NCBI RefSeq assembly: GCF_013167455.1
Contig: NZ_CP038328.1
Length of the DNA: 64,000 bases
Reading direction: 5' to 3' (one strand)
From: Escherichia coli O157:H7
Lineage (GTDB): Bacteria > Pseudomonadota > Gammaproteobacteria > Enterobacterales > Enterobacteriaceae
Part shown: positions 1-64,000 of the stretch, one piece after another
Position numbering within the stretch: the first letter of the stretch is position 1
How the letters are laid out: every line of letters begins with the position of its first letter
The notes under the pieces: generated by a model
The model's input: only the letters and a program-made list of their open reading frames with translations
Told to the model about the DNA's origin: nothing
Databases searched by the model: none
Position numbers and translations under genes: made by a program

Positions 1-944
<944 letters not shown>

Positions 945-1757
945 TTAAAGATCCAACCCAGCCGCTACGTGGCGAATGCCGCGAATTGCTAAACCCGCAT
1001 CAGCGTTGATCATCACACCGCTTAATGCGCGATTATTGCGCCGCGATGCCAACATCACATACGGACCCGTAAAATCAGCCGGTTGCGGGAAAAATTGCAG
1101 CGGTAAAATGGCGGCAATTTTCTCCGGCGTCAGAGACTGCATTATTGAGGTTTCACTTTGCCCGAGCGCCTGTGGGCCGCGCAGGTCGCTGGCCATACCA
1201 CAAGGGCCGACGCCATTCACCCGTACTTTCGGAGCCAGTTCATAAGCCAGTTGGCGAATAAGCCCGGTTGCGGCATGTTTACTGGCGGTGTACAGCGGGC
1301 CACCGCCGCCGGGATACCAGGCGGCATTTGATAGTGTGAAAATCATGCTGCCTTCACCGGCGATTAACGCCGGAGCGCAGGCTTTTGCACCCAGCAGGTA
1401 ACCGAGTACGTTGACGTTAAACAGCTCGTGGAAGCCGGTTTCGAGCGTCTCTGCGGGAGTATTAACCAGTGAGGCATTGTGATCCCAGATGCCCGCATTG
1501 CCGATAAAACAATCCAGCTTGCCGGAACGAGTCAGGATCTGATCGACCGCGCGTTGATAATCGGCATAACAGGTCACGTTGCCTTCCACCGCCAGAATAT
1601 GTTCACCAAATCGCTGACGCAGACTGGCGACTTTCGCCGCCGACAGTTCCAGCGTGGCAACCTGCGCGCCTTCTTCGATAAATCGCTCGACCAGCGCCAG
1701 CCCTAATCCCGATCCGCCGCCGGTAATAAAAATGGACTCGTTATGCAGATCGCTCAT
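945..1757 (-). CDS. hcaB: 2,3-dihydroxy-2,3-dihydrophenylpropionate dehydrogenase (short-chain dehydrogenase)
   Basis: 270 aa ORF with SDR glycine motif TGGGSGLG near N-terminus; operon position. Confidence 0.92.
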
Positions 1758-2073
1758 GGCTGCGCCTCCGGTAAGTCGATGAAAATGTCACCACCTTCAA
1801 CGTGTACTGGATAAGTGGTGAGCGGATCGGTGGCGGGCAGGCATAACGCTTTCCCCGTTTTCAGGCAAAAACTGGCGGCGTGTAGCGGGCACTCCACCGT
1901 GGCGTCATCTTCCAGATACCCTTCTGACATCGACGCATTACCATGGCTGCAACGATCGTTAATGGCATAAAACTCGCCGCCAACGTTGAACAAGGCGATG
2001 ACGGGCGAGGTATCGATCCGGAGAGCCTCACCCTCCGGCACATCCGCAACGGGACACGCATAAATTCGATTCA

Positions 2074-2074
<1 letters not shown>
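1754..2074 (-). CDS. hcaC: Rieske-type ferredoxin of 3-phenylpropionate dioxygenase
   Basis: 106 aa ORF with Rieske ligands CSHG and CPLH; 4 bp overlap with hcaB. Confidence 0.92.
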
Positions 2075-3986
<1,912 letters not shown>

Positions 3987-4085
3987 CTATTTTTGTGTCA
4001 TAAGGATGTTGCTGGTTGGTTGCTAATATGTGAAATAGTTAATTTCTACCAGCTGAGACGTTTTTTCGATAACAAGGGGAAGGTG

Positions 4086-4976
4086 ATGGAACTACGGCAT
4101 TTACGCTATTTCGTCGCAGTGGCGCAGGCACTGAACTTTACCCGTGCGGCGGAAAAACTGCATACCTCACAGCCTTCGTTAAGCAGCCAGATCCGCGATC
4201 TTGAAAACTGTGTCGGTGTTCCGTTACTGGTGAGGGATAAGCGCAAAGTCGCGTTGACGGCGGCGGGAGAATGTTTTCTCCAGGACGCGCTGGCAATCCT
4301 CGAACAAGCGGAAAATGCCAAATTACGGGCGCGGAAAATTGTTCAGGAAGACAGACAATTAACCATTGGCTTTGTGCCATCGGCGGAAGTGAATTTACTG
4401 CCAAAAGTATTACCGATGTTTCGTCTCAGACAGCCAGACACCTTGATTGAGCTGGTGAGTTTAATCACCACGCAACAGGAGGAAAAAATTCGCCGTGGTG
4501 AACTCGACGTCGGCTTAATGCGCCATCCTGTTTATAGCCCGGAGATTGATTATCTGGAGCTTTTTGACGAACCATTAGTGGTGGTGTTACCGGTTGATCA
4601 CCCTTTAGCACATGAAAAAGAGATCACCGCCGCGCAACTGGATGGCGTGAATTTCGTCAGTACCGATCCGGCGTATTCCGGTTCGCTTGCGCCGATCGTT
4701 AAAGCGTGGTTTGCACAAGAAAACAGCCAGCCAAATATCGTCCAGGTGGCAACGAATATTCTGGTGACCATGAATCTGGTGGGCATGGGGCTGGGCGTCA
4801 CTTTGATACCCGGTTATATGAATAATTTTAATACCGGGCAGGTTGTTTTTCGTCCCATTGCCGGAAATGTGCCTTCCATTGCTTTACTGATGGCGTGGAA
4901 GAAAGGGGAGATGAAGCCGGCATTACGCGATTTCATCGCCATTGTGCAGGAACGTTTGGCAAGCGTAACGGCATAA
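4086..4976 (+). CDS. hcaR: LysR-type transcriptional activator of the hca operon
   Basis: ORF track frame 3993..4976; chosen start MELRHLRYFVAVAQ (LysR HTH) at 4086 gives 296 aa; divergent from hcaE. Confidence 0.9.
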   Translation: MELRHLRYFVAVAQALNFTRAAEKLHTSQPSLSSQIRDLENCVGVPLLVRDKRKVALTAAGECFLQDALAILEQAENAKLRARKIVQEDRQLTIGFVPSAEVNLLPKVLPMFRLRQPDTLIELVSLITTQQEEKIRRGELDVGLMRHPVYSPEIDYLELFDEPLVVVLPVDHPLAHEKEITAAQLDGVNFVSTDPAYSGSLAPIVKAWFAQENSQPNIVQVATNILVTMNLVGMGLGVTLIPGYMNNFNTGQVVFRPIAGNVPSIALLMAWKKGEMKPALRDFIAIVQERLASVTA

Positions 4977-5135
4977 TTACGCATTATCTTTGCAACATGC
5001 GTCACGGATCGCAGTTTTTGAGTGCTTGTGAACTGGCGTTACAGACATCGGGAAGCAGGCTCGAATATTCTTATTTTTCAACTTGCACCAACATTAGATT
5101 AACTCCAGACTAACGCCTCCTGACGGGAGGGACTC

Positions 5136-6275
5136 ATGGTTTTGCAATCCACGCGCTGGTTGGCGCTCGGCTATTTCACATACTTTTTTAGTTACGGCAT
5201 TTTTCTACCTTTCTGGAGCGTCTGGCTTAAAGGGATTGGTTTAACGCCAGAAACCATCGGCCTGTTATTGGGGGCAGGTCTGGTTGCCCGTTTTCTCGGG
5301 AGTTTGCTCATCGCGCCCCGCGTCAGCGATCCTTCTCGCCTGATTTCCGCCTTGCGCGTGCTGGCACTGCTGACACTTCTCTTTGCTGTCGCCTTCTGGG
5401 CGGGGGCGCACGTAGCGTGGCTGATGCTGGTGATGATTGGCTTTAACCTCTTTTTCTCACCGCTGGTACCGTTGACCGATGCACTGGCGAATACGTGGCA
5501 AAAGCAGTTCCCGCTTGATTACGGCAAAGTGCGACTGTGGGGCTCGGTGGCGTTTGTCATTGGCTCGGCGCTGACGGGCAAACTGGTCACTATGTTTGAT
5601 TATCGGGTGATCCTCGTGCTGTTGACGTTGGGCGTGGCATCCATGCTGCTCGGCTTTCTCATCCGTCCGACGATTCAGCCACAAGGGGCAAGCCGCCAGC
5701 AGGAGAGCACCGGTTGGTCAGCGTGGTTGGCGCTGGTTCGCCAGAACTGGCGCTTTCTGGCCTGCGTTTGTTTATTGCAGGGGGCACATGCGGCCTATTA
5801 CGGTTTTAGCGCCATTTACTGGCAGGCAGCTGGCTACTCGGCCTCGGCGGTGGGGTATTTGTGGTCGCTGGGCGTGGTGGCGGAAGTCATTATCTTTGCA
5901 CTGAGTAATAAACTTTTCCGCCGTTGTAGTGCACGCGATATGCTGTTGATCTCAGCGATTTGCGGCGTAGTGCGCTGGGGCATTATGGGAGCAACTACGG
6001 CGTTGCCGTGGTTGATAGTGGTGCAAATTCTGCATTGCGGCACCTTCACGGTCTGCCACCTGGCCGCCATGCGCTATATTGCTGCTCGCCAGGGTAGCGA
6101 AGTCATCCGTTTACAGGCGGTTTACTCTGCCGTCGCGATGGGCGGCAGTATCGCTATCATGACCGTTTTCGCCGGTTTCCTGTATCAATATCTGGGCCAC
6201 GGCGTGTTCTGGGTGATGGCGCTGGTGGCGCTTCCGGCAATGTTTTTGCGCCCGAAAGTTGTTCCCTCATGCTGA
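5136..6275 (+). CDS. hcaT: MFS transporter (putative 3-phenylpropionate transporter)
   Basis: 379 aa multi-pass hydrophobic ORF. Confidence 0.9.
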   Translation: MVLQSTRWLALGYFTYFFSYGIFLPFWSVWLKGIGLTPETIGLLLGAGLVARFLGSLLIAPRVSDPSRLISALRVLALLTLLFAVAFWAGAHVAWLMLVMIGFNLFFSPLVPLTDALANTWQKQFPLDYGKVRLWGSVAFVIGSALTGKLVTMFDYRVILVLLTLGVASMLLGFLIRPTIQPQGASRQQESTGWSAWLALVRQNWRFLACVCLLQGAHAAYYGFSAIYWQAAGYSASAVGYLWSLGVVAEVIIFALSNKLFRRCSARDMLLISAICGVVRWGIMGATTALPWLIVVQILHCGTFTVCHLAAMRYIAARQGSEVIRLQAVYSAVAMGGSIAIMTVFAGFLYQYLGHGVFWVMALVALPAMFLRPKVVPSC

Positions 6276-7547
6276 TTCGAGCATTTTGCGGATCTGCTCC
6301 TGTTGATGTGTTGTCAGTGTCAGGTCCGTATAGATCAGCGGTGGTGAAAAGAGCGGTAACGGCATGGTATAAGGAGCAATAATCAGTGCCGCGCCACGCG
6401 GAGCGCCTGTCTGCAAAAATGCCTTTACCGACATATGTTTAATGTTGAGCGGCAGTAACGTTAGTTCGCGTAACTGTTGCTCAATCTGCGCTTCTCGCTC
6501 GCTATCATTCCCGGTCAGTAGAATAATCTGTTTTTCATGCAGATCGTTTTCCTGCATTAGCCAGGCACCGAAAATCACCGCGACCAGACCACTTTCCTCA
6601 TCAGAAAGATGGACGCCGTATTCACTTTCAAATCCGGCCAGCGCCGCGCGGGTGGTGCGTACCAGGCGTGGATACAGTCTGGCGAACTCTTCCGGCAGGG
6701 TATTATCAATACCGATGGCAAACAAACTGCGATTTAACGCCTGGGCGAGGTGGGTATAAAGCTGATCACATAACCCCTGTTCATCATAAAAACGAACATT
6801 TCCCAGCTCACGAAAATGGTTTACCAGACGTTTGATAGACTGACGCAATTGTCTGTCCCGCTGATGCGCATCCCGCAATGGATCGGGAACCCGCAACATG
6901 GAAAAAAGTAGTGCCATAAACAGTGGCTCATCAGGTGGTACAGGCTGGAGCGCCCGACGCTGCCAGTGGCGTCCAATTTCCTGCGCTACCTGAAATTCAA
7001 GGCAGGATTCCGCCCAGCGACGTTGGAGCGGATTAAACTGAGGCGTAATTCCAGCGTGGTGCTGCAGCAAACAATATTGCAGATACAGACACAGGAAATG
7101 AATATCGCGCGATTCAAAGCGTTTTTGCAGCCGTCGGGAGCAGAGATTCACTAACGCTTGTAGATTGGTATCGTCGTAAAAGTTACGCGCAATTCCGCGC
7201 CGCTTCAGTTCACTCTTCAGGGCGGGGGTGAATTGGCTGGTAATAAATGACGGACACAGACGGAAACCACGTCGTAGCCAGTGAAATAAACACAAACGTT
7301 GGTTAAGCACTGTACCTTCAACCCGGTAGCTACCGTCATAACCAGTCGTCAGTGTGAGTTGATGATAGCGCAGGATCTCCCGTCCTGTTTCGCTGATATC
7401 AAGACTGGCAATATCATCATCCACACCATTAAGCTCGCTGAAGGTTGCCATGGTGGCGGTCAACCCCGGCTGAAAGAGCGTCAGCAAGATCTGGCAGCGG
7501 CGCTGGGGAGCCGAAAGGACAGATGGTGGAGCAAGCGTAGGCATCAT
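6267..7547 (-). CDS. csiE: Stationary-phase inducible protein CsiE
   Basis: ORF track 433 aa; start chosen at MMPTLAPPSV giving 426 aa; 3' end overlaps hcaT 3' end by 9 bp (convergent). Confidence 0.85.
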   Translation of the reverse strand: MMPTLAPPSVLSAPQRRCQILLTLFQPGLTATMATFSELNGVDDDIASLDISETGREILRYHQLTLTTGYDGSYRVEGTVLNQRLCLFHWLRRGFRLCPSFITSQFTPALKSELKRRGIARNFYDDTNLQALVNLCSRRLQKRFESRDIHFLCLYLQYCLLQHHAGITPQFNPLQRRWAESCLEFQVAQEIGRHWQRRALQPVPPDEPLFMALLFSMLRVPDPLRDAHQRDRQLRQSIKRLVNHFRELGNVRFYDEQGLCDQLYTHLAQALNRSLFAIGIDNTLPEEFARLYPRLVRTTRAALAGFESEYGVHLSDEESGLVAVIFGAWLMQENDLHEKQIILLTGNDSEREAQIEQQLRELTLLPLNIKHMSVKAFLQTGAPRGAALIIAPYTMPLPLFSPPLIYTDLTLTTHQQEQIRKMLESA

Positions 7548-7737
7548 CTGTAGATCTCCCATAAGCATAATTGATAAGAATAGCTAAAGTTTGCTCAGGG
7601 AAATGGCGAAGGGAATGCTAATCATCAGAAATGTTGGCAAGCGTCACAGAATTTTTCTCATCTTAAACTGTCCTGACCAGTGGATTAGCATGTCTTAAGG
7701 TGATTTTGTGAATGATTATCGTGCTAGAGATCATGGG

Positions 7738-8592
7738 TTAGTTCTGCGGATTCAACGCGCTAAGGATAAAGTTCACCATCTGTTCGCGATAAACGTCGCC
7801 GTGACGATCGGAAAAAGCATCAATGTGTTCGCCATCCGGGATTAGGATCAACCGTTTTGGCTCTTTTGCCAGGCTATACAACTTTTCGCTGTGCTGCCAT
7901 GGGATAACGTGATCAGCTTTACCGTGAATGAGTAAAAGCGGGATCGGGCTGACGCTGGCGATATAATTTTCGCCGCTGTAACTCTCATCAAGTAAGTAGC
8001 CACTGCCGGGGATCATCTGGTTGGCGATGGTTGCATAAGAGGCAAATGTGGAGTCGAGGATCACTGCACGTATGCCTTCACGATCACCCTGACCAATAAC
8101 AGCAAGAATATTCGCCCCGCCAATACTCTGCCCGAACAGCACCAGCCGTTGTGGGTTTACATCACTGCGATGGCGCACCACATTGATGGCGCTTTGCGTA
8201 TCGTCCAGCAATCCGGCCTGGGACGGCGTGCCTTTTGATTTACCAAACCCGCGATAATCAAACATAAAAACGTTGAAATTACGCTCGGGTAACCAACTGA
8301 CCAGCGGCCAGTGGGCGGACATATTTCCGGCATTGCCGTGAGCATGAATGATGGTTGCGATGGCGTTGTCAGCAGGGCCCGTCGAAGAAGGAATAAACCA
8401 GCCTTGCAGACGAGTACCGTCCTTAGCCGTAAATTCGACGGATTCCGCCGACCAGGGGTCGGGACCGTAAATTTTATCGTCAGGATAATAGAAGAAGTTG
8501 ATGGCAACGCGCGGCACTAAATAAACGCAGAAGGCAACAACAAAGAGAATAAACAGAATTTTGGGAACGCGTTTGTTCACTGGCAGTGCCAT
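7738..8592 (-). CDS. yfhR: Alpha/beta-hydrolase (S9 peptidase-like) membrane-anchored protein
   Basis: ORF track frame 7738..8619; internal ATG at 8592 (MALPVNKR...) is preceded by AAGGAAAGG Shine-Dalgarno, the 8619 ATG is not; N-terminal TM helix, GQSIGG nucleophile elbow. Confidence 0.85.
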   Translation of the reverse strand: MALPVNKRVPKILFILFVVAFCVYLVPRVAINFFYYPDDKIYGPDPWSAESVEFTAKDGTRLQGWFIPSSTGPADNAIATIIHAHGNAGNMSAHWPLVSWLPERNFNVFMFDYRGFGKSKGTPSQAGLLDDTQSAINVVRHRSDVNPQRLVLFGQSIGGANILAVIGQGDREGIRAVILDSTFASYATIANQMIPGSGYLLDESYSGENYIASVSPIPLLLIHGKADHVIPWQHSEKLYSLAKEPKRLILIPDGEHIDAFSDRHGDVYREQMVNFILSALNPQN

Positions 8593-8736
8593 AACCTTTC
8601 CTTGCGACTTCTTTATCATCCATTAATCGGGGAAAGATGGTGGGAGAGTGACGAAAGAAAGTAAAGCGGTGAGGAAGTATTTCGGAATAGCGCCTGAAAG
8701 GCGAGGGCGGGTGAGTGATATCACCCGCCTGAGTCA

Positions 8737-9540
8737 TTAACGCTTCAGAGCGTCGCTTAACTCGTCACGCATGTTCGCCAGCATGGCTTTAACAACACGC
8801 GGGTTACCAGCAACGATGTTACCGGTCAGCATATAGTTATGACCACCGGTGAAGTCGCTGACGATGCCGCCCGCTTCACGAACAAGCAGCTCGCCTGCAG
8901 CGAAGTCCCACGGGCGCAGACCGATTTCAAAGAAACCGTCAACACGACCCGCAGCGACGTAAGCCAGATCCAGCGCCGCAGAACCGGTACGACGGAAGTC
9001 TGCACATTCGTTGAACAGTTTGCCGACGATGTTGATGTAGGTAGTGGCGTACTGTTTTGCTTTGAACGGGAAGCCGGTCGCCAGAATAGTACCGTCGAGA
9101 TCGCGAGCGGTGCTGCCGCGCAGACGGTAGCCGTTCAGCTGTGCGCCCTGACCGCGAGTGGCGGTGAACAGTTCGTTACGCATAGGATCGTATACCACAG
9201 CAACTTCGGTGCGGCCTTTGATACGAACGGCGATAGATACCGCGAAGTGCGGCAGACGTTTGATAAAGTTGGTAGTGCCATCCAGTGGATCGATAACCCA
9301 TTGAACATCCTGATCAGTACCTTCAAGTTCACCGCTTTCTTCGGTGATGATGGTGTGCTGTGGGTAAGATTTACGAATCGTGTCGATAATCACCGCTTCG
9401 GCAGCTTTATCTACGTTGGTCACGAAGTCGTTACTGCCTTTCTGGCTCGCTTCTACAGCGTCCGGGGTTTCATAGTTTTTGGCAATCAAATTACCCGCCT
9501 TGCGCGCTGCGCGCACGGCGATGTTCAGCATCGGATGCAT
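8737..9540 (-). CDS. suhB: Inositol monophosphatase family protein
   Basis: 267 aa ORF with IMPase motifs (EESG, DPLDGT, WDFAAG). Confidence 0.93.
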   Translation of the reverse strand: MHPMLNIAVRAARKAGNLIAKNYETPDAVEASQKGSNDFVTNVDKAAEAVIIDTIRKSYPQHTIITEESGELEGTDQDVQWVIDPLDGTTNFIKRLPHFAVSIAVRIKGRTEVAVVYDPMRNELFTATRGQGAQLNGYRLRGSTARDLDGTILATGFPFKAKQYATTYINIVGKLFNECADFRRTGSAALDLAYVAAGRVDGFFEIGLRPWDFAAGELLVREAGGIVSDFTGGHNYMLTGNIVAGNPRVVKAMLANMRDELSDALKR

Positions 9541-9658
9541 CGGTCTCTCTCACTGGATGTTAAAGAACGGGAAAACGGCGCAGAGTATAGCAGCGAGATC
9601 GGCATCTGTCTTCGTTTTATGATAAGATGCGCGAATAATCTTTAGACGAAGAAAGACA

Positions 9659-10396
9659 ATGCTGCAAAATATTCGAATTGTGCTGGTGGAGACGTCACAC
9701 ACCGGCAATATGGGTTCTGTTGCCCGTGCCATGAAAACAATGGGATTAACCAATCTGTGGCTGGTTAATCCACTGGTGAAACCTGACTCCCAGGCGATTG
9801 CCCTGGCGGCGGGGGCCAGCGATGTGATTGGTAATGCTCACATCGTCGATATGCTCGACGAAGCGTTAGCCGGTTGTAGCCTGGTGGTGGGCACCAGCGC
9901 ACGTTCCCGCACGCTGCCGTGGCCGATGCTCGACCCGCGCGAATGCGGTCTGAAAAGCGTTGCTGAAGCGGCAAATACCCCGGTGGCGCTGGTGTTTGGT
10001 CGCGAACGTGTCGGCCTGACCAATGAAGAGTTGCAGAAGTGTCATTATCATGTCGCGATTGCCGCTAACCCTGAATACAGCTCGCTGAACCTGGCGATGG
10101 CGGTTCAGGTTATTGCCTATGAAGTGCGTATGGCCTGGCTGGCAACTCAGGAAAATGGCGAGCAGGTCGAGCATGAAGAGACGCCGTATCCGCTGGTCGA
10201 TGATCTGGAGCGTTTTTATGGTCATCTGGAACAAACGCTGCTGGCAACCGGTTTTATCCGTGAAAACCATCCGGGGCAGGTGATGAATAAATTGCGCCGT
10301 CTGTTTACCCGTGCGCGCCCGGAAAGCCAGGAATTGAATATCCTGCGCGGGATTCTGGCTTCTATAGAGCAGCAGAATAAAGGTAATAAGGCCTGA
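9659..10396 (+). CDS. trmJ: tRNA (cytidine/uridine-2'-O)-methyltransferase, SpoU family
   Basis: 245 aa ORF; divergent from suhB. Confidence 0.92.
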
Positions 10397-10422
10397 GGGC
10401 TAAGCCAGATAAGTGCACGGAC

Positions 10423-10463
10423 GGTCCCCTCGCCCCTTCGGGGAGAGGGTTAGGGTGAGGGGA
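10423..10463. repeat. GC-rich imperfect palindromic intergenic repeat (BoxC-like)
   Basis: ggtcccctcgccccttcggggagagggttagggtgaggggaac just after trmJ stop; nested inverted repeats, no T-tract, so not a simple terminator. Confidence 0.35.
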
Positions 10464-10563
10464 ACAGGCCTGCGCTAATGCGAATAATTGCCCTCAACCC
10501 GCCCATGGTCTGGAAGGATAACAGGTACAAACGCCACGATAAAAAAATGGCACTGAAGGTTAA

Positions 10564-10614
10564 ATACCCGACTAAATCAGTCAAGTAAATAGTTGACCAA
10601 TTTACTCGGGAATG
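10564..10614 (+). promoter_or_regulatory. IscR operator (type 1 sites) in iscR promoter
   Basis: ATACCCGACTAAATCAGTCAAGTAA at 10564..10588 matches the type 1 IscR motif ATASYYGACTRwwwYAGTCRRSTAT at 24 of 25 positions; a second weaker site follows. Confidence 0.7.
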
Positions 10615-10696
10615 TCAGACTTGACCCTGCTATGCAATACCCCCACTTTTACAATAAAAAACCCCGGGCAGGGGCGAGTTTGAGGTGAAGTAAGAC

Positions 10697-11185
10697 ATGA
10701 GACTGACATCTAAAGGGCGCTATGCCGTGACCGCAATGCTTGACGTTGCGCTCAACTCTGAAGCGGGCCCGGTACCGTTGGCTGATATTTCCGAACGTCA
10801 GGGAATTTCCCTTTCTTATCTGGAACAACTGTTTTCTCGTCTGCGTAAAAATGGTCTGGTTTCCAGCGTACGTGGACCAGGCGGTGGTTATCTGTTAGGC
10901 AAAGATGCCAGCAGCATCGCCGTTGGCGAAGTGATTAGCGCCGTTGACGAATCTGTAGATGCCACCCGTTGTCAGGGTAAAGGCGGCTGCCAGGGCGGCG
11001 ATAAATGCCTGACCCACGCGCTGTGGCGTGATTTGAGCGACCGTCTTACCGGTTTTCTCAATAACATTACTTTAGGCGAACTGGTTAACAACCAGGAAGT
11101 GCTGGATGTGTCTGGTCGTCAGCATACTCACGACGCGCCACGCACCCGCACACAAGACGCGATCGACGTTAAGTTACGCGCTTAA
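10697..11185 (+). CDS. iscR: Fe-S cluster assembly transcriptional regulator (Rrf2 family)
   Basis: 162 aa [22 protein letters not shown] with Cys ligands further on. Confidence 0.95.
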
Positions 11186-11296
11186 TAAAAAGTATTCAGA
11201 ATCAGGCCGGGGCGTATCGCGCTCCGTAAACACGGTCGTACATCCAGCCGGTAGCCTGGTTCCTTGCATTGAGTGATGTACGGAGTTTATAGAGCA

Positions 11297-12511
11297 ATGA
11301 AATTACCGATTTATCTCGACTACTCCGCAACCACGCCGGTGGACCCGCGTGTTGCCGAGAAAATGATGCAGTTTATGACGATGGACGGAACCTTTGGTAA
11401 CCCGGCCTCCCGTTCTCACCGTTTCGGCTGGCAGGCTGAAGAAGCGGTAGATATCGCCCGTAATCAGATTGCCGATCTGGTCGGCGCTGATCCGCGTGAA
11501 ATCGTCTTTACCTCTGGTGCAACCGAGTCTGACAACCTGGCGATCAAAGGTGCAGCCAACTTTTATCAGAAAAAAGGCAAGCACATAATCACCAGCAAAA
11601 CCGAACACAAAGCGGTATTGGATACCTGCCGTCAGCTGGAGCGCGAAGGTTTCGAAGTCACCTACCTCGCACCGCAGCGTAACGGTATTATCGACCTGAA
11701 AGAACTCGAAGCAGCGATGCGTGACGACACCATCCTTGTTTCTATCATGCACGTAAATAACGAAATCGGCGTGGTGCAGGATATCGCGGCTATCGGCGAA
11801 ATGTGCCGTGCTCGTGGCATTATCTATCACGTTGATGCAACCCAGAGCGTGGGCAAACTGCCTATCGACCTGAGCCAGTTGAAAGTTGACCTGATGTCTT
11901 TCTCCGGTCACAAAATCTATGGCCCGAAAGGTATCGGTGCGCTGTATGTGCGTCGTAAACCGCGCGTACGCATCGAAGCGCAAATGCACGGCGGCGGTCA
12001 CGAGCGCGGTATGCGTTCCGGCACTCTGCCTGTTCACCAGATCGTCGGAATGGGCGAAGCCTATCGCATCGCAAAAGAAGAGATGGCGACCGAGATGGAA
12101 CGTCTGCGCGGCCTGCGTAACCGTCTGTGGAACGGCATCAAAGATATCGAAGAAGTTTACCTGAACGGTGACCTGGAACACGGTGCGCCGAACATTCTCA
12201 ACGTCAGCTTCAACTACGTTGAAGGTGAGTCGCTGATTATGGCGCTGAAAGATCTCGCGGTTTCTTCCGGTTCCGCCTGTACGTCAGCAAGCCTCGAACC
12301 GTCCTACGTGCTGCGCGCGCTGGGGCTGAACGACGAGCTGGCACATAGCTCTATCCGTTTCTCTTTAGGTCGTTTTACTACTGAAGAAGAGATCGACTAC
12401 ACCATCGAGTTAGTTCGTAAATCCATCGGTCGTCTGCGTGACCTTTCTCCGCTGTGGGAAATGTACAAGCAGGGCGTGGATCTGAACAGCATCGAATGGG
12501 CTCATCATTAA
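11297..12511 (+). CDS. iscS: Cysteine desulfurase
   Basis: ORF track frame 11273..12511; start chosen at [16 protein letters not shown] (404 aa); PLP site [12 protein letters not shown], active-site SSGSACTS. Confidence 0.95.
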
Positions 12512-12538
12512 TCGGTATCGGAATCAGGAGAATTTATA

Positions 12539-12925
12539 ATGGCTTACAGCGAAAAAGTTATCGACCATTACGAGAATCCGCGTAACGTGGGTTCCTTTGA
12601 CAACAACGACGAGAACGTCGGCAGCGGCATGGTGGGTGCACCGGCCTGTGGCGACGTAATGAAGTTGCAGATTAAAGTCAACGATGAAGGTATCATTGAA
12701 GACGCGCGTTTTAAAACTTACGGCTGCGGTTCTGCTATCGCTTCCAGCTCCCTGGTCACCGAATGGGTGAAAGGGAAGTCTCTCGACGAAGCGCAGGCTA
12801 TCAAAAACACCGATATTGCTGAAGAACTTGAACTGCCGCCGGTGAAAATTCACTGTTCTATTCTGGCAGAAGACGCGATCAAAGCCGCCATTGCGGACTA
12901 TAAAAGCAAACGTGAAGCAAAATAA
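12539..12925 (+). CDS. iscU: Fe-S cluster scaffold protein
   Basis: 128 aa ORF with GAPACGDVMKLQ and LPPVKIHCS motifs. Confidence 0.95.
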   Translation: MAYSEKVIDHYENPRNVGSFDNNDENVGSGMVGAPACGDVMKLQIKVNDEGIIEDARFKTYGCGSAIASSSLVTEWVKGKSLDEAQAIKNTDIAEELELPPVKIHCSILAEDAIKAAIADYKSKREAK

Positions 12926-12941
12926 GAGTTGAGGTTTGGTT

Positions 12942-13265
12942 ATGTCGATTACACTTAGCGACAGTGCAGCAGCGCGAGTAAATACCTTTCTGGCTAACCG
13001 TGGCAAAGGGTTTGGCCTACGTCTGGGCGTGAGAACCTCCGGATGTTCAGGTATGGCTTATGTACTGGAATTTGTTGACGAACCGACGCCGGAAGACATC
13101 GTGTTTGAAGACAAAGGCGTGAAAGTCGTGGTCGATGGCAAAAGCCTGCAATTTCTGGACGGTACGCAGCTGGACTTCGTAAAAGAAGGCCTGAACGAAG
13201 GGTTTAAATTCACCAACCCGAACGTTAAAGATGAGTGTGGTTGCGGCGAAAGCTTCCACGTTTGA
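12942..13265 (+). CDS. iscA: Fe-S cluster A-type carrier
   Basis: Start chosen at [13 protein letters not shown] (107 aa); C-terminal CGCGESF motif. Confidence 0.93.
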
Positions 13266-13360
13266 TGCGCATACCGATAACCCCACCGTGGTCGCCTGCG
13301 CGTGGGGGTTGTTTTACCTGATTCGCCGTTATCGCGGCGGATCGCAGCCCTGAGAATGTT

Positions 13361-13876
13361 ATGGATTACTTCACCCTCTTTGGCTTGCCTGCCCGTTATC
13401 AACTCGATACCCAGGCGCTGAGCCTGCGTTTTCAGGATCTACAACGTCAGTATCATCCTGATAAATTCGCCAGCGGAAGCCAGGCGGAACAACTCGCCGC
13501 CGTACAGCAATCTGCAACCATTAATCAGGCCTGGCAAACGCTGCGTCATCCGTTAATGCGCGCGGAATATTTGCTTTCTTTGCACGGCTTTGATCTCGCC
13601 AGCGAGCAGCATACTGTGCGCGACACCGCGTTCCTGATGGAACAGTTGGAGCTGCGCGAAGAGCTGGACGAGATCGAACAGGCGAAAGATGAAGCGCGGC
13701 TGGAAAGCTTTATCAAACGTGTGAAAAAGATGTTTGATACCCGCCATCAGTTGATGGTTGAACAGTTAGACAACGAGACCTGGGACGCGGCGGCGGATAC
13801 CGTGCGTAAGCTGCGTTTTCTCGATAAACTGCGAAGCAGTGCCGAACAACTCGAAGAAAAACTGCTCGATTTTTAA
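13361..13876 (+). CDS. hscB: J-domain co-chaperone
   Basis: 171 aa ORF with J-domain HPD motif (QYHPDKF). Confidence 0.93.
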
Positions 13877-13892
13877 TTTCTGGAAGCTAAAC

Positions 13893-15743
13893 ATGGCCTT
13901 ATTACAAATTAGTGAACCTGGTTTGAGTGCTGCGCCGCATCAGCGTCGTCTGGCGGCCGGTATTGACCTGGGCACAACCAACTCGCTGGTGGCGACAGTG
14001 CGCAGCGGTCAGGCCGAAACGTTAGCCGACCATGAAGGCCGTCACCTGCTGCCATCTGTTGTTCACTATCAACAGCAAGGGCATTCGGTGGGTTATGACG
14101 CGCGTACTAATGCAGCGCTCGATACCGCCAACACAATTAGTTCTGTTAAACGCCTGATGGGACGCTCGCTGGCTGATATCCAGCAACGCTATCCGCATCT
14201 GCCTTATCAATTCCAGGCCAGCGAAAACGGCCTGCCGATGATTGAAACGGCGGCGGGGCTGCTGAACCCGGTGCGCGTTTCTGCGGACATCCTCAAAGCA
14301 CTGGCGGCGCGGGCAACTGAAGCCCTGGCAGGCGAGCTGGATGGTGTAGTTATCACCGTTCCGGCGTACTTTGACGATGCCCAGCGTCAGGGCACCAAAG
14401 ACGCGGCGCGTCTGGCGGGCCTTCACGTCCTGCGCTTACTTAACGAACCGACCGCTGCGGCTATCGCCTACGGGCTGGATTCCGGTCAGGAAGGCGTGAT
14501 CGCCGTTTATGACCTCGGTGGCGGGACGTTTGATATTTCCATTCTGCGCTTAAGTCGCGGCGTGTTTGAAGTGCTGGCAACCGGCGGTGATTCCGCGCTC
14601 GGCGGCGATGATTTCGACCATCTGCTGGCGGATTACATTCGCGAGCAGGCGGGCATTCCTGATCGTAGCGATAACCGCGTTCAGCGTGAACTGCTGGATG
14701 CCGCCATTGCAGCCAAAATCGCGCTGAGCGATGCGGACTCCGTGACCGTTAACGTTGCGGGCTGGCAGGGCGAAATCAGCCGTGAACAATTCAATGAACT
14801 GATCGCGCCACTGGTAAAACGAACCTTATTGGCTTGTCGTCGCGCGCTGAAAGACGCGGGTGTAGAAGCTGATGAAGTGCTGGAAGTGGTGATGGTGGGC
14901 GGTTCTACTCGCGTGCCGCTGGTGCGTGAACGGGTAGGCGAATTTTTCGGTCGTCCACCGCTGACTTCCATCGACCCGGATAAAGTCGTCGCTATTGGCG
15001 CGGCGATTCAGGCGGATATTCTGGTGGGTAACAAGCCAGACAGCGAAATGCTGTTGCTTGATGTGATCCCACTGTCGCTGGGCCTCGAAACGATGGGCGG
15101 CCTGGTGGAGAAAGTGATTCCGCGTAATACCACTATTCCAGTGGCCCGCGCTCAGGATTTCACCACCTTTAAAGATGGTCAGACGGCGATGTCTATCCAT
15201 GTAATGCAGGGTGAGCGCGAACTGGTGCAGGACTGCCGCTCACTGGCGCGTTTTGCGCTGCGTGGTATTCCGGCGCTACCGGCTGGCGGTGCGCATATTC
15301 GCGTGACGTTCCAGGTCGATGCCGACGGTCTTTTGAGCGTGACGGCGATGGAGAAATCCACCGGCGTTGAGGCGTCTATTCAGGTCAAACCGTCTTACGG
15401 TCTGACCGATAGCGAAATCGCTTCGATGATCAAAGACTCAATGAGCTATGCCGAGCAGGACGTAAAAGCCCGAATGCTGGCAGAACAAAAAGTAGAAGCG
15501 GCGCGTGTGCTGGAAAGTCTGCACGGCGCGCTGGCTGCTGATGCCGCGCTGTTAAGCGCCGCAGAACGTCAGGTCATTGACGATGCTGCCGCTCACCTGA
15601 GTGAAGTGGCGCAGGGCGATGACGTTGACGCCATCGAACAAGCGATTAAAAACGTAGACAAACAAACCCAGGATTTCGCCGCTCGCCGCATGGACCAGTC
15701 GGTTCGTCGTGCGCTGAAAGGCCATTCCGTGGACGAGGTTTAA
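13893..15743 (+). CDS. hscA: Hsp70-family chaperone for Fe-S cluster assembly
   Basis: ORF track frame 13839..15743; start chosen at [10 protein letters not shown] (616 aa); Hsp70 motifs [15 protein letters not shown]. Confidence 0.94.
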
Positions 15744-15744
15744 T

Positions 15745-16080
15745 ATGCCAAAGATTGTTATTTTGCCTCATCAGGATCTCTGCCCTGATGGCGCTGTTCT
15801 GGAAGCTAATAGCGGTGAAACCATTCTCGACGCAGCTCTGCGTAACGGTATCGAGATTGAACACGCCTGTGAAAAATCCTGTGCTTGCACCACCTGCCAC
15901 TGCATCGTTCGTGAAGGTTTTGACTCGCTTCCAGAAAGCTCAGAGCAGGAAGACGACATGCTGGACAAAGCCTGGGGACTGGAGCCGGAAAGCCGTTTAA
16001 GCTGCCAGGCGCGCGTCACCGACGAAGATTTAGTGGTCGAAATCCCGCGTTACACGATCAACCATGCGCGTGAGCATTAA
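15745..16080 (+). CDS. fdx: [2Fe-2S] ferredoxin
   Basis: 111 aa ORF with adrenodoxin-type Cys ligands (CxxxxxCxxC...C). Confidence 0.93.
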
Positions 16081-16091
16081 CAGAGGTTAGT

Positions 16092-16292
16092 ATGGGACTT
16101 AAGTGGACCGATAGCCGCGAAATTGGCGAAGCACTGTACGATGCGTATCCCGATCTTGATCCGAAAACGGTTCGATTCACCGATATGCATCAGTGGATTT
16201 GCGATCTGGAAGATTTCGACGACGACCCGCAGGCATCCAACGAGAAAATCCTCGAAGCGATTTTGTTAGTCTGGCTGGACGAGGCCGAATAA
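16092..16292 (+). CDS. iscX: Fe-S assembly protein IscX
   Basis: 66 aa acidic [27 protein letters not shown]. Confidence 0.92.
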
Positions 16293-16299
16293 TTTCCGC

Positions 16300-16445
16300 G
16301 TCATGCTTCACGCCGCAGATGCGTTGGCTGCGCTCGTTCACCCCAGTCACATAGTTATCTATGCTCCTGGGGCTTCACTCACTTGCCGCCTTCCTGCAAC
16401 GCGAATCATTTAGCGGAAAAATCCTGGGGCTGCCAACTGGCGGCC
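16300..16445. repeat. ERIC (enterobacterial repetitive intergenic consensus / IRU) element
   Basis: Reverse complement of 16331..16380 is gagtgaagccccaggagcatagataactatgtgactggggtgaacgagcg, matching the ERIC core ...CCCCAGGAGC...GTGACTGGGGTGAGCG; sits between iscX and pepB. Confidence 0.7.
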
Positions 16446-16469
16446 CTTTTACAAAGAAGGATAACTAAA

Positions 16470-17753
16470 ATGACAGAAGCGATGAAGATTACCCTCTCTA
16501 CCCAACCTGCCGACGCGCGCTGGGGAGAAAAAGCAACTTACAGCATTAATAATGACGGCATTACCCTGCATTTGAACGGGGCAGACGATCTGGGGCTGAT
16601 CCAGCGTGCGGCGCGCAAGATTGACGGTCTGGGCATCAAGCATGTTCAGTTAAGCGGTGAAGGCTGGGATGCGGATCGATGCTGGGCATTCTGGCAAGGT
16701 TACAAAGCCCCGAAAGGCACGCGTAAAGTGGAGTGGCCGGATCTGGACGATGCCCAGCGCCAGGAACTGGATAACCGCCTGATGATCATCGACTGGGTGC
16801 GTGACACCATCAACGCACCGGCAGAAGAATTGGGACCATCGCAACTGGCACAGCGTGCTGTTGATCTGATCAGCAACGTCGCGAGCGATCGTGTGACTTA
16901 TCGGATCACCAAAGGCGAAGATCTGCGTGAGCAAGGTTATATGGGGCTGCACACCGTCGGACGCGGTTCAGAACGTTCTCCGGTATTGCTGGCGCTGGAT
17001 TACAACCCAACTGGCGATAAAGAAGCGCCAGTGTACGCGTGCCTGGTAGGTAAAGGTATCACTTTTGACTCCGGCGGCTACAGCATCAAACAGACTGCGT
17101 TTATGGACTCGATGAAGTCGGACATGGGCGGCGCGGCAACGGTTACCGGGGCGCTGGCATTTGCCATTACGCGCGGACTGAACAAGCGCGTGAAGCTGTT
17201 CCTCTGCTGTGCGGATAACCTGATTAGCGGCAATGCGTTCAAGCTGGGCGATATCATCACTTATCGCAACGGTAAAAAAGTTGAAGTGATGAACACTGAT
17301 GCCGAAGGGCGCCTGGTGCTTGCCGATGGTCTGATTGATGCCAGTGCGCAGAAACCGGAAATGATCATTGATGCGGCGACCCTCACCGGGGCGGCGAAAA
17401 CTGCGCTGGGTAATGATTATCACGCGCTGTTCAGTTTTGACGATGCGCTTGCCGGTCGTTTGCTGGCGAGTGCCTCACAAGAGAACGAACCATTCTGGCG
17501 TCTGCCGCTGGCGGAATTCCACCGCAGCCAGCTGCCGTCTAACTTTGCCGAACTGAACAATACCGGAAGCGCGGCGTATCCGGCAGGCGCGAGCACGGCA
17601 GCGGGCTTCCTGTCGCACTTTGTTGAGAACTATCAGCAAGGCTGGCTGCATATCGACTGCTCGGCGACTTACCGTAAAGCGCCGGTTGAACAGTGGTCTG
17701 CGGGTGCTACGGGACTTGGTGTGCGCACGATTGCTAATCTGTTAACGGCGTAA
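16470..17753 (+). CDS. pepB: Aminopeptidase B (M17 family)
   Basis: ORF track frame 16383..17753; start chosen at [10 protein letters not shown] (427 aa); M17 motif NTDAEGRL. Confidence 0.93.
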
Positions 17754-17760
17754 ACTAATA

Positions 17761-17860
<100 letters not shown>

Positions 17861-17895
17861 CTTGTGCCCCGAACGTTGAATGAATTGTGGTTCTT

Positions 17896-18672
17896 ATGTC
17901 CGAAACAAAAAATGAACTTGAAGACCTGCTGGAAAAAGCAGCAACCGAACCGGCGCACCGCCCGGCCTTTTTCCGTACTCTACTGGAATCCACCGTCTGG
18001 GTGCCTGGTACGGCGGCGCAGGGCGAGGCTGTGGTTGAAGATAGCGCGCTTGATTTACAGCACTGGGAAAAAGAAGACGGCACCAGCGTCATTCCTTTTT
18101 TTACCTCGTTAGAAGCACTTCAACAGGCGGTTGAAGACGAACAGGCATTTGTCGTAATGCCCGTTCGCACATTGTTTGAGATGACCCTTGGCGAAACGCT
18201 CTTCCTTAATGCCAAACTGCCGACCGGTAAAGAATTTATGCCGCGTGAAATCAGTTTGTTGATTGGTGAAGAGGGAAATCCGCTGAGCAGCCAGGAAATC
18301 CTGGAAGGCGGTGAATCGCTGATATTATCGGAAGTCGCAGAGCCGCCAGCACAAATGATTGATTCACTCACCACCTTATTTAAAACCATTAAGCCTGTGA
18401 AGCGTGCTTTTATTTGTTCAATTAAAGAGAACGAAGAGGCACAGCCTAATTTACTTATTGGCATTGAAGCCGATGGTGATATCGAAGAAATTATTCAGGT
18501 GGCGGGAAGTGTAGCGACCGATACATTACCTGGCGATGAACCAATCGATATTTGTCAGGTGAAAAAAGGGGAAAAAGGAATTAGCCACTTTATTACCGAA
18601 CATATTGCGCCATTCTATGAACGTCGCTGGGGTGGTTTTTTGCGTGACTTTAAACAGAATCGGATAATCTAA
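17896..18672 (+). CDS. sseB: Protein SseB (enhances serine sensitivity)
   Basis: ORF track frame 17887..18672; start chosen at MSETKNELEDL (258 aa). Confidence 0.88.
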   Translation: MSETKNELEDLLEKAATEPAHRPAFFRTLLESTVWVPGTAAQGEAVVEDSALDLQHWEKEDGTSVIPFFTSLEALQQAVEDEQAFVVMPVRTLFEMTLGETLFLNAKLPTGKEFMPREISLLIGEEGNPLSSQEILEGGESLILSEVAEPPAQMIDSLTTLFKTIKPVKRAFICSIKENEEAQPNLLIGIEADGDIEEIIQVAGSVATDTLPGDEPIDICQVKKGEKGISHFITEHIAPFYERRWGGFLRDFKQNRII

Positions 18673-19000
18673 AATATGCCGCCCCAAAGGGCGGCATTCG
18701 GGCTTACCTGCTGCTCTGAAGGTTGTTAATCACCAGTAAATTGTCGCCGGAGAGACTCCGGTTATTATTTACCTCGGTTAACAGCGCACCAGAAACAATA
18801 AGTACGATACAGAAGCACCGTATCTTCATTGTGCGGTCCATGCGAAGACCGCATCACGACAGCACCACTGGCGATATTGCCGCGATAGCAAGCACTGTGG
18901 GGTGCCTGTATTTACGGTCATGGAACATTCTTTCCTAAAGCCAGCGCCCGTTTGCGAGACGGCGAAAAGGGCCATTAAGAATAATACTCTCATGTTTGAA
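18670..19000 (-). ncRNA. ryfA: Candidate RyfA-type small RNA locus; boundaries and strand approximate
   Basis: 499 bp tail-to-tail sseB-sseA intergenic region; hairpin at 18677..18695 followed by T-run on minus strand; RyfA is recalled to map between sseA and sseB in E. coli. Confidence 0.3.
18705..18830 (-). CDS. Candidate small hydrophobic protein (41 aa), type I toxin-like (TimP-like?)
   Basis: Hand translation of the minus strand gives MKIRCFCIVLIVSGALLTEVNNNRSLSGDNLLVINNLQSSR; hydrophobic N-terminal 20 aa; no Shine-Dalgarno, and a 7 bp stem (tgcggtc/gaccgca) ends 3 nt before the ATG; below the ORF-track size cutoff. Confidence 0.35.
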
Positions 19001-19125
19001 TAATTACTCTGTTTATTATCTTGGCACAGCCAGGCATAAAAGAGAGTATTTCAACACTGTGGGGTGCCTGCGTTGCTCCGGCAACACAAGTCAACCTGCT
19101 GGAAAGGCCGCGAACCAGACCAGCA

Positions 19126-19158
19126 ATAAAAAACCGCCAAATTCGGCGGTTTTTTATT
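19126..19158. terminator. Bidirectional rho-independent terminator downstream of sseA
   Basis: aaaaaaccgccaaattcggcggtttttt: GC stem flanked by A-run and T-run. Confidence 0.7.
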
Positions 19159-19171
19159 GCCTGTAAAAAGC

Positions 19172-20017
19172 TTATTTCAATGGCTCAACCGGTAAATCTG
19201 CCCGCGCGCCCCATTCACTCCATGCGCCGTCGTACAGTTTCACGTTTGGCACATCCAGCGTCGCGAGTGCCAACAAAACCACGGCTGCTGTTACACCAGA
19301 GCCGCAGCTGACGATAATTGGTTTGTCATAGCTGACGCCGCGACCAAAAAATATCGCATCCAGTTCATCGGTCGTTTTTAGTTCGCCTTCGCGCACCAGT
19401 TCCGTCCACGGAACGTTCAATGCACCGGGAATATGTCCGCGACGTAAACCTGGGCGAGGTTCATCAACTTCTGCGTTAAAACGTGCAGCCGGGCGGGCAT
19501 CAATAATTTGCGCCGTATTTTCATGGCTTGCCAATAACACATCGGTTACTTTCACCACTGCTTCAGGATTAAACGCGGCGTTAAACTCTCCTTCCGGCAG
19601 CTCTACTGCACCTTCTTCTAACAACAGATCATCGCGCTGCCAGCCTGCAAGTCCACCCCCCAGAATCGACACTTTCTCTACACCAAAGGTGCGCAGCATC
19701 CACCATGCTCGTGGGGCTGAGAAAAGATTACCTTCGTCATAGACAATCAGGTGCTTATCCTGGTTAACGCCTAATTCACGCATCGCCACGGCGAACGTTT
19801 CCGGGCGCGGCAGCATGTGCGGAAGCGGGGAAGTGTGATCAGAAAGCGCTTCGATATCAAAAAACACTGCGCCGGGAATATGTCCATTCAGATACTCCTG
19901 AGCAACGTTACGATCTTCCTGTCCAGGCGACGCCATGCGGGCATCGATAATCTGAATTTCCGGGTCATCAATATGTTCGGCGAGCCAGTCGGCTCCTACA
20001 AACCATGTCGTGGACAT
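19172..20017 (-). CDS. sseA: 3-mercaptopyruvate sulfurtransferase (tandem rhodanese domains)
   Basis: ORF track frame 19172..20176; start chosen at MSTTWFVGADWL (281 aa); catalytic Cys loop VSCGSGVTA. Confidence 0.9.
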   Translation of the reverse strand: MSTTWFVGADWLAEHIDDPEIQIIDARMASPGQEDRNVAQEYLNGHIPGAVFFDIEALSDHTSPLPHMLPRPETFAVAMRELGVNQDKHLIVYDEGNLFSAPRAWWMLRTFGVEKVSILGGGLAGWQRDDLLLEEGAVELPEGEFNAAFNPEAVVKVTDVLLASHENTAQIIDARPAARFNAEVDEPRPGLRRGHIPGALNVPWTELVREGELKTTDELDAIFFGRGVSYDKPIIVSCGSGVTAAVVLLALATLDVPNVKLYDGAWSEWGARADLPVEPLK

Positions 20018-20223
20018 AGGCATCTCCATTTTTGCCGGGGTTAGGCTAAATTGTCGGATGTTTAGTGAAAAGCGACAAGCAAAAGAGGCTGATTTGGCTG
20101 TCTGAGCCACAATTCTCACTAAAATTCGGATTGTATGGGCGTGATACTGAATTACATAACGTAAATTCTCACGCATAATAATTATTCGACGTTGCTAACG
20201 GGCCATTGTGGCAGGGATGAAAA

Positions 20224-23200
20224 ATGAAAAAGTTACGCGTAGCCGCCTGCATGCTAATGCTGGCGCTGGCAGGGTGCGACAACAACGATAACGCGCCAAC
20301 AGCGGTGAAAAAAGATGCGCCTTCTGAAGTTACTAAAGCGGCCTCTTCAGAAAACGCGAGTTCAGCAAAACTCTCCGCGCCAGAGCGACAAAAACTGGCC
20401 CAACAGAGTGCCGGTAAGGCGCTGACATTGCTGGATCTCTCTGAAGTCCAACTTGATGGTGCAGCCACGCTGGTGCTGACGTTCTCCATCCCTCTCGACC
20501 CGGATCAGGATTTCTCACGCGTTATTCATGTCGTCGATAAAAAAAGCGGCAAAGTGGATGGTGCCTGGGAGCTATCAGATAATCTTAAAGAGCTGCGTTT
20601 ACGCCACCTCGAACCGAAACGTGATTTGATCGTTACAATTGGCAAGGAGGTCAAAGCACTCAACAACGCAACCTTCAGTAAAGATTACGAAAAAACTATA
20701 ACTACCCGCGACATCCAACCCAGTGTCGGTTTTGCCAGCCGTGGTTCGCTGCTGCCTGGTAAAGTCGTTGAAGGGCTGCCGGTAATGGCGCTCAACGTTA
20801 ATAATGTCGATGTTAACTTCTTCCGCGTTAAGCCAGAATCTCTGCCAGCATTCATTAGCCAATGGGAATACCGCAATTCGCTGGCGAACTGGCAGTCAGA
20901 CAAACTGCTGCAGATGGCGGATCTGGTCTACACCGGACGGTTTGATCTCAATCCTGCGCGTAACACCCGTGAAAAATTATTGCTGCCGCTGGGCGATATC
21001 AAACCGCTTCAGCAGGCGGGCGTGTATCTGGCTGTGATGAATCAGGCTGGACGTTACGATTACAGTAATCCCGCGACGCTGTTTACGTTAAGTGATATCG
21101 GCGTTTCAGCTCACCGTTATCACAATCGTCTGGATATCTTTACCCAAAGTCTGGAAAACGGCGCGGCCCAGCAAGGAATTGAAGTCTCTTTATTAAATGA
21201 GAAAGGGCAGACTCTGACTCAGGCAACCAGTGACGCTCAGGGGCATGTGCAGCTGGAAAATGATAAAAACGCCGCATTATTGCTGGCACGTAAAGACGGT
21301 CAGACAACGCTACTCGATTTAAAACTTCCGGCGCTGGACTTAGCAGAATTTAACATTGCTGGCGCGCCAGGCTATAGCAAACAGTTTTTCATGTTTGGCC
21401 CGCGCGATCTTTATCGCCCGGGTGAAACGGTAATCCTCAATGGTTTGCTGCGTGATGCAGACGGTAAAGCGTTGCCCAATCAACCCATCAAGTTAGACGT
21501 GATTAAACCCGATGGGCAGGTACTCAGGAGCGTCGTTAGTCAGCCGGAAAATGGCCTCTACCACTTTACCTGGCCACTCGATAGCAATGCGGCAACCGGT
21601 ATGTGGCATATTCGCGCTAACACGGGCGATAACCAGTATCGGATGTGGGATTTCCACGTCGAAGATTTTATGCCAGAGCGTATGGCGCTGAATCTGACCG
21701 GTGAGAAAACCCCGCTTACGCCGAATGATGAAGTGAAATTCTCCGTGGTGGGATACTACCTGTACGGTGCGCCTGCTAATGGTAATACTTTGCAAGGGCA
21801 ACTTTTCCTGCGCCCACTGCGTGAGGCTGTGTCAGCCTTACCTGGTTTTGAATTCGGCGATATAGCTGCCGAAAACCTTTCCCGCACGCTGGATGAAGTT
21901 CAGTTGACGCTGGATGATAAAGGGCGCGGCGAAGTTTCTACAGAAAGCCAGTGGAAGGAAACGCATTCCCCATTGCAGGTTATTTTCCAGGGCAGTTTGC
22001 TGGAATCGGGCGGTCGCCCGGTGACGCGCCGCGCTGAGCAGGCTATCTGGCCTGCCGATGCATTGCCGGGGATCCGTCCGCAGTTCGCCTCGAAATCGGT
22101 TTACGATTATCGCACTGACAGCACGGTGAAACAGCCCATTGTTGATGAAGGCAGTAACGCCGCTTTTGACATCGTTTATAGCGATGCGCAAGGCGTGAAA
22201 AAAGCCGTGTCGGGCTTGCAGGTGCGCCTGATTCGCGAACGCCGCGATTACTACTGGAACTGGTCAGAAGATGAAGGCTGGCAATCACAGTTTGATCAAA
22301 AAGATCTGATTGAAAATGAACAAACTCTGGATCTGAAAGCGGACGAAACCGGCAAGGTCAGTTTCCCGGTAGAGTGGGGCGCTTATCGTCTGGAAGTCAA
22401 AGCGCCGAATGAAGCGGTCAGTAGTGTTCGTTTTTGGGCTGGCTATAGCTGGCAGGATAATAGCGACGGTAGCGGCGCAGTGCGACCCGACCGTGTCACG
22501 CTGAAACTGGATAAAGCCGGTTATCGCCCTGGCGATACCATTAAGTTGCATATCGCCGCGCCAACGGCGGGTAAAGGTTATGCGATGGTCGAGTCCAGTG
22601 AAGGGCCGCTGTGGTGGCAAGAGATTGATGTTCCGGCTCAAGGGCTGGATCTGACGATTCCGGTCGATAAAACCTGGAATCGTCATGATCTTTATTTGAG
22701 TACGCTGGTGGTGCGTCCTGGCGATAAATCTCGCTCCGCGACGCCAAAACGCGCGGTTGGTGTGTTGCATCTGCCGCTTGGTGATGAAAACCGTCGCCTC
22801 GATCTGGCGCTGGAAACACCAGCAAAAATGCGTCCCAATCAACCATTAACCGTGAAAATTAAAGCCAGCACTAAAAATGGCGAGAAGCCTAAACAGGTGA
22901 ATGTGCTGGTGTCTGCCGTTGATAGTGGTGTGCTGAATATTACTGACTACGTCACGCCAGATCCGTGGCAGGCGTTCTTTGGTCAGAAACGCTATGGCGC
23001 AGACATTTACGATATTTACGGTCAGGTTATTGAAGGTCAGGGGCGTCTGGCAGCTCTGCGTTTCGGTGGCGATGGTGATGAGCTGAAACGTGGTGGTAAA
23101 CCGCCGGTCAATCACGTCAATATTGTCGCGCAGCAGGCGCTGCCGGTAACGCTCAACGAACAGGGCGAAGGCTCGGTTACACTGCCGATTGGCGATTTTA

Positions 23201-25185
23201 ACGGTGAATTGCGCGTCATGGCGCAAGCCTGGACGGCAGATGAATTCGGTAGCAACGAAAGCAAAGTGATAGTTGCCGCACCGGTGATTGCTGAACTGAA
23301 CATGCCGCGCTTTATGGCGAGTGGCGATAACTCGCGTCTGACGCTGGATATCACTAATCTTACCGATAAACCGCAAAAACTGAACGTTGCCCTGACCGCC
23401 AGTGGTTTGCTTGAACTGGTCAGCGATTCACCCGCAGCCGTTGAATTAGCGCCAGGTGTGCGTACTACGCTGTTTATCCCGGTGCGAGCATTGCCGGGTT
23501 ATGGCGATGGAGAAATTCAGGCCACCATTAGCGGGTTAGCGTTACCGGGTGAAACCGTTGCCGATCAGCATAAGCAGTGGAAAATCGGCGTCCGTCCGGC
23601 GTTCCCGGCACAAACGGTTAATTACGGTACGGCGTTACAGCCTGGTGAGACATGGGCGATTCCGGCGGATGGATTGCAAAACTTCTCGCCTGTTACGCTG
23701 GAAGGGCAATTGTTGTTGAGCGGCAAACCACCGCTGAACATCGCACGTTATATCAAAGAGTTAAAAGCGTATCCGTACGGCTGTCTTGAGCAAACCGCCA
23801 GCGGCCTGTTCCCGTCACTTTATACCAACGCAGCCCAACTGCAGGCGTTGGGCATCAAAGGCGACAGTGATGAGAAACGCCGTGCATCGGTCGATATCGG
23901 CATTTCCCGTTTGCTGCAAATGCAACGTGATAACGGCGGCTTTGCGCTGTGGGATAAAAACGGTGACGAAGAGTACTGGCTGACGGCTTACGTGATGGAT
24001 TTCCTGGTCCGCGCAGGCGAACAGGGTTACAGCGTGCCGACAGACGCCATTAACCGGGGTAATGAGCGTCTGCTGCGCTATTTACAAGATCCGGGCATGA
24101 TGTCGATCCCGTACGCGGATAATCTCAAAGCCAGTAAATTCGCCGTACAGTCTTACGCTGCGCTGGTGTTGGCCCGTCAGCAAAAGGCTCCGCTGGGTGC
24201 GCTGCGTGAAATCTGGGAGCATCGTGCAGATGCCGCTTCTGGTTTACCGCTGCTGCAACTTGGCGTTGCGCTGAAAACCATGGGTGATGCGACGCGTGAT
24301 GAAGAAGCGATTGCGCTGGCGCTAAAAACGCCGCGTAATAGTGATGAGCGGATATGGCTGGGTGATTACGGTAGTCCACTGCGCGACAACGCGTTGATGC
24401 TCTCCTTGCTGGAAGAGAACAAACTGCTACCCGATGAGCAGTACTCCCTGCTGAACACACTTTCGCAGCAGGCGTTTGGTGAACGCTGGCTATCGACGCA
24501 GGAAAGTAACGCGTTGTTCCTGGCTGCCCGTACGATTCAGGATTTACCAGGTAAATGGCAGGCGCAAACCTCTTTCTCAGCTGAGCCGCTGACAGGCGAG
24601 AAAGCGCAAAACAGCAATCTGAATAGCGATCAACTTGCCACCTTGCAGGTGACCAACAGTGGCGAGCAGCCGTTATGGCTGCGTGTGGATGCCAGCGGTT
24701 ATCCGCAATCCGCACCTTTACCGGCGAACAATGTGCTGCAAATTGAGCGTCATATTCTTGGTACTGATGGTAAGAGCAAATCGCTGGACTCGTTACGTAG
24801 CGGCGATCTGGTGCTGGTCTGGTTGCAGGTAAAAGCTAGTAACAGCGTGCCGGATGCGTTAGTCGTGGATCTGCTGCCTGCGGGTCTGGAACTGGAAAAC
24901 CAGAATCTGGCGAACGGTAGCGCCAGCCTGGAGCAAAGTGGTGGCGAAGTGCAGAACTTACTGAACCAGATGCAGCAGGCGAGTATTAAGCACATTGAGT
25001 TCCGTGACGATCGCTTTGTGGCGGCGGTTGCCGTTGATGAATACCAACCGGTAACGCTGGTGTATCTGGCGCGGGCGGTGACGCCGGGAACGTATCAGGT
25101 ACCGCAACCGATGGTGGAATCAATGTATGTTCCCCAATGGCGGGCGACCGGCGCGGCTGAAGATTTGCTGATTGTCAGACCGTAA
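20224..25185 (+). CDS. yfhM: Alpha-2-macroglobulin family lipoprotein
   Basis: 1653 aa ORF; lipobox LALAGC at N-terminus; thioester motif GCLEQ present (YPYGCLEQTASG). Confidence 0.93.
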   Translation: MKKLRVAACMLMLALAGCDNNDNAPTAVKKDAPSEVTKAASSENASSAKLSAPERQKLAQQSAGKALTLLDLSEVQLDGAATLVLTFSIPLDPDQDFSRVIHVVDKKSGKVDGAWELSDNLKELRLRHLEPKRDLIVTIGKEVKALNNATFSKDYEKTITTRDIQPSVGFASRGSLLPGKVVEGLPVMALNVNNVDVNFFRVKPESLPAFISQWEYRNSLANWQSDKLLQMADLVYTGRFDLNPARNTREKLLLPLGDIKPLQQAGVYLAVMNQAGRYDYSNPATLFTLSDIGVSAHRYHNRLDIFTQSLENGAAQQGIEVSLLNEKGQTLTQATSDAQGHVQLENDKNAALLLARKDGQTTLLDLKLPALDLAEFNIAGAPGYSKQFFMFGPRDLYRPGETVILNGLLRDADGKALPNQPIKLDVIKPDGQVLRSVVSQPENGLYHFTWPLDSNAATGMWHIRANTGDNQYRMWDFHVEDFMPERMALNLTGEKTPLTPNDEVKFSVVGYYLYGAPANGNTLQGQLFLRPLREAVSALPGFEFGDIAAENLSRTLDEVQLTLDDKGRGEVSTESQWKETHSPLQVIFQGSLLESGGRPVTRRAEQAIWPADALPGIRPQFASKSVYDYRTDSTVKQPIVDEGSNAAFDIVYSDAQGVKKAVSGLQVRLIRERRDYYWNWSEDEGWQSQFDQKDLIENEQTLDLKADETGKVSFPVEWGAYRLEVKAPNEAVSSVRFWAGYSWQDNSDGSGAVRPDRVTLKLDKAGYRPGDTIKLHIAAPTAGKGYAMVESSEGPLWWQEIDVPAQGLDLTIPVDKTWNRHDLYLSTLVVRPGDKSRSATPKRAVGVLHLPLGDENRRLDLALETPAKMRPNQPLTVKIKASTKNGEKPKQVNVLVSAVDSGVLNITDYVTPDPWQAFFGQKRYGADIYDIYGQVIEGQGRLAALRFGGDGDELKRGGKPPVNHVNIVAQQALPVTLNEQGEGSVTLPIGDFNGELRVMAQAWTADEFGSNESKVIVAAPVIAELNMPRFMASGDNSRLTLDITNLTDKPQKLNVALTASGLLELVSDSPAAVELAPGVRTTLFIPVRALPGYGDGEIQATISGLALPGETVADQHKQWKIGVRPAFPAQTVNYGTALQPGETWAIPADGLQNFSPVTLEGQLLLSGKPPLNIARYIKELKAYPYGCLEQTASGLFPSLYTNAAQLQALGIKGDSDEKRRASVDIGISRLLQMQRDNGGFALWDKNGDEEYWLTAYVMDFLVRAGEQGYSVPTDAINRGNERLLRYLQDPGMMSIPYADNLKASKFAVQSYAALVLARQQKAPLGALREIWEHRADAASGLPLLQLGVALKTMGDATRDEEAIALALKTPRNSDERIWLGDYGSPLRDNALMLSLLEENKLLPDEQYSLLNTLSQQAFGERWLSTQESNALFLAARTIQDLPGKWQAQTSFSAEPLTGEKAQNSNLNSDQLATLQVTNSGEQPLWLRVDASGYPQSAPLPANNVLQIERHILGTDGKSKSLDSLRSGDLVLVWLQVKASNSVPDALVVDLLPAGLELENQNLANGSASLEQSGGEVQNLLNQMQQASIKHIEFRDDRFVAAVAVDEYQPVTLVYLARAVTPGTYQVPQPMVESMYVPQWRATGAAEDLLIVRP

Positions 25186-27498
25186 ATGCCTCGCTTGTTA
25201 ACCAAACGCGGCTGCTGGATAACGCTGGCAGCTGCGCCATTTCTCCTTTTTCTTGCAGCGTGGGGAGCAGATAAACTCTGGCCTCTACCGCTGCATGAAG
25301 TCAATCCCGCACGAGTGGTCGTGGCGCAGGATGGTACGCCGCTCTGGCGCTTCGCCGATGCTGACGGCATCTGGCGTTATCCTGTAACAATCGAAGATGT
25401 TTCTCCACGTTACCTTGAAGCGCTGATCAATTATGAAGATCGCTGGTTCTGGAAGCATCCTGGGGTGAATCCATTCTCGGTGGCGCGCGCAGCATGGCAA
25501 GATCTCACTTCGGGACGGGTTATTTCCGGTGGCAGCACGCTCACTATGCAGGTTGCTCGTCTGCTTGATCCTCACCCCAAAACATTTGGCGGCAAAATTC
25601 GCCAGCTCTGGCGCGCGTTGCAACTGGAATGGCATCTGTCTAAGCGTGAAATTCTGACCTTGTATCTTAACCGCGCTCCGTTTGGCGGTACGTTGCAGGG
25701 GATCGGTGCGGCAAGTTGGGCTTATCTCGGAAAGTCGCCTGCGAATTTAAGCTATTCCGAGGCGGCAATGCTGGCGGTTTTGCCGCAAGCGCCCAGCCGT
25801 CTTCGCCCGGATCGTTGGCCGGAGCGTGCCGAAGTCGCGCGTAATAAAGTGCTCGAACGGATGGCCGTGCAAGGTGTGTGGTCCCGTGAGCAGGTAAAAG
25901 AGTCAAGGGAAGAACCCATCTGGCTGGCACCCCGACAAATGCCGCAACTGGCACCGCTGTTTTCGCGCATGATGCTCGGTAAAAGCAAAAGCGACAAAAT
26001 CGTTACTACGCTGGATGCCGGTCTTCAACGACGTCTGGAAGAACTGGCGCAAAACTGGAAAGGACGATTACCACCGCGCAGCTCACTGGCGATGATCGTG
26101 GTTGATCATACCGATATGCGTGTTCGCGGCTGGGTGGGTTCGGTTGATCTCAACGATGATTCACGCTTTGGTCATGTTGATATGGTCAATGCGATCCGAT
26201 CGCCAGGATCGGTGCTCAAACCGTTTGTTTACGGTCTGGCGCTGGATGAAGGATTGATCCACCCGGCATCACTGCTGCAAGACGTCCCCCGGCGTACCGG
26301 TGATTACCGACCTGGCAACTTTGACAGCGGTTTTCATGGCCCGATCAGCATGAGCGAGGCGCTGGTGCGCTCGCTGAATTTACCTGCTGTGCAGGTGCTG
26401 GAAGCCTATGGACCGAAACGGTTTGCGGCAAAGTTACGCAATGTTGGATTGCCGTTATATTTGCCCAACGGTGCTGCGCCGAATCTTTCGCTCATTCTCG
26501 GCGGCGCTGGTGCGAAACTGGAAGATATGGCGGCAGCGTATACCGCGTTTGCTCGCCACGGCAAGGCAGGCAAATTGCGCTTACAGCCTGACGATCCGCT
26601 GCTTGAACGGCCTTTAATGTCGTCGGGAGCGGCGTGGATCATTCGCCGGATTATGGCTGATGAAGCGCTACCCTTGCCGGATGGTGCCTTGCCGCGCGTC
26701 GCCCCACTGGCATGGAAAACGGGCACCAGCTATGGCTATCGTGACGCCTGGGCGATTGGGGTTAACGCTCGCTATGTCATTGGGATCTGGACTGGCAGAC
26801 CGGACGGCACGCCCGTTGTTGGTCAGTTTGGTTTTGCCAGCGCCGTACCATTGTTGAATCAGGTCAATAATATCTTACTGTCGCGCAGTGCTAATCTGCC
26901 GGAAGACCCGCGCCCGAACTCAGTCACTCGTGGCGTTATTTGCTGGCCGGGCGGACAGTCTTTGCCGGAAGGTGACGGTAACTGTCGCCGCCGCCTGGCA
27001 ACCTGGCTGCTGGACGGGAGTCAGCCGCCAACTCTATTACTGCCGGAGCAGGAAGGCATTAATGGCATTCGTTTCCCCATCTGGCTGGATGAAAATGGCA
27101 AACGTGTTGCCGCTGATTGCCCGCAAGCGCGACAAGAAATGATAAATGTCTGGCCGCTACCGCTGGAACCCTGGTTGCCCGCATCAGAACGTCGCGCTGT
27201 GCGCTTACCACCGGCCTCGACAATTTGCCCGCCATACGGTCACGATGCCCAGCTCCCGCTGCAGCTGACAGGCGTTCGCGATGGCGAGATTATTAAACGT
27301 TTACCGGGCGCAGCGGAAGCGACTTTGCCGTTGCAATCAAGTGGAGGGGCAGGTGAACGCTGGTGGTTTCTGAATGGCGAACCGTTAACTGAACGCGGGC
27401 GCAACGTGACCCTGCATTTGACGGATAAAGGTGATTATCAATTGCTGGTGATGGATGACGTAGGGCAAATCGCGTCAGTACATTTTTCATTTCAGTGA
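25186..27498 (+). CDS. pbpC: Penicillin-binding protein 1C (bifunctional transglycosylase/transpeptidase)
   Basis: 770 aa ORF starting immediately after yfhM stop (taaATG); glycosyltransferase motifs EDRWFW and RQLWRALQLE. Confidence 0.93.
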   Translation: MPRLLTKRGCWITLAAAPFLLFLAAWGADKLWPLPLHEVNPARVVVAQDGTPLWRFADADGIWRYPVTIEDVSPRYLEALINYEDRWFWKHPGVNPFSVARAAWQDLTSGRVISGGSTLTMQVARLLDPHPKTFGGKIRQLWRALQLEWHLSKREILTLYLNRAPFGGTLQGIGAASWAYLGKSPANLSYSEAAMLAVLPQAPSRLRPDRWPERAEVARNKVLERMAVQGVWSREQVKESREEPIWLAPRQMPQLAPLFSRMMLGKSKSDKIVTTLDAGLQRRLEELAQNWKGRLPPRSSLAMIVVDHTDMRVRGWVGSVDLNDDSRFGHVDMVNAIRSPGSVLKPFVYGLALDEGLIHPASLLQDVPRRTGDYRPGNFDSGFHGPISMSEALVRSLNLPAVQVLEAYGPKRFAAKLRNVGLPLYLPNGAAPNLSLILGGAGAKLEDMAAAYTAFARHGKAGKLRLQPDDPLLERPLMSSGAAWIIRRIMADEALPLPDGALPRVAPLAWKTGTSYGYRDAWAIGVNARYVIGIWTGRPDGTPVVGQFGFASAVPLLNQVNNILLSRSANLPEDPRPNSVTRGVICWPGGQSLPEGDGNCRRRLATWLLDGSQPPTLLLPEQEGINGIRFPIWLDENGKRVAADCPQARQEMINVWPLPLEPWLPASERRAVRLPPASTICPPYGHDAQLPLQLTGVRDGEIIKRLPGAAEATLPLQSSGGAGERWWFLNGEPLTERGRNVTLHLTDKGDYQLLVMDDVGQIASVHFSFQ

Positions 27499-27592
27499 AA
27501 TATACAAAATATTTATTAATCTAATTATGGTATTTATATTTGGAATGCATTAATAATTTAATAATCTCACGTTTTTTTAAACGACTAATTAT

Positions 27593-27606
27593 TTGATTGT
27601 TATCAG
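27593..27606 (+). promoter_or_regulatory. FNR-like box upstream of the accessory molybdoenzyme operon
   Basis: TTGATtgttATCAg matches the FNR consensus TTGAT-N4-ATCAA at 9 of 10 positions, about 56 bp upstream of the ATG at 27662, inside an AT-rich intergenic region. Confidence 0.5.
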
Positions 27607-27661
27607 CATTGTTCTCGAATAAATACGTGAATATTTATTTTTTCATTTTCGGGAACGCAAG

Positions 27662-30043
27662 ATGGATACGCCAGACGAAAAGGAACGCATTACATTTCCG
27701 CAAGTATCACGACGTAGTTTTTTACAAGCGACTTCCGCGCTTATCACTTTGCCTTTTATTTCTTCTACCGCAAAGGCGCAATCCCCAGATGCGTCGCCAG
27801 AAGTTACAGCTCCAGTAGCTGATAAAGTCGTGCCCACCTGTAGCACATTTGACTGCGGTGGTAAGTGCGATATTCGGGCGCATATGCGCGACGGCGTGGT
27901 GACGCAAATTACCACGCTTCCCGATAACGAATTGGATCCACAAATGCCGATTATGCGCGCCTGTGTTCGTGGTCGCGGCTATCGTAAATTTGTTTATCAT
28001 CCAGACCGTTTGAAATATCCGATGAAGCGGGTAGGTAAACGAGGCGAGGGTAAATTTGAGCGTATCTCATGGGATGAGGCGACGACCTTAATTGCCGATA
28101 ACCTGAAAAGGATCACGCAACAATATGGCCCAGCTTCACGTTATGTCCATGTCGGGACGGCTGTTTCTGGTGGAACATTTTCTGGCGATGCGATGGCGCG
28201 TCGGCTGTTAAATTTAACCGGTGGTTATCTTGAATATTATCACTCAGTTAGTCTGGGTAATACTGCGGCGGCCACGCCTTACACGTATGGCGTGGCCGCG
28301 AGCGGTAACTCGATGGATACTCTTCTGGATACCAAACTGGTGATTCTCTGGGGGCATAACCCAACGGAAACCATATTCGGTCACACCAATTACTATTTTC
28401 AAAAAATGAAGCAAAACGGTACACGTTTTATCGTGGTGGATCCGCGCTATTCCGACACCGTATCTTCACTTGCCGATCAGTGGATCCCGCTGTTGCCGAC
28501 CACGGACAATGCGTTGATGGACGCGATGATGTACGTCATTATCAGCGAGAATCTCCACGATAAGACATTTATCGACACATATACTCTCGGTTTTGATGAA
28601 AACTCCATGCCGGAAGGCGTACCAGCCAACGAATCGTTGGTTGCCTACCTTTTTGGCGCAAAAGATGGGATACACAAAACGCCGGAATGGGCAGAAAAAA
28701 TTACCCACGTTCCAGCACAATCCATTCGTCAACTGGCACGCGATTACGCCACTACAAAACCCGCAGCGTTGATTCAGGGATGGGGGCCACAGCGACATAT
28801 TTGCGGCGAACGCACCGCCCGAGGTTCAACTTTACTGGCCTCGATTACCGGTAACGTCGGCATCAAAGGTGGCTGGGCGGCAGGTTACGGCGGTAGTTCT
28901 AATCGTAAATTCTGCGTTGGACCAGATATGCCAGAAAATCCGGTACAAGCGAAAATCTCGATTATGAACTGGATGCAGGCGGCGGATGATGCTTCTAAAG
29001 TTACGCCGCAAGATGGGCTTAAAGGTGTCGATAAACTCGACAGTAATATCCGCCTGCTGTTCTCACTGGCAGGTAATTATCTGGCGAACCAGAACCCGGA
29101 CGTCCACCAGGCCGCGAAGCTCCTTGAAGACGAATCTAAAATAGAATTCATCGTACTCAGCGATCTGTTCATGACTCCGAGCGCGAAATATGCCGATGTG
29201 TTGCTGCCGGAAACCAGCTTTATGGAACGCTGGAATATCGGCGAAACATGGGGAACTGCGAGCTATCTTATTCTGTCAGAAAAACCGATTGAGCCGGATT
29301 TTGAACGTCGCACCGATTATGACTGGTTGCGTGACGTGGCGAAAAAACTGGGTGTCGAAGCCGAGTTCAGTCAAGGACGTGATGAGAAGCAATGGATCGA
29401 GCATATCTGGGAGCAAACTCGTCTGGCGATGCCGGATGAAAATTTGCCGGACTTCGCAACCCTGCAAAAAACACGTCGACATCTTTTCAAAAGCGCGCCG
29501 CACATCGCTTTCGAAGCAAATATTCGCGATCCGCAGAATAATCCTTTCCCGACGCCTTCCGGCAAAATTGAGATCTTCTCTAAGCGTCTTTTTGATATGC
29601 AAGATCCAGAAATTCCCGCGCTTTCGCACTATGTCCCTGCCTTTGAAGGGCCAGAAGATAAACTGACGGCGAAATACCCGTTGCAGCTCATCACCTGGAA
29701 AGGGAAAAACCGTGCTAATTCCACCCAGTATGCTAACCCGTGGCTGCAAGAAGTTCAGACGCAAAAACTCTGGCTGAATCCGCAAGATGCAAAACAGCGC
29801 GGGATTAGCGAAGGAGATAGCGTAAAAATTTATAACGATCGTGGTGTGAGCATTATCCCGGTGGAAATAATCCCCCGTATCATCCCTGGCGTAGTTGCTA
29901 TGCAGGCGGGGGCATGGTGGCAACCGGATGCACAAGGTATCGATCGCGGAGGCTGTGCCAATGTACTGAGTTCGACCCGCATTACGGCGCTGGCGAAAGG
30001 GAATTCGCATCAAACAATGCTGGTGGAGGTTGAGAAAGCATGA
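27662..30043 (+). CDS. Tat-exported Mo-bisMGD oxidoreductase catalytic subunit, DMSO reductase (DmsA/YnfE) family; substrate unknown
   Basis: 793 aa ORF; twin-arginine signal SRRSFLQ...AKAQ; N-terminal Cys cluster CSTFDCGGKCD; block ACVRGRGYRKFVYHPDRLKYPMKRVGKRGEGKFERISWDEA nearly matches DmsA as recalled; ATGA overlap with next gene. Confidence 0.85.
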   Translation: MDTPDEKERITFPQVSRRSFLQATSALITLPFISSTAKAQSPDASPEVTAPVADKVVPTCSTFDCGGKCDIRAHMRDGVVTQITTLPDNELDPQMPIMRACVRGRGYRKFVYHPDRLKYPMKRVGKRGEGKFERISWDEATTLIADNLKRITQQYGPASRYVHVGTAVSGGTFSGDAMARRLLNLTGGYLEYYHSVSLGNTAAATPYTYGVAASGNSMDTLLDTKLVILWGHNPTETIFGHTNYYFQKMKQNGTRFIVVDPRYSDTVSSLADQWIPLLPTTDNALMDAMMYVIISENLHDKTFIDTYTLGFDENSMPEGVPANESLVAYLFGAKDGIHKTPEWAEKITHVPAQSIRQLARDYATTKPAALIQGWGPQRHICGERTARGSTLLASITGNVGIKGGWAAGYGGSSNRKFCVGPDMPENPVQAKISIMNWMQAADDASKVTPQDGLKGVDKLDSNIRLLFSLAGNYLANQNPDVHQAAKLLEDESKIEFIVLSDLFMTPSAKYADVLLPETSFMERWNIGETWGTASYLILSEKPIEPDFERRTDYDWLRDVAKKLGVEAEFSQGRDEKQWIEHIWEQTRLAMPDENLPDFATLQKTRRHLFKSAPHIAFEANIRDPQNNPFPTPSGKIEIFSKRLFDMQDPEIPALSHYVPAFEGPEDKLTAKYPLQLITWKGKNRANSTQYANPWLQEVQTQKLWLNPQDAKQRGISEGDSVKIYNDRGVSIIPVEIIPRIIPGVVAMQAGAWWQPDAQGIDRGGCANVLSSTRITALAKGNSHQTMLVEVEKA

Positions 30044-30669
30044 GCCAATTTAAAGAATTTGCATCTGTCAGCGACAAACAATTAGGGTTCTTTATTGACT
30101 CTTCGCGTTGTTCGGGCTGTAAAGCGTGTCAGGTGGCCTGTAAAGACAAAAACAACCTTGAGGTTGGGCGACGTTTTCGCCGCGTGTATGAAGTGAACGG
30201 AGGTGGCTTCATCGCCACTGGAGAGGGCGGTGTGAGTCATAATGTCTTTGCTTATACCCTTTCTGTTTCCTGTAACCATTGCGCGGATCCGATCTGTACC
30301 AAAAATTGCCCGACGATGGCGATGCATAAGCGTCCCGGAGACGGTATTGTGCGCGTGAATACTGATAAGTGCGTCGGTTGCGGTTACTGCGCCTGGTCCT
30401 GTCCTTACGGCGCACCACAAATGAATGAGCAGACCGGGCAGATGTCGAAATGCGATTTCTGTATTGATCTGCAAGCTAAAGGAGAACAACCCATTTGCGT
30501 GGCAACGTGCCCGTTGGGGGCGATTAAGTTCGGCCCTATTGATGAGTTGCGTGAAAAGTATGGCGATGTCAGTGATGTGAAAGGTTTACCTGATTCGTCG
30601 ATTACGCAGCCAAATCTGGTGATTAAACCGCATCAGGGCGCGGAAAAGGAGGCGTCACATCATGCATGA
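30040..30669 (+). CDS. Four-cluster [4Fe-4S] electron-transfer subunit, DmsB/YnfG family
   Basis: 209 aa ORF with four ferredoxin Cys motifs (CSGCKACQVAC, CNHCADPICTKNCP, CVGCGYCAWSCP, CDFC...CVATCP); GGAGG Shine-Dalgarno; overlaps neighbours. Confidence 0.85.
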   Translation: MSQFKEFASVSDKQLGFFIDSSRCSGCKACQVACKDKNNLEVGRRFRRVYEVNGGGFIATGEGGVSHNVFAYTLSVSCNHCADPICTKNCPTMAMHKRPGDGIVRVNTDKCVGCGYCAWSCPYGAPQMNEQTGQMSKCDFCIDLQAKGEQPICVATCPLGAIKFGPIDELREKYGDVSDVKGLPDSSITQPNLVIKPHQGAEKEASHHA

Positions 30670-31483
30670 ATTACCGTTAATGGCTTTTACGCTGTTGTTA
30701 CAGGCATCGGTCGGTATGACGTTGTGGCTGGCGTTTCTTCATCGTCATATTTTAATCACCTCCAGCGCCCGCCCGGTTATGCGGCCGCCATTACTGTTGG
30801 CTTTTTTGGCAGGTGCCGTAGGGTTACTGATTTCTACCTTACACCTGGGTTATCCACTTAATGCGATGCATGCGCTGAGCCACTTTTCCAGTTCATGGCT
30901 GAGTCGGGAAATTATCTTTGGTGCGCTGTATCTGGCGCTATTGGGTTTATCCACATTACTGGTCATGTTACGCAAAGGCGGCTGGCAACTCCTGCTTATG
31001 CTAGCGGCAGTGGTCGGGATTGTTGATGTTTTCTGCATGGCGCAAGTTTACATCCATACGTCGATTATCACCTGGCAGCATTACAACACGCTGATTATGT
31101 TCTTAGGTACAGTGGGAATTCTCGGTTCAGCGCTGGTAGCAGTGTTTCGTATTAGCGGAATTTTGCCGCAGATTGATGCCCTGCGTAATGGATGCGTGTT
31201 GGTGATCGCTCTCCTGGTTCTGCTGCGTTTGTTGGTTCAGCCGTTGTGGATAGGGGATTTAACGGCAAATGCGATGCAGATAGCCACATTGCCACATGCG
31301 CCATTAGCGATGCTGGGACAGTTAAAACCCATACTGACACTAAGCTGGGGAATTTCCGTCATTGGGATGATGTTCTTTGCTGTCGGTGGTTGTAAAAAGA
31401 ATATCCCGGCGGCGTTATTCGGTAGCGTAATGCTAGTGGGGAGTGAAGTTATGCTGCGTTTTGTCTTTTTTAGTATCGGCTAA
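30662..31483 (+). CDS. Integral membrane anchor subunit, DmsC/YnfH family
   Basis: 273 aa ORF with about 8 hydrophobic segments; AGGAGG Shine-Dalgarno; 8 bp overlap with upstream gene and TAATG overlap with downstream gene. Confidence 0.75.
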   Translation: MHELPLMAFTLLLQASVGMTLWLAFLHRHILITSSARPVMRPPLLLAFLAGAVGLLISTLHLGYPLNAMHALSHFSSSWLSREIIFGALYLALLGLSTLLVMLRKGGWQLLLMLAAVVGIVDVFCMAQVYIHTSIITWQHYNTLIMFLGTVGILGSALVAVFRISGILPQIDALRNGCVLVIALLVLLRLLVQPLWIGDLTANAMQIATLPHAPLAMLGQLKPILTLSWGISVIGMMFFAVGGCKKNIPAALFGSVMLVGSEVMLRFVFFSIG

Positions 31484-32337
31484 TGTTAAGTCATAACATA
31501 ACGATTGGCGCGGAATGCGCGCGCCAACGCTTTCGTTTTGCAACATGTCATGCCTGTGTCGAGGCTTGCCCGGCACAGGCGCTAACGCTGACAGAAGAGG
31601 GCATAGCGGTCGACGCGGAACAATGTATTGATTGTGCGGTTTGCCAGTTTATTTGTCCGCAAGAGGCTATTCGTGGCGTTAATTCCCCTTTACGTTATTT
31701 TTGCAATCACACCCTGGTCGCACCTTTCACCACTATTGCGCCGACGCTGGAAGAACTTTTGCTATGGCATAAAGAGCAGGGGATCACAGCGATCGCGATT
31801 GATCTGAGTCAGGCGAAGGCATGGGAGCGCGCATTATTGCTGTTAAACGAATGCTTACGGCAATATGGCGAGGAAGGCTGGTCTGTGGTATCTCCACATA
31901 CCAGTGAGGTGAATGTTTCCCGGCGTCGTTTGTTCCATGTGCAGCGTGCGGATGTTCAGATGACACAAATACAACCAGGATTACGTCGGTTACATTATTT
32001 ATGGCCCCAGATTAGTGATGCTCGCCCGATGATGGATCCTCAAAAGTGTCAGCTTTGCGGTGCATGCTGGCGGGCCTGCGAGCAACAGGTCTTTTCGCTT
32101 AACGAAGGCCATTTACAAATAAATGATGCCTTGTGTAACGGATGCCAAAATTGTATTGCTGTTTGTTTTCATCAGGCAATGACCGTTGAATTGACGATTC
32201 TACCGGCAAAAATTGTGAATCTTCATGCTAATCGCAAAGTCTGTAAAACCTGTCAAAAATCCTTTCTTACTTTTCAGCAAAATGCGCAAAATTGTCTTTA
32301 TTGCCAACGTCATCGTTATGGGATGAGAACACCATAA
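31483..32337 (+). CDS. Cysteine-rich polyferredoxin-like protein (NapF/iron-sulfur maturation-like?), function unknown
   Basis: 284 aa ORF, no signal peptide; motifs CHACVEACP, CIDCAVCQFICP, CQLCGACWRACE, CNGCQNCIAVC, plus C-terminal CKTC-x13-CLYC; translationally coupled to the membrane subunit. Confidence 0.7.
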   Translation: MLSHNITIGAECARQRFRFATCHACVEACPAQALTLTEEGIAVDAEQCIDCAVCQFICPQEAIRGVNSPLRYFCNHTLVAPFTTIAPTLEELLLWHKEQGITAIAIDLSQAKAWERALLLLNECLRQYGEEGWSVVSPHTSEVNVSRRRLFHVQRADVQMTQIQPGLRRLHYLWPQISDARPMMDPQKCQLCGACWRACEQQVFSLNEGHLQINDALCNGCQNCIAVCFHQAMTVELTILPAKIVNLHANRKVCKTCQKSFLTFQQNAQNCLYCQRHRYGMRTP

Positions 32338-32477
32338 AAGTCGAGTTGTTGCTAAAACTCATTTTATTTTAAAAAAATGTTACCTTCATCAATAGTCAAC
32401 GGCTCTGTTGCTCATTATAATCCGCGCCATCTCGTACGCTGGTACAGACAACAACAGAACAATTTACAGAGGTAAAA

Positions 32478-32909
32478 ATGGCTATTGAACGTACTTTTTC
32501 CATTATCAAACCGAACGCGGTAGCAAAAAACGTCATTGGTAATATCTTTGCGCGCTTTGAAGCTGCAGGGTTCAAAATTGTCGGCACCAAAATGCTGCAC
32601 CTGACCGTTGAACAGGCACGTGGCTTTTATGCTGAACACGATGGAAAACCGTTCTTTGATGGTCTGGTTGAATTCATGACCTCTGGCCCGATCGTGGTTT
32701 CCGTGCTGGAAGGTGAAAACGCCGTTCAGCGTCACCGCGATCTGCTGGGCGCGACCAATCCGGCAAACGCACTGGCCGGTACTCTGCGCGCTGATTACGC
32801 TGACAGCCTGACCGAAAACGGTACCCACGGTTCTGATTCCGTCGAATCTGCCGCTCGCGAAATCGCTTATTTCTTCGGCGAAGGCGAAGTGTGCCCGCGC
32901 ACCCGTTAA
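32478..32909 (+). CDS. ndk: Nucleoside diphosphate kinase
   Basis: 143 aa [24 protein letters not shown] with active-site NGTHGSDS. Confidence 0.95.
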
Positions 32910-33058
32910 TAATTTCGTAAATGCCGCGTGCAAACGTGGCATCCGTGCGCCAGAATTTGTACAATGCAGCGCCCCCGGACGAGCAGCCGCTCACCGGGGC
33001 GTTTCTTTTTTCAACCCTCCAGGGGCCATAACGTGTAATAACGAGGCCGGAATAGCAT

Positions 33059-34213
33059 ATGTCTGAACAATTAGTCACACCTGAAAACGTCACCACCAAA
33101 GATGGAAAAATCAACCTGCTGGATCTCAATCGTCAGCAGATGCGGGAGTTTTTTAAAGATTTAGGTGAAAAACCCTTCCGCGCCGATCAGGTGATGAAGT
33201 GGATGTATCACTATTGCTGCGACAATTTTGATGAGATGACCGACATCAACAAAGTGTTGCGCGGCAAACTGAAAGAGGTGGCGGAGATCCGCGCACCGGA
33301 AGTGGTTGAAGAACAGCGTTCATCTGACGGCACCATTAAATGGGCGATTGCCGTGGGTGACCAGCGTGTCGAAACGGTGTACATCCCGGAAGACGACCGC
33401 GCTACGCTCTGCGTCTCTTCGCAGGTGGGGTGTGCGCTGGAGTGTAAATTCTGTTCCACCGCCCAGCAGGGCTTTAACCGCAACCTGCGGGTATCGGAAA
33501 TTATTGGCCAGGTGTGGCGTGCGGCGAAAATCGTCGGCGCAGCAAAAGTCACCGGTCAGCGCCCAATCACTAACGTAGTGATGATGGGCATGGGCGAGCC
33601 GCTGCTCAACCTGAACAACGTCGTTCCGGCGATGGAAATCATGCTTGATGATTTCGGTTTTGGTCTGTCTAAACGTCGCGTGACGCTTTCCACTTCCGGT
33701 GTAGTTCCAGCGCTGGATAAACTGGGCGATATGATCGATGTTGCGCTGGCAATTTCCCTGCACGCGCCGAACGACGAAATTCGTGACGAAATTGTGCCGA
33801 TCAACAAAAAGTACAATATCGAAACGTTCCTTGCTGCGGTGCGCCGTTATCTGGAGAAATCCAACGCCAATCAGGGCCGAGTCACTATTGAATACGTGAT
33901 GCTTGACCACGTTAACGACGGCACTGAACACGCGCACCAACTGGCGGAACTGCTGAAAGATACGCCGTGTAAGATCAACCTGATCCCGTGGAACCCGTTC
34001 CCGGCTGCGCCGTATGGACGCAGCTCGAACAGCCGTATCGACCGTTTCTCAAAAGTGCTGATGAGCTACGGTTTCACCACTATTGTGCGTAAAACGCGTG
34101 GTGATGATATCGATGCTGCCTGTGGTCAGTTGGCGGGCGATGTTATCGACCGTACGAAACGTACCCTGCGTAAACGGATGCAGGGTGAAGCCATCGACAT
34201 TAAAGCGGTCTGA
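33059..34213 (+). CDS. rlmN: Radical SAM 23S rRNA/tRNA adenine-C2 methyltransferase
   Basis: 384 aa ORF with radical SAM CxxxCxxC ([10 protein letters not shown]). Confidence 0.93.
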
Positions 34214-34217
34214 TAGC

Positions 34218-34260
34218 CATTACGCCACGGTTACTTTATGTACCGTGGCGTAATGTTTTA
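34218..34260 (+). terminator. Rho-independent terminator after rlmN
   Basis: 13 bp inverted repeat cattacgccacgg / ccgtggcgtaatg followed by tttta. Confidence 0.6.
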
Positions 34261-34497
34261 TGAATGAAGTATTAAGTTGCAATTGTCTGGTCAATATTAA
34301 CGGTGCGTTTTTGCTGACTTTAAGGCAGTATGTAACGATGCAACAGTAAGTTAGCCTTAGTGAATGTGGGCTTTGTCACGAGCACACAGACGGTCTTATA
34401 CTGTATGATAACGGTTAACTTAACGGATGTTTCGCGGTGTGGGTGAGCATGATGGTTCACCGGCATCTCAATTCTCATTTAAACGTACCTGCAGCGA

Positions 34498-35511
34498 ATG
34501 AATACTGAAGCCACGCACGACCAAAATGAAGCACTTACTACCGGCGCTCGCCTGCGTAATGCTCGCGAACAACTAGGACTTAGTCAGCAGGCCGTTGCCG
34601 AGCGACTTTGCCTGAAGGTTTCCACGGTACGCGACATTGAAGAAGATAAGGCACCCGCCGATCTTGCTTCAACATTCCTGCGCGGATATATCCGCTCTTA
34701 TGCGCGTCTGGTACATATTCCAGAAGAAGAACTGCTGCCAGGGCTGGAAAAGCAGGCTCCACTACGGGCTGCAAAAGTTGCGCCGATGCAGAGTTTTTCC
34801 CTCGGTAAACGCCGCAAAAAACGCGACGGCTGGCTGATGACCTTCACCTGGCTGGTGTTGTTTGTGGTTATCGGCCTGAGCGGTGCCTGGTGGTGGCAAG
34901 ACCACAAAGCTCAGCAGGAAGAGATCACCACTATGGCCGATCAATCTTCGGCGGAACTGAGCAGTAATAGCGAGCAGGGGCAGAGTGTTCCGTTAAATAC
35001 GTCGACAACTACAGACCCGGCTACAACGTCCACGCCGCCAGCGTCTGTGGATACTACCGCAACCAACACGCAAACACCTGTCGTAACTGCGCCAGCACCA
35101 GCTGTTGATCCGCAACAGAATGCGGTTGTTTCGCCTTCGCAGGCAAATGTTGATACCGCCGCGACCCCGGCACCAACGGCAGCAACAACGCCAGATGGTG
35201 CTGCGCCGTTGCCAACCGATCAGGCTGGCGTGACCACGCCGGTGGCTGATCCGAATGCGCTGGTGATGAACTTTACTGCCGATTGCTGGCTGGAGGTCAC
35301 TGATGCTACCGGTAAAAAATTGTTTAGCGGTATGCAGCGTAAAGACGGTAATTTGAACTTAACCGGCCAGGCACCGTACAAACTGAAAATTGGTGCGCCA
35401 GCCGCAGTACAGATCCAGTATCAAGGGAAACCTGTCGATCTGAGTCGTTTTATCAGAACTAACCAGGTTGCGCGTCTGACCCTCAATGCCGAACAATCAC
35501 CGGCGCAGTAA
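34498..35511 (+). CDS. rodZ: Cytoskeleton protein RodZ (HTH, TM segment, Pro/Thr/Ala-rich linker)
   Basis: 337 aa ORF; N-terminal XRE HTH; central hydrophobic segment; low-complexity linker. Confidence 0.92.
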
Positions 35512-35537
35512 CAGACGGGTAACGCGGGAGATTTTTC

Positions 35538-36656
35538 ATGCATAACCAGGCTCCAATTCAACGTAGAAAATCAACACGTATTTACGTTGGGAATGTGCCG
35601 ATTGGCGATGGTGCTCCCATCGCCGTACAGTCCATGACCAATACGCGTACGACAGATGTCGAAGCAACGGTCAATCAAATCAAGGCGCTGGAACGCGTTG
35701 GCGCTGATATCGTCCGTGTCTCCGTACCGACGATGGACGCGGCAGAAGCGTTCAAACTCATCAAACAGCAGGTTAACGTGCCGCTGGTGGCTGACATCCA
35801 CTTCGACTATCGCATTGCGCTGAAAGTAGCGGAATACGGCGTCGATTGTCTGCGTATTAACCCTGGCAATATCGGTAATGAAGAGCGTATTCGCATGGTG
35901 GTTGACTGTGCGCGCGATAAAAACATTCCGATCCGTATTGGCGTTAACGCCGGATCGCTGGAAAAAGATCTGCAAGAAAAGTATGGCGAACCGACGCCGC
36001 AGGCGTTGCTGGAATCCGCCATGCGCCATGTTGATCATCTCGATCGCCTGAACTTCGATCAGTTCAAAGTCAGCGTGAAAGCGTCTGACGTCTTCCTCGC
36101 TGTTGAGTCTTATCGTTTGCTGGCAAAACAAATCGATCAGCCGCTGCATCTGGGGATCACCGAAGCGGGTGGCGCGCGCAGCGGGGCAGTAAAATCCGCC
36201 ATTGGTTTAGGTCTGCTGCTGTCTGAAGGCATCGGCGACACGCTGCGCGTATCACTGGCGGCCGATCCGGTCGAAGAGATCAAAGTCGGTTTCGATATTT
36301 TGAAATCGCTTCGTATCCGTTCGCGAGGTATCAACTTCATCGCCTGTCCGACCTGTTCGCGTCAGGAATTTGATGTTATCGGTACAGTTAACGCGCTGGA
36401 GCAACGCCTGGAAGATATCATCACTCCGATGGACGTTTCGATTATCGGCTGCGTGGTGAATGGCCCGGGTGAGGCGCTGGTTTCTACACTCGGCGTCACC
36501 GGCGGCAACAAGAAAAGCGGTCTCTATGAAGATGGCGTGCGCAAAGACCGTCTGGACAACAACGATATGATCGACCAGCTGGAGGCACGCATTCGTGCGA
36601 AAGCCAGTCAGCTGGACGAAGCGCGTCGAATTGACGTTCAGCAGGTTGAAAAATAA
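35538..36656 (+). CDS. ispG: 4-hydroxy-3-methylbut-2-en-1-yl diphosphate synthase (MEP pathway)
   Basis: 372 aa ORF; C-terminal Cys ligands CPTCSR...C. Confidence 0.94.
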
Positions 36657-36750
36657 TAACGTGATGGGAAGCGCCTCGCTTCCCGTGTATGATTGAACCC
36701 GCATGGCTCCCGAAACATTGAGGGAAGCGTTGAGGGTTCATTTTTATATT
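36657..36750 (+). ncRNA. sroE: Possible SroE sRNA (3'UTR-derived, ispG-hisS intergenic region)
   Basis: Assigned by position only: SroE is recalled to lie between ispG (gcpE) and hisS; hairpin gggaagcgcctcgcttccc is present. Confidence 0.3.
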
Positions 36751-36766
36751 CAGAAAGAGAATAAAC

Positions 36767-38041
36767 GTGGCAAAAAACATTCAAGCCATTCGCGGCATGA
36801 ACGATTACCTGCCTGGCGAAACGGCCATCTGGCAGCGCATTGAAGGCACACTGAAAAACGTGCTCGGCAGCTACGGTTACAGTGAAATCCGCTTGCCGAT
36901 TGTAGAGCAGACCCCGCTATTCAAACGTGCGATTGGTGAAGTCACCGACGTGGTTGAAAAAGAGATGTACACCTTTGAGGATCGCAATGGCGACAGCCTG
37001 ACTCTGCGCCCTGAAGGGACGGCGGGCTGTGTACGCGCCGGCATCGAGCATGGTCTTCTGTACAATCAGGAACAGCGTCTGTGGTATATCGGGCCGATGT
37101 TCCGTCACGAGCGTCCGCAGAAAGGGCGTTATCGTCAGTTCCATCAGTTGGGCTGCGAAGTTTTCGGTCTGCAAGGTCCGGATATCGACGCTGAACTGAT
37201 TATGCTCACCGCCCGCTGGTGGCGCGCGCTGGGTATTTCCGAACACGTAACTCTTGAGCTGAATTCTATCGGTTCGCTGGAAGCACGCGCCAATTACCGC
37301 GATGCGCTGGTGGCATTCCTTGAGCAGCATAAAGAAAAGCTGGACGAAGACTGCAAACGCCGCATGTACACTAACCCGCTGCGCGTGCTGGATTCAAAAA
37401 ATCCGGAAGTGCAGGCGCTTCTCAACGACGCTCCGGCATTAGGTGATTATCTGGACGAGGAATCTCGTGAGCATTTTGCCGGTCTGTGCAAACTGCTTGA
37501 GAGCGCGGGGATCGCTTACACCGTAAACCAGCGTCTGGTGCGTGGTCTGGATTACTACAACCGTACCGTTTTCGAGTGGGTGACTAACAGTCTCGGCTCC
37601 CAGGGCACCGTGTGTGCAGGCGGTCGTTATGACGGTCTTGTGGAACAACTGGGCGGCCGTGCAACACCGGCTGTCGGTTTTGCGATGGGCCTCGAACGTC
37701 TTGTATTGTTAGTACAGGCCGTTAATCCGGAATTTAAAGCCGATCCTGTTGTCGATATATACCTGGTGGCTTCAGGTGCTGATACACAATCTGCGGCTAT
37801 GGCATTAGCTGAGCGTCTGCGTGATGAATTACCGGGCGTGAAATTGATGACCAACCACGGCGGCGGCAACTTTAAGAAACAGTTTGCCCGTGCTGATAAA
37901 TGGGGTGCCCGCGTTGCTGTGGTGCTGGGTGAGTCTGAAGTGGCTAACGGCACAGCAGTAGTGAAGGATTTGCGCTCTGGTGAGCAAACGGCAGTTGCGC
38001 AGGATAGCGTAGCCGCGCATTTGCGCACGTTACTGGGTTAA
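36767..38041 (+). CDS. hisS: Histidyl-tRNA synthetase
   Basis: 424 aa ORF, GTG start; class II aaRS motifs. Confidence 0.94.
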
Positions 38042-38058
38042 GGAAGGAGAAGGACAGC

Positions 38059-38679
38059 GTGGAAATTTACGAGAACGAAAACGACCAGGTAGAAGCGATT
38101 AAACGCTTTTTTGCTGAAAATGGCAAAGCACTGGCTGTTGGGGTGATTTTGGGCGTTGGCGCACTGATTGGCTGGCGCTACTGGAACAGCCATCAGGTTG
38201 ATTCTGCACGCTCCGCTTCTCTTGCCTATCAAAATGCGGTTACCGCAGTGAGCGAAGGCAAACCGGATAGCATCCCGGCGGCGGAAAAATTTGCTGCTGA
38301 AAATAAAAATACTTATGGTGCGCTGGCTTCTTTGGAACTTGCGCAGCAATTTGTTGACAAAAATGAACTAGAGAAAGCTGCCGCCCAGTTACAACAGGGG
38401 CTGGCAGACACGAGCGATGAAAATCTCAAAGCCGTGATAAATCTGCGTCTTGCTCGCGTTCAGGTACAGCTCAAGCAGGCTGATGCCGCGCTGAAAACCC
38501 TTGATACCATCAAAGGTGAAGGGTGGGCTGCCATTGTTGCCGACCTGCGTGGTGAAGCATTGCTGAGCAAAGGTGATAAGCAAGGTGCGCGTAGTGCATG
38601 GGAAGCAGGCGTGAAAAGCGATGTTACTCCGGCACTGAGCGAAATGATGCAGATGAAAATTAATAATTTGTCCATCTGA
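38059..38679 (+). CDS. yfgM: Membrane-anchored TPR-like periplasmic protein YfgM
   Basis: 206 aa ORF, GTG start, one N-terminal TM segment. Confidence 0.88.
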   Translation: MEIYENENDQVEAIKRFFAENGKALAVGVILGVGALIGWRYWNSHQVDSARSASLAYQNAVTAVSEGKPDSIPAAEKFAAENKNTYGALASLELAQQFVDKNELEKAAAQLQQGLADTSDENLKAVINLRLARVQVQLKQADAALKTLDTIKGEGWAAIVADLRGEALLSKGDKQGARSAWEAGVKSDVTPALSEMMQMKINNLSI

Positions 38680-38689
38680 GAGGGACCCG

Positions 38690-39868
38690 ATGCAATTGCG
38701 TAAATTACTGCTGCCAGGACTGCTTTCCGTTACCCTTTTAAGCGGCTGTTCGCTGTTTAACAGCGAAGAAGATGTGGTAAAGATGTCCCCATTGCCAACC
38801 GTTGAAAACCAGTTTACGCCGACCACGGCGTGGAGCACTTCCGTTGGTAGCGGCATTGGCAACTTCTATTCCAATCTTCATCCGGCACTGGCGGACAACG
38901 TTGTCTATGCAGCGGACCGCGCTGGTTTAGTAAAAGCGCTGAATGCGGATGATGGCAAAGAAATCTGGTCTGTCAGCCTGGCCGAGAAAGATGGCTGGTT
39001 CTCTAAAGAGCCTGCATTACTTTCTGGCGGTGTGACCGTGTCTGGTGGACATGTCTACATTGGCAGCGAAAAGGCGCAGGTTTACGCGCTGAATACCAGC
39101 GATGGTACTGTGGCATGGCAAACTAAAGTCGCGGGTGAAGCACTTTCGCGCCCGGTGGTCAGCGACGGTCTGGTGTTAATCCACACCAGTAACGGTCAGT
39201 TACAAGCGCTGAACGAAGCTGACGGCGCTGTCAAATGGACAGTTAACCTCGATATGCCTTCGCTCTCTTTGCGTGGCGAGTCTGCGCCGGCAACGGCTTT
39301 TGGTGCGGCCGTCGTGGGGGGCGATAATGGTCGCGTCAGCGCAGTGCTGATGGAACAGGGCCAGATGATTTGGCAGCAGCGTATTTCCCAAGCGACCGGT
39401 TCTACCGAAATTGACCGTCTGAGCGATGTTGACACGACTCCCGCCGTTGTTAACGGCGTTGTTTTCGCGCTGGCCTATAATGGTAACCTGACGGCGCTTG
39501 ATCTGCGCAGTGGTCAGATTATGTGGAAACGCGAACTGGGTTCGGTGAATGATTTCATCGTCGACGGCAATCGCATCTATCTGGTCGATCAAAATGACCG
39601 GGTGATGGCGTTGACCATTGATGGCGGCGTTACGCTGTGGACACAAAGCGATCTGCTGCATCGCCTGCTGACTTCTCCGGTGCTGTATAATGGCAACCTG
39701 GTGGTCGGTGACAGTGAAGGTTATTTGCACTGGATTAACGTCGAAGATGGTCGTTTCGTTGCCCAGCAAAAAGTTGATAGTTCCGGTTTCCAGACTGAAC
39801 CGGTTGCCGCTGACGGCAAACTGCTGATCCAGGCAAAAGACGGAACCGTGTACTCTATTACACGTTAA
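38690..39868 (+). CDS. bamB: Outer membrane protein assembly factor BamB (PQQ beta-propeller lipoprotein)
   Basis: 392 aa ORF; lipobox LLSGCS. Confidence 0.93.
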   Translation: MQLRKLLLPGLLSVTLLSGCSLFNSEEDVVKMSPLPTVENQFTPTTAWSTSVGSGIGNFYSNLHPALADNVVYAADRAGLVKALNADDGKEIWSVSLAEKDGWFSKEPALLSGGVTVSGGHVYIGSEKAQVYALNTSDGTVAWQTKVAGEALSRPVVSDGLVLIHTSNGQLQALNEADGAVKWTVNLDMPSLSLRGESAPATAFGAAVVGGDNGRVSAVLMEQGQMIWQQRISQATGSTEIDRLSDVDTTPAVVNGVVFALAYNGNLTALDLRSGQIMWKRELGSVNDFIVDGNRIYLVDQNDRVMALTIDGGVTLWTQSDLLHRLLTSPVLYNGNLVVGDSEGYLHWINVEDGRFVAQQKVDSSGFQTEPVAADGKLLIQAKDGTVYSITR

Positions 39869-39985
39869 TCGTCTCTGTCGTTCACTTTGAAAACGGCTCC
39901 TGGACAGGGGCCGTTTTCCTGTTTTTAACAACGACGCGAATATAGCGTGCGTTGTCTGATGATTTATAAAAATGAGGCTTTAAAC

Positions 39986-41458
39986 ATGGTACCTGTGGTC
40001 GCGCTTGTCGGGCGCCCTAACGTAGGAAAATCCACGTTATTTAACCGTCTAACTCGCACCCGAGATGCGCTGGTTGCGGATTTCCCGGGTCTGACTCGTG
40101 ACCGTAAGTACGGTCGTGCGGAAATTGAAGGCCGTGAGTTTATCTGTATTGATACCGGCGGGATTGATGGCACAGAAGACGGTGTAGAAACCCGCATGGC
40201 GGAACAGTCGCTGCTGGCGATTGAAGAAGCGGACGTCGTACTGTTTATGGTGGATGCGCGCGCGGGCCTGATGCCGGCAGATGAAGCGATTGCCAAACAT
40301 CTGCGCTCCCGTGAAAAACCGACCTTCCTGGTGGCAAACAAAACTGACGGTCTGGATCCCGATCAGGCAGTGGTTGATTTCTACTCGCTTGGTTTAGGTG
40401 AAATCTACCCGATCGCCGCGTCTCACGGTCGTGGCGTATTAAGTCTGCTGGAGCATGTGCTACTGCCGTGGATGGAAGATCTCGCACCGCAAGAGGAAGT
40501 CGACGAAGACGCTGAATACTGGGCGCAATTTGAAGCGGAAGAGAACGGCGAAGAAGAAGAGGAAGACGACTTCGACCCGCAAAGTCTGCCGATCAAACTG
40601 GCGATTGTGGGTCGTCCGAACGTAGGTAAGTCTACACTCACTAACCGTATTCTTGGTGAAGAGCGCGTTGTTGTTTATGACATGCCTGGTACGACGCGTG
40701 ACAGTATCTACATTCCAATGGAACGCGATGGACGTGAGTATGTGCTCATTGACACCGCTGGCGTACGTAAACGCGGCAAAATCACCGATGCTGTAGAGAA
40801 ATTCTCCGTAATCAAAACGTTGCAGGCCATTGAAGACGCCAACGTGGTGATGTTAGTGATTGATGCGCGCGAAGGTATTTCCGATCAGGATCTCTCGCTG
40901 CTGGGCTTTATTCTCAATAGTGGGCGCTCACTTGTCATTGTGGTGAATAAGTGGGATGGCCTGAGTCAGGAAGTGAAAGAGCAGGTGAAAGAAACGCTGG
41001 ACTTCCGTCTGGGCTTTATCGATTTTGCTCGTGTGCACTTTATCTCTGCCTTGCACGGCAGTGGTGTTGGTAACTTGTTTGAATCAGTACGTGAAGCGTA
41101 TGACAGCTCCACCCGTCGTGTGGGGACCTCTATGCTGACGCGCATCATGACGATGGCTGTTGAAGATCACCAACCGCCGCTGGTACGCGGTCGTCGTGTG
41201 AAGCTGAAATATGCACACGCCGGTGGTTATAATCCGCCGATTGTGGTGATTCACGGTAATCAGGTGAAAGACCTGCCTGATTCCTACAAGCGTTACTTGA
41301 TGAACTACTTCCGCAAATCGCTGGACGTAATGGGATCGCCGATTCGTATTCAGTTCAAAGAAGGGGAAAACCCGTATGCGAACAAGCGTAACACCCTGAC
41401 GCCAACCCAGATGCGTAAACGTAAGCGTCTGATGAAGCACATCAAGAAAAATAAATAA
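39986..41458 (+). CDS. der: Ribosome-associated GTPase Der/EngA (tandem GTPase domains)
   Basis: ORF track frame 39947..41458; start chosen at [17 protein letters not shown] (490 aa); two P-loops GRPNVGKS; acidic linker. Confidence 0.93.
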
Positions 41459-41526
41459 TTATCCGTAAGTATTTTATCTGCCATTCCCTCTATGAATGTA
41501 GAGGGGTGGCTACCGGAGGAATTCAT

Positions 41527-43139
<1,613 letters not shown>

Positions 43140-43185
43140 TTATTCAGTCGATAGTAACCCGCCCTTCGGGGATAGCAAGCATTTT

Positions 43186-43227
43186 TTGCAAAAAGGGGTA
43201 GATGCAATCGGTTACGCTCTGTATAAT
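43186..43227 (+). promoter_or_regulatory. guaBA promoter region (-10 TATAAT at 43222..43227)
   Basis: Perfect TATAAT 44 bp upstream of the guaB ATG; the -35 assignment is uncertain. Confidence 0.4.
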
Positions 43228-43270
43228 GCCGCGGCAATATTTATTAACCACTCTGGTCGAGATATTGCCC

Positions 43271-44737
43271 ATGCTACGTATCGCTAAAGAAGCTCTGACG
43301 TTTGACGACGTTCTCCTCGTTCCTGCTCATTCTACCGTTCTGCCGAATACTGCTGACCTCAGCACCCAGCTGACGAAAACTATTCGTCTGAATATCCCTA
43401 TGCTTTCCGCAGCAATGGATACCGTAACGGAAGCGCGCCTGGCTATTGCTCTGGCTCAGGAAGGCGGTATCGGCTTTATCCACAAAAACATGTCCATTGA
43501 ACGCCAGGCAGAAGAAGTTCGCCGTGTGAAAAAACACGAATCTGGTGTGGTGACTGATCCGCAGACTGTTCTGCCAACCACGACGCTGCGCGAAGTGAAA
43601 GAACTGACCGAGCGTAACGGTTTTGCGGGCTATCCGGTCGTTACCGAAGAAAACGAACTGGTGGGGATTATCACCGGTCGTGACGTGCGTTTTGTTACCG
43701 ACCTGAACCAGCCGGTTAGCGTTTACATGACGCCGAAAGAGCGTCTGGTCACCGTGCGTGAAGGTGAAGCCCGTGAAGTGGTGCTGGCAAAAATGCACGA
43801 AAAACGCGTTGAAAAAGCGCTGGTGGTTGATGACGAATTCCACCTGATCGGCATGATCACCGTGAAAGATTTCCAGAAAGCGGAACGTAAACCGAACGCC
43901 TGTAAAGACGAGCAAGGCCGTCTGCGTGTTGGTGCTGCAGTTGGCGCAGGTGCGGGTAACGAAGAGCGTGTTGACGCGCTGGTTGCCGCTGGCGTTGACG
44001 TTCTGCTGATCGACTCCTCCCACGGTCACTCAGAAGGCGTTTTGCAGCGTATCCGTGAAACCCGTGCTAAATATCCGGATCTGCAAATCATCGGCGGCAA
44101 CGTGGCAACAGCTGCAGGTGCACGCGCTCTGGCAGAAGCTGGTTGCAGCGCGGTTAAAGTCGGTATCGGCCCTGGTTCTATCTGTACGACTCGTATCGTT
44201 ACTGGCGTAGGTGTTCCGCAGATCACTGCCGTTGCTGACGCAGTTGAAGCCCTGGAAGGCACCGGTATTCCGGTTATCGCAGATGGTGGTATTCGCTTCT
44301 CCGGCGACATCGCCAAAGCTATCGCCGCTGGCGCAAGCGCGGTGATGGTAGGTTCCATGCTGGCGGGTACTGAAGAATCTCCGGGTGAAATCGAACTCTA
44401 CCAGGGCCGTTCTTACAAATCTTACCGTGGTATGGGTTCCCTGGGCGCGATGTCCAAAGGTTCCTCTGACCGTTATTTCCAGAGCGATAACGCTGCCGAC
44501 AAACTGGTGCCGGAAGGTATCGAAGGTCGCGTAGCTTATAAAGGTCGCCTGAAAGAGATCATTCACCAGCAGATGGGCGGCCTGCGCTCCTGTATGGGTT
44601 TGACCGGCTGTGGTACTATCGACGAACTGCGTACTAAAGCGGAGTTTGTACGTATCAGCGGTGCGGGCATTCAGGAAAGCCACGTTCACGACGTGACCAT
44701 TACTAAAGAGTCCCCGAACTACCGTCTGGGCTCCTGA
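43271..44737 (+). CDS. guaB: IMP dehydrogenase
   Basis: ORF track frame 43202..44737; start chosen at [21 protein letters not shown] (488 aa); catalytic loop [11 protein letters not shown]. Confidence 0.95.
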
Positions 44738-44805
44738 TTCTCTTCGCCCGACTTCATGTCGGGCGATTTATATTATCTGTTTCACTTGCCTCGGAATAAG
44801 CGTCA

Positions 44806-46383
44806 ATGACGGAAAACATTCATAAGCATCGCATCCTCATTCTGGACTTCGGTTCTCAGTACACTCAACTGGTTGCGCGCCGCGTGCGTGAGCTGGGTGT
44901 TTACTGCGAACTGTGGGCATGGGATGTGACAGAAGCACAAATTCGTGACTTCAATCCAAGCGGCATTATTCTTTCCGGCGGCCCGGAAAGTACTACTGAA
45001 GAAAACAGCCCGCGTGCGCCGCAGTATGTCTTTGAAGCAGGCGTACCGGTATTCGGCGTTTGCTATGGCATGCAGACCATGGCAATGCAGTTGGGCGGTC
45101 ACGTTGAAGCCTCTAACGAACGTGAATTTGGCTACGCGCAGGTTGAAGTCGTAAACGACAGCGCACTGGTTCGCGGTATCGAAGATGCGCTGACCGCAGA
45201 CGGTAAACCGCTGCTCGATGTCTGGATGAGCCACGGCGATAAAGTTACCGCTATCCCGTCCGACTTCGTCACCGTAGCCAGCACCGAAAGCTGCCCGTTT
45301 GCCATTATGGCTAACGAAGAAAAACGCTTCTATGGCGTACAGTTCCACCCGGAAGTGACTCACACCCGCCAGGGTATGCGCATGCTGGAGCGTTTTGTGC
45401 GTGATATCTGCCAGTGTGAAGCCCTGTGGACGCCAGCGAAAATTATCGACGATGCTGTAGCTCGCATCCGCGAGCAGGTAGGCGACGATAAAGTCATCCT
45501 CGGCCTCTCTGGTGGTGTGGATTCCTCCGTAACCGCAATGCTGCTGCACCGCGCTATCGGTAAAAACCTGACTTGCGTATTCGTCGACAACGGCCTGCTG
45601 CGTCTCAACGAAGCAGAGCAGGTTCTGGATATGTTTGGCGATCACTTTGGTCTTAACATTGTTCACGTACCGGCAGAAGATCGCTTCCTGTCAGCGCTGG
45701 CTGGCGAAAACGATCCGGAAGCAAAACGTAAAATCATCGGTCGCGTTTTCGTTGAAGTATTCGATGAAGAAGCGCTGAAACTGGAAGACGTGAAGTGGCT
45801 GGCGCAGGGCACCATCTACCCTGACGTTATCGAATCTGCGGCGTCTGCAACCGGTAAAGCACACGTCATCAAATCTCACCACAACGTGGGCGGCCTGCCG
45901 AAAGAGATGAAGATGGGCCTGGTTGAACCGCTGAAAGAGCTGTTCAAAGACGAAGTGCGTAAGATTGGTCTGGAGCTGGGCCTGCCGTACGACATGCTGT
46001 ACCGTCACCCGTTCCCGGGACCAGGCCTTGGCGTTCGTGTTCTGGGTGAAGTGAAGAAAGAGTACTGTGACCTGCTGCGCCGTGCTGACGCCATCTTCAT
46101 TGAAGAACTGCGTAAAGCGGACCTGTACGACAAAGTCAGCCAGGCGTTCACCGTCTTCCTGCCAGTACGTTCCGTTGGCGTAATGGGCGATGGTCGTAAG
46201 TATGACTGGGTTGTCTCTCTGCGTGCTGTCGAAACCATCGACTTTATGACCGCACACTGGGCGCATCTGCCGTACGATTTCCTCGGTCGCGTTTCCAACC
46301 GCATTATCAATGAAGTGAACGGTATTTCCCGCGTGGTGTATGACATCAGCGGCAAGCCACCAGCTACCATTGAGTGGGAATGA
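44806..46383 (+). CDS. guaA: GMP synthase (glutamine-hydrolysing)
   Basis: 525 aa ORF; GATase Cys (GVCYGMQ), PP-loop SGGVDSS. Confidence 0.95.
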
Positions 46384-46410
46384 TTTGACCCTGCACTATG
46401 AATGAACAAA

Positions 46411-46438
46411 ACCCTCTGTTACTACAGAGGGTTTTTTA
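46411..46438. terminator. Rho-independent terminator after guaA
   Basis: accctctgttactacagagggtttttt. Confidence 0.75.
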
Positions 46439-46475
46439 TCTTCAAGAATTATAGGCTTGAAGTTACTAACATCGA

Positions 46476-47015
46476 TTAATTAAACCAGCTGTCCGATTTA
46501 TTCTCTTCTGCTTTGCCCACGCTTTTCATCAGATCGCGACCGCCTTCAGTCATATTTCTGTTGGCGTCAGCTTCAGATTGCACGACATCAGTTTGCGCGG
46601 CTTTGTGCTTCAGCTCCTGATCGATAAATTCGTTTTCTCGCTTAACGCGGGCTTCTTCTTTTGCCAGCGCCAGTTTTTGTTTCTGAATCTCTAAGCTGCG
46701 TAGCTCATCTTCATAACTTTGATCGCGTTTTTTGTCCGCAGTGGCTTCGGCGTCCAGTTTATCCTGACGAGCTTTCTTATTTGCCGCTGCCGTTGCCGCT
46801 CTTTTGTTAGCGGCAGCCTGGGCATTTGCGCGACGTTGCTTCTCTTGCTGGATTTCCCTGTTGCGCTCCGCGACCCATTCGTCATGCTGCCTTTGCTCTT
46901 CATTTTTACCTTGCTGTTCCGCTTCTGCGACAGCAGAGAGTTGATCCTGCAATGATGAGGCGATAGCCGGATAGCTTAAGGAGGCTAAGATGGCGCAAAG
47001 AAAAACTTTCTTCAT
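46476..47015 (-). CDS. yfgI: Secreted low-complexity charged (coiled-coil) protein YfgI
   Basis: 179 aa ORF; signal peptide MKKVFLCAILASLSYPAIASS, then a Gln/Glu/Lys/Ala-rich sequence. Confidence 0.85.
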   Translation of the reverse strand: MKKVFLCAILASLSYPAIASSLQDQLSAVAEAEQQGKNEEQRQHDEWVAERNREIQQEKQRRANAQAAANKRAATAAANKKARQDKLDAEATADKKRDQSYEDELRSLEIQKQKLALAKEEARVKRENEFIDQELKHKAAQTDVVQSEADANRNMTEGGRDLMKSVGKAEENKSDSWFN

Positions 47016-47030
47016 GACTCCTCCTGATTA

Positions 47031-47549
47031 TTAGCTCTTTTCAGGACATTTGGTATTTGGCTGAATACGCGTTTCGTTATACGTCGTGGTAATAACAACG
47101 GCTAAACCTGTCGTAAACTGGCACTCTTTACCCACCTGAGTAGAGGTATACACTTTGGTGCCTTCCTTATACGTTAAAGAAACACCTTCCACTAAGGTTT
47201 TATCATTCATCATAGAACCCGCTGCCGCGCCTACAGCTCCGCCGCCAACTGCACCTGCCGTCGTTCCGGAATTGCTGCCAGACCCGACGTTGTGGCCGAT
47301 AACACCGCCAGCGACTGCGCCAATAAGCGCGCCGAAGGCTTGTGCGTTCCGTTTATTTTGGGAGTTGTCTACGGCAACTTTTGCGGGAAGAATGGAAATA
47401 ATATTAACGGTTTTAGTTTCTTGTTTGGTATTCAGTTGATCGGTTTGATAAACATCGGCGGCATGATCGTCAGCATTTGACTGGCATCCTGCCAGAGTGA
47501 ATGACGCTAACATTGCCACAGGCAGAAGACATTTTTTAAATTTCATCAC
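47031..47549 (-). CDS. yfgH: Glycine-zipper outer-membrane lipoprotein YfgH
   Basis: 172 aa ORF; lipobox FTLAGCQS; Gly/Ala-rich segment GALIGAVAGGVIGHNVGSG. Confidence 0.85.
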   Translation of the reverse strand: MMKFKKCLLPVAMLASFTLAGCQSNADDHAADVYQTDQLNTKQETKTVNIISILPAKVAVDNSQNKRNAQAFGALIGAVAGGVIGHNVGSGSNSGTTAGAVGGGAVGAAAGSMMNDKTLVEGVSLTYKEGTKVYTSTQVGKECQFTTGLAVVITTTYNETRIQPNTKCPEKS

Positions 47550-47859
47550 TATTCCTTGTTATACACATTACGAAAAATAAGACATTTAAGATCATCAAAA
47601 GAGGAAAGTAAATGTATTGCGTATAAAGGGATGGATTAAATTTATTAAAATTCACGCCGGGAATAATTTATAAAAATACATCATTACAACATATATATTA
47701 ATTTTATATTTATTTCGCAGCCAAACAGGATAAACATCAGTCGGGACAAAGACGTATAATTTAAGATGAAAGAATATCTGCCGCTTTGATAATTCCAAAG
47801 AGCAAAAGCATCCGACAGCGAAGCGCCGTTATGTTCTGTGAAAGTGGAGAAGGTAACCG

Positions 47860-48051
47860 CTAACGTTGTACCGGTGATTCGACGGAGAGTGTGGATTGCT
47901 GAGCTTCTTTTTTGCTCTGATGGTGCTGCCAGGCACCGACGGACGAGTAGATAAAACGGCCAAAGAAGAAGATAAAGCTGATGAGCAGTACGATACGGGT
48001 CATGCGACTGTTAAATCGGTGTCGTTTTCGCATACTGGTTGCCTGACTCAC
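47860..48051 (-). CDS. yfgG: Small membrane protein YfgG
   Basis: 63 aa ORF with one hydrophobic helix (IVLLISFIFFFGRFIY). Confidence 0.7.
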   Translation of the reverse strand: MSQATSMRKRHRFNSRMTRIVLLISFIFFFGRFIYSSVGAWQHHQSKKEAQQSTLSVESPVQR

Positions 48052-48261
48052 AAAAGGTTCCTTGAAGTATGTCCCACGCCGTGGACGGTACTTACATTAA
48101 GGCACAACAGGACAAAATGGTCAATTCTTCGTTATGTAAAAAATCGTCAGTGGATACATATTTTAATGTTATGGAAGTTAATTTAATTATTTACAATGAT
48201 GATGTAATAATGATGAATTAACATGATAAACGTAATAATTCATTAATCAGGGTTATTTTGT

Positions 48262-48275
48262 TTGATATATATCAA
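48262..48275 (+). promoter_or_regulatory. Consensus FNR box upstream of pdeF
   Basis: TTGATatatATCAA is an exact match to TTGAT-N4-ATCAA, in the AT-rich divergent region between yfgG and pdeF. Confidence 0.65.
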
Positions 48276-48402
48276 TTGGAACTTTCATATGACACTTAGA
48301 ATCAATGCTCTCTATAGTGATGAATAATCATCATTCGAAGTCAGGTGGGATGCCTGTCTGAATACACCTCCTTCAGGATGTGGGGGATTCTGCTGAGCAT
48401 CT

Positions 48403-50646
48403 ATGAAACTGAATGCAACTTATATAAAAATACGTGATAAATGGTGGGGGCTTCCGCTGTTCCTGCCTTCTTTAATCTTGCCCATTTTCGCCCACATTAA
48501 TACTTTCGCGCATATTTCTTCCGGTGAGGTTTTTCTCTTTTATCTGCCTCTGGCACTGATGATCAGCATGATGATGTTTTTCAGCTGGGCGGCATTGCCA
48601 GGGATCGCCTTAGGGATTTTTGTCCGCAAATATGCAGAGCTGGGTTTTTACGAAACGCTCTCATTAACGGCTAATTTTATTATCATTATCATTCTCTGTT
48701 GGGGCGGTTACAGGGTCTTTACTCCCCGGCGTAACAACGTTTCACATGGTGATACCCGTTTAATTTCCCAGCGTATATTCTGGCAGATTGTGTTTCCTGC
48801 AACGCTGTTTCTGATACTTTTCCAGTTTGCTGCATTTGTAGGATTACTGGCGAGCAGAGAAAATCTGGTTGGCGTCATGCCTTTTAATCTCGGGACCTTA
48901 ATCAATTATCAGGCCTTACTGGTGGGCAATCTGATTGGTGTCCCGCTGTGCTACTTCATCATTCGGGTAGTGCGAAATCCGTTTTATTTACGTAGTTATT
49001 ATTCGCAATTAAAACAGCAGGTTGATGTCAAAGTCACCAAAAAAGAGTTCGCACTCTGGCTGCTGGCATTAGGTGCTTTACTGTTGCTGTTATGCATGCC
49101 GTTAAATGAAAAAAGCACAATTTTTAGCACCAATTATACCTTGTCATTATTGCTGCCCCTGATGATGTGGGGAGCGATGCGCTATGGTTATAAGCTGATT
49201 TCGCTGCTCTGGGCGGTCGTGTTGATGATCAGCATCCACAGCTATCAAAATTACATTCCCATTTATCCTGGCTATACCACGCAGCTGACCATAACCTCCT
49301 CCAGTTATCTGGTATTCTCTTTTATTGTCAATTATATGGCTGTACTGGCAACCCGTCAGAGAACGGTAGTCAGACGCATTCAGCGCCTTGCGTATGTGGA
49401 CCCGGTGGTTCATCTGCCAAATGTTCGCGCCCTGAATCGCGCGTTGCGTGATGCCCCCTGGTCTGCGCTTTGTTATTTACGCATCCCTGGCATGGAAATG
49501 CTGGTTAAAAACTATGGCATCATGCTGCGGATTCAATACAAGCAAAAACTTTCTCACTGGCTGTCACCCTTGCTGGAACCAGGTGAAGATGTTTATCAGC
49601 TTTCGGGTAACGATCTCGCGCTGCGACTGAATACAGAATCGCACCAGGAGCGCATTACCGCACTGGATAGCCATCTCAAGCAATTTCGTTTCTTTTGGGA
49701 TGGCATGCCGATGCAACCGCAGATTGGCGTCAGTTACTGCTATGTGCGCTCGCCAGTGAATCATATCTACCTGCTGCTGGGAGAGCTAAATACGGTCGCC
49801 GAACTTTCCATCGTGACCAACGCCCCGGAAAATATGCAGCGTCGCGGGGCAATGTATTTGCAACGCGAATTGAAAGATAAAGTCGCGATGATGAATCGAC
49901 TACAGCAGGCGCTGGAACACAACCATTTTTTCCTGATGGCCCAGCCGATTACCGGTATGCGTGGTGATGTTTACCATGAAATTCTTCTGCGCATGAAAGG
50001 TGAGAATGATGAACTAATCGGCCCCGATAGCTTCTTGCCGGTCGCGCACGAATTTGGTTTATCGTCGAGTATCGACATGTGGGTCATTGAGCATACGCTG
50101 CAATTTATGGCTGAAAACAGAGCGAAGATGCCCGCTCACCGTTTTGCTATTAATCTGTCTCCAACCTCGGTATGTCAGGCTCGTTTTCCTGTTGAAGTCA
50201 GTCAGTTGCTGGATAAATATCAGATTGAAGCGTGGCAACTTATTTTTGAAGTCACCGAAAGTAATGCTCTGACCAATGTTAAGCAGGCGCAAATCACCTT
50301 GCAGCATCTTCAGGAATTAGGCTGCCAGATTGCGATTGATGATTTCGGCACCGGCTACGCCAGCTATGCGCGGCTTAAAAATGTGAATGCCGATCTGCTT
50401 AAAATTGACGGCAGTTTTATCCGCAATATTGTGTCAAATAGTCTGGATTATCAGATAGTGGCATCGATTTGCCACCTGGCGCGAATGAAGAAAATGCGGG
50501 TAGTGGCAGAGTACGTTGAAAACGAAGAGATCCGCGAGGCGGTGCTCTCTTTGGGGATCGATTATATGCAGGGTTATCTTATTGGTAAGCCGCAACCGTT
50601 AATTGATACGCTGAATGAAATCGAACCCATTCGCGAAAGTGCCTGA
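48403..50646 (+). CDS. pdeF: Membrane-bound c-di-GMP phosphodiesterase (MASE1, degenerate GGDEF, EAL)
   Basis: 747 aa ORF; multi-pass N-terminal half; EAL-domain signature in C-terminal half. Confidence 0.9.
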   Translation: MKLNATYIKIRDKWWGLPLFLPSLILPIFAHINTFAHISSGEVFLFYLPLALMISMMMFFSWAALPGIALGIFVRKYAELGFYETLSLTANFIIIIILCWGGYRVFTPRRNNVSHGDTRLISQRIFWQIVFPATLFLILFQFAAFVGLLASRENLVGVMPFNLGTLINYQALLVGNLIGVPLCYFIIRVVRNPFYLRSYYSQLKQQVDVKVTKKEFALWLLALGALLLLLCMPLNEKSTIFSTNYTLSLLLPLMMWGAMRYGYKLISLLWAVVLMISIHSYQNYIPIYPGYTTQLTITSSSYLVFSFIVNYMAVLATRQRTVVRRIQRLAYVDPVVHLPNVRALNRALRDAPWSALCYLRIPGMEMLVKNYGIMLRIQYKQKLSHWLSPLLEPGEDVYQLSGNDLALRLNTESHQERITALDSHLKQFRFFWDGMPMQPQIGVSYCYVRSPVNHIYLLLGELNTVAELSIVTNAPENMQRRGAMYLQRELKDKVAMMNRLQQALEHNHFFLMAQPITGMRGDVYHEILLRMKGENDELIGPDSFLPVAHEFGLSSSIDMWVIEHTLQFMAENRAKMPAHRFAINLSPTSVCQARFPVEVSQLLDKYQIEAWQLIFEVTESNALTNVKQAQITLQHLQELGCQIAIDDFGTGYASYARLKNVNADLLKIDGSFIRNIVSNSLDYQIVASICHLARMKKMRVVAEYVENEEIREAVLSLGIDYMQGYLIGKPQPLIDTLNEIEPIRESA

Positions 50647-50651
50647 ATAAT

Positions 50652-50678
50652 GCGGGCCGACATTTCTCGTCGGCCCGC
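50652..50678. terminator. Bidirectional terminator between pdeF and ppx
   Basis: gcgggccgac atttctc gtcggcccgc, a 10 bp perfect stem between convergent genes. Confidence 0.65.
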
Positions 50679-50684
50679 AAAGCA

Positions 50685-54297
<3,613 letters not shown>

Positions 54298-54467
54298 TAC
54301 CACTTTTACTCCGTTTTATTCACGGGACACTGCCTGGATATTATGGCGAGCAATATTGGCAGATGTCCAACTATGCCAGAAAAGGGGGAAAAAAACTGCT
54401 GGAGCTTGCGATTTACAGGTGAATTGAAAAACGCCAGCGGCAGAGCTGGCGCTTTAACTACGGGGCA

Positions 54468-55105
54468 TTACTCGTCGGCAGCGTAGCCCTGCGGCGGCAG
54501 ACGTTGACCATCCAGCCACGCGGCGTTTTCGTGCATTTTCAGACGACCATCGGCAAACCAGCTAATCACCAGTGGATAAATGGCGTGTTCCTGGGTTTGC
54601 ACGCGGGCGGTGACGTCATCCTCCGTATCACCAGCAAATACCGGGACTTTCGCCTGTAAAATAACCGGGCCACCGTCCAGTTCATCGGTGACGAAATGCA
54701 CCGATGTACCGTGCTCTTCATCGCCATTTTCCAGCGCCTGACGATGGGGATGTAATCCGGGATATTTCGGCAGCAGAGAAGGGTGAATGTTCAGCAAACG
54801 CCCGGCATAGTGGGAGACAAATGCCGGGCTGAGAATGCGCATAAAACCAGCCAGCACGACCACATCGGGTGCGTACATGTCGATTTCATGAATCAACTCC
54901 CGGTCATAGGCTTCACGACTGTCAAACGCGCTGGCGATGAGCGTATGCGTTGCAATACCCGCCTGGCGGGCGCGTTCAAGGCCGAACGCGTCGGCCTTAT
55001 TGCTGAAAACTGCCCGTACGGTGCCTTTAATTTTGTTGGTTTTACAGGCGTCAATAATTGCCTGCAAATTACTTCCGTTGCCGGAAATAAGCACCACAAT
55101 ATTCA

Positions 55106-55106
<1 letters not shown>
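54468..55106 (-). CDS. purN: Phosphoribosylglycinamide formyltransferase
   Basis: 212 aa ORF MNIVVLISGNGSNLQAIIDA. Confidence 0.94.
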
Positions 55107-56161
<1,055 letters not shown>

Positions 56162-56205
56162 TTACTTGCGGTAGAAAAATAAAATTCGGCGCAATTCTAA
56201 CAGGG

Positions 56206-56223
56206 AAAGCAAACGTTTGCGAG
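56206..56223. promoter_or_regulatory. PurR operator (pur box) of purMN
   Basis: aaaGCAAACGTTTGCgag, palindromic core matching the pur box consensus, about 65 bp upstream of purM start. Confidence 0.7.
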
Positions 56224-56419
56224 ACTGCTTTACACAACCTTTTTGCACGTCTTTTCCCCAGGCGCGCGGCGAAAGAAGACTTGTGCCAGGGCAAAGGTTA
56301 GTTTTCGGATGGAATAATCTTCTTTCATAACCATTTGAATATAAAATAACTTTATCTCAAACCGTTATCATTTTGACTAAAGTCAACGAAAATAATATTG
56401 CCGCCTTGAAGAAAGGAGG

Positions 56420-56440
56420 TATAATCCGTCGATTTTTTTT
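56420..56440 (+). promoter_or_regulatory. upp promoter -10 and initially transcribed T-tract (UTP-sensitive reiterative transcription)
   Basis: TATAAT at 56420..56425 followed by GATTTTTTTTG (8 T run). Confidence 0.65.
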
Positions 56441-56467
56441 GTGGCTGCCCCTCAAAGGAGAAAGAGT

Positions 56468-57094
56468 ATGAAGATCGTGGAAGTCAAACACCCACTCGTC
56501 AAACACAAGCTGGGACTGATGCGTGAGCAAGATATCAGCACCAAGCGCTTTCGCGAACTCGCTTCCGAAGTGGGTAGCCTGCTGACTTACGAAGCGACCG
56601 CCGACCTCGAAACGGAAAAAGTAACTATCGAAGGCTGGAACGGCCCGGTAGAAATCGACCAGATCAAAGGTAAGAAAATTACCGTTGTGCCAATTCTGCG
56701 TGCGGGTCTGGGGATGATGGACGGTGTGCTGGAAAACGTTCCGAGCGCGCGCATCAGCGTTGTCGGTATGTACCGTAATGAAGAAACGCTGGAGCCGGTA
56801 CCGTACTTCCAGAAACTGGTTTCTAACATCGATGAGCGTATGGCGCTGATCGTTGACCCAATGCTGGCAACCGGTGGTTCCGTTATTGCGACCATCGACC
56901 TGCTGAAAAAAGCGGGCTGCAGCAGCATCAAAGTTCTGGTGCTGGTAGCTGCGCCAGAAGGTATCGCTGCGCTGGAAAAAGCGCACCCGGACGTCGAACT
57001 GTATACCGCATCGATTGATCAGGGACTGAACGAGCACGGATACATTATTCCGGGCCTCGGCGATGCCGGTGACAAAATCTTTGGTACGAAATAA
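56468..57094 (+). CDS. upp: Uracil phosphoribosyltransferase
   Basis: ORF track frame 56441..57094; start chosen at [14 protein letters not shown] (208 aa). Confidence 0.94.
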
Positions 57095-57110
57095 AGAATA
57101 AAAATAATTA

Positions 57111-57140
57111 AAGCCGACTTTAAGAGTCGGCTTTTTTTTG
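57111..57140 (+). terminator. Rho-independent terminator after upp
   Basis: aagccgactt taag agtcggcttttttttg. Confidence 0.75.
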
Positions 57141-57179
57141 AGTAAAGCGCCTATAACACATAATACAGAGGATAATACT

Positions 57180-58469
57180 ATGACGCGCCGTGCTATCGGG
57201 GTGAGTGAAAGACCGCCACTTTTACAGACAATCCCGCTTAGTTTGCAACATTTGTTCGCCATGTTTGGTGCAACCGTCCTGGTGCCCGTCTTATTTCATA
57301 TTAACCCGGCGACTGTACTGTTATTTAACGGTATTGGAACGCTGCTGTATCTCTTCATCTGTAAAGGGAAAATTCCGGCTTATCTTGGTTCCAGCTTTGC
57401 CTTTATTTCACCGGTATTGTTACTGTTGCCGTTAGGGTATGAAGTCGCGCTGGGCGGCTTTATTATGTGCGGCGTGCTGTTCTGCCTGGTTTCTTTTATC
57501 GTGAAGAAAGCGGGGACCGGCTGGCTGGACGTGCTGTTTCCACCTGCGGCAATGGGCGCAATCGTTGCCGTCATCGGTCTGGAGCTGGCGGGCGTAGCTG
57601 CCGGTATGGCGGGTTTACTCCCGGCTGAAGGGCAAACGCCAGACTCCAAAACCATCATCATCTCTATTACCACCCTGGCGGTCACGGTTTTAGGTTCCGT
57701 GCTGTTCCGTGGTTTCCTGGCAATTATCCCGATTTTAATTGGCGTGCTGGTGGGGTACGCGCTCTCTTTCGCAATGGGAATTGTCGATACCACGCCGATT
57801 ATTAATGCTCACTGGTTTGCGCTGCCAACCCTCTATACGCCGCGCTTCGAGTGGTTTGCCATTCTGACTATTCTGCCAGCGGCGTTAGTGGTTATTGCCG
57901 AACACGTAGGGCACCTGGTAGTAACGGCTAATATCGTCAAAAAAGATCTGCTGCGCGATCCAGGTCTGCACCGTTCGATGTTTGCTAACGGCTTGTCGAC
58001 CGTGATCTCCGGCTTCTTTGGCTCCACGCCAAACACCACCTACGGGGAAAACATTGGCGTGATGGCGATCACCCGTGTTTACAGTACCTGGGTTATCGGC
58101 GGGGCGGCGATTTTCGCTATCCTGCTTTCCTGCGTCGGTAAACTGGCTGCCGCTATCCAGATGATCCCATTGCCGGTGATGGGCGGCGTTTCGCTGCTGC
58201 TTTATGGTGTCATCGGTGCTTCCGGTATTCGTGTTTTGATCGAATCGAAAGTGGATTACAACAAAGCACAGAACCTGATCCTGACTTCCGTGATTTTGAT
58301 CATCGGCGTCAGTGGCGCGAAGGTAAACATTGGCGCGGCGGAGCTGAAAGGTATGGCGCTGGCGACCATCGTCGGTATCGGCTTAAGTTTGATTTTCAAA
58401 CTGATTAGTGTGCTGCGCCCTGAAGAAGTGGTGCTGGACGCAGAAGACGCGGATATAACAGACAAATAA
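57180..58469 (+). CDS. uraA: Uracil:H+ symporter (NCS2 family)
   Basis: ORF track frame 57138..58469; start chosen at [16 protein letters not shown] (429 aa); multi-pass. Confidence 0.93.
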
Positions 58470-58563
58470 TGTACCGACCGGGCAGTGTTGCTGCCCGGTT
58501 CAAACATCATGGGATTCTGTGGTAAACTTCTCGCGATTTTGTGAAATCCTGGTTGAGGTATCT

Positions 58564-59265
58564 CTGAACACACCGGCACAGCTCTCTTTGCCACTTTATC
58601 TTCCTGACGACGAAACCTTTGCAAGTTTCTGGCCGGGGGATAACTCCTCTTTACTGGCCGCGCTGCAAAACGTGCTGCGTCAGGAACATAGCGGTTACAT
58701 CTATCTCTGGGCACGCGAAGGCGCGGGGCGCAGCCATCTGCTGCACGCGGCTTGCGCGGAATTGTCGCAGCGTGGCGATGCGGTGGGCTATGTCCCGCTG
58801 GATAAACGCACCTGGTTTGTTCCGGAAGTGCTCGACGGTATGGAGCATTTGTCGCTGGTCTGTATCGACAACATTGAGTGTATTGCAGGCGATGAGTTGT
58901 GGGAGATGGCGATTTTCGATCTCTACAATCGAATTCTGGAATCGGGCAAAACACGGTTGTTGATCACCGGCGATCGTCCACCGCGGCAGTTGAATCTGGG
59001 ATTACCGGATCTCGCGTCGCGACTCGACTGGGGGCAGATCTACAAATTGCAGCCACTTTCTGATGAAGATAAGTTGCAGGCGCTACAGTTACGCGCGCGT
59101 TTGCGTGGTTTTGAACTGCCGGAAGATGTGGGGCGTTTCTTGCTGAAGCGGCTCGACAGAGAAATGCGCACGCTATTTATGACGTTGGATCAGTTGGATC
59201 GTGCGTCGATTACCGCGCAACGTAAGCTGACCATTCCGTTTGTGAAAGAAATTCTGAAGTTGTAG
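58564..59265 (+). CDS. hda: DnaA-inactivating AAA+ protein Hda (probable CTG start)
   Basis: ORF track frame 58519..59265 (248 codons, GTG start at 58519); the 233 aa form starts at CTG 58564 ([14 protein letters not shown]); AAA+ Walker A-like EGAGRSHLL. Confidence 0.8.
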
Positions 59266-59280
59266 ATAAGGTGTTTATTG

Positions 59281-59373
59281 TCGGATGCGGCGCGAACGCC
59301 TTATCCGAACTACGCGAAGTTAATCCATAGAATTCGTAGGCCGGATAAGACGTGGCAAGCGTCGCATCCGGCA
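59281..59373. repeat. REP / BIME element
   Basis: tcggatgcggcgcgaacgccttatccgaactac ... gtaggccggataagacgtggcaagcgtcgcatccggca. Confidence 0.8.
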
Positions 59374-59402
59374 ATGTGCTTCAACTAGCGATGGAGCACA
59401 TC

Positions 59403-59762
59403 TTAACCCACGATTTCCAGTACCTGCTCCGGTGGACGACCAATCCGCGCTTTGCCATTCGCGACCACAATCGGGCGCTCCATCAGCTTCGGATTATCCA
59501 CCATTGCCTGAATCAGCGCCTCTTCGCTAAGCGAACTGTCAGCCAGGTTCAGTTCTTTATAAAGATCCTCTTTCTGGCGCATCAATTCACGGGCGCTATT
59601 CATCCCCAGCATTTTCAGCAAATCGCGCAGCGTTGCCGCATCGGCGGGTGTCTCAAGGTAGAGCACCACTTCTGGCTCCACGCCGTTTTCTTTCAGCAGG
59701 TTCAGCGTTTCCCGGCTCTTTGAACAGCGTGGGTTATGGTAGATTTTTACCTGTTTGGTCAT
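59403..59762 (-). CDS. yfgD: ArsC/Spx-family protein (arsenate reductase-like)
   Basis: 119 aa ORF MTKQVKIYHNPRCSKSRETL (catalytic Cys). Confidence 0.88.
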   Translation of the reverse strand: MTKQVKIYHNPRCSKSRETLNLLKENGVEPEVVLYLETPADAATLRDLLKMLGMNSARELMRQKEDLYKELNLADSSLSEEALIQAMVDNPKLMERPIVVANGKARIGRPPEQVLEIVG

Positions 59763-59782
59763 TGTTCTTCCTTTAATGCGAA

Positions 59783-61246
59783 TTACATCTTGGTATAAGG
59801 CTTAAAGCGTTCCTGCAGCTGGCGCAACTGGTCGATGCGCGCATCGTAACGCGCTTGTTGCAGGCTGCCTAATTTCACCTGCGAACTGGCGCTACTCAAC
59901 AGCGAAATGGCCTGATCGAGTCGTCCGGCGAGCGCATAACCTTCTGCTCGCGCAGCCAGCTCCTGATCGCGGTTATTTAGCGCGGCTTCCGCCTGTGCCA
60001 GCAAATCCCAGCCGTTGCTGTCATCTTTATTATTAAAGGTGTAGCGATTAAGAATATTGGCCGCTTCTTGTGGTTGACCGCCTTGTAGATAAGCGTTCGC
60101 CAGGTTGAGCTGCAACACAGGATTGGTGCGCAAATCGCGGGCATTTTTCAGACGATTGATCGCCTCATTGGCTTTGTTTTGCCCAAGATCGATATCAGTA
60201 GCCAGATCGAGATACCATGCGTTGCCAGGTTCTGCCGCCAGTAACGGTTGCAGCGTTTTTCGCGCCTCGTCGTATTTATTGGCTTCCATCGCCTGTAAAG
60301 CACGACCATATTGCGCCGCTCGTTGCTGACGAACGTTTCCTTTCGCCCATTCATCCAGCAAATCACTGGTGAGCTGGTTACGTCCGGAATTATACATCCC
60401 CAGTGTGCGCGCTTTCGCCAGATAGAAATCTTCCGACGACTGCACCACCATCGGGCGCATCTGATTAGCACGGTTGCGGGCATCTGCCAGACGACTTTCC
60501 GGCAACGGGTGAGTCAGTAAAATTTCCGGCGGGCGCGAGGAGTAACGCGCCTGATCGAGTAATTTTTCGAGGAAGGTTGGCATCGCCTGCGGATCGAATC
60601 CCGAGCGTTGCAGCACCTGAATACCAATGCGGTCCGCTTCCTGTTCATTTTGCTGGGTGAAACTGATCATCCCCTGACGCGTTCCCGCCAGTGTACCGGT
60701 CAGCGCCGCCATCCCCGCCTGCGGACTGGCCATCGCCAGTAAAATAGAACCTAACGCGCCGACCCAGGTCAGCGGCGCGTTGCGCTGCTGATCTTCCATC
60801 GCTCGCGCCAGGTGACGTTGGGTGACGTGGGAGATTTCGTGCGCCATAACTGAAGCCAGTTGACTTTCGTTATCGGAATAACGGAACAGGGCAGAGTGCA
60901 GCACCACGTTGCCGCCAAAGAAAGCAAAGGCGTTAATTTCGTCGTTGTTGATCAGAAAGAAATGAAACGGTGTCTTAACCGAATTGGCATGCGAAACCAG
61001 ACGCATCCCCAGCGAATTAATATATTGCGTTAACAGCGGGTCATTAATTAACGGCGCGCTGCCGCGTAGCTGGCGGACATAATAGTCGCCCATCTGCATT
61101 TCCTGACCAATGGAAAGCGTGCTTCCTGCGGAGGTTCCCATATCCGGCAAGGTGTCTGCGCTGTCGGCAAATGCCGGGGCTACCTGACCAATGGTCATAG
61201 CAGCAATGAGGGTTGCAACCAGGTTTTTTTTCAACTGCCTGAACAT
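59783..61246 (-). CDS. bepA: Periplasmic M48 metalloprotease/chaperone with TPR domain
   Basis: 487 aa ORF; signal peptide; HExxH motif ([12 protein letters not shown]); C-terminal TPR repeats. Confidence 0.92.
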
Positions 61247-61458
61247 AACCTCTATCCTGTATTTCTGAAGATAGTCATTTGACCGATACTGTGAAATATC
61301 GTTCCCACCGCGCCGCCTTTGAGTGTAACGGCGAAGATTAGCCCACTCAAATGACTTTTCAGTTTCCTGAATCCGTCATAAAAAGCGAAGTCTTTTTTGT
61401 GACATTTCGATACAATTGCGGATCGCAATCCCGCTCTTGAGGTTCAGGGAAGGTCTTT

Positions 61459-62520
61459 ATGCTCGAAATGTTGATGCAATGGTATCGCCGCCGTTTTAGC
61501 GACCCGGAAGCGATTGCCTTGCTGGTTATTTTAGTTGCCGGATTTGGCATTATCTTTTTCTTTAGTGGCCTGCTTGCTCCGTTGCTGGTGGCTATTGTGC
61601 TGGCCTATTTGCTGGAATGGCCAACCGTGCGCCTGCAATCTATTGGCTGCTCCCGCCGCTGGGCGACGTCGATTGTATTGGTGGTTTTCGTCGGTATATT
61701 GCTACTGATGGCGTTCGTGGTACTGCCTATCGCCTGGCAGCAGGGCATCTACTTAATCCGCGATATGCCGGGGATGCTCAATAAGCTTTCTGACTTTGCC
61801 GCCACGTTGCCGCGCCGCTATCCGGCGTTAATGGATGCGGGCATTATTGATGCAATGGCCGAAAATATGCGCAGTCGGATGCTGACCATGGGCGATTCGG
61901 TGGTGAAAATTTCCCTCGCCTCGCTGGTCGGTTTGCTGACCATTGCCGTCTATCTGGTGCTGGTACCATTGATGGTCTTCTTCCTGCTGAAAGACAAAGA
62001 GCAGATGCTGAATGCCGTTCGCCGGGTGCTGCCGCGTAACCGTGGACTGGCAGGACAGGTGTGGAAGGAGATGAATCAACAAATCACCAACTATATCCGC
62101 GGCAAAGTGCTGGAGATGATCGTAGTAGGGATCGCCACCTGGCTGGGATTCTTACTCTTCGGGCTGAACTATTCGCTGCTGCTGGCGGTGCTGGTCGGCT
62201 TCTCGGTACTTATTCCGTACATTGGCGCATTTGTGGTGACCATTCCGGTGGTTGGCGTGGCGCTATTCCAGTTTGGTGCAGGCACTGAATTCTGGAGCTG
62301 TTTCGCGGTGTATCTGATCATTCAGGCGCTTGACGGCAACCTGTTAGTACCGGTGTTGTTCTCCGAAGCGGTTAACCTGCATCCGCTGGTGATTATTTTA
62401 TCGGTGGTGATCTTCGGTGGTTTGTGGGGATTCTGGGGCGTATTCTTCGCCATTCCATTGGCGACGCTGATCAAAGCCGTGATCCACGCCTGGCCCGATG
62501 GGCAAATAGCGCAAGAATAA
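61459..62520 (+). CDS. perM: AI-2E family permease
   Basis: 353 aa multi-pass membrane ORF. Confidence 0.88.
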   Translation: MLEMLMQWYRRRFSDPEAIALLVILVAGFGIIFFFSGLLAPLLVAIVLAYLLEWPTVRLQSIGCSRRWATSIVLVVFVGILLLMAFVVLPIAWQQGIYLIRDMPGMLNKLSDFAATLPRRYPALMDAGIIDAMAENMRSRMLTMGDSVVKISLASLVGLLTIAVYLVLVPLMVFFLLKDKEQMLNAVRRVLPRNRGLAGQVWKEMNQQITNYIRGKVLEMIVVGIATWLGFLLFGLNYSLLLAVLVGFSVLIPYIGAFVVTIPVVGVALFQFGAGTEFWSCFAVYLIIQALDGNLLVPVLFSEAVNLHPLVIILSVVIFGGLWGFWGVFFAIPLATLIKAVIHAWPDGQIAQE

Positions 62521-62524
62521 TCTT

Positions 62525-62558
62525 CAGCCCGACGAACTGTTTCGCCGGGCTGATTTTT
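62525..62558. terminator. Putative bidirectional terminator between perM and focB
   Basis: cagcccgacgaactgtttcgccgggctg followed by a T-run. Confidence 0.45.
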
Positions 62559-63406
62559 CAGGATTCCTGACGTAAATAAATAGCCCGATAACAAATACTC
62601 ACCAGCACTGCACCGCCGATAATATTACCCAGCATCACCGGGAGCAGATTGGCGGTAATAAAATGGCTGACCGTCAGTGCAGGAAAATTGTCTGCGCTAC
62701 TGTGCGCCAGTTGCCAGAAGGAGGTAGGGGCGAAATGGCGAATGGCAATGGCGAACGGAATCACAAACAAATTGGCGATACAGTGCTCAAAGCCACTGGC
62801 GACAAACAGGGTGATGGGCAAAATCATGGCGACGATTTTGTCGCATAACGAACGCCCGCAATAACTCATCCACAGCGCCAGGCAAACCATCAGATTGCAC
62901 ATAATGCCGAGGCTGACAGATTCAGTAAATGTATGATGCATTTTGCCCTCGGCGCAGTGTAAAACCGCGACTCCCCACATCGCGTTTTCACTCATCACCA
63001 GCCCGGAAAACCAGATTAACAAACTGAAACAGGCAATACCTGCCAGATTACCGCAGGCCACCAGAAGTGCGTTAATCAGCCAAGTTCGCCAACTAATAAC
63101 GCCCCGACTTTTTGCCATCACCGTCATTACCGACGAGGTGAACAGGCTGGTGCCGCAAACCGCCAGCAAAATAAAGCCGAGTGTAAAGCAAAGGCCGCCC
63201 ACCAGATGGGTTAATGCCTGTGAAGACGGGGCATCGGCGATAACGGAAAGGTAAAAAGTAAATCCGATCGCCATAAACACGCCAGCGGACATCGCCATTA
63301 AAAAGACCGACACTTTACTGCGGGCAATTTTATGGGCGGCAATCCGTTCAGCGATTGCCGCTTTTCTGGCGCTCAACTGCAAGTCGAAAGAGAGTTTGTT
63401 TCTCAT
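62558..63406 (-). CDS. focB: Formate channel (FNT family)
   Basis: 282 aa multi-pass ORF; adjacent to hyfR. Confidence 0.88.
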   Translation of the reverse strand: MRNKLSFDLQLSARKAAIAERIAAHKIARSKVSVFLMAMSAGVFMAIGFTFYLSVIADAPSSQALTHLVGGLCFTLGFILLAVCGTSLFTSSVMTVMAKSRGVISWRTWLINALLVACGNLAGIACFSLLIWFSGLVMSENAMWGVAVLHCAEGKMHHTFTESVSLGIMCNLMVCLALWMSYCGRSLCDKIVAMILPITLFVASGFEHCIANLFVIPFAIAIRHFAPTSFWQLAHSSADNFPALTVSHFITANLLPVMLGNIIGGAVLVSICYRAIYLRQES

Positions 63407-63427
63407 GCATACTCCTGCAAAAGCAGA

Positions 63428-64000
63428 TTACAACACCTCGCGAACCGAGATCCCCAGACGCTGCATTCGTGACAGCAGCGTGGTGCGCTTCATCCCTAAT
63501 CGTGTCGCCGCGCCACGGGGCCCGGCAACAATGCCATTGGTTTCTCGCAATACCTGAACAATGCGCTGACGTTCTTCTTCGTCATTCTCTGGCGTCGTCG
63601 GGTGCAGCAACTGCGCCATTGAACTGCGAAGCGCTGAATCTTCATTTAGCGTCGGCAGTAAACGGCTTTGTCGGACATTAAGATGTAAATTCAGACTGTT
63701 ACCGCGAGTCAGCAGTACCGCTCGCTCAATCACGTTTTCCAGCTCGCGCACGTTGCCCGGCCAATCCCACGACATCAACTGGCGTAGTGCCTCGGTCGGG
63801 ATGGCGTCAATTGCGCGATTCATATGGCGCGCCATTTTTTGCGTGAAATGTTTTGCTAAAAGAGGGATATCTTCCGGACGGTCTCGCAGCGGCGGCAATT
63901 CCAGTGGGAAGACATTCAGGCGATAAAAGAGATCGCTGCGAAACTGGCGATCTTCAACCATTTGCCACAAATCACGGTTGGTGGCGGCAATGACTCTGAC
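63428..64000 (-). CDS. hyfR: Sigma-54-dependent transcriptional activator, truncated by window end (N-terminal part missing)
   Basis: C-terminal sigma-54 activator region with HTH (...[16 protein letters not shown]); reading frame runs off the window edge. Confidence 0.85.

Follow-up and report, generated by a model that had tools for sequence, protein, structure and literature searches.

The yfhR gene of Escherichia coli O157:H7 is in our assessment (probability about 0.93) translated from the ATG at position 8592 through ordinary Shine-Dalgarno (SD)-directed initiation, yielding a product of 284 residues. This choice of 8592 over the first in-frame ATG, 8619, had been put forward in an earlier note on this DNA, and SD energetics, annotation, tetracycline-inhibited ribosome profiling (TetRP, in K-12) and comparative DNA agree on it. 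Positions refer to the window, i.e. the whole stretch of 64,000 nucleotides that was analysed, in which the minus-strand order is suhB (9540-8737), yfhR and csiE. Over a 1061-nt query (window 7700-8760), the window is 100% identical to E. coli O157:H7 strain ECP19-598 and 98.6% identical to K-12 MG1655. The start at 8592 is already known, since it stands in the K-12 annotation from the 2014 record onwards and in all RefSeq records inspected, and our finding reproduces that correction. The elements around the start are the following:

Positions 7738 to 8592, minus strand: yfhR coding sequence, 284 codons plus stop, from the open reading frame (ORF) listing; 855 nt in both the RefSeq and the K-12 records.
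Positions 8590 to 8592, minus strand: ATG that very probably is the functional start of yfhR; SD-led, annotated, with a TetRP signal in K-12 and an aligned Met in 9 of 10 orthologues.
Positions 8595 to 8603, minus strand: Shine-Dalgarno element AAGGAAAGG, its AGGA core at 8602-8599, 6 nt from ATG 8592.
Positions 8617 to 8619, minus strand: upstream in-frame ATG, used as the start by the EDL933 annotation of 2001 and the K-12 annotation of 2006, unsupported as a start.
Positions 8623 to 8625, minus strand: in-frame TAA closing the yfhR frame upstream, found by an upstream in-frame walk along the sequence.

On the minus strand the text runs GATTAATGG ATG ATA AAG AAG TCG CAA GGA AAG GTT ATG GCA CTG CCA. 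A TGG codon sits between the capping TAA and ATG 8619, and as the TAA at 8625-8623 caps the ORF, no start is possible beyond 8619. The two candidate ATGs are in frame with each other and lie 27 nt, or 9 codons, apart, so that the product has 293 residues from 8619 and 284 from 8592; the shorter form begins MALPVNKRVPKILFILFVVAFCVYLVPR, and use of 8619 would place the additional residues MIKKSQGKV, with three Lys, in front of it. Another frame holds an 85-codon ORF (8480-8737, minus strand), which covers the spacer between suhB and yfhR and overlaps the 5' end of yfhR; it is unannotated in every record inspected and probably spurious. A start ambiguity of the same kind as in yfhR is seen in the following gene, csiE (7547-7568, minus strand): its longest ORF starts at ATG 7568 and encodes 433 aa (MLMGDLQMMPTL...), and RefSeq and K-12 annotate 426 aa from ATG 7547.

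The ribosome-binding potential of each candidate was scored as the best duplex between its -20 to -2 region and the 3' end of 16S rRNA (ACCUCCUUA), and 1954 ATGs from both strands of the window served as the reference set. ATG 8592 reaches -6.6 kcal/mol, a value matched by only 3.7% of the reference ATGs, with the AGGA core ending 6 nt before the codon; the statement in the earlier note that AAGGAAAGG (8603-8595) precedes this ATG at good spacing is thus borne out, and a purine-rich anti-16S stretch about 5-9 nt upstream is what characterises a canonical SD-led start. For ATG 8619, preceded by the 20 nt CATCTTTCCCCGATTAATGG, the best duplex amounts to +0.3 kcal/mol, and 81% of the reference ATGs score at least as well; by this scoring no ribosome-binding site lies upstream of it, just as had been claimed. 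The contrast between the two codons in ribosome-binding potential is real. An in-frame GTG at 8580 was included in the scoring and gave -3.4 kcal/mol.

The surroundings of ATG 8619 are A/U-rich, with a predicted mean unpaired probability of 0.43 versus 0.34 around 8592. Further upstream, a pyrimidine run of the leader, AUCUUUCC (8631-8638, minus strand), is complementary to the SD region GGAAAGGU (8594-8601). In the minimum free energy fold the upstream CCAUCUUUCC pairs with the yfhR SD, which would mask it; since this fold is no more stable than that of shuffled sequence (z = 0.37), sequestration of the SD by CCAUCUUUCC was set aside, and the pairing between leader and SD may be due to chance.

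Evidence on initiation itself comes from K-12. Nakahigashi et al. (2016; PMC4909307) list yfhR (EG13453/ECK2531) in their Table S3 with the TetRP code '3. 2014', which according to the table legend means 'signal at 2014 initiation site', and neighbouring rows carry other codes ('2. 2006', '4. multiple', '4. no signal'). For 12 of 27 manually inspected genes, yfhR among them, the reads were confined to the 2014 start; the gene was checked there by manual inspection only (PMC4909307), and the TetRP evidence is accordingly a categorical manual call, made in K-12 rather than O157 for a gene of weak expression. The earlier note had named ribosome-profiling initiation peaks as one way to check its claim, and TetRP indeed places the K-12 yfhR signal at the 2014 site, which is window position 8592 (PMC4909307). 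The TRAINSPOTTER, INRI-seq and thiol-redox proteome data sets hold no entry for yfhR, and an N-terminal peptide of YfhR was likewise not found in these searchable data sets.

Comparative data were obtained by an orthologue scan with one genome per species, followed by an in-frame walk upstream from the aligned start. Within Escherichia, ATG 8592 and AAGGAAAGG are invariant in the eight aligned sequences, and the region of the upstream ATG varies. Both E. whittamii and 'E. coli' SCPM-O-B-8794 have an in-frame TAA (from CAA) in the interval separating the two ATGs, 12 nt upstream of the equivalent of ATG 8592, with TAAGGAAAGG kept in both genomes; the upstream ATG itself is ATT in these two and in E69, and ATA in E. 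coli strain WP8. Exact-allele counts in complete E. coli genomes show how these variants are distributed: the reference 61-mer with the upstream ATG is present in 4372 of about 5423-5426 genomes, the SK1144-type allele, which also keeps the ATG, in 566 further ones and the ATA allele in at least 174, strain 042 included. By the same counts, the ATT-only and TAA alleles are found in essentially none of the complete E. coli genomes, and they belong to divergent Escherichia and not to E. coli sensu stricto. Two strains differ more deeply: the yfhR of ETEC L5_E1779 carries a frameshift and is annotated as a pseudogene, and in strain N25 the query match is limited to the first 141 nt (the suhB end), so that some E. 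coli can dispense with the gene.

Outside Escherichia, orthologues with 54-71% identity were found in Klebsiella spallanzanii, Pseudocitrobacter, two Superficieibacter and Enterobacter sp. kpr-6. Four of these five begin at a Met aligned with 8592 and the fifth starts two residues later, none of the five having the N-terminal extension; N-terminal conservation in orthologues, the other check that had been proposed, hence points to the same codon. The protein alignment places a start Met in the 8592 column for nine out of ten orthologues, and within these ten the extension could be encoded solely by O157/K-12-type E. coli and E. albertii. AAGGAA or AGGGAA precedes the start in the Klebsiella, Pseudocitrobacter and Enterobacter orthologues, and in K. 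spallanzanii a frame of 171 nt is open upstream of the aligned ATG and contains neither ATG nor GTG. The open frame with a start codon at 8619 is thus not conserved in the relatives examined and is absent outside Escherichia. Taken together, conservation of ATG 8592 with its SD and variation of the upstream codon argue that the latter is a lineage-restricted, dispensable part of the 5' leader.

The history of the annotation follows the same line. In the RefSeq entry that matches the window exactly, yfhR is WP_001301747.1, an 'alpha/beta hydrolase' of 855 nt at window 8592..7738; K-12 MG1655 has b2534 (NP_417029.4, 'putative peptidase', 284 aa) at 2664390-2665244, which corresponds to window 8592..7738, its start at 2664390 (NC_000913.3) being position 8592. 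All eight RefSeq records inspected (O157, K-12 and six other E. coli) start at the equivalent of 8592. At least 1000 contigs encode exactly the 284-aa sequence (UniRef name, representative YHFR_ECO57), and two encode exactly the 293-aa one, both with old GenBank annotations: CB9615 and EDL933, where AAG57647.1 is labelled 'putative enzyme (3.4.-)'. The K-12 start was shifted by +27 nt between U00096.2 (2006) and U00096.3 (2014) (PMC4909307, Table S3), and the 2014 revisions were compiled via EcoGene 3.0 from experiments and comparison of related genomes (PMC4909307, PMC3531124). The EcoGene 3.0 paper (Zhou and Rudd 2013, PMC3531124) describes the general method of start revision and makes no statement specific to yfhR.

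The sequence of events we favour would then be as follows. AAGGAAAGG at 8603-8595 would pair with the 3' end of 16S rRNA and thereby set the P-site of the 30S subunit on ATG 8592; translation would yield a putative 284-residue alpha/beta-fold serine hydrolase, whose signal-anchor, most likely uncleaved, probably keeps the catalytic domain on the periplasmic side of the inner membrane. ATG 8619 would lie within the 5' untranslated region, by happenstance in frame in E. albertii and the majority of E. coli, and was probably once taken as the start by automatic calling of the 'longest ORF'.

Other readings of the same region have to be weighed against this one. The 293-aa protein of the 2001 EDL933 and 2006 K-12 annotations could be the main product, with 8619 as the true major start; this corresponds to the longest ORF and was annotated as such in AAG57647.1 and U00096.2, but the codon has no SD and no initiation signal reported at it, relatives have lost the ATG or carry an in-frame stop, and the extension occurs in no non-Escherichia orthologue, so that we regard it as very improbable. 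In its strictest form, with 8619 as the sole site of initiation, the proposal is effectively excluded, because E. whittamii and SCPM-O-B-8794 close the frame with TAA and nevertheless conserve the protein downstream. Hardly any weight at all falls on a start further inside the gene, at the GTG of codon 5 (8580), from which the product would begin MNKRVPK...: GTG is a permitted start codon and this one is in frame and ahead of the hydrophobic segment, yet the SD lies 14 nt upstream of it, which is too far, the duplex reaches no more than the -3.4 kcal/mol given above, E. whittamii has GCG in its place, orthologues outside Escherichia lack it, and no annotation uses it. It was rejected on SD spacing and the lack of conservation.

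Somewhat less remote, though still unlikely, is that both ATGs are used in strains that keep the upstream one, such as O157:H7, K-12 and E. albertii, a minority of initiation at 8619 giving the 293-aa form (with MIKKSQGKV added) beside the main 284-aa product. In the window, 8619 is in frame with 8592 and no stop comes between them, the upstream ATG is kept in most E. coli, and Nakahigashi et al. (PMC4909307) describe further genes in which two starts work. The A/U-rich and relatively unpaired context of 8619 also counts in its favour, and from these slightly more open surroundings a weak SD-independent initiation would be conceivable. Against it stand the missing SD (+0.3 kcal/mol), the TetRP class, which is that of the '2014' site and not 'multiple' (PMC4909307), and the comparative record: since at least 174 E. 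coli genomes lack the ATG and a TAA shuts the frame in sister species, no extended form is under conserved selection. A minor YfhR proteoform arising under some condition from SD-independent initiation at 8619, with a lengthened basic cytoplasmic tail, is in our view just as doubtful; any such protein would be specific to certain lineages, as the ATA of some phylogroups and the TAA of the sister species abolish it. Translation from ATG 8592 therefore remains our preferred reading.

The product gives the start its practical context, and two of its features are needed here:

Positions 8512 to 8559, minus strand: hydrophobic segment ILFILFVVAFCVYLVP, codons 12-27, seen by hydropathy and conserved in orthologues.
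Positions 8125 to 8127, minus strand: codon of Ser156 in the putative nucleophile elbow GQSIG, a GxSxG motif at residues 154-158 inside the Pfam matches.

YfhR matches Hydrolase_4, Abhydrolase_1, Abhydrolase_6 and Peptidase_S9 above the Pfam gathering thresholds, with 70.6 bits for PF12146 (cut-off 27), 65.8 for PF00561 (25.8) and 35.1 for PF00326 (22.6). An Asp (in HGKADHV) and a His (in DGEHID) are candidates for the rest of the triad, by sequence reading alone. No NCBIfam equivalog is reached at its cut-off, the best being the UilS lactonase with 64 bits versus 400, and the solved structures nearest by sequence are generic alpha/beta-hydrolases and esterases. The matches to PF12146, PF00561 and PF00326 and the GQSIG elbow are shared with the S33/S9-type alpha/beta-hydrolases, from which YfhR differs by its predicted N-terminal membrane anchor.

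Within the first 11 residues K7, R8 and K11 are positive, and a hydrophobic segment of 15-16 residues follows. On the Kyte-Doolittle scale, the mean over 19 residues peaks at 2.55, in the windows that begin at residues 12 and 13 and cover residues 12-31, the usual threshold for a membrane segment being 1.6. By the -3/-1 rule no signal peptidase I site is recognisable, as the sequence after the core (VYLVPRVAINFF) offers no small residues at these positions and the one Ala in it, A30, is preceded by Arg at position -3. The N-terminal segment is most likely an uncleaved signal-anchor in N-in/C-out orientation, whereby we infer from the protein sequence both how the protein sits in the membrane and that no signal peptide is cleaved off. 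The earlier note had also used a transmembrane or signal segment at the N-terminus as an argument for 8592: the segment is present, and the coordinates, motif and peptide that it gave are all correct, but the argument does not distinguish the starts, because both candidate products contain the segment and the nine extra residues MIKKSQGKV, with their three Lys, would suit a cytoplasmic N-terminus as well. The single Cys of YfhR, Cys22 (8527-8529, minus strand), lies within the hydrophobic segment and is invariant in all ten orthologues, down to 40% identity over the aligned N-terminal stretch. A lipoprotein reading of this residue was rejected: F, V, I or Y stands at -1 of Cys22 in ten of ten orthologues, so that there is no lipobox ([LVI][ASTVI][GAS]C).

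Upstream of the candidate starts, the 117-nt spacer between suhB and yfhR (8620-8736, minus strand) is nearly invariant across Escherichia. A consensus scan of 8500-8850 gave neither a sigma-70 promoter nor an intrinsic terminator, and the Cappable-seq supplementary tables hold no transcription start entry in the yfhR interval. Directly after the suhB stop (8737-8739) lies a strong 9-bp G+C-rich hairpin, GGCGGGUGA-N6-UCACCCGCC (8706-8729, minus strand). The 63-nt segment 8680-8742, which comprises this hairpin and a small second stem (8691-8703), folds with -24.1 kcal/mol (z = -4.2), and among E. coli strains the stem of the hairpin is invariant and its loop polymorphic. It was left uncalled by the terminator scan because no U-tract follows the stem. 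The hairpin could stabilise the suhB 3' end, serve as a processing site or terminate transcription weakly, and its role matters for the question of co-transcription of yfhR with suhB.

The significance of the start at 8592 is one of annotation hygiene only. How long a cytoplasmic tail precedes the predicted membrane anchor depends on the correct N-terminus of YfhR, and the choice of start affects tagging and cloning; no new biology is opened, given that K-12 annotation has carried the correction from the 2014 record onwards and all inspected RefSeq records have it too. What the case illustrates is that a curated start-site correction can be recovered from raw sequence. Compared with its counterpart in K-12 (b2534, EcoGene EG13453, NP_417029.4), the O157 gene (WP_001301747.1) is the same gene with the same start, and nothing differs. 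The re-annotations of EcoGene 3.0 and TetRP (PMC3531124, PMC4909307) show the same pattern, in which a longest-ORF start without ribosome-binding site is set against a downstream ATG with an SD, and like yfhR these cases were resolved by conservation and inspection of the ribosome-binding site and then by ribosome profiling.

Follow-up and report, generated by a model that had tools for sequence, protein, structure and literature searches.

The GC-rich repeat that follows trmJ in the 64,000-nt stretch of Escherichia coli O157:H7 DNA analysed here (the window) is, with near certainty, a copy of the BoxC/PIT/TMECO repeat. It belongs to a decayed inverted-pair composite of ~125 bp (about 10397–10518), of which it forms the left, intact arm, and this composite occupies a strain-variable cassette between trmJ and iscR in which other strains carry REP units. 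The copy is very probably a relic of a non-autonomous, MITE- or REPIN-like repeat without a dedicated function at this locus. The identification itself is already known. What we add is the anatomy of the composite, its exact alternation with REP units and a family-level lead to nuclease genes of the DUF559 family.

Location and anatomy of the element

Positions 10300–10700 of the window are 100% identical to many O157:H7 chromosomes, in which the flanking genes are annotated as trmJ and iscR. A direct sequence check places the 43-nt string ggtcccctcgccccttcggggagagggttagggtgaggggaac at 10423–10465, starting 27 nt past the trmJ stop codon and ending 232 nt ahead of the iscR ATG (10697). The sequence-only reading of this DNA had the start right and closed the element at 10463, 2 nt short of its true end. 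The genes and the parts of the core are as follows.

9659–10396, + strand: trmJ coding sequence, 245 aa (ORF list and RefSeq annotation of identical O157 records)
10426–10462, + strand: BoxC/PIT/TMECO core, type A, one mismatch (published pattern exact, 0 by chance)
10427–10435, + strand: C-block, CCCTCGCCC
10436–10440, + strand: loop 1
10441–10449, + strand: G1, GGGAGAGGG, complement of the C-block with one G.A mismatch
10450–10452, + strand: loop 2, TTA
10453–10461, + strand: G2, GGGTGAGGG, mirror copy of G1
10697–11185, + strand: iscR coding sequence, 162 aa (ORF list and RefSeq annotation of identical records)

The element had been described as a nested palindrome. Its inverted repeats are real: the C-block and G1 form eight of nine Watson–Crick pairs, and a repeat search finds inverted arms of 27 nt at 10409–10435 and 10453–10479 that are 70% complementary. 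It is not a simple palindrome, however, as the third block mirrors G1 at all nine positions and gives a hairpin-plus-mirror (triplex) motif. Purine-motif triplex rules allow all nine triads of this copy, and in this symmetric variant G2 is also able to pair with the C-block. Folded as + strand RNA, the element reaches −37 kcal/mol against −25.9 ± 3.2 in shuffles (z = −3.4; 1 of 200 shuffles was as good), and the fold of the − strand has z = −2.3. Two sub-patterns of 22–24 nt and the published three-block pattern each have one match in the 64-kb window, with 0.00 matches to the sub-patterns expected from 100 dinucleotide-preserving shuffles. Searches of the window for further BoxC copies, at ≤3 mismatches or with half-motifs, found none. 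Rfam covariance models gave chance-level matches only in the element region (Antizyme_FSE, 18.4 bits vs a gathering score of 40, E = 0.59).

Identity as a BoxC/PIT/TMECO repeat

BoxC is reportedly due to Bachellier et al. in the 1990s and the PIT element to Hoyne and Maher in 2000; to our knowledge, no origin, partner or function of BoxC has become known since the 1990s. The sequence-only reading had called the element BoxC-like, and this is borne out by an exact match to the published pattern, by a near-identical copy in K-12 and by an entry in the published catalogue for O157:H7 Sakai. TMECO is the element earlier named BoxC and later PIT (PMC4666352), and its triplex motif is defined by CCCTCNCCC-N3-6-GGGNGAGGG-N3-GGGNGAGGG (Holder et al. 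2015, PMC4666352). Window positions 10427–10461 (+ strand) match this pattern exactly, as its single match and with 0 expected in shuffles. Subtypes are told apart by loop 2, which is TTA in type A and CCG in type B, and by the presence or absence of one mismatched triplet (PMC4666352). With a TTA loop 2 and one G.A stem mismatch, the trmJ–iscR copy is of type A ‘mm’, the commonest K-12 subtype (PMC4666352), and one loop-1 base separates it from K-12 copy no. 7.

The identical 36-mer is no. 29 in Table S8 for O157:H7 Sakai (3383056–3383021) and the sole Sakai entry with such a sequence (PMC4666352). In NC_002695.2 the 36-mer is found at 3383156–3383191, between iscR (3382433–3382921) and trmJ (3383222–3383959). 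We attribute the offset of 135 nt to the record version; apparently, the trmJ–iscR copy had already been catalogued for Sakai. In its three-block pattern, TTA loop 2, single stem mismatch, intergenic position and multi-copy nature it is the same as the BoxC/PIT/TMECO family, and like many members of that family it is paired with an inverted type-B copy in a strain-variable locus. Nothing of substance differs; here the partner arm has decayed.

Copy number and the paired composite

The element had also been read as a dispersed repeat, and a genome-wide search shows that it is one. With an 81-nt query, the median E. coli genome has 19 matching places (range 2–35; 15 in O157 records), and with a 136-nt cassette query it has 17. 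The motif is not unique in the genome, because E. coli genomes hold a median of 17–19 similar places. Counted as BoxC-like copies, there are about 1–35 in E. coli genomes and 13–15 in O157 records. Published counts are 11 strict TMECO copies in Sakai (PMC4666352, Table S7/S8) and 22–32 copies in E. coli for BoxC, listed as a 50–56-bp family (PMC2267715).

Homology among copies reaches well past the core. BLAST matches to other loci begin at query position 18–26, which is window 10407–10415, and paralogues align over query positions 22–115 or 22–128, about 95–107 nt at 80–89% identity. The paralogues aligned, at fepB–entC, gcvP–ygfF, barA–gudD, recA–recX and glnH–glnP, are all intergenic. In their unit, a left flank that is conserved (...AAGTGCACAGACAGT) leads into the type-A motif, which is followed by a spacer of ~27 nt (AACAGGCCAGCACTGGTGCGAATAATTA) and an inverted type-B motif (CCCTCACCCCGGCCCTCTCCCTGAAAGGGCGAGGGGG). 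Palindromic A+B pairs have been noted among TMECO copies (PMC4666352), and the reported BoxC unit lengths of 36–56 bp understate the ~95–125 bp over which paralogues align. In the window, the paralogue alignment adds the following parts to the core.

10397–10425, + strand: left flank, GGGCTAAGCCAGATAAGTGCACGGACGGT, partly conserved in E. coli paralogues
10463–10490, + strand: composite spacer, AACAGGCCTGCGCTAATGCGAATAATTG, homologous to the ~27-nt spacer of intact pairs
10491–10518, − strand: degenerate, truncated second arm (inverted type-B), CCCTCAACCCGCCCATGGTCTGGAAGGA vs CCCTCACCCCGGCCCTCTCCCTGAAAGGGCGAGGGGG when intact

An intact paralogue composite folds into one long hairpin (z = −3.1), whereas the window composite does not (z = −0.57) because its right arm has decayed. 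Composites of this kind differ in presence between strains. Strain W619 carries a BoxC-containing insertion of ~174 bp between recA and recX at a site that is empty in K-12 (locus L009, 381–575, vs locus L012). This one comparison of a filled with an empty site shows fuzzy ends and no clean target duplication, with diverged similarity of ~20 nt at the junctions on both sides.

The trmJ–iscR spacer as a variable cassette

The whole 401-nt query is matched by 1,432 of 5,426 E. coli genomes (about 26%). The remaining ~74% match about 69% of it in two pieces that span 373, 464 or 555 bp. We aligned the alleles of the window, KBN10P04869, NA3664, AVS0151, LAM_HS and K-12. The BoxC composite is present in the window and KBN10P04869, one REP pair in NA3664 and AVS0151, two in LAM_HS, and three 91-bp REP-pair (BIME) units in K-12 (locus L001, 1790–2083). 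The window cassette lacks the REP consensus palindrome (GCCTGATGCGACGC... / GCCGGATAAGGCG...), which K-12 and other strains have at that position. With one, two or three tandem REP units per allele (loci L001–L004), copy number is polymorphic too, in addition to the BoxC/REP alternation. The alignment divides the spacer as follows.

10394–10519: variable cassette of the trmJ–iscR spacer, here filled by the BoxC composite (allele alignment)
10520–10696, + strand: iscR upstream region common to the BoxC and REP alleles compared (allele alignment and K-12 sequence)

Divergence starts after ...AAGGCC (10393), and the shared run resumes at (Y)AACAGGTACAAACGCC, from about 10520. BoxC and REP occupants share both breakpoints, the right one of which falls inside the decayed second arm. 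At the left, the trmJ stop codon TGA (10394–10396) lies inside the cassette, and the last codon lies at its edge or inside it (window 10391–10396; K-12 locus L001, 2084–2092). Because the left breakpoint takes in the stop codon, the end of TrmJ differs by allele, being ...NKGNKA* (245 aa) with BoxC and ...NKGNKAE* (246 aa) with REP; a swap of repeats therefore rewrites the last trmJ codon. The trmJ–iscR spacer can be flagged as a hot spot of repeat swapping, with the element annotated as BoxC/TMECO. The 176 nt adjoining iscR is unchanged across all alleles compared.

The element had been placed upstream of the iscR promoter, and the alignment agrees, as the segment common to all compared alleles starts only at ~10520. 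Region 10520–10696 must contain the iscR promoter and leader, the position of the promoter being deduced from this shared segment; a simple scan of the trmJ–iscR region for a consensus promoter found none. The element could in principle regulate iscR in cis, through a binding site or an UP-like element, and its position upstream of iscR on the same strand would fit this. We regard such a role as extremely improbable: the element is 232 nt from the ATG and lies ≥55 nt away from the segment common to the compared alleles, REP units stand in its place in 74% of E. coli genomes, and the same sequence recurs at many unrelated loci.

TMECO loci vary far more than control spacers do, and copies in pairs are prone to losing parts (PMC4666352); the polymorphism at trmJ–iscR fits both tendencies. 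The same variability could instead reflect a functional non-B DNA structure, in which the G-rich single strand, as an intrastrand triplex or G-quadruplex, would be kept for creating a local hot spot of rearrangement or for modulating supercoiling upstream of iscR. Loci with the TMECO motif are more variable than controls (PMC4666352), the trmJ–iscR locus is polymorphic with one breakpoint inside the second arm, and motif variants sampled beside DUF559 genes (see below) keep G2 as the mirror of G1. The mirror-repeat, G-rich blocks are shared with H-DNA and purine-motif triplexes, and the four G-runs with 3-nt loops resemble G-quadruplexes: read directly, GGGG-AGA-GGG-TTA-GGG-TGA-GGGG at 10440–10462 fits the G3+N1-7 pattern (four runs of ≥3 G, 1–7 nt between). 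H-DNA, however, forms from a duplex mirror repeat, whereas the BoxC triplex forms within one strand from three blocks. Single-strand TMECO oligonucleotides do fold into a very stable intrastrand triplex in vitro (PMC4666352), as seen by CD and NMR for type A-mm oligonucleotides one loop-1 base off the trmJ–iscR copy (PMC4666352). The triplex signal was absent, however, in duplex DNA and by in vivo DMS footprinting, and the NMR data spoke against quadruplex formation by the full motif (PMC4666352). Moreover, instability is more simply a by-product of the repeat than a selected function, and no tie to iscR control is apparent. We therefore consider a selected non-B structure very unlikely, and return to a relic that would fill a recombination-prone cassette.

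Transcription signals and function at the locus

The description of the element as lacking a T-tract, and so not a canonical terminator, stands. AACAGGCCTGCG comes directly after the stem in place of a T-tract, and a search of the + strand at 10300–10750 for intrinsic-terminator-like sites found none between trmJ and iscR. The element shares with Rho-independent terminators a GC-rich stem-loop just past a stop codon, but such terminators have a T-tract, which is absent here, and the BoxC family had no terminator activity in published reporter tests. On the − strand, the iscR leader contains a terminator-like hairpin with a T-run at 10661–10675 (GCCCCTGCCCGGGGT + TTTTTATTGT), which may be a chance occurrence, 0.8 such sites being expected in shuffles.

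REP elements stabilise upstream mRNA 3′ ends, and REP hairpins fill the same slot in the alternative alleles. The element could act in RNA by terminating transcription despite its missing T-tract, by pausing the polymerase or by blocking 3′ exonucleases, and would then set the 3′ end of trmJ and limit read-through into iscR. Its sense-strand fold is strong (−37 kcal/mol, z = −3.4), the hairpin begins 31 nt past the trmJ stop codon, and the + strand has no other terminator-like site ahead of iscR. Set against this are the missing T-tract and several published results: PIT/TMECO elements acted neither as promoters nor as terminators and left RNA polymerase unaffected (assays summarised in PMC4666352), TMECO copies have no orientation, strand or gene-class bias and are commoner upstream of genes than downstream (PMC4666352), and the purine-motif triplex does not form in RNA (PMC4666352). 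A dedicated RNA role for the element is, in our judgement, unlikely.

We favour a relic with no dedicated role at trmJ–iscR because the T-tract is missing, the family is inactive in published assays, REPs take its place in three quarters of strains and the iscR-proximal region is unchanged. Relic status is suggested because ycjD, the member of DUF559 tied to the BoxC family, is missing from the O157-type genomes sampled. Side effects are plausible: any RNA that reads through from trmJ would carry a stable GC hairpin, and the DNA, when single-stranded, could fold into a hairpin or intrastrand triplex that favours local rearrangement. The element may also modestly affect how stable trmJ mRNA is or how much transcription reads through into iscR, and, given the REP alternatives, the slot after trmJ may tolerate or favour any stable hairpin. 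The two BoxC sub-alleles have an identical 36-nt core and four substitutions in the flanks, which hints at constraint and is not significant (P about 0.3).

The motif beyond E. coli and its link to DUF559 nuclease genes

We scanned species-representative genomes for the exact type-A core, and obtained at least 120 loci in 1.09 Mb of motif-centred DNA. The matches listed include Enterobacter, Lelliottia, Cedecea, Leclercia, Phytobacter, Pluralibacter and Pseudocitrobacter; Pseudomonas, Stutzerimonas, Methylophaga, Devosia, Asticcacaulis and Azospirillum; and MAGs labelled Chloroflexota, Anaerolineae, Kuenenia and Troglogloeales, where MAG contamination is possible. Among these matches the type-A core is identical across taxa, the flanks are genus-specific and most copies stand in inverted pairs with characteristic spacings. 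Neither trmJ nor iscR was found at any of the species-representative motif loci listed (at least 120, Escherichia not included).

Clustering of the ORFs beside the motifs gave one family in six unrelated taxa among the matches listed, and this family is DUF559 (PF04480; E = 1e-35 to 1e-43). An HMM search of the 1.09 Mb of motif-centred DNA found seven DUF559 ORFs, all seven with a motif ≤106 nt away; a random position would be as close to a motif roughly 5% of the time (loci average 9 kb). The motif lies 0–34 nt past the 3′ end of the DUF559 domain in six of the seven, and four have an additional motif upstream.

Starting from the proteins leads to the same association. A profile built from seven YcjD-like proteins matched 50,423 cluster representatives. 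Hexapeptides derived from the motif (PSPRPSP, PHPNPLP, LSPxGRG, GEGWGE... and the like) occur in 63 of the best 150 of these representatives, which are mutually <50% identical, at a median of 6 residues from the edge of the DUF559 domain. There were 218 such peptide matches outside the domain vs 2 inside it, and 61 of 2,604 control ORFs had any match. Among eight representatives without the peptide signature for which the DNA was checked, seven have the three-block motif upstream and again, inverted, over or just past the stop codon; the eighth comes from an AT-rich genome and has motif remnants only. We regard the physical association of BoxC motifs with DUF559 genes as well supported.

Motif sequence varies by lineage. 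What is kept is a three-way relation: G1 reads as the C-block's reverse complement, and G2 mirrors G1 with A swapped for T. Of 11 asymmetric variants, in motifs curated by hand, 10 have a G2 that follows the mirror rule (8–9 of 9 positions) better than it pairs with the C-block (6–8 of 9), and a triplex or mirror constraint is therefore favoured over a second Watson–Crick hairpin. In Methylophaga (locus L032) and in a metagenome (loci L134/L135), motifs of the GGGAGAGGG type and of the GGGGGAAGG/GGATGGGGG type stand side by side at the same DUF559 gene.

K-12 itself has such a gene. The 3′ end of its ycjD (DUF559) falls within a partial inverted motif, CCCTCTCCCTGAAAGAGCGAGGGGG (locus L133, 1700–1930); past it lies a duplicated 3′ fragment of ycjD that carries a degenerate motif, and beyond that the complete TMECO no. 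9. The gene is present in 3,378 of 5,426 complete E. coli genomes. In phylogroups A, B1 and C it stands between fabI and sapF in place of eefRABCD, and ST11 (O157) has eef (PMC12817139). In an evenly spread sample, ycjD-positive E. coli have 11–26 BoxC-like places (median 17, n = 37) and ycjD-negative ones 1–19 (median 3.5, n = 22; O157-type records 10), a difference that is only suggestive because the split follows phylogroups.

In PDB, the DUF559 proteins have a strong match to 3hrl (E = 2.5e-41) and a weak one to the homing endonuclease I-Bth0305I, in its catalytic domain (3r3p, E = 1e-3). Unlike I-Bth0305I and its Vsr-like homing endonuclease family, the motif-linked DUF559 proteins are free-standing, of ~120 aa, and lie outside introns and inteins. 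YcjD had no match among PADLOC defence models. Our literature search found no paper tying DUF559, COG2852 or ycjD to BoxC, and no functional follow-up of TMECO, PIT, DUF559, COG2852 or ycjD after 2015. The genes flanking TMECO copies have been found to have no common function (Holder et al., PMC4666352).

A putative origin in selfish nuclease cassettes

Our tentative proposal, to which we give slightly less than even credence, is that a widespread family of small selfish cassettes encodes a DUF559 endonuclease (YcjD-like, with a Vsr-type PD-(D/E)XK fold) and has BoxC motifs as its terminal or recognition structures, the action of the protein on the motif being inferred. Solo copies and inverted pairs, such as that after trmJ, would then be gene-less, MITE- or REPIN-like derivatives of DUF559 cassettes, and YcjD would stand to BoxC as RAYT does to REP. 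The nuclease would recognise the three-block fold, kept by covariation, and its activity would account for BoxC loci being unstable.

The comparison with REP/BIME units and REPIN doublets is close in several respects. Both are short, GC-rich intergenic palindromes, often in inverted doublets with a short spacer; REP units share the trmJ–iscR slot with BoxC in other strains; and REP is linked to RAYT as BoxC is physically linked to the one small nuclease gene family that it flanks. There is no sequence similarity between the two, however, and the third, mirror block is found only in BoxC. The partners also differ, being a Vsr-fold PD-(D/E)XK protein (DUF559) for BoxC, whose mobilisation is putative, and an HUH Y1 transposase (RAYT) for REP. 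MITEs, the non-autonomous derivatives of insertion sequences, are likewise about 100–130 bp long, with inverted terminal arms and presence or absence by strain, as are BoxC composites at recA–recX and trmJ–iscR. The BoxC pair, arm(+)-spacer-arm(−), matches the gene-containing cassette, arm(+)-DUF559-arm(−). In contrast to MITEs, BoxC showed no clean target-site duplication in one filled-vs-empty comparison and has no recognised transposase, and we know of no case in which its transposition has been observed. The link to one nuclease family across phyla, together with the three-way covariation of blocks, makes the origin of BoxC experimentally testable. If YcjD binds or cuts the folded motif, this would be the first substrate for DUF559, a family of about 50,000 sequence clusters.

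Other motif arrangements

The Enterobacter loci contain a non-coding, multi-copy repeat of ~400 nt that starts with a type-A motif (locus L085, 1704–2105, and at least 12 other loci, among them L040, L041, L078, L080, L082–L084, L086, L088, L091 and L094). A group II intron was considered for this repeat and rejected, as it has no reverse-transcriptase ORF and no Rfam match and the next gene is SgrR-like. Several contigs end within it. In Pseudomonas (loci L014–L028 and L061–L068) the motifs have conserved 5′ flanks of ~30 nt, GATGTAGCTCnAAGAACAnCTCGGTCAGTC for type A and TTGAAnAGCATGnAGATCGGCTCCCTTTCC for a type with a CTG loop, and stand head-to-head at a spacing of about 88–90 or about 200 nt. 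In an Anaerolineae MAG (locus L102, 3279–3493), unlike the usual inverted pairs, three motifs are repeated directly with a period of 90 nt.

Follow-up and report, generated by a model that had tools for sequence, protein, structure and literature searches.

In Escherichia coli, IscR recognizes two classes of DNA motif, of which the type 1 class is a high-affinity target of the [2Fe-2S] protein alone (PMC6599224, PMC8561392, PMC3899308, PMC4055776). The iscR promoter of E. coli K-12 is the reference type 1 promoter, and its repression by [2Fe-2S]-IscR is a case of negative autoregulation (PMC12594620, PMC8561392, PMC4055776, PMC3899308). The isc operon has been given as the example of type I sites that are bound by holo-IscR only (PMC8561392), and the autoregulation is exerted via type 1 motifs (PMC4055776). 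By repressing the isc operon, IscR thereby represses its own synthesis too. For the K-12 sequence, it has been reported both that holo-IscR binds the fragment and that repression is lost when iscR is deleted.

The binding was quantified by the Kiley laboratory using a 30-bp oligonucleotide termed 'iscRB', AAATAGTTGACCATTTTACTCGGGAATGTC, for which an apparent Kd of 22 nM was obtained with [2Fe-2S]1+-IscR, and a Kd of >1000 nM after oxidation of the cluster by PMS (PMC12594620). Work on Pseudomonas aeruginosa cites three IscR sites at the E. coli iscR promoter, the third of which, site C, is called minor and nonconserved (PMC6599224), and reports that sites A and B are each bound independently by E. 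coli IscR (PMC6599224, PMC3899308). What is said below of the relative roles of the E. coli sites A and B draws on secondary citations of this kind. A full-text literature search with the exact site sequences found no paper.

The DNA analyzed was a stretch of 64,000 nucleotides from E. coli O157:H7 (NCBI RefSeq assembly GCF_013167455.1, contig NZ_CP038328.1), hereafter the window, and the features of the locus within it are listed below.

8737 to 9540, minus strand: suhB, open reading frame
9659 to 10396, plus strand: trmJ, NCBIfam equivalog well above cut-off
10564 to 10588, plus strand: IscR type 1 site A, ATACCCGACTAAATCAGTCAAGTAA, distal, directly 5' of the -35 hexamer, 24/25 to the consensus
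10589 to 10613, plus strand: IscR type 1 site B, ATAGTTGACCAATTTACTCGGGAAT, promoter-proximal, holding the -35 hexamer, 22/25 to the consensus
10593 to 10598, plus strand: putative -35 hexamer, TTGACC, within site B at site positions 5-10
10616 to 10621, plus strand: putative -10 hexamer, CAGACT, 17-nt spacer from TTGACC, starting 2 nt past site B
10697 to 11185, plus strand: iscR (start codon at 10697), NCBIfam IscR equivalogs NF008110 (344.7 bits) and TIGR02010, above cut-offs
11186 to 11295, plus strand: iscRS 'iscR stability element', Rfam RF01517, 127.8 bits, E = 3.4e-34, full model
11297 to 12511, plus strand: iscS, NCBIfam equivalog well above cut-off

Downstream of iscS follow iscU, iscA, hscB, hscA, and fdx, while sites A and B lie 168 nt past the trmJ stop codon and 84-133 nt ahead of the iscR start codon. 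The cognate regulator is intact, with an IscR protein identical to that of K-12 in which E43 and the cluster ligands C92, C98, C104, and H107 are all present. The RF01517 element, located outside the operator, is a separate layer of post-transcriptional control on the isc operon, and it takes part in the differential decay of isc mRNA that depends on RyhB.

The two sites were scored against the 25-bp IscR type 1 consensus ATASYYGACTRWWWYAGTCRRSTAT, which is given letter for letter in PMC6599224 and PMC3899308 and in four papers in all. The sequence-only reading had claimed a 24/25 match to the type 1 motif, and this was borne out, with ATACCCGACTAAATCAGTCAAGTAA found exactly at 10564-10588 on the plus strand and an A in place of T at position 25 as its sole mismatch. 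Site B departs from the consensus at three positions, 10, 17, and 23, where it has C, C, and A, respectively. The sites adjoin without a gap at 10588/10589, both on the plus strand, and both are AT-rich at their ends. The span originally proposed, 10564-10614, was thus exact at its start and ran 1 nt past the end of site B at 10613. The consensus itself owes part of its derivation to these two E. coli sites, which makes the 24/25 score partly circular; taken alone, it does not count as independent evidence. Independent support for the operator comes instead from conservation across genera and from the published binding data.

The region between trmJ and iscR (10380-10720) is 100% identical to several O157:H7 chromosomes, and positions 10518-10719, which take in the two sites with the promoter, 5'UTR, and start of iscR, equal K-12 MG1655 (NC_000913.3) base for base. 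Of 5426 complete E. coli genomes, 5424 contained exactly one match to a 161-bp operator query, and in 5420 the identity was at least 99%. E. coli strain 27992 (L002, NZ_CP195627.1) was the only partial-coverage match among the 12 matches listed (5424 genomes). It carries a natural 44-bp deletion, aligned to window positions 10527-10570, that removes ATACCCG, the left half of site A, along with what lies 5' of it, and leaves site B and the promoter intact.

The distal part of the trmJ-iscR spacer (10397-10517), which lies upstream of the operator, differs from K-12. The spacer measures 451 bp in K-12, where it holds REP-type repeats, and 300 bp in the present strain, where a different GC-rich, hairpin-forming repeat is found (for example at 10433-10462). 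When positions 10397-10517 were included in the query, at least 80% of it was covered in only 1432 of the 5426 genomes, with a median of 5 matches per genome, and the GC-rich spacer repeat is therefore multi-copy.

The published iscRB oligonucleotide corresponds to window positions 10587-10616 in all but one base, reading ACCATTTT as printed and ACCAATTT in the genome, K-12 included. Over the stretch concerned, ACCATTTTACT is printed (PMC12594620) where both the window and K-12 have ACCAATTTACT. This one-base difference reflects either a misprint or a deliberate redesign of the central AT tract.

The iscR promoter was placed from the register of its elements across genera. A generic sigma-70 scan of 10380-10720 called no promoter, and it missed this one because TTGACC/17/CAGACT scores 8/12 against a threshold of 9/12. 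Transcription is predicted from the sequence to start near 10628-10629. In E. coli, we take site A to span -65 to -41 and site B -40 to -16 relative to +1.

The iscR 5'UTR (10629-10696) is some 40 nt longer in Escherichia, Citrobacter, and Enterobacter than in Yersinia, Vibrio, Shewanella, and Pseudomonas, the distance from the start of site B to the ATG being 105-108 nt in the first group and 59-69 nt in the second. It contains a conserved GC hairpin, CCCCGGGCAGGGG, at 10661-10675. A minus-strand call resembling a terminator, at 10675-10661, was rejected, as it represents this same 5'UTR hairpin and terminates no gene on that strand.

Conservation of the operator was examined by collecting orthologous loci with a degenerate DNA pattern encoding KGRYAVTAM, a peptide of IscR, from contigs representing one genome per species, which yielded at least 120 loci. 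Of the 120 loci listed, 99 were usable (full-length IscR and at least 250 nt of upstream sequence), and 80 of these 99 had iscS downstream. The taxa represented among the listed loci include Enterobacterales, Vibrionaceae, Shewanella, Pseudoalteromonas, Aeromonas, Pseudomonas, Marinobacter, Halomonas, and many uncultured Gammaproteobacteria. Among them, 76 of the 80 iscR-iscS loci had a site scoring at least 19/25 no more than 300 nt 5' of iscR. Over the 99 usable loci among those listed, the highest score found in the 300 nt upstream had a mean of 21.7, compared with 15.8 for shuffled sequence, and the density of sites scoring at least 19/25 in the listed loci was 5.04/kb in the 300-nt upstream regions versus 0.033/kb in the remaining 691 kb, a difference of ~ 150-fold.

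The proximal sites of the listed loci keep the promoter elements in register. In 64 of the 76, TTGAC is found at site positions 5-9. For the left half of site B, conservation as operator and conservation as -35 hexamer are confounded. A hexamer with A2 and T6 (CATAAT, CATACT, or CAGACT) starts 2 nt past the proximal site in 56 of the 76 listed loci, giving a 17-nt spacer. An abutting, A-like upstream site scoring at least 17 was found in only 35 of the 76 loci from other genera among those listed. When nine Enterobacterales upstream regions were aligned, their mean identity to the window rose from 0.49 in the upstream flank to 0.85 in site A and 0.92 in site B, and stood at 0.82 over the -10 region; in this alignment conservation begins sharply at the left edge of site A. 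It is therefore the lower-scoring site B, not site A, that carries the -35 hexamer and is the more widely conserved across Gammaproteobacteria. A second, weaker site had been proposed to follow the first; ATAGTTGACCAATTTACTCGGGAAT does score lower, but by position and conservation site B is the core of the operator.

Four of the 80 listed iscR-iscS loci, L072, L085 (Halomonas), L033, and L066, had no recognizable type 1 site, their best scores being 14-15/25. L085 has kept the left half only, ATAGTTGACC. These four may have diverged operators or misplaced start codons. In some genera an extra type-1-like site lies 0.9-1.2 kb 5' of iscR, as in L087 (Vibrio hepatarius, 11362-11386), L025, L021, L051, and L066; such sites scored 21/25 at -914 in two Vibrio species and 25/25 at -1182 in an Orbaceae genome. 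The extra site of L087 falls in the divergent suhB-trmJ spacer, just 5' of trmJ, which suggests IscR control of trmJ in that species. The suhB-trmJ spacer of the present E. coli has no site scoring 18/25 or more.

One interpretation of the conserved block is that it represents a core promoter only, that is, a -35 hexamer with an AT-rich upstream element contacted by RNA polymerase, its likeness to the IscR motif being incidental. The TTGAC inside site B, the fixed register of the hexamers, and the AT-rich ends of both sites would all fit such an arrangement. However, the position table of proximal sites shows that the right half-sites are also conserved (AGTC/ACTC, then GG, then AT), and these have no role in sigma-70 recognition. 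Site A, moreover, is a 25-bp dyad with GACT/AGTC arms that lies wholly 5' of the -35 hexamer. The same motif is present at other IscR-repressed promoters, namely those of erpA, nfuA, and tpx (PMC6599224, PMC12594620, PMC4055776), and direct binding of [2Fe-2S]-IscR to the iscRB oligonucleotide has been published (PMC12594620). Taken with these points, a core promoter devoid of operator function is very unlikely.

It could also be that the sites are bound by another regulator of the Rrf2 family, such as NsrR, or that they are type 2 sites for apo-IscR. Rrf2 proteins read AT-flanked dyads of similar length, and the IscR open reading frame itself gives sub-threshold matches to the NsrR, CymR, and RirA models. 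Note, however, that the sites stand directly 5' of iscR in 76 of the 80 listed loci, which ties them to IscR. As type 2 sites they were rejected, since against the type 2 consensus AWARCCCYTSNGTTTGMNGKKKTKWA site A reaches 15 of 26 and site B 16, both at the level of the window background, which extends up to 21, compared with 24 and 22 of 25 against type 1. Either version of this reading is accordingly most improbable.

The significance of the match was assessed over the whole window. Sites A and B were the only matches to ATASYYGACTRWWWYAGTCRRSTAT with three or fewer mismatches in the 64 kb, and shuffling the window 100 times with its dinucleotides preserved produced none. From the window base composition, a Poisson-binomial calculation gave chance expectations, for 64 kb and both strands, of 9.9e-6 sites with at least 24 matches and 4.3e-3 with at least 22. 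In the score distribution of the window the bulk extends up to 18/25, with one further site at 21/25. That third-best match, AAAGCCGACTTTAAGAGTCGGCTTT at 57110-57134, is of a kind expected 0.05 times per window, and it was rejected as an IscR site: it is a perfect hairpin with a T-run behind it, placed immediately 3' of the upp stop codon and ahead of the next open reading frame, which identifies it as an intrinsic terminator with an accidental palindromic likeness. The next best consensus score in the trmJ-iscR spacer was 15/25, which is background, and site C was thus not placeable by consensus. That sites A and B are chance palindromes of an AT-rich intergenic region can be dismissed, for although a palindromic consensus favors any GACT...AGTC hairpin, as the 21/25 of the upp terminator illustrates, the sites adjoin exactly, and chance is excluded by the statistics (about 1e-5 and 4e-3 expected per window at the two score levels) together with conservation across orders of Gammaproteobacteria.

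Positions 10564-10613 are therefore almost certainly the two abutting type 1 sites, A and B, of the iscR promoter, at which [2Fe-2S]-IscR binds and represses iscRSUA-hscBA-fdx, iscR included. The binding, its dependence on the cluster, and the repression are carried over here from the literature on the identical K-12 sequence, and we infer the exact transcription start and the mechanism of occlusion. In the proposed mechanism, dimeric IscR carrying a [2Fe-2S] cluster would bind sites A and B. Occupancy of site B would cover the -35 hexamer and the spacer to 2 nt ahead of the -10 hexamer, and a second dimer on site A would extend the complex upstream. Because site B covers the -35 hexamer and spacer, with site A directly upstream, bound IscR would be expected to block RNA polymerase, and its exclusion would lead to repression of iscRSUA-hscBA-fdx and of iscR with it. 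A rise in Fe-S demand, or oxidation or loss of the cluster (through O2, redox cyclers, or iron limitation), would cause IscR to leave the type 1 sites and the operon to be derepressed. The outcome would be a negative feedback loop in which Isc synthesis is matched to demand.

The departures of the two sites from the consensus may carry some meaning in this operator. The mismatch states of site B (C10, C17, and A23) are common in the proximal sites of many genera among the listed loci, and the A at position 25, as in site A, is the majority state of the distal sites (25 of the 35 among the loci listed). That the states of site B are shared by many genera suggests a sub-maximal affinity. A tentative explanation, which we consider possible but rather less than probable, is that these departures are not random decay: the proximal operator would be kept sub-maximal in affinity by its duty as -35 hexamer and spacer, while site A would be an accessory, lineage-variable site that sets the steepness of the feedback.

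The sequence-only reading had described the sites as the autoregulatory operator of the isc operon, and this is supported by the K-12-identical sequence, by the iscRSUA-hscBA-fdx locus, and by the published autoregulation of the K-12 iscR promoter. A characterized operator had thus been recognized correctly from the letters alone. The finding is the K-12 iscR operator, unchanged; it is already known, and nothing new is added to it. The operator is the link from sensor to output in the feedback by which E. coli and its relatives adjust Fe-S cluster biogenesis to demand, and it is a model for a cofactor-dependent switch of DNA specificity by one transcription factor.

With respect to known systems, the type 2 sites of hyaA and sufA are recognized by the same protein and share the AT-rich flanks of the type 1 sites described here. 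They differ in having another half-site, which sites A and B do not match, and in being bound by apo-IscR as well. The E. coli erpA/yadR and nfuA/yhgI promoters carry the same 25-bp motif and show holo-IscR-specific repression (PMC12594620, PMC4055776). They lie outside the window and, unlike PiscR, they are not autoregulatory. In E. coli, the erpA and nfuA promoters have one site each and are not known to carry a tandem pair. In P. aeruginosa, nfuA and tpx have a single type 1 site apiece at their promoters (PMC6599224).

In the iscR promoter of P. aeruginosa PAO1, too, a pair of 25-bp type 1 sites lies end to end, site A covering -67 to -43 and site B -42 to -18 (PMC6599224, PMC3899308). These positions are relative to a +1 determined by primer extension, and the arrangement of the -35 hexamer and site B is the same as in E. 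coli (PMC6599224, PMC3899308). Site B of PAO1, ATAGTTGACCTAATTACTCGGATAA, is nearly the same as site B of E. coli and carries the -35 hexamer (PMC6599224), and repression requires [2Fe-2S]-IscR, as it does in E. coli (PMC6599224, PMC3899308). In PAO1, site B is the primary, high-affinity site, whereas site A matches the consensus poorly (68%), has low affinity, and is filled stepwise or cooperatively from site B (PMC6599224, PMC3899308). The E. coli site A is, at 24/25, a better match to the consensus than its PAO1 counterpart. No third site C was found in PAO1, unlike E. coli (PMC6599224).

Closest of all is PiscR of K-12, with its iscRA and iscRB sites, which has the same sequence over 10518-10719, the same gene order, and the same IscR protein. 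It differs only in the distal trmJ-iscR spacer, 10397-10517, and the present O157:H7 strain thus carries the K-12 operator and promoter region unchanged.

Follow-up and report, generated by a model that had tools for sequence, protein, structure and literature searches.

An old ERIC element abutting the iscX stop codon of Escherichia coli: conservation across genera, polymorphism within the species and a proposed role as an mRNA-stability hairpin

The ERIC or IRU elements, miniature inverted-repeat elements of enterobacteria, have been known since 1990-91, and those of E. coli and Salmonella are reportedly treated by Sharples and Lloyd in 1990, by Hulton, Higgins and Sharp in 1991 and by Wilson and Sharp in 2006. 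Stop-abutting ERICs in Yersinia enterocolitica, said to carry the label 'B' for their orientation in the work of De Gregorio and colleagues of 2005, form a particularly relevant subset; we take the orientation of the copy described below as matching theirs. These Yersinia copies start at the stop codon of the upstream gene, are co-transcribed with it and have their AU-rich arm on the 3' side. The reviews that discuss De Gregorio 2005 attribute to them destabilisation of the mRNA and dependence on RNase E, effects known only from that system. The canonical ERIC is 127 bp long (PMC2229807; PMC2267715), and 19-21 copies are catalogued in E. coli K-12 (PMC2267715). ERIC/IRU copies are imperfect palindromes with a conserved central core, lie between genes inside transcription units, are detectable in about a dozen copies per genome, differ in presence between strains, and occur with internal insertions of about 70 bp as well as internal deletions. 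The Correia/NEMIS elements of Neisseria and the REP/BIME elements of E. coli are likewise small palindromic intergenic repeats in operons, and as RNA hairpins they influence the processing or the stability of mRNA; however, they are unrelated to ERIC in sequence, and neither needs proximity to a stop codon. In Correia elements RNase III cuts the paired terminal repeats, whereas REP elements are stem-loops of about 35-40 nt that act as barriers to 3' exonucleases.

The copy considered here lies in a 64,000-nucleotide stretch of E. coli O157:H7 DNA (assembly GCF_013167455.1, contig NZ_CP038328.1), referred to as the window, between iscX and pepB at the end of the isc operon. The features of this locus are as follows:

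13839-15743, + strand: hscA (open reading frame list)
15745-16080, + strand: fdx (open reading frame list)
16092-16292, + strand: iscX coding sequence (open reading frame list; RefSeq annotation of the identical K-12 sequence)
16290-16292, + strand: TAA stop codon of iscX; the next base is ERIC base 1
16293-16469: iscX-pepB spacer, 177 nt
16293-16419, - strand (canonical, ERIC2-forward orientation): ERIC element, 127 nt, with borders from the alignment with six other E. coli loci
16293-16318, + strand: left terminal inverted-repeat arm of ERIC, 26 nt, 73% complementary
16341-16372, + strand: central core inverted repeat of ERIC, CCCCAGTCACATAG / CTATGCTCCTGGGG, the region of the ERIC1R and ERIC2 primers
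16341-16354 and 16359-16372: the two core arms, from an inverted-repeat search
16391-16392: approximate insertion point of the 67 bp that distinguish a long allele, from the allele alignment; the insert is missing in the window
16394-16419, + strand: right terminal arm of ERIC, holding the AU-rich CGAAUCAUUUA (16402-16412)
16427-16450, + strand: GC-rich stem-loop GGGCUGCC-AACU-GGCGGCCC followed by UUUU, from RNA folds, outside ERIC
16457-16461, + strand: Shine-Dalgarno sequence AAGGA of pepB, read from the sequence
16470-17753, + strand: pepB (open reading frame list), with its ATG at 16470-16472 (RefSeq annotation of the identical K-12 sequence)
17887-18672, + strand: sseB (open reading frame list)

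Membership in the ERIC family was tested without recourse to a remembered consensus, by searching the 127-nt element against 5,426 complete E. coli genomes, in which it matched a median of 12 places per genome. Six of these copies (yjbE-yjbF, uhpC-uhpT, acs-yjcH, dxs-yajO, ybhI-ybhJ and pgk-fbaA), taken from genomes that lack the iscX-pepB copy, were aligned jointly with the window. This alignment showed that homology begins at 16293 and stops at 16419, exactly 127 nt, with a mean pairwise identity of 77% within the element that drops to 23% in the flanks. The window copy agrees with the consensus of the six others at 84% of positions (107/127), and an nhmmer search returned the iscX-pepB copy with E=1.6e-37. 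It shares 19/22 positions with the ERIC1R primer and again 19/22 with ERIC2 read as its reverse complement (primer sequences from PMC3696847), while the ybhI-ybhJ copy in the same alignment matches both primers at 22/22. Hence 16293-16419 is, with virtual certainty, a full-length member of the ERIC/IRU family; it shares with the described copies all the traits listed above and differs from them in nothing essential, its core being of the sub-type CACATAGTTATCTATG and not the primer-type CACTTACTTATGTAAG. The initial annotation had proposed an ERIC at 16300-16445 on the reverse strand, filling most of a 177-bp spacer, and had named a poor full-length alignment to the consensus as what would speak against it. 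The alignment is good over all 127 of the 127 nucleotides, the spacer measures 177 nt, ERIC covers 72% of it, and the strand was called correctly, because ERIC2 stands as its reverse complement on the + strand; only the borders need correction, as they missed the first 7 nt of the element and added 26 nt (16420-16445) that do not belong to it. ERIC lies 0 nt from the TAA of iscX. Its left flank is the TA of this stop codon and its right flank AA (16420-16421), whereas other copies end in TATAC...GTATA; between occupied and empty alleles the flanking bases have diverged too far for a TA target duplication to be rebuilt. K-12 carries the window copy at 100% identity; its spacer lies at NC_000913.3 2656359-2656535 on the minus strand, and in the RefSeq record this spacer is without any annotated feature. 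At Rfam gathering thresholds no family covers the spacer, and a permissive scan recovers only sub-threshold ERIC-like 'sRNA' families. Neither blastn nor nhmmer detected a further ERIC copy within the 64-kb window.

The element is predicted to form a long hairpin on either strand, with fold z-scores of -4.8 for the + strand and -6.8 for the - strand; 0/200 shuffled sequences folded as well, and the untranscribed strand reaches -79.5 kcal/mol against -65.1 kcal/mol for the transcribed one. The consensus structure of seven paralogous copies has 32 pairs, 11 of them with compensatory changes. In an alignment of 11 orthologs standard pairs occupy 94.3% of cells, compared with 35-50% when the partners are slid, and six pairs are altered on both sides (e.g. 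CCGCG/CGCGG to TCGCG/CGCGA, TTGCG/CGCAA or CCACG/CGTGG); compensatory changes in the terminal arms fall at pairs 4-124, 5-123 and 6-122. The covariation score was reached by 0/500 shuffles, slid and shuffled controls that leave phylogenetic relatedness in, so that the covariation of the orthologs supports upkeep of the hairpin, short of proof. Positions 106-117 of the element are almost invariant among the 11 orthologs. A comparison of the arms gave no asymmetry that could serve as a strand-specific signal (19 vs 17 variable columns). As both strands fold, the untranscribed one better, and the arms are equally conserved, the constraint is not assignable specifically to RNA.

To place the element in its wider distribution we scanned species-representative genomes with a degenerate pattern of the PepB N-terminus, which recovered 91 loci, and delimited the iscX-pepB spacer in 72 of them. 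An ERIC or a remnant of one occupies this spacer in about 22 of the 72 species, and in 45 the spacer is empty and 48-70 nt long. The occupied spacers include: 1) a full ERIC in 9; 2) a long form in 2, E. whittamii and Leclercia adecarboxylata; 3) a centrally deleted ERIC in Salmonella enterica diarizonae; and 4) remnants of hardly more than the terminal arms in about 10, namely the Klebsiella oxytoca group, K. indica, Kluyvera cryocrescens and K. intermedia, together with Kluyvera genomosp. 1, Enterobacter JUb54 and Raoultella BIGb0138. Each begins with the base that follows the iscX stop codon, and all stand in the same orientation and carry common locus-specific signatures, which differ from other ERIC copies in the same species; the iscX-pepB ERICs are therefore orthologous, and they extend over about seven genera. 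Occupied and empty sites occur side by side within Citrobacter youngae, Enterobacter, Kluyvera and Leclercia. Intact orthologs are on average 86% identical, against 56% at the four-fold degenerate sites of the adjacent pepB; between E. coli and other genera the corresponding values are 87-91% for ERIC and 45-52% for the synonymous (four-fold) sites, and between Citrobacter Res13 and Kluyvera g3 they are 98% and 55%. Along the identity profiles the maximum, 95-97%, lies on the spacer, and the flanking genes iscX and pepB reach no more than 74-86%. Since this island stops at the spacer, constraint is favoured over transfer of a longer tract, and horizontal transfer, considered as the source of the high inter-genus identity of ERIC, is unlikely given that the island does not extend into iscX or pepB.

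Within E. coli the locus could be compared in 5,425 genomes, of which 3,288 (~61%) carry an ERIC-bearing spacer and about 2,137 (~39%) an empty one of 57-58 nt, which bears out the strain variability anticipated for this intergenic length. Three alleles account for these counts: the 127-bp window allele, carried by about 2,863 genomes (K-12 and O157:H7 among them); a long allele with an additional 67 bp inside the right half of ERIC in 425 genomes; and the empty allele, found among others in ST131 and BL21(DE3). The empty allele further differs in its iscX stop codon (TGA instead of TAA), in the loop and 3' arm of the downstream stem-loop, and by a 9-nt indel. In view of these differences, the empty and occupied alleles are old haplotypes, with no recent gain or loss of the element behind them. 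In strain YSP8-1, which has the empty allele, the sequence otherwise shows 0-2 differences per 200 nt from the window, all differences clustering at 16283-16456, so that the allele sits on a recombinant tract of less than about 620 bp. The iscX-pepB alleles are old and are swapped by recombination on short tracts, without any sign of recent transposition. Internal insertions in ERICs form a class described earlier, into which the 67-bp insert fits. It is present in a single copy per genome; a relative of 81% identity sits at the equivalent internal position in a different ERIC, close to mnmH, and the insert looks like a site-specific secondary insertion. Inserts of this kind, 67-68 bp, consist of several mini-hairpins (loci L001 598-666, the long allele, L012 495-568, L055 and L092). 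Deletions of 60-75 bp in ERICs are attributed to Wilson and Sharp in a mention in PMC7566269. A rare fourth allele was seen in strain HH97 (L013 636-700), in which the left half of ERIC is swapped for unrelated sequence and the right arm and the hairpin are retained.

Downstream of ERIC the spacer contains a separate structure, a stem-loop proper at 16427-16446 followed by UUUU, which ends 23 nt before the pepB ATG and 10 nt before the pepB Shine-Dalgarno sequence. A hairpin search covered 65 enterobacterial iscX-pepB spacers, namely those of the window and of the ST131 allele and the first 63 to be delimited, and recovered it in 64; a compensatory variant, GGGCTACC/GGTAGCCC, occurs among them. 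As it is found with or without ERIC, the stem-loop is an older feature independent of the element; between isc and pepB it probably serves either as a weak terminator or as a hairpin with a stabilising effect. Terminator scanning misses it because its T-run is only 4 long. Among orthologs, the short non-ERIC stretch that leads from the element to the stem-loop diverges freely. Two further observations concern the pepB start region. In the predicted fold UCCU at 16422-16425, just 5' of the stem-loop, pairs with the AAGGA at 16457-16461 (unpaired probability ~0.23); this UCCU flank is peculiar to the occupied allele of Escherichia; neither the empty allele nor other genera have it. Immediately after the U-tract, ACA at 16451-16453 corresponds to position -19 of pepB, the MazF processing position given for this gene (PMC5001579).

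A promoter and terminator scan of 15700-16900 returned no site in the spacer on either strand, its only hit being one weak site inside pepB. PMC4055776, citing Giel et al. 2006, describes iscR mutants in which yfhJ (iscX)-pepB-sseB is derepressed along with isc, and gives the co-derepression of pepB and sseB with isc for both E. coli and Yersinia. Because no promoter-like site is seen and these genes are co-derepressed, the most plausible view is that a single long transcript runs through ERIC and includes it as an internal spacer, with transcription itself taken from the literature. The element would then be at once part of the isc 3' UTR and of the pepB 5' leader, two placements that the initial annotation had offered as alternatives. 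We found no report in the literature of a 3' end, a small RNA or an RNase E site in the iscX-pepB spacer.

The arrangement resembles that of the stop-abutting Yersinia ERICs in its start at the upstream stop codon, in its apparent co-transcription and in the placement of the AU-rich CGAAUCAUUUA, which forms the 3' arm on the mRNA and is a candidate for the RNase E site of the Yersinia model. The same orientation rule emerged in a sample of 11 independent loci: four of five stop-abutting ERICs are oriented as in the window (those after iscX, after ybhI, after iscS in Kluyvera georgiana and after iscR in Enterobacter RIT418), whereas all six of those lying 9-118 nt from the upstream stop are inverted relative to it (Fisher p=0.015). 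The iscR-iscS copy of Enterobacter RIT418 has the same junction as the iscX-pepB copy, TAA directly followed by TTT..CGTCAT. When a ribosome footprint on 16278-16305 was imposed in the folding model, the unpaired probability of 16402-16412 rose from 0.56 to 0.76 and that of the terminal CGGAAA from 0.19 to 0.58, with the core hairpin and the downstream stem-loop intact. This modelled occlusion fits the published Yersinia scheme, with a modest predicted effect on exposure; the AU-rich motif of the window copy, however, reads GAAUC where the family consensus has GAAUU, which counts against the scheme. In such a scheme a ribosome terminating on iscX would cover the left arm and melt the base of the hairpin, as this arm starts at the iscX stop codon; with the base melted, RNase E would gain access to the AU-rich right arm; and cleavage there could make the isc segment upstream and the pepB-sseB segment downstream independent of each other in stability. 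By analogy with Yersinia, then, the element would most likely be transcribed along with isc, pepB and sseB and, as a hairpin in their common RNA, modulate the stability of that mRNA segment by segment. The best explanation overall, which we consider probable, is an old conserved ERIC after the iscX stop codon, upstream of a separate stem-loop and proposed to act as an mRNA-stability hairpin. That the element measurably alters the stability of the isc or pepB transcript is a narrower claim by analogy, to which we give somewhat less than an even chance.

Several other readings of the element have to be weighed against this proposal, of which two would assign it a conventional genetic function. 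Being a strong hairpin just behind iscX that takes up most of the spacer before pepB, ERIC might be expected to terminate the isc operon or to bear the pepB promoter. The ERIC stem, however, has no U-tract, and downstream there is a distinct conserved stem-loop that does have a U-tract and is present even in species without ERIC; together with the result of the 15700-16900 scan and the expression of pepB in many species with a spacer of 50-60 nt, this makes a terminator or promoter function quite improbable. Even less credible, in our judgement, is that ERIC encodes a small protein or an independent small RNA of the kind represented by the ERIC-derived transcripts in Rfam. Open reading frames inside ERICs have been noted in reviews, passages of PMC2229807 among them, and the window copy has one (36-aa ORF, 16303-16413) that is open in most orthologs. 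Yet its variable columns are distributed 11/16/16 over the codon positions, its ATG at 16303 was seen to have no Shine-Dalgarno-like sequence upstream, Kluyvera has a broken frame, its stop codon is lost in a metagenome-derived copy (MAG_OH, L024), and it is interrupted by the +67 insert and by central deletions; we rejected it as a small protein, there being no coding signature. On the RNA side, the Rfam model RF02818 (V_AS5, Vibrio RNA AS5) aligns end to end, model 1-129 of 129 with 16294-16418 on the - strand (E=8e-9), and CssrA and Ysr49 match weakly. The scores are nevertheless far under the gathering thresholds (44.9 bits against 96 for RF02818, which is evidently itself an ERIC-derived Vibrio transcript), and no promoter-like site is found on either strand.

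The remaining two readings accept the element as a conserved or once mobile piece of DNA and dispense with a role in the transcript. It could be a neutral relic of a selfish mobile element, left by one insertion at a TA in the iscX stop region, without a role and slowly being lost. Such a history would accommodate its absence from about 2,137 of the 5,425 E. coli genomes and from 45 of the 72 species, where the flanking genes are unchanged and a short spacer is kept, as well as its erosion in many lineages on several independent occasions (the central deletion in Salmonella diarizonae and the arm-only states of the K. oxytoca group, Kluyvera, JUb54 and BIGb0138); being missing in ~39% of E. 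coli genomes and in 45/72 species, ERIC is dispensable, which also counts against the proposed stability role. A roleless sequence is nevertheless at odds with intact copies that are 86% identical where synonymous sites are at 56%, with the sharp identity island, and with stem pairing upheld by compensatory substitutions next to non-ERIC bases that diverge freely, and we regard the neutral relic as unlikely, though it is the most serious of the competing accounts. Conservation of a hairpin might also be secured at the level of DNA, by hairpin-templated quasi-palindrome correction, by gene conversion, or through a role in DNA binding or recombination, with no RNA function at all. The better fold of the non-transcribed strand and the equal conservation of the arms are in keeping with this, as are about 10 cells in which a C-A mismatch on the transcribed strand corresponds to a G-U pair on the other, and the similarity of ERICs between genera is out of step with that of pepB, as in the Res13 and Kluyvera g3 pair (98% vs 55%). 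Conversion from paralogs, on the other hand, is contradicted by the locus-specific signatures that orthologs share and same-species paralogs do not, and the orientation bias at stop codons (p=0.015) is a property of transcripts; upkeep at the DNA level thus appears rather improbable, more so than the relic.

The mRNA-stability hairpin remains the preferred reading, and its novelty should be seen in proportion: since the family is long known and the copy is in the K-12 reference genome, the iscX-pepB ERIC itself is already known. What we add is modest: comparative evidence that the iscX-pepB copy is of great age, has orthologs across genera, stands under strong constraint and is maintained as a multi-allelic polymorphism; the cross-genus orthology and the strength of conservation may overlap with Wilson and Sharp 2006. 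Thus a housekeeping operon for Fe-S cluster assembly carries in its last spacer a structural polymorphism of three states, of which the occupied one is conserved across genera about as a functional RNA would be. A more far-reaching scenario, which we advance only tentatively and hold to be well short of even, is that of a domesticated mobile element: one insertion would have predated the split of Escherichia, Salmonella, Citrobacter, Klebsiella-Raoultella, Enterobacter, Kluyvera and Leclercia, the hairpin would have been kept by purifying selection as a translation-coupled switch setting the ratio of isc to pepB-sseB, and the empty and +67-nt alleles would persist with it in a long-lived trans-genus polymorphism. 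If the balance between isc and pepB-sseB does shift with the allele, the occupied strains K-12 and O157 would differ from the empty strains ST131 and BL21 in post-transcriptional control, and the natural alleles represent a ready-made experiment on transcript balance. The correct family call in the initial annotation also illustrates that an ERIC can be recognised from its nucleotides alone.

ERICs were encountered in further spacers of the isc-pepB-sseB region: in iscR-iscS of Enterobacter RIT418, in iscS-iscU of Kluyvera georgiana, in iscA-hscB of Salmonella diarizonae, Klebsiella indica, Enterobacter JUb54 and Pseudenterobacter, and just past sseB in E. whittamii. These copies lie at L100 2871-2995, L090 826-949, L083 4455-4567, L096 4638-4749, L058 6300-6424, L060 6493-6605 and L055 3259-3430. 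The isc-pepB-sseB operon seems to be a recurrent ERIC target. A contig assigned to 'Chryseobacterium sp. 18061' (L080) contains an enterobacterial iscX-pepB spacer with 3 differences over about 76 nt from that of Citrobacter sp. 18056 (L079), a strain from the same study, and the Chryseobacterium assembly is likely contaminated. Elsewhere in the window, matches at Rfam gathering level are the iscRS stability element at 11186-11295, ryfA at 18671-18975 on the - strand and sroE at 36656-36747. The ryfA/timP-sseA region, at about 18893-19300 of the window, is strongly strain-variable in E. coli: 369 alignment columns differ between the window and YSP8-1, and the timP-sseA gap measures 662 nt in one E. 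coli strain and 336 nt in another.

Follow-up and report, generated by a model that had tools for sequence, protein, structure and literature searches.

The spacer between sseB and sseA in the analysed window, a 64,000-nucleotide stretch of the Escherichia coli O157:H7 contig NZ_CP038328.1, very probably carries the O157:H7-type E. coli allele of the enterobacterial timPR type I toxin-antitoxin locus. This assignment is supported at the level of sequence: RNA, protein and antitoxin TimR are homologous to known members, the regulatory elements are complementary, a leader pseudoknot shows covariation, as do the TimR seed and its target, and the reading frame is conserved. Of the defining features of timPR and of type I toxin-antitoxin systems, those that are testable in a sequence are present, apart from the helix between leader sites 1 and 2, which pairs in part. 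The predicted toxin is hydrophobic and shorter than 60 aa, its mRNA is the pairing partner of the RNA antitoxin, and the two genes are neighbours; their functions are presumed. The locus is an ordinary copy of a system that was published and annotated before. Curated RNA and protein models exist for it, it is annotated in essentially all complete E. coli genomes, and its presence here adds nothing new. The coordinates of its elements are collected in Table 1.

Table 1. Features of the timPR locus and its neighbourhood in the window.
Feature	Window position	Strand	RNA nucleotides	Description
pepB		+		Part of the sseB–sseA neighbourhood
sseB	17887..18672	+		
sseB–sseA spacer	18673-19171			499 bp
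timP mRNA	18671..18975	−		305 nt; historically 'RyfA sRNA'
timP intrinsic terminator	18671..18697	−		9-bp G+C-rich stem, then U tract; found in terminator scan, Rfam structure and fold
timP CDS	18704..18829	−		41 codons plus stop; ATG at 18829-18827; translation MKIRCFCIVLIVSGALLTEVNNNRSLSGDNLLVINNLQSSR
SL5	18795..18832	−	144-181	AUG and first codons paired with codons 10-12; in Rfam consensus
SL4	18832..18853	−	123-144	Hairpin of the original prediction
Site 4		−	124-129	GCGGUC; SL4 5′ arm
GGA Shine-Dalgarno core	18837-18839	−	137-139	SL4 3′ arm, 7 nt before AUG
SL3	18853..18886	−	90-123	
Site 3	18866-18872	−	104-110	GCCAGUG; within SL3
SL2 and TimR target	18889..18912	−	SL2 68-87; target 64-83	
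Site 2	18914..18919	−	57-62	GACCGU; complements site 4, alternatively site 1
SL1	18930..18969	−	7-46	Rfam consensus structure
Site 1	18940-18946	−	30-36	CGCUGGC; within SL1; pseudoknot partner of site 3
Predicted timP −10	18981..18986	−		TATTAT, 5 nt upstream of mRNA 5′ end; −35 weak; read from sequence
Predicted TimR promoter	19021..19049	+		−35 TTGGCA 19021-19026, 17-nt spacer, −10 GAGTAT 19044-19049
TimR sRNA	19056..19155	+		~100 nt; divergent from timP; 99 of 100 nt aligned to K-12 timR b4811
TimR seed	19056-19070	+	1-15	
TimR 3′ terminator hairpin	19128-19155	+		11 bp; palindrome, also 17 nt past the stop codon of the opposite-strand gene sseA
sseA	stop at 19172	−		
yfhM		+		Beyond sseA

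The spacer is 99.8% identical to the spacers of O157:H7-type genomes. With its 5′ end set by homology to K-12 ryfA (b4440), the minus-strand timP transcript matches the Rfam family ryfA (RF00126) along its entire length, at 323.2 bits (E 5e-91, gathering threshold 80) and over model positions 1-296 of 296, and the fold of all 305 nt has z = −3.9. In K-12, timP (b4812) lies inside ryfA, and both of these genes and timR (b4811) are located between sseA and sseB. The timP locus was found in 5425 of the 5426 complete E. coli genomes, and a timP annotation is present in 29 of 30 E. coli records sampled across the identity range. The original prediction had placed RyfA in this region as the RNA that encodes TimP, which is borne out by the full-length RF00126 match, the NCBIfam match described below, the RefSeq timP gene and the K-12 genes. 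Its description of the ORF as unannotated does not hold, as RefSeq carries a timP CDS (WP_001356414.1) at identical coordinates in a near-identical O157-type genome.

The translation of the timP frame had been predicted exactly, whereas the span given with it (18705..18830) was off by one, the true span being that of Table 1. The peptide matches the NCBIfam model NF040796 (toxic_TimP), whose family name is "small toxic inner membrane protein TimP", with 88.6 bits (curated cutoff 45), residues 1-40 covering profile positions 1-40 of 40. Its N-terminus is basic (MKIR) and is followed by a hydrophobic core of 13 residues (residues 5-17; mean Kyte-Doolittle 2.86), while the C-terminal half is polar and variable. 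Within 4.5 kb around timP, 54 ORFs reach 25 aa or more; an ORF this short is common by chance, and the status of timP as a gene therefore rests on homology and not on the ORF by itself. An in-frame ATG at 18841, four codons 5′ of the timP ATG, gives a 45-aa ORF and is the start used in a previous study (PMC8205139). We rejected it as a conserved start, because five homologues, from Rahnella, Erwinia and Y. similis, have AAG in its place and NF040796 begins at the second Met. Shortened forms of TimP, 34-37 aa in length, occur in some E. coli and Shigella. A search for homologous proteins with TimP returned Escherichia, Shigella and a few Klebsiella-labelled fragments, and no distant relatives.

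Homologous loci were sought by a contig pattern search with GCGGTCNNNGCANNGACCGCAC, which gave at least 120 loci. About 105 of the 120 matches listed are chance occurrences in high-G+C genomes, and no Salmonella locus is among the matches listed. The pattern fixes the bases of SL4, site 4 and the GGA core, so their invariance is no independent evidence. Across six genera, none of the 17 homologues compared interrupts the timP frame; its length is 117, 120, 126 or 129 nt, and all length changes are multiples of three. Summed over sequence pairs, the differences at the three codon positions are 1797, 1395 and 2302, and the mean pN/pS is 0.53. Comparisons between genera show a predominance of third-position differences, with pN/pS at 0.45-0.85. 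Within Escherichia, where few changes exist and counts are small, the differences by position are 30, 27 and 18, pN/pS is ~1, and a codon-like substitution pattern is absent. The N-terminal core MK(I)R-x-CIVLxVSGALL persists as protein sequence although the underlying DNA has diverged. Furthermore, the other forward frames contain 0-4 stops, and in every sequence one of them has at least two. The frame data support the reading of timP as a coding gene, probably under moderate constraint. A frame not conserved in relatives had been named, along with a missing ribosome-profiling signal, as the result that would speak against the original prediction; the frame is open in every homologue compared, with a weak signal within Escherichia.

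The start region of timP folds into two hairpins, SL4 and SL5. The stem of SL4, tgcggtc/gaccgca, is formed by nt 123-129 and 138-144 (18853-18847 and 18838-18832) around the loop ttcgcatg; it comprises 8 bp at −13.5 kcal/mol (z = −3.6), and 0 of 200 shuffles fold equally well. The hairpin originally predicted is real and is the SL4 of the published work, although only 2 nt (C, A), and not 3, separate it from the AUG. SL4 had been thought to occlude the start codon, but it excludes the AUG and hides the GGA core; the AUG (nt 147-149) sits in the 5′ arm of the separate SL5. SL5 folds at −13.7 kcal/mol (z = −5.0, beyond all shuffles). In an alignment of 16 homologues it is 97.5% paired, and hardly any pair has changed on both sides. 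As for the Shine-Dalgarno sequence, which had been reported missing, a strong AGGAGG is indeed absent, but a minimal GGA core is trapped in SL4. This core comprises only 3 nt (−3.0 kcal/mol against the anti-Shine-Dalgarno sequence), and its occurrence in 16 of 16 sequences is uninformative, since its bases are fixed by the search pattern. In Salmonella, the equivalent of GGA is taken as the Shine-Dalgarno sequence trapped in SL4 (PMC11228461, PMC13000454). The minimum free energy fold of the timP mRNA recovers SL2, SL3, SL4, SL5 and the terminator.

The 146-nt timP leader contains the further elements of the Salmonella switch. Nucleotide p of the mRNA corresponds to window position 18976 − p and to Salmonella number p − 2, the Salmonella numbering having been mapped via Citrobacter and published mutant pairs, not by direct alignment. 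In 13 intact leaders, 96.4% of the cells of the whole structure are paired, compared with 37-49% when the partners are slid, and the individual helices, SL1 included, are 96-100% paired. SL2 folds at −9.2 kcal/mol. Sites 1 and 3 form a pseudoknot of 7 bp in the window that is 100% paired in the 13 leaders, and three of its seven pairs have changed on both sides, a pattern of compensatory change across genera. Sites 2 and 4 form 6 bp in the window and are 100% paired in 13 sequences, compared with 40-60% when slid, site 4 being fixed by the search pattern. Specifically, G33/C34 of Salmonella site 1 correspond to nt 35/36 of the window, and the Salmonella definition of site 2 is C57-G59 (PMC13000454). 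G33-C103, C34-G102, C57-G125 and G125-C138, whose pairing in Salmonella was shown experimentally, all map to complementary bases in the window. In the alternative helix between sites 1 and 2, which is proposed to stabilise the inactive state, U33·G61, G34-C60, G35-C59 and U37·G57 pair, and C36 and A58 form a mismatch at the centre, which the window allele shares with three other Escherichia sequences.

The divergent antitoxin sRNA of the original prediction is present as a TimR homologue that can form 15-16 contiguous Watson-Crick pairs with the timP leader. In an ungapped pairing search, TimR nt 1-15 pair with leader nt 68-82 in uninterrupted Watson-Crick fashion; the duplex reaches 16 bp (nt 68-83) if TimR starts one base earlier, and the pairing extends to 20 positions with one mismatch and one G·U. 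The target comprises the loop and 5′ arm of SL2 and lies more than 60 nt upstream of the timP AUG; Salmonella TimR likewise targets SL2 at more than 60 nt from the AUG (PMC7667032). A matching seed is found on the opposite strand in 12 further intact loci, from Escherichia (including K-12), Citrobacter, Superficieibacter, Yersinia, Rahnella and Erwinia. It is positioned 229-245 nt upstream of the AUG in 11 of these 12, the best match in K-12 lying at 564 nt, and a T-run follows ~70 nt past the seed in all 12, while the loop sequences differ. Thus SL2 target and TimR seed co-vary, both between the window and K-12 and across genera. The ungapped search took the place of duplex folding, whose values of −66 to −74 kcal/mol for the complete RNAs of TimR and timP covered cognate and non-cognate pairs alike and were discarded as meaningless; its shuffle control was unconvincing (observed −39.9, shuffled mean −31.5, shuffled minimum −42.8).

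Compared with Rfam, TimR matches no family at threshold. An AgrB assignment for 19077-19158 was rejected, because its 30.7 bits are below the gathering threshold of 40 and it covers mainly the TimR terminator; AgrB, IS128, rimP leader, Leu leader and RNAI hits at ~19077-19200 all stay below gathering and are centred on the terminator hairpin. The terminator scan missed the palindrome shared by TimR and sseA, probably because an A-U extension consumes the T-run, and the hairpin was seen in the fold. The predicted TimR −10 element ends 6 nt before the K-12-derived TimR 5′ end, and the promoter has 8 of 12 matches, below the promoter-scan threshold. The scan flagged neither this promoter nor that predicted for timP; two plus-strand sites that it did return were regarded as not meaningful. 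The predicted TimR −35 element of this genome carries a private A-to-G change at 19024 (TTGACA to TTGGCA). Promoterless timP copies with intact ORFs occur in C. amalonaticus and two Yersinia species. At the DNA level, TimR seed and target constitute a direct repeat, and deletions of the control region thus appear to have arisen independently in at least two genera.

The closest described system is timP-TimR of Salmonella enterica, formerly ryfA or STnc2070 (Andresen et al. 2020; Eleftheraki & Holmqvist 2024, 2026; PMC7667032, PMC11228461, PMC13000454). [quoted passage not shown] The alleles differ in that TimP has 41 aa in the window and 38 in Salmonella, with different C-terminal halves (…TEVNNNRSLSGDNLLVINNLQSSR), and in that the window has no STM2534-like gene between sseA and timP. 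Each allele has its own loop and seed sequences, and the helix of sites 1 and 2 carries its C-A mismatch in the window. In addition, the leader of the window contains a uORF of 31 codons that ends on the timP AUG, whereas that of Salmonella has ~8 codons.

The K-12 locus occupies the same sseA-sseB spacer, encodes a TimP with 39 of 41 residues identical (I34V and R41K in K-12) and has identical SL3, SL4 and SL5. Its spacer measures 817 bp, compared with 499 bp in the window, and the overall identity is ~85%. K-12 contains an extra unit of ~325 bp, absent in the window, which comprises a second TimR-like gene and a decayed remnant of the ryfA 5′ part and which Rfam calls IS128. The 5′ arm, loop and 3′ arm of SL2 differ between the two alleles, and the TimR seed differs in a compensating manner (GGCACCCCACAGUG in the window, GGUGUUUCACAGCG in K-12). 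According to the pairing search, K-12 TimR cannot pair with the site of the window allele, whereas TimR of the window may, by way of G·U pairs, still act on timP of K-12.

RyfA1/RyfA2 and RyfB1 of Shigella dysenteriae (Fris et al. 2017) are homologous to the timP and TimR RNAs of the window; Shigella has sibling copies, whereas the window has a single copy, and its RNAs are described as virulence-modulating sRNAs. RyfB1, as cited in PMC7667032, is the homologue of TimR and reduces the level of RyfA1. The window locus resembles the divergently encoded type I loci tisB-istR1, shoB-ohsC, zorO-orzO and dinQ-agrB of E. coli in its small, hydrophobic toxin of membrane type, in the ribosome binding site hidden by RNA structure, and in the divergent sRNA, which is complementary to the toxin leader over a limited stretch. 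It differs from these systems in two respects: their mRNAs need nucleolytic processing or a standby site, whereas timP is reported to be activated by refolding alone, and TimP has a signal-peptide-like N-terminus (PMC7667032, PMC11228461).

The original prediction of a type I toxin silenced by mRNA structure agrees with the homology, with SL4 and SL5 and with the presence of TimR; the toxicity is carried over from Salmonella. There, TimP has been characterised as toxic by means of a start-codon mutant, found in the membrane fraction and placed under TimR control with compensatory mutants (PMC7667032). The start-codon mutation abolished toxicity at an unchanged mRNA level (PMC7667032). The Salmonella timP mRNA forms a pseudoknot, traps its Shine-Dalgarno sequence in SL4 and is reported to be unprocessed (PMC11228461), in which timPR departs, as is known, from the canonical type I scheme, and it switches between pairing of sites 2 and 4 and pairing of sites 1 and 2 (PMC13000454). 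By analogy, we infer toxicity, membrane targeting, the structural switch and repression by TimR for the E. coli allele.

In such a mechanism, the primary timP transcript would be made constitutively but remain translationally silent, with SL4 hiding the weak Shine-Dalgarno sequence and, as an addition of ours to the Salmonella model, SL5 hiding the AUG. [quoted passage not shown] The 5′ end of TimR would bind the SL2 loop of this active fold, break the pseudoknot and block initiation. TimP, by means of its signal-peptide-like N-terminus, would insert into the inner membrane and make it leaky when overproduced.

We weighed three other readings of the locus. The E. coli transcript may have its main role, or a further one, as the regulatory RNA RyfA in stress resistance, fimbriae, motility and virulence, with the ORF dispensable there; such a dual function is compatible with timPR, and we consider it a serious possibility, though short of probable. 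It draws on work in UPEC CFT073, in which three ORF-disrupted alleles complemented the phenotypes of a ryfA mutant (PMC8205139), and on work in APEC, in which RyfA and TimR are treated as sRNA partners and loss of timR has minimal effect (PMC13188913). A trans RNA target or pairing site is not defined in the literature consulted, and the conservation of the frame in six genera with a third-position excess and the non-toxic Salmonella start-codon mutant (PMC7667032) count against this reading. According to the UPEC and APEC studies, no peptide from the ORF was detected in Shigella or E. coli (PMC8205139, PMC13188913); the literature was also searched for ribosome profiling of E. coli TimP, with no specific result. 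The non-detection of the peptide, the truncated alleles, the promoterless copies with intact ORFs in C. amalonaticus and two Yersinia species, and the differences of 30, 27 and 18 at the codon positions within Escherichia (pN/pS ~1) would suit an ORF that is an evolutionary leftover in Escherichia, kept open only by the overlapping RNA structure of SL5 and the 3′ domain and yielding no functional peptide. We hold this to be very unlikely in view of the 17 of 17 open frames with in-frame length changes only, the third-position dominance between genera (pN/pS 0.45-0.85), the hydrophobic N-terminal segment that is kept in the protein despite divergence of the DNA, the stops in the other forward frames (0-4, with at least two in one frame per sequence) and the curated NCBIfam model for the TimP family.

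The remaining reading concerns how timP is translated. The leader uORF runs from an AUG at nt 55 (18921) to a UGA at nt 148-150 (18826), overlaps the timP start as AUGA and is preceded by an AGGA-like motif 11-14 nt upstream of its AUG; the TimR site begins 9 nt past this AUG. Translation of Escherichia-type timP could thus be coupled to the uORF in the manner of hok/mok or CopA/tap, with ribosomes on the uORF unwinding SL2-SL4 and TimR blocking the uORF. The frame is open to the AUGA in the window, in K-12 (with a GUG start), in two other Escherichia, in a Citrobacter sp. and in Superficieibacter. However, the start position is GCG in E. whittamii, and the frame contains stops and has no start codon in Yersinia, Rahnella and Erwinia. 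The uORF of Salmonella has ~8 codons, mutation of its AUG left timP translation unaffected (PMC11228461), and its non-conservation was noted by the original authors (PMC7667032). We regard the coupling as most unlikely, and equally so the wider proposal that it forms a control layer beyond the Salmonella model which, together with the TTGGCA −35 element and the weak pairing of sites 1 and 2, favours TimP. If the coupling did operate, the private TTGGCA −35 element and the weakened lock of sites 1 and 2 would shift the balance towards TimP synthesis.

With the locus read as timPR, a prediction made from letters alone had recovered a true small toxin gene that for two decades was filed as a non-coding RNA. 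The work in UPEC and APEC argues that the phenotypes of ryfA are borne by the RNA. The O157-type and K-12-type pairs of SL2 target and TimR seed appear to be natural variants of antitoxin specificity.

Three homologous loci lack part of the timP-TimR control region. Relative to two intact relatives (L065 and L005), approximately 155-162 bp are absent from the C. amalonaticus, Y. similis and Y. aleksiciae loci, and the junction lies within the direct repeat made up of the TimR seed and the SL2 target. Both promoters, SL1 and site 2 are lost, and antisense-TimR sequence is joined to SL2-SL4, whereas the timP ORF is preserved. Because the antitoxin is complementary to its target, the locus seems to contain an inherent deletion hotspot that Citrobacter and Yersinia have used independently of each other.

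Coordinates of the features and loci compared
Feature	Location	Strand	Remarks
Leader ORF, 31 codons (MTVNTGTPQCLLSRQYRQWCCRDAVFAWTAQ)	window 18826-18921	-	start at mRNA nt 55
In-frame AUG in SL4 loop	window 18837-18841	-	mRNA nt 135-137; yields a 45-aa ORF
sseB-sseA spacer, window	window 18673-19171		499 bp
sseB-sseA spacer, K-12	L002 1341-2157		817 bp
Deleted locus, C. amalonaticus	L079 ~8069-8340		
Deleted locus, Y. similis	L070 4554-4837		
Deleted locus, Y. aleksiciae	L115 5125-5409		
Ysr224 match, Y. similis	L070 4361-4467	+	Rfam, 133.9 bits

The timP leader contains an upstream ORF whose stop codon UGA overlaps the timP start codon (AUGA). Its frame is uninterrupted in Escherichia, Citrobacter sp. 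and Superficieibacter but broken by stops in Yersinia, Rahnella and Erwinia, and E. whittamii lacks the start codon; the Salmonella counterpart is short and dispensable by experiment (PMC11228461). An in-frame AUG upstream of the timP start was considered as an alternative, and the resulting 45-aa version is the one analysed in the UPEC paper (PMC8205139). Rahnella, Erwinia and Y. similis have AAG at the corresponding position; we therefore rejected this AUG as the conserved timP start and retain the 41-aa start as the conserved one. As a separate observation, Y. similis carries an Rfam Ysr224 match directly upstream of, and on the same strand as, a truncated ryfA copy.

The window has a single TimR gene directly back-to-back with timP, whereas the K-12 spacer has an additional unit of ~325 bp, comprising a second TimR-like gene that has its own terminator, together with the decayed remnant of a ryfA 5' part, and matching Rfam IS128 with 261 bits. 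In 4819 complete E. coli genomes, i.e. most, identity to the window spacer is just 80-90%. Over 3.5 kb, the sole mismatch between the window and O157-type genomes is position 19024 (+), which is G in the window and A in the 554 genomes sharing this promoter type. The G changes the putative TimR -35 box to TTGGCA, as compared with the consensus TTGACA, and none of 5426 complete genomes contains an exact match to the 69-nt stretch around it. Either a private regulatory SNP or a sequencing error could account for it.

The O157-type and K-12-type alleles (window 19056-19070 and 18894-18908; K-12 locus L002) differ in both the stem and the loop of SL2 and also in the TimR seed, and these differences compensate one another. 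K-12 TimR is unable to pair with the target of the window allele because of C x A clashes, while G·U pairs could still let window TimR form a duplex with K-12 timP. The two alleles look like natural antitoxin specificity variants.

Follow-up and report, generated by a model that had tools for sequence, protein, structure and literature searches.

The timP-timR locus

Within the window, by which we mean the whole 64-kb stretch of Escherichia coli O157:H7 DNA that was analysed, the locus under study is bounded by sseB, which ends at 18672 on the + strand, and sseA, which is read on the - strand from 19172. The timP mRNA, formerly known as the ryfA sRNA, occupies 18671..18975 on the - strand and comprises a 5'UTR with SL1-SL4, the coding sequence, and a terminator. 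It matches the Rfam family RF00126 (ryfA) over model positions 1-296 of 296, with 323.2 bits against a gathering score of 80. The coding sequence (18704..18829, - strand) specifies a 41-aa small toxic inner membrane protein, MKIRCFCIVLIVSGALLTEVNNNRSLSGDNLLVINNLQSSR, which scores 88.6 bits against the NCBIfam model NF040796 (toxic_TimP; cut-off 45), and timP is annotated by RefSeq in the closest complete genome, that of an O157:H7-like E. coli with one base different over 3.5 kb. The toxin TimP has been reported to be encoded by ryfA (Andresen 2020, PMC7667032). An intrinsic terminator at 18676..18697 (- strand) was found by a terminator scan and also as the 3' hairpin of the Rfam model. At the other end of the transcript, a putative timP -10 box, TATTAT (18981..18986, - strand), was recognized from the sequence 6 nt upstream of the RNA 5' end at 18975, and equivalent boxes (GTATTAT or GTACAAT) are seen upstream of the anchor in other loci.

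The minimum-free-energy fold of the timP RNA shows the SL2, SL3, and SL4 hairpins. SL2 has a 7-bp stem (CAGGCAC/GUGCUUG) and the loop CCCACA, and it is present in the Rfam consensus as well as in the minimum-free-energy fold. SL4 is situated directly 5' of the AUG (+147), with its 3' arm ending ~3 nt before the AUG in the fold. The sequence also has the potential for a seven-base-pair SL1-SL3 pseudoknot, as the SL3-loop heptamer GCCAGUG (+104 to +110, 18866..18872, - strand) is complementary to the heptamer CGCUGGC (+30 to +36, 18940-18946) and is predicted to pair with it in the minimum-free-energy fold. The positions of these heptamers match the M2 and M2' sites of Salmonella (PMC11228461, PMC13000454).

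On the opposite strand, we identified from its sequence the gene for TimR (RyfB, STnc2070), a predicted antitoxin sRNA of ~105 nt at 19055..19160 whose 5' end was placed by promoter geometry; transcripts of ~100 nt have been detected in S. dysenteriae (PMC5333039) and Salmonella (PMC7667032). To define the timR promoter we relied on conservation rather than on a consensus scan, using an alignment of the window with 16 loci (three E. coli alleles, E. whittamii, Citrobacter, Superficieibacter, Erwinia, Pantoea, Rahnella, and Yersinia). The promoter (19021..19049, + strand) consists of a -35 box TTGGCA (19021-19026), a 17-nt spacer, and a -10 box GAGTAT (19044-19049) in which A2 and T6 are invariant among the 17 aligned homologues. 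In 17/17 of them the variable repeat copy starts 5-7 nt past the -10 box, at the predicted transcription start, and in the window this geometry puts the start at ~19055-19057. With only 3/6 consensus bases in its -10 box, the timR promoter was missed by the consensus scan, which had a + strand match at 18975-19004.

The elements of TimR follow one another in the order seed, hairpin 1 (GCGUUGC..GCAAC), hairpin 2 (GCUGG..CCAGC), and terminator. The fold has a z-score of -4.05, and the first 23 nt, including the seed, are unpaired in the centroid fold. The body of the RNA is conserved (GCUGGAAAGGCCGC...ACC.GACCAGC), with compensatory changes in hairpin 1 and in the terminator among 16-17 homologues. 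The terminator itself (19123..19160, + strand) folds as a perfect-stem hairpin and corresponds to inverted repeat I1, with 19-nt arms that are 95% complementary. As it is flanked by A and U tracts, it probably also terminates sseA transcription from the other strand. No Rfam family reaches its threshold for TimR; the one Rfam match, to AgrB, is sub-threshold (30.7 bits against 40) and lies mostly over the terminator.

The -35 box of timR has a feature private to this strain. G19024 is the sole difference between the window and the nearest complete genome in those 3.5 kb, and it turns TTGACA, the form found in 16/16 other aligned homologues, into TTGGCA. The G is absent from every complete E. 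coli genome in the collection, and it could weaken timR transcription in this strain.

An exact direct repeat between two divergent genes

The exact 16-mer CACTGTGGGGTGCCTG occurs twice in the 64-kb window, both times on the + strand, at 18893-18908 (copy 1) and 19055-19070 (copy 2). A preliminary description of this DNA had already pointed to the repeat and placed copy 2 correctly, while its position for copy 1 (18894..18909) was off by one and its spacing of 161 bp has to be corrected to a start-to-start distance of 162. No third copy with two or fewer mismatches was found on either strand of the window, and no match occurred in 100 dinucleotide-preserving shuffles. Some 3e-5 exact 16-mer direct-repeat pairs are expected in the 521-bp intergenic stretch, in agreement with the earlier judgement that chance was an unlikely explanation; the repeat is real and goes beyond chance. 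A common k-mer with no positional conservation would have spoken against the preliminary description, but none of 5,426 E. coli genomes contains the 40-mer around either copy more than once, and the position of the repeat is strongly conserved (see below).

A degenerate third copy, CATTGTGCGGTCCATG, is found at 18827-18842, where it matches at 12/16 positions and overlaps the 3' arm of SL4 and the start-codon region. We put this down to coincidence, in that two GC-rich hairpins happen to resemble each other. Chance alone would give about 0.02-0.08 matches of this kind, and the longest unbroken run of TimR pairing possible at this place is 4 nt. The region is nearly invariant across taxa, whereas the pairing site is hypervariable, and in a base-by-base comparison the CGCGT allele of the site (described below) is like it at 8/16 positions.

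The two copies fall into separate RNAs read from opposite strands, which was one of the checks originally suggested for this repeat. Copy 1 lies in the timP RNA (+68 to +83, - strand), where it reads CAGGCACCCCACAGUG. It covers the 5' arm of SL2, the loop, and the first three bases of the 3' arm, holds the "CACCC" variable region, and is located ~64 nt upstream of the timP AUG, a position that agrees with Salmonella SL2 and its TimR site (PMC11228461). Copy 2 (19055..19070, + strand) forms the predicted 5' seed of TimR, CACUGUGGGGUGCCUG; as RNA, it is a perfect complement of copy 1. It lies 80-95 nt upstream of the timP RNA 5' end and outside the ryfA RNA, so the earlier placement of the whole repeat within the RyfA region holds for copy 1 alone; copy 2 belongs to the gene of the other strand.

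Pairing between TimR and the timP mRNA

Since timP and timR are read away from each other without overlap, complementarity between their RNAs reads as a direct repeat on the + strand of the DNA. The 5' end of TimR forms 16 perfect Watson-Crick pairs with timP SL2, followed by one mismatch and then the pairs U-G, A-U, and A-U, and the predicted energy of this duplex in the window is -39.6 kcal/mol. RNAduplex on the whole 140-nt UTR and 420 nt of upstream antisense sequence had produced long composite duplexes without meaning, and gap-free run searches and duplex calculations over 30 nt were used in its place. We are highly confident that the repeat is the pairing site between TimR and the timP mRNA, and we infer the 5' end of TimR and its expression in this strain from promoter geometry and from the homologues. 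Among the readings offered in the preliminary description, the interaction region of a toxin mRNA and an antitoxin sRNA is thus the one that matches both the evidence and the literature, with copy 1 as the TimR site in SL2 and copy 2 as the TimR 5' seed.

The complementarity of TimR and timP at this repeat is already known. RyfB1 and RyfB2 of S. dysenteriae were described as divergent transcripts of ~100 nt upstream of ryfA1 and ryfA2, with 16-17 nt of RyfB-RyfA complementarity that overlaps a 5-nt "variable region" of the types TGTTT, CGCGT, CCCCC, and CACCC (Fris 2017, PMC5333039). In Salmonella, the 5' end of TimR was reported to pair with 18 nt of the timP 5'UTR, as supported by compensatory M6 mutants and in vitro translation, and complementary sequences followed by terminators were noted upstream of timP in all enterobacteria examined in that study (Andresen 2020, PMC7667032). 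The TimR site was later mapped to SL2, where binding destabilises a pseudoknot required for translation (Eleftheraki and Holmqvist 2024, PMC11228461), and a structural switch among sites 1-2, 1-3, and 2-4, by which SL4 releases the SD, has been described (Eleftheraki et al. 2026, PMC13000454). The finding itself therefore matters little, since the complementarity between TimR and the timP 5'UTR has been described since 2017-2020 and its mechanism has been analysed since.

Every feature of the timPR type I TA family that is testable here was found at this locus, among them the small ORF for a TimP protein, which in this family has ~40 aa and an N-terminal signal or hydrophobic segment. Toxicity of TimP on overexpression and its repression by TimR base pairing would carry over to this allele by analogy with Salmonella. 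We also considered a cis-encoded, overlapping antisense TA system of the hok/sok or ibs/sib type, and rejected it because the timP transcript (18671-18975) and the TimR gene (~19055-19160) do not overlap and their complementarity is limited to ~16-20 nt.

Conservation and covariation across Enterobacterales

To compare the site among species, we took the search pattern from SL4, a conserved hairpin that has no relation to the site, and obtained 19 Enterobacterales loci with one genome per species. Together with the E. coli alleles this gave 22 loci, from taxa that include E. whittamii, Citrobacter, Superficieibacter, Erwinia, Pantoea, Rahnella, and Yersinia. The pattern also matched 16 non-enterobacterial contigs (Boseongicola, Silicimonas, Planctomycetes, and others), and with ~2 chance matches estimated, these are not all due to chance. 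At each locus, pairing runs were sought between the timP 5'UTR (140 nt) and the antisense strand of the preceding 420 nt. The longest run was 12-24 nt in 20/22 loci, and it always started 49-57 nt before the SL4 anchor. The two copies were spaced by 146-162 bp in 19 loci; in K-12, whose cognate copy is the distal one, the spacing was 481 bp. While the position is conserved from locus to locus, the sequence of the site varies by taxon, with CCCCACA, GTCTCA, GTTTCACA, ACCGTA, GACCTC, AACCTA, AGACTA, ACTCTC, and others. The 16-nt run of the window is longer than any found in shuffles with exact matching, which reached 11. If G-U pairs count as well, the shuffles reach 15, which the single locus barely exceeds, and the case therefore rests on positional conservation and co-variation.

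For the count of covariation in the intermolecular helix, conserved motifs in the flanks, outside the site, served to anchor a gap-free alignment. A standard pair was formed in 89% of cells, against 76% in shuffles and 27-49% in controls in which the alignment was slid, and compensatory change was seen in 11/23 pairs (mean of 7.1 in shuffles, 2-7 in slid controls). Cells changed on both sides numbered 55, as compared with 13.5 +/- 3.3 in shuffles (0/500 as high) and 4-14 in slid controls; these cell counts overstate the number of independent events, because the aligned sequences are phylogenetically related. The best pairing run had served to locate the TimR copies that entered the count, which introduces a bias toward pairing, but this bias is limited because every copy proved to lie at a fixed distance from anchors that are conserved and independent of it. 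Within the helix core (columns 10-23), every DNA difference between the two copies is compatible with G-U pairing, with 10 wobble cells and 0 mismatches. This is as expected for selection on RNA pairing, rather than for selection on DNA identity, homogenisation, or protein binding.

These patterns bear directly on what else the repeat might be. One alternative is that a DNA-binding protein uses the two copies as operators to control the divergent promoters, and the preliminary description had likewise listed a protein binding site among its options. Such a reading could draw on the arrangement of two identical sites ~15 helical turns apart that flank the divergent promoter region, and on the partial dyad symmetry of the site (CAC...GTG), but a conserved regulator would require a conserved site, and here hypervariability of the central 6-8 nt is seen among species and even among E. 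coli alleles, although the copies within each genome always match. Moreover, the copies stay complementary as RNA across taxa, the differences between them being only G-U-compatible transitions that are meaningless for protein-DNA recognition, and copy 1 is inside the timP transcript (+68 to +83) rather than at a promoter. In Salmonella, compensatory RNA mutants account for the regulation (PMC7667032). We therefore regard operators as very improbable.

A second alternative, to which we give equally little credence, is that the repeat is a functionless relic of segmental duplication, as in the earlier suggestion of duplicated sRNA modules, or that it is held identical by gene conversion. The likeness between the copies breaks off sharply at the edges of the 16-24 nt site, beyond which the sequences are unrelated, and this does not suit a duplicated module, even though tandem duplication of the locus does occur in some strains, as with ryfA1 and ryfA2 of S. 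dysenteriae (PMC5333039). A decaying relic would also not be kept at the same position from Escherichia to Yersinia despite the turnover of its sequence, and the wobble-only differences indicate selection at the RNA level. The repeats are able to recombine, as the deletions described next illustrate. A stretch of 16-24 bp is, on the other hand, very short for efficient homologous gene conversion. As for mere coincidence, short repeats do occur in genomes, but with the expectation and the shuffles given above and the recurrence of the repeat at the homologous position in 20/22 loci, its probability is negligible. A pairing site between TimR and the timP mRNA is the reading that we retain.

In the species-representative genomes sampled for Citrobacter amalonaticus and Yersinia aleksiciae, the ~160 bp between the repeat copies are deleted and one hybrid copy is left. 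The TimR body is thereby fused antisense to timP, and both promoters and SL1 are lost. The direct repeat may act as a substrate for recombination that precisely removes both promoters, and the pairing site would then carry a built-in route to inactivation of the locus.

Allele classes within E. coli

The timPR locus of E. coli exists in at least three allele classes, in which both copies of the site switch together. We counted each class by 40-mers among 5,426 complete E. coli genomes; as megablast requires an exact match of 28 nt to start from, the counts are lower bounds, and they do not amount to a strict co-occurrence test. In the CACCC class, to which the window and O157 belong, the timP site on the + strand is CACTGTGGGGTGCCTG and the TimR seed is identical, with the timP 40-mer present in at least 349 genomes and the TimR 40-mer in at least 576. 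The CGCGT class, represented by the locus L004, has a 17-nt timP site on the + strand, CGCTGAGACGCGCTTGC, at a spacing of 160 and with an identical seed (timP 40-mer in at least 1,806 genomes, TimR 40-mer in at least 4,532). The TGTTT class of K-12 pairs the timP site GCTGTGAAACACCTGC (+ strand) with the seed GCTGTGAAGCACCTGC, which leaves one G-U pair (at least 1,971 and at least 2,020 genomes, respectively). By these counts, the CACCC allele of the window is a minority type that is typical of O157 and its relatives. Predicted duplex energies are -36 to -42 kcal/mol for cognate and -15 to -30 kcal/mol for non-cognate combinations. The allele types have already been published, as has their specificity in one case, in that RyfB1 specifically down-regulates RyfA1 (Fris 2017, PMC5333039).

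Strains of the K-12 type have two timR genes, and the one adjacent to timP bears a non-cognate CGCGT seed. In ~2,000 of the 5,426 complete genomes, this extra CGCGT-type TimR adjoins a TGTTT-type timP, and the cognate TimR lies ~320 bp further out. For the TGTTT timP of K-12, the proximal CGCGT TimR has a predicted duplex energy of -30.5 kcal/mol, as compared with -35.8 kcal/mol for the cognate one. Some strains have full tandem duplications of timPR with different seeds and a fragment of sseB between them. The passages of the timPR/ryfA literature that were searched contain no mention of the orphan TimR arrangement or of the repeat-mediated deletions. It is tempting to view the SL2 loop and the TimR seed as a fast-evolving specificity code, with insulation or cross-talk between timPR paralogues left by cycles of tandem duplication and loss, and with the repeat as a built-in route to inactivation, but we offer this tentatively and consider it rather unlikely.

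Proposed mechanism of repression

A model for the locus can be put together from its anatomy and from the literature on homologues. Between sseB and sseA, timP would be transcribed leftwards (- strand) from ~18975 and timR rightwards (+ strand) from ~19055, the latter from its own sigma-70 promoter. The unstructured 5' end of TimR (CACUGUGGGGUGCCUG) would then invade the loop and 5' arm of SL2 in the timP 5'UTR (+68 to +83). The present analysis shows the anatomy, the perfect complementarity, the conserved position, and the compensatory co-variation of the two copies, and the steps that follow pairing are modelled on published work on the homologues. By homology with Salmonella, a duplex of ~16-20 bp would open SL2 and thereby prevent or destabilise the SL1-SL3 pseudoknot needed for translation, so that the inactive timP fold would be favoured and the Shine-Dalgarno sequence would stay locked in SL4. 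Translation of the 41-aa membrane toxin TimP would be blocked in this way, and when TimR falls, the timP mRNA could switch to its active fold.

Relevance and comparison with known systems

The locus serves as a worked example of how a divergent type I TA system appears in DNA, namely as a short exact direct repeat that flanks divergent promoters near a small hydrophobic ORF, a signature that can be detected by a scan of the raw sequence. The covariation across species provides independent confirmation of the published model in 19 enterobacterial loci obtained in an unbiased pattern scan and in several E. coli alleles taken from complete genomes. The allele-specific seeds, the widespread orphan TimR, the repeat-mediated deletions, and the private -35 mutation could be of interest to those who study the evolution of type I TA systems.

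The closest known system is timP-timR of Salmonella Typhimurium, which shares with the window the order sseB-timP-timR-sseA, the RF00126 RNA, the TimP protein family, and a divergent, non-overlapping layout, and whose SL1-SL3 pseudoknot heptamers and SD-sequestering SL4 are also present here. The two differ in that the perfect stretch is 16 nt in the window (plus one mismatch and three pairs) as opposed to 18 nt, the seed in the window is of the "CACCC" allele, and TimP has 41 aa rather than 38 aa. RyfA1/RyfB1 and RyfA2/RyfB2 of S. dysenteriae are the same genes under older names, and the CACCC allele of the window is one of the four types listed for them (PMC5333039). There are two tandem copies in that species and one in the window, and Fris et al. 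(PMC5333039) took RyfA for a non-coding RNA that regulates ompC, not for a toxin mRNA.

More distant are tisB/istR-1, shoB/ohsC, zorO/orzO, and dinQ/agrB, in which the genes for the toxin mRNA and the antitoxin sRNA are likewise divergent, adjacent, and non-overlapping, and in which a complementary stretch of ~18-21 nt far upstream of the toxin RBS is visible as a direct repeat in the DNA. This divergent architecture of the tisB/istR-1 group has been cited as analogous to that of timPR (PMC7667032), although the toxins and RNAs of these systems are unrelated to those of timPR. The mode of control also differs: the tisB/istR-1 group needs nucleolytic processing of the toxin mRNA together with standby or uORF mechanisms, whereas timP is described as a purely structural switch (PMC11228461, PMC13000454).

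Repeat structure of the timP-timR interval

The two copies of the direct repeat, one in stem-loop 2 (SL2) of the timP 5'UTR and the other in the TimR seed, are not always retained. The roughly 160 bp between them have been deleted in Citrobacter amalonaticus AUH_CA_2023_1 (L020, about 8020-8190) and in Yersinia aleksiciae 159 (L035, around 5279-5440), with the loss of both promoters and timP SL1. The junction falls within the repeat in both loci, leaving a single hybrid copy in which the TimR body is joined antisense to timP SL2; in Y. aleksiciae, part of the pairing site is gone as well. The direct repeat that forms the pairing site seems to serve as a substrate for deletion.

Two further repeats were found in the window. 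At 18827-18842, the 16-mer recurs a third time in degenerate form (CATTGTGCGGTCCATG), which matches at 12 of 16 positions and overlaps the 3' arm of SL4 and both in-frame timP AUG codons (MDRTM...). The chance expectation for such matches is about 0.02-0.08, and this copy is probably a coincidence, because the similarity has no counterpart in the other seed alleles. The second is an inverted repeat at 18983-18998 and 19035-19050 (AATACTCTC... and ...GAGAGTATT), by which the -10 regions of the divergent timP and timR promoters are arranged as mirror images. Loci with the CGCGT and TGTTT seed alleles carry a different inverted repeat, ACTCTCTTTT and AAAAGAGAGT, flanking the timR -35 box (about 645-680 in the CGCGT locus L004). 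The inverted repeat, which is missing from the aligned Citrobacter, Rahnella, and Yersinia sequences, could be the operator of some regulator, or it could form a DNA or RNA hairpin.

The timR promoter and neighboring RNA features

The timR -35 box of the window (19021-19026) reads TTGGCA, with a G at 19024, while the consensus TTGACA is present in the nearest complete genome and in 16 other aligned TimR promoters. Position 19024 is the sole difference between the window and that nearest genome, the rest of the 3.5 kb being identical, and a 40-mer centred on G19024 had no match among 5,426 complete E. coli genomes. Either the antitoxin gene carries a promoter-down mutation private to this strain, or G19024 is a sequencing error.

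The TimR body and terminator (19077-19158, + strand) gave a sub-threshold Rfam match (30.7 bits against a threshold of 40) to AgrB, the antitoxin sRNA of dinQ in another divergently encoded type I toxin-antitoxin system, which may reflect terminator similarity only. The window also has ordinary context features, namely the iscRS stability element (11186-11295, + strand, 127.8 bits), the sRNA sroE (36656-36747, + strand, 116.6 bits), and a sub-threshold match to the REP-like naRNA4 between pepB and sseB (17748-17792, - strand).

The SL4-derived pattern used to retrieve loci (GANGCGGTCNNNGCANNGACCGCAC) also matched 16 non-enterobacterial contigs (loci L013, L015-L017, L019, L021, L029-L031, L034, L036-L039, and L041), among them several Boseongicola and Silicimonas MAGs, where an estimated 2 or so chance matches are expected. 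In Rhodobacterales, these may represent an unrelated conserved hairpin.

Seed alleles and gene copies in E. coli

The CACCC class, to which the window belongs, includes sub-variants in three E. coli loci. In two of them (L012 and L044), an A-C mismatch within the site (timP CAGACACCCC against the TimR seed GCCUG) shortens the perfect run to 12, while in the O145 locus (L042) the perfect run has moved by 2 nt and comprises 15 nt plus a G-U pair. Such sub-variants probably explain why the O157-type TimR 40-mer occurs in 576 genomes but the O157-type timP 40-mer in only 349.

K-12-type loci (L002 of E. coli K-12, 301-1140; also L006) have one timP of the TGTTT seed type and two TimR genes. The promoter-proximal TimR carries a CGCGT seed that is non-cognate to timP (2 mismatches and 3 wobbles). 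The TimR with the cognate TGTTT seed is found some 320 bp farther on in the direction of sseA. TimR-CGCGT 40-mers were found in 4,532 genomes and the matching timP site in 1,806, a difference suggesting that this orphan-TimR arrangement is probably common to about 2,000 genomes. In E. coli P276M (L006, 500-1290), sseB is a frameshifted pseudogene and unrelated sequence stands in place of the coding region and terminator that make up the 3' half of timP, while the timP 5'UTR with SL2 and both TimR genes are kept.

Complete timP-timR units are duplicated in tandem in strains ampC_0069 (L003, 820-2015) and AHM21C2872I (L043), with an 87-bp sseB fragment between the copies. The seed alleles of the two copies differ, being TGTTT and CGCGT in the former and TGTTT and CACCC in the latter, and the arrangement resembles ryfA1/ryfA2 of S. 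dysenteriae.

Follow-up and report, generated by a model that had tools for sequence, protein, structure and literature searches.

The analysed window, a stretch of 64,000 nucleotides, is E. coli O157:H7-like and carries the genes yfhM (20224-25185) and pbpC (25186-27498) on the plus strand. The product of yfhM (1653 aa) is ECAM, a bacterial type I alpha-2-macroglobulin and inner-membrane lipoprotein. The pbpC product (770 aa) is identified by Pfam and by the RefSeq annotation as PBP1C, a class A penicillin-binding protein. The yfhM stop codon TAA (25183-25185) abuts the pbpC start in a TAAATG junction (25183-25188, plus strand; letters gaccgTAAATGcct). A preliminary description had placed the pbpC ATG one base past the yfhM stop, which is confirmed in that the ATG at 25186 takes the very next base, leaving 0 intergenic nt. 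Both genes have the same boundaries in a RefSeq record that is 100% identical over window positions 20000-27700, and the RefSeq annotation of K-12 gives identical gene boundaries and the same abutting junction. The locus was found in 5425 of 5426 complete E. coli genomes. Taken as a whole, it is best explained as the known yfhM-pbpC pair of E. coli in an O157:H7-type allele, to which we assign a probability of about 0.7. The yfhM/pbpC pairing and the reactivity of the ECAM thioester with methylamine and proteases are described in the literature (PMC4498604, PMC3328433, PMC3735191, PMC9156758, PMC7554673). The ECAM thioester, its methylamine reactivity, protease trapping, the structures and the link to pbpC all appeared in print from 2004 to 2015, so the overall finding is already known.

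YfhM matches the crystallised E. coli ECAM (K-12/BL21; PDB 4RTD, 4ZIQ, 5A42) with E=0 and about 99% identity, and also the Salmonella A2M structure (SaA2M, PDB 4U48; E=0); these two are the closest known systems. Its Pfam domains are bMG1, A2M_bMG2, bMG3, MG2, bMG5, bMG6, A2M_BRD, A2M, TED_complement, CUB_A2MG and bMG10. The lipoprotein signal peptide MKKLRVAACMLMLALAG, followed by C, spans 20224-20280 in the translation (plus strand), with the lipobox LAGC, Cys18 at 20275-20277 and Asp19 at position +2. Asp at +2 is an inner-membrane retention signal. The lipobox Cys of ECAM is conserved (PMC3735191) and the protein is anchored in the inner membrane (PMC4498604). The bait-region segment Phe947-Asn963 (23062-23112, plus strand) is the same as in K-12 and includes Arg956, Gly958 and Asn963, whose role in activation was derived from ECAM's structure after protease cleavage (PMC4498604). 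YfhM and K-12 ECAM are the same gene, with the same length, lipobox, bait and domain order, and differ only by 16 allelic substitutions (V52A, V66A, K501N, S766G, R804P, V969A, D1007E, T1036N, G1359D, S1385P, T1408S, Q1455P, V1472A, S1477T, D1481E and M1488V). None of them lies in CLEQ, in the pocket residues Tyr1183, Tyr1185, Met1634 and Tyr1635 or in the bait segment, and none falls on a residue with an assigned function. Every residue named in the ECAM structure paper (PMC4498604) was found in this YfhM.

The thioester signature YPYGCLEQTASG (23770-23805, plus strand; residues 1183-1194) occurs once in YfhM. Its CLEQ at 23782-23793 provides Cys1187 and Gln1190, as in ECAM, and is the sole CxEQ of the protein. 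Tyr1183 and Tyr1185 are thioester pocket residues, and the residue numbering agrees with that of PMC4498604. The same work assigns to Met1634-Tyr1635 of the C-terminal MG domain (25123-25128, plus strand) the shielding of the native-state thioester; both residues are invariant in an alignment of the query with 18 homologues, down to 39% identity. The thioester Cys, Glu and Gln are likewise invariant in these 19 sequences, as are the Y, P, Y, G, T and S of the motif. CLEQ is present in 79 of 79 loci of the Enterobacterales survey where the motif was readable. Thus the earlier statement that the GCLEQ thioester is retained stands. The prediction of a functional protease trap is also supported, because it is settled by experiment elsewhere for the 99% identical ECAM; for the O157 allele, trapping is predicted from its sequence. 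Reactivity of ECAM with methylamine and proteases is reported in PMC3328433 (2012), which also cites Doan and Gettins 2008 for it.

The thioester-domain segment of YfhM aligns with the thioester domain of complement C4. ECAM shares with eukaryotic alpha-2-macroglobulin, complement C3-C4 and CD109 a CxEQ in a helical thioester domain, a ring of MG domains and activation by bait cleavage (PMC4498604). In contrast to these proteins, ECAM is monomeric, lipid-anchored in the periplasm and has two extra N-terminal MG domains; the thioester domain itself supplies two of the four residues of its thioester pocket, and very large substrates are the only ones whose access ECAM hinders (PMC4498604, PMC9156758). 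The features found here and published work show YfhM to be ECAM, a monomeric alpha-2-macroglobulin that a lipid on Cys18 anchors in the inner membrane. When a protease cuts the bait region, the thioester domain is released from its contact with the C-terminal MG domain. The exposed Cys1187-Gln1190 thioester then bonds the protease covalently, so that large substrates are kept out of its reach.

PbpC belongs to the class A peptidoglycan synthases and has the Pfam domains Transgly, Transpeptidase and BiPBP_C. Its glycosyltransferase and transpeptidase motifs are intact (EDRWFWKHPG, residues 84-93; SVLK at 342, SLN at 396 and KTG at 511). It agrees with K-12 PBP1C in length, in these three domains and in all catalytic motifs. 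The two differ by 11 substitutions, five of them in the last seven residues, where an O157-type island joins pbpC.

The relation between the two genes was then considered. Junctions of 0 nt or less occur in 8 of 41 same-strand neighbouring gene pairs of the window and are thus common in themselves. Nevertheless, the tight yfhM-pbpC junction is conserved, with a gap of 0 nt in 19 and of 1 nt in 22 of 78 evaluable Enterobacterales loci. No Shine-Dalgarno sequence was detected in the 22 nt upstream of pbpC, and all 41 related species whose junction measures 0-1 nt likewise lack one. The predicted anti-Shine-Dalgarno duplex of pbpC has +0.4 kcal/mol, the second weakest of 56 genes (window median -5.85). 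Its median is +0.6 kcal/mol in species with a 0-1 nt gap versus -3.8 in those with wider gaps, which tend to have a Shine-Dalgarno sequence. Because the codons abut, pbpC has no Shine-Dalgarno sequence of its own and both traits are conserved in 41 species, co-transcription and termination-reinitiation coupling of yfhM and pbpC are likely. An ATG that touches the yfhM stop and is preceded by no Shine-Dalgarno sequence also suggests, at somewhat better than even odds, that most PbpC would be translated by ribosomes that have just terminated on yfhM. Termination-reinitiation is known from pairs of genes whose stop and start codons abut or overlap, for example at the junctions of the trp operon. 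The yfhM-pbpC junction resembles these pairs in the contact of stop and start and in the missing Shine-Dalgarno sequence of the downstream gene. It differs from the commoner ATGA or TAATG overlaps in that its codons abut, and coupling is here deduced from the junction sequence.

A promoter in the sseA-yfhM spacer would drive the co-transcription of both genes. A candidate sigma-70 promoter (20151-20179, plus strand; ATTACA, 17 nt, CATAAT) lies upstream of yfhM. It is a consensus match only, and since sigma-70-like matches are no more numerous in the region than in shuffled sequence, it serves as a lead, not as evidence. Genomic SELEX is reported to have given an in vitro peak of RpoE holoenzyme binding within yfhM (PMC5493296), and through such a site some pbpC transcription could bypass the yfhM promoter. 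This peak, the frequency of tight junctions in the window and the spacers of tens to hundreds of nt, or of about 0.5-1.1 kb, between the two genes in other lineages would all suit a largely yfhM-independent pbpC, with an internal promoter, ordinary de novo initiation and abutting codons that reflect compact layout and no coupling. We consider this improbable. De novo initiation should be poor on a start that lacks Shine-Dalgarno-like sequence in all 41 tight-junction species, and sigma-70-like matches are at chance level. The plus strand of yfhM contains no sigma-E consensus match with fewer than three mismatches, and matches in the window do not exceed shuffle frequency. Moreover, SELEX places this in vitro site near the 5' part of the gene, and a transcript starting there would still carry most of yfhM. 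Coupling of the two genes is the preferred reading, and the earlier claim of obligate co-expression is partly supported. The word obligate, however, exceeds the evidence and was not borne out: the spacer measures 3 to 239 nt in other Enterobacterales, more distant relatives have the genes 0.5-1.1 kb apart or have no pbpC beside the macroglobulin gene, and one sequenced E. coli strain, NCTC9100, has an intact yfhM and a deletion of pbpC-ndk.

Inside pbpC, codons 8-17 can form an RNA hairpin (25207-25236, plus strand) of 12 bp with a dG of about -21 kcal/mol. It starts 21 nt into the gene, which puts its first paired base at +22 counted from the ATG. The 5' arm (25207-25218, CGCGGCTGCTGG) and the 3' arm (25225-25236, CTGGCAGCTGCG) enclose a loop at 25219-25224. 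By stability, the hairpin falls into the top 0.23% of the 40-nt windows sampled and is the second most stable fold within the first 100 nt of 56 genes. In an alignment of 42 species, 94.7% of cells were paired, compared to a shuffle value of 77.5% (none of 500 shuffles reached the observed figure), and 82 cells were changed on both sides compared to 29.6, although these shuffle-based statistics are, by the tool's own warning, inflated by sequence relatedness. Nine of the 12 pairs are changed on both sides, and one pair occurs as six different standard pair types. Controls with a shifted 3' partner column reached a covariation score of at most 0.176, compared to 0.467 for the hairpin. Some of the compensatory pairs (GGC/GCU, UCC/GGA, CGC/GCG, ACC/GGU, CCC/GGG and AAA/UUU) change the amino acid, and the exchanges pass from one amino-acid class to another (Gly/Ala, Ser/Gly, Thr/Gly, Pro/Gly, Lys/Phe). 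The G-U pairs make the hairpin specific for the sense strand.

A covariance model, tested on genera left out of its building, placed the hairpin at the same site in Atlantibacter, Cedecea and Pantoea (E 7e-6 to 7e-3) and gave no second match elsewhere in the window. In Cedecea the sequence at the site is unrelated, yet a stem of 14-18 bp with -29 to -33 kcal/mol is formed. These data bear on whether the hairpin is a non-functional by-product of codons for an Arg/Trp-rich cytoplasmic tail followed by an Ala/Leu-rich membrane helix. GC-rich coding sequence readily forms hairpins, the four innermost pairs (GCUGG/CUGGC) do not vary and specify a conserved Trp and Leu-Ala, and the inflation of the shuffle statistics would also suit a by-product. 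Such an origin is nevertheless very unlikely, given the two-sided changes, the low scores of the shifted-partner controls, the class-crossing compensations that have no apparent reason at the protein level and the stem retained in Cedecea. We are confident that the hairpin is a real, selected structure. No Rfam family matches it and it is unmentioned in the literature, as far as papers were searchable; it is apparently the only unreported feature of the locus.

The position of the hairpin allows two readings of its role. The distance from start to stem is fixed in all 42 aligned species, without indels and with seven poorly conserved intervening codons. The stem thereby lies just beyond the footprint of a ribosome with its P site on the pbpC ATG, which would suit a role in translation. 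In one form of this reading the hairpin would hold post-termination ribosomes at TAAATG and favour reinitiation; in another it would limit de novo initiation or early elongation and keep PbpC scarce. The missing Shine-Dalgarno sequence fits as well, as do stems 16-25 nt past the inferred start in Cedecea, Buttiauxella, Pantoea and Atlantibacter. In Yersinia the pbpC Shine-Dalgarno sequence sits within the 3' arm of the intergenic hairpin, a classic arrangement for translational coupling. However, a fixed distance to the start is also a fixed distance to the stop and fits both readings equally, and there is no experimental precedent for such a role in the yfhM-pbpC operon. Most lineages with a wide gap have their hairpin beside the macroglobulin stop, upstream of the pbpC start, where it cannot be a barrier downstream of the start. 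We rate the translational reading as rather unlikely.

As a second reading, which we tentatively prefer at somewhat below even odds, the hairpin would act on the 3' end of the yfhM message and leave YfhM in excess over PbpC. A strong spacer hairpin begins about 4-17 nt past the macroglobulin stop in the wide-gap lineages examined, except for Rouxiella and one metagenomic Enterobacterales genome, both with weak folds; thus the constant feature is a hairpin just after the yfhM stop. The hairpin would either attenuate transcription weakly and in a translation-sensitive manner or stand in the way of 3' exonucleases. Intra-operon stem-loops are known to give unequal expression as partial intrinsic terminators or as hairpins that protect 3' ends, for which the REP elements between malE and malF are an example. 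Like these, the pbpC hairpin is stable, GC-rich and placed directly after the upstream cistron and before most of the downstream one, and a run of 5-7 U comes after it in Klebsiella, Pantoea and Mangrovibacter. Unlike REP elements, it is single-copy and, in Enterobacteriaceae, lies inside codons 8-17 of the downstream gene, where amino-acid-changing compensation keeps it. Unlike partial intrinsic terminators, the E. coli hairpin has no canonical U tract (4 U in 8 nt, beginning 3 nt past the stem). The U content past the stem tracks the xUx codons of the transmembrane helix encoded there, and codon usage as the source of the U tract favours the translational reading. Term-seq supplements, as far as searchable, list no 3' end within or close to pbpC or yfhM; low expression or incomplete listings may account for this. 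In favour of the second reading, terminators are efficient when they lie in the initial 100 bp of a coding region, and how efficient they are depends on how far away the preceding stop is (PMC4824070).

In summary, the conserved pbpC hairpin points to unequal, attenuated expression of yfhM and pbpC rather than to locked expression. Through it, YfhM, a stoichiometric trap, would be made in excess over the enzyme PbpC, and the hairpin may limit the amount of PbpC relative to YfhM.

The yfhM open reading frame spans 20224-25185 on the + strand, encodes 1653 aa and ends with a TAA at 25183-25185. The pbpC frame occupies 25186-27498 (+), encodes 770 aa and begins with an ATG at 25186-25188. The boundary reads ...AGACCG TAA ATG CCT... 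with a spacer of 0 nt, which confirms the preliminary description, where the pbpC ATG had been placed directly behind the yfhM stop. RefSeq names the genes yfhM (alpha2-macroglobulin) and pbpC (peptidoglycan glycosyltransferase PbpC), with boundaries that agree with the open reading frames. Elsewhere in the window, hda (58564-59265, +) is annotated with a CTG start, apparently the unusual one already known for hda. Positions 20000-27700 are 100% identical to E. coli O157:H7-type chromosomes, and the yfhM-pbpC locus was found in 5425 of 5426 complete E. coli genomes. PbpC contains the Pfam domains Transgly, Transpeptidase and BiPBP_C. Its motifs EDRWFWKHPG (at 84), SVLK (at 342), SLN (at 396) and KTG (at 511) correspond to the EDxxFxxHxG, SxxK, SxN and KTG signatures of class A PBPs, and the C-terminal domain is of the PBP1C type, as in the PBP1C subfamily.

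Compared with K-12, there are 16 substitutions in YfhM and 11 in PbpC. In K-12 the distance between pbpC and ndk is 148 nt, whereas in the O157 window a four-gene cluster of the DMSO/selenate-reductase family (A, B and anchor subunits plus a 4Fe-4S protein) lies between them, at approximately 27480-32349 (+). At least 80% of this segment is present in only 379 of the 5426 complete genomes. Its left boundary falls within ~20 nt of the pbpC 3' end, and therefore five of the 11 PbpC substitutions are located within the last seven residues.

The thioester region of YfhM reads YPYGCLEQTASG at residues 1183-1194 (nt 23770-23805), with Cys1187 and Gln1190 encoded within 23782-23793. CxEQ occurs once in the protein. 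The signature is thus retained as had been read from the sequence, as CLEQ at 1187-1190 and with the same numbering as in the structure of ECAM, the crystallised E. coli YfhM. In an alignment of 19 macroglobulin sequences (the query and 18 homologues, down to 39% identity), C, E and Q were all invariant. The wider patterns Y-P-Y-G-C-x-E-Q-T-x-S and E-x-M-Y-x-P, the latter in the C-terminal MG domain, were invariant as well, as were the thioester pocket residues Tyr1183, Tyr1185, Met1634 and Tyr1635. CLEQ was found in 79 of 79 readable Enterobacterales loci, and the thioester-domain segment could also be aligned to the thioester domain of complement C4. YfhM could be aligned along its entire length with ECAM (4RTD, 4ZIQ and 5A42) and with the Salmonella A2M (4U48), at E=0. 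Eleven Pfam domains scored above the curated cut-offs in the expected order, comprising the MG1-MG10 set with bait-region, thioester and CUB domains. The lipobox LAGC, with Cys18 followed by Asp19, is predicted to anchor the protein to the inner membrane; a lipobox has been reported for ECAM (PMC3735191). CxEQ, domain order, lipobox, hydrophobic pocket and adjacency to pbpC are the features of a bacterial type I alpha-2-macroglobulin. None of the 16 changes relative to K-12 affects Cys18/Asp19, the Phe947-Asn963 bait segment, the thioester motif or the pocket residues; bait segment, thioester and pocket are taken here as identified in the paper on the protease-cleaved ECAM structure (PMC4498604).

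The prediction that YfhM is a functional protease trap was correct and had already been established experimentally on K-12/BL21 ECAM. Thioester formation was demonstrated for the K-12/BL21 protein (PMC3328433, PMC4498604), and with 99% identity to it the O157 allele should likewise form a methylamine-sensitive thioester and covalent protease complexes. The methylamine assay that had been proposed is published for the K-12 and BL21 proteins. The thioester mechanism and the reactivity with methylamine and proteases go back to Doan & Gettins 2008 (cited in PMC3328433) and Neves et al. 2012, and structures of ECAM followed in 2014-2015. The macroglobulin-pbpC pairing and the "inhibit protease, repair wall" hypothesis are credited by later papers to Budd et al. 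2004. Pairing, mechanism and structures are covered in PMC4498604, PMC3328433, PMC3735191, PMC9156758, PMC6131605 and PMC7554673. Pairing and a working thioester are both already known and are textbook knowledge for yfhM-pbpC.

The junction was then considered as a site of translational coupling. A spacing of 0 nt or less is unremarkable alone, as it occurs in 8 of the 41 same-strand neighbouring pairs in the window. The pbpC start is unusual in its upstream sequence: the duplex of the 16S 3' end with positions -22 to -4 has a predicted energy of +0.4 kcal/mol, the second weakest of 56 window genes (median -5.85). We surveyed 80 Enterobacterales loci, one genome per species, of which 78 were evaluable. 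In all 78, pbpC lay directly downstream of the macroglobulin gene. The stop-start gap was 0 nt in 19 loci (Escherichia, Citrobacter, Salmonella, Klebsiella, Raoultella and an Enterobacter sp.), 1 nt in 22 (Enterobacter, Kluyvera, Kosakonia, Leclercia and others), 2-13 nt in 19, 14-100 nt in 17 and 239 nt in one. No SD-like sequence (Shine-Dalgarno, SD) was found upstream of pbpC in any of the 41 loci with a gap of 0-1 nt (median +0.6 kcal/mol), and loci with a gap of at least 14 nt tend toward an SD (median -3.8, down to -7.8). A stop and start no more than a few nt apart and a downstream start that lacks a ribosome-binding site, the marks of a coupled pair, are present in O157 and likewise in 41 of 41 related species. 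Because pbpC has no SD, and because both this absence and the 0-1 nt gap are conserved, functional coupling is likely. The dependence of SD on gap length is the pattern that termination-reinitiation would be predicted to leave in the sequences.

The claim of obligate co-expression therefore stood in part. Coupling is plausible from the 0-nt gap and the missing SD, both conserved, but "obligate" was overstated given the variable spacing and the situation in E. coli NCTC9100. The stop-start spacing is lineage-specific, and in more distant relatives pbpC is 0.5-1.1 kb away or non-adjacent. In NCTC9100 (locus L003, 6061-6236) an intact, K-12-type yfhM is followed by a deletion that extends from pbpC nt 20 through ndk. 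This deletion removes the whole of PBP1C together with an RNA hairpin at pbpC codons 8-17; thus yfhM can persist without pbpC. Also against "obligate" is an in vitro binding site of RpoE holoenzyme inside yfhM, flanked by pbpC and sseA, in a genomic SELEX study (PMC5493296). A search for an internal sigma-E promoter in yfhM gave no support: the best + strand match had 3 mismatches, and 49 matches across the window compare with 52.8 in shuffles. The SELEX site maps to 2649866 in older K-12 coordinates, which we take to lie in the 5' part of yfhM, at an estimated window position of ~20650-21000. At 38334-38361 (+), inside yfgM and upstream of bamB, lies the window's closest match to the sigma-E consensus (GGAACTT, 16 nt, ACAAA), with one mismatch. 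This site may represent a bamB promoter, with sigma-E matches across the window being at chance.

Folding of the junction region was stable, and the greater part of this stability came from a single 12-bp stem-loop at 25207-25236 (+), in pbpC codons 8-17, CGCGGCUGCUGG-AUAACG-CUGGCAGCUGCG, with a dG of about -21 kcal/mol. Only 0.23% of sampled + strand 40-nt windows in the 64 kb were as stable, and of the 56 genes only one has a more stable hairpin in its first 100 nt. A longer hairpin enclosing TAAATG (25138-25200, +), with 'AAAU' in an internal loop, was tested as well and rejected as a conserved element: it was not statistically robust, and RNAalifold gave no common fold for this stretch across 42 species. 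Its z-score was -2.97 in a 140-nt frame, due mostly to the downstream hairpin, and only -0.54 in a -70..+40 frame.

The conservation of the 12-bp stem was evaluated in an alignment of pbpC 5' ends from 42 Enterobacteriaceae species. Standard pairs were present in 94.7% of the cells, compared with 77.5% in column shuffles, none of which (0 of 500) reached the observed value. Nine of the 12 stem pairs were changed on both sides, in 82 cells versus 29.6 in shuffles. The covariation score was 0.467 as against 0.152 in shuffles and at most 0.176 with shifted 3' partner columns, and RNAalifold agreed with the covarying stem. The exchanges run through different amino acids. At codons 10 and 16, E. 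coli has GGC/GCU (Gly/Ala), Enterobacter UCC/GGA (Ser/Gly), Klebsiella CGC/GCG (Arg/Ala), Kosakonia ACC/GGU (Thr/Gly) and Kluyvera CCC/GGG (Pro/Gly), and codons 9 and 17 alternate between CGC/GCG and AAA/UUU. Compensation across amino acids argues that RNA pairing constrains the PbpC protein sequence. The structure is one of the sense RNA, since two G-U pairs that hardly vary would turn into A-C mismatches on the opposite strand. All 12 stem pairs are kept in K-12.

A covariance model built from this alignment hit exactly one site in the 64-kb window; the hairpin is thus not a repeated REP-type element. Outside its training set, the model also matched the corresponding position at the pbpC 5' end in Atlantibacter, Cedecea and Pantoea (E 7e-6 to 7e-3). 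In Cedecea and relatives, stems of 14-18 bp (-29 to -33 kcal/mol) occupy the same place with unrelated sequence. Rfam 15 gave no match near the junction at gathering thresholds and none up to E=10 in 25000-25400. Rfam matches elsewhere in the window are ryfA (18671-18975, -), with the small toxin gene timP inside it at 18704-18829, the iscRS stability element (11186-11295, +) and sroE (36656-36747, +), all of which one would expect in this part of the E. coli chromosome. In the searchable literature, no paper was found that connects a terminator, attenuator or stem-loop with pbpC or yfhM. The hairpin is a modest regulatory feature that has apparently gone undescribed so far.

Across lineages, the most uniform feature of the hairpin is its position just 3' of the macroglobulin stop. 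Where the genes abut, the stem starts 21-22 nt past this stop. Serratia, Yersinia, Winslowiella, Erwinia, Photorhabdus, Xenorhabdus and Providencia have hairpins in the spacer that begin within ~4-17 nt of the stop; as exceptions, Rouxiella and one metagenomic Enterobacterales genome gave no more than weak folds. Strong spacer hairpins of 11-17 bp were seen in Serratia (L057), Yersinia (L068 and L070) and Photorhabdus, Providencia and Xenorhabdus (L071-L085), and several of these are followed by U-rich sequence. A U run follows the stem, in the manner of an intrinsic terminator, in Klebsiella (AUUUUUUU), Pantoea (U7), Mangrovibacter (U5) and one Providencia, and 8 of the 42 aligned species pass a threshold of 5 U in 8 nt after the stem. 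Beyond Enterobacterales, five metagenomic loci (39-51% identity) gave a mixed picture and are too few to generalise. L089 has a 4-nt overlap of the two genes, a hairpin of -27.6 kcal/mol at pbpC +13 and the thioester motif CAEQ; L091 has a 4-nt overlap and a weaker hairpin. In L088 and L093, pbpC is found 1.1 kb and 0.5 kb away, respectively, past REP-like palindromes and small ORFs, and L087 has no pbpC and a CSEQ thioester. An apparent fusion of an A2M C-terminus with a transglycosylase in a metagenomic cluster protein (P0041) contained frameshift-like low-complexity stretches and was set aside as probably an assembly or gene-calling artefact.

A terminator would consist of a GC-rich stem-loop with a U-rich tract directly 3' of the stem. 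The E. coli hairpin has the former, and the latter was not found behind it (CCAUUUCU). The E. coli sequence contains 4 U in 8, from the third or fourth nucleotide on, and this U content tracks the xUx codon periodicity of a transmembrane helix. Scans for sigma-70 promoters and terminators over 19900-27800 gave counts at chance and did not flag the hairpin. A canonical terminator in E. coli was therefore rejected, and for want of the U tract the element is not classed as one. The Term-seq supplements of PMC7815308 and PMC12207403, which may be incomplete, contain no entry for pbpC, yfhM or 26471xx-26473xx; the operon is weakly expressed.

We favour a role at the RNA 3' end, in which the hairpin forms or protects the end of a yfhM-only RNA and so lowers PbpC relative to YfhM; we give this a probability of roughly 40%. 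It is suggested by the post-stop position across lineages, by the U runs in some genera and by reporter work in which terminators were active within the initial 100 bp of a coding sequence, with an efficiency that varied with the nearness of the preceding stop codon and hence of the ribosome (PMC4824070). An excess of YfhM over PbpC would suit a stoichiometric suicide trap that is paired with an enzyme. More speculatively, the hairpin might be an intra-operon attenuator or 3'-end element that was absorbed into pbpC and kept by compensatory amino-acid changes. Its effect would then depend on reinitiation at TAAATG behind RNA polymerase, and it would set the YfhM:PBP1C ratio, perhaps tuned under envelope stress.

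The main rival places the hairpin in translation, where it could keep ribosomes at TAAATG after termination or hold back initiation. In toeprinting, the leading edge of an initiating ribosome is at ~ +15 to +17. The first paired base is at +22 from the ATG in 42 of 42 species, a few nucleotides past this edge. In the Yersinia spacer hairpin the pbpC SD (AAAGGGGAG) is located within the 3' arm, which is a classic coupling device. We regard this role as possible, though somewhat less likely than the one at the RNA 3' end. The 3'-end role and the translation role are compatible and do not exclude each other.

In summary, the gene pairing and the thioester themselves add nothing new, and it is the regulatory detail that could matter. 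As amino acids covary so that the base pairs of the hairpin are preserved, it offers a clean case of an RNA structure constraining a protein. A pbpC start without SD at the yfhM stop and a covarying hairpin 21 nt into pbpC provide a mutable handle on the balance of YfhM and PBP1C. The same two features allow one to ask whether this balance shifts in the host or under envelope stress.
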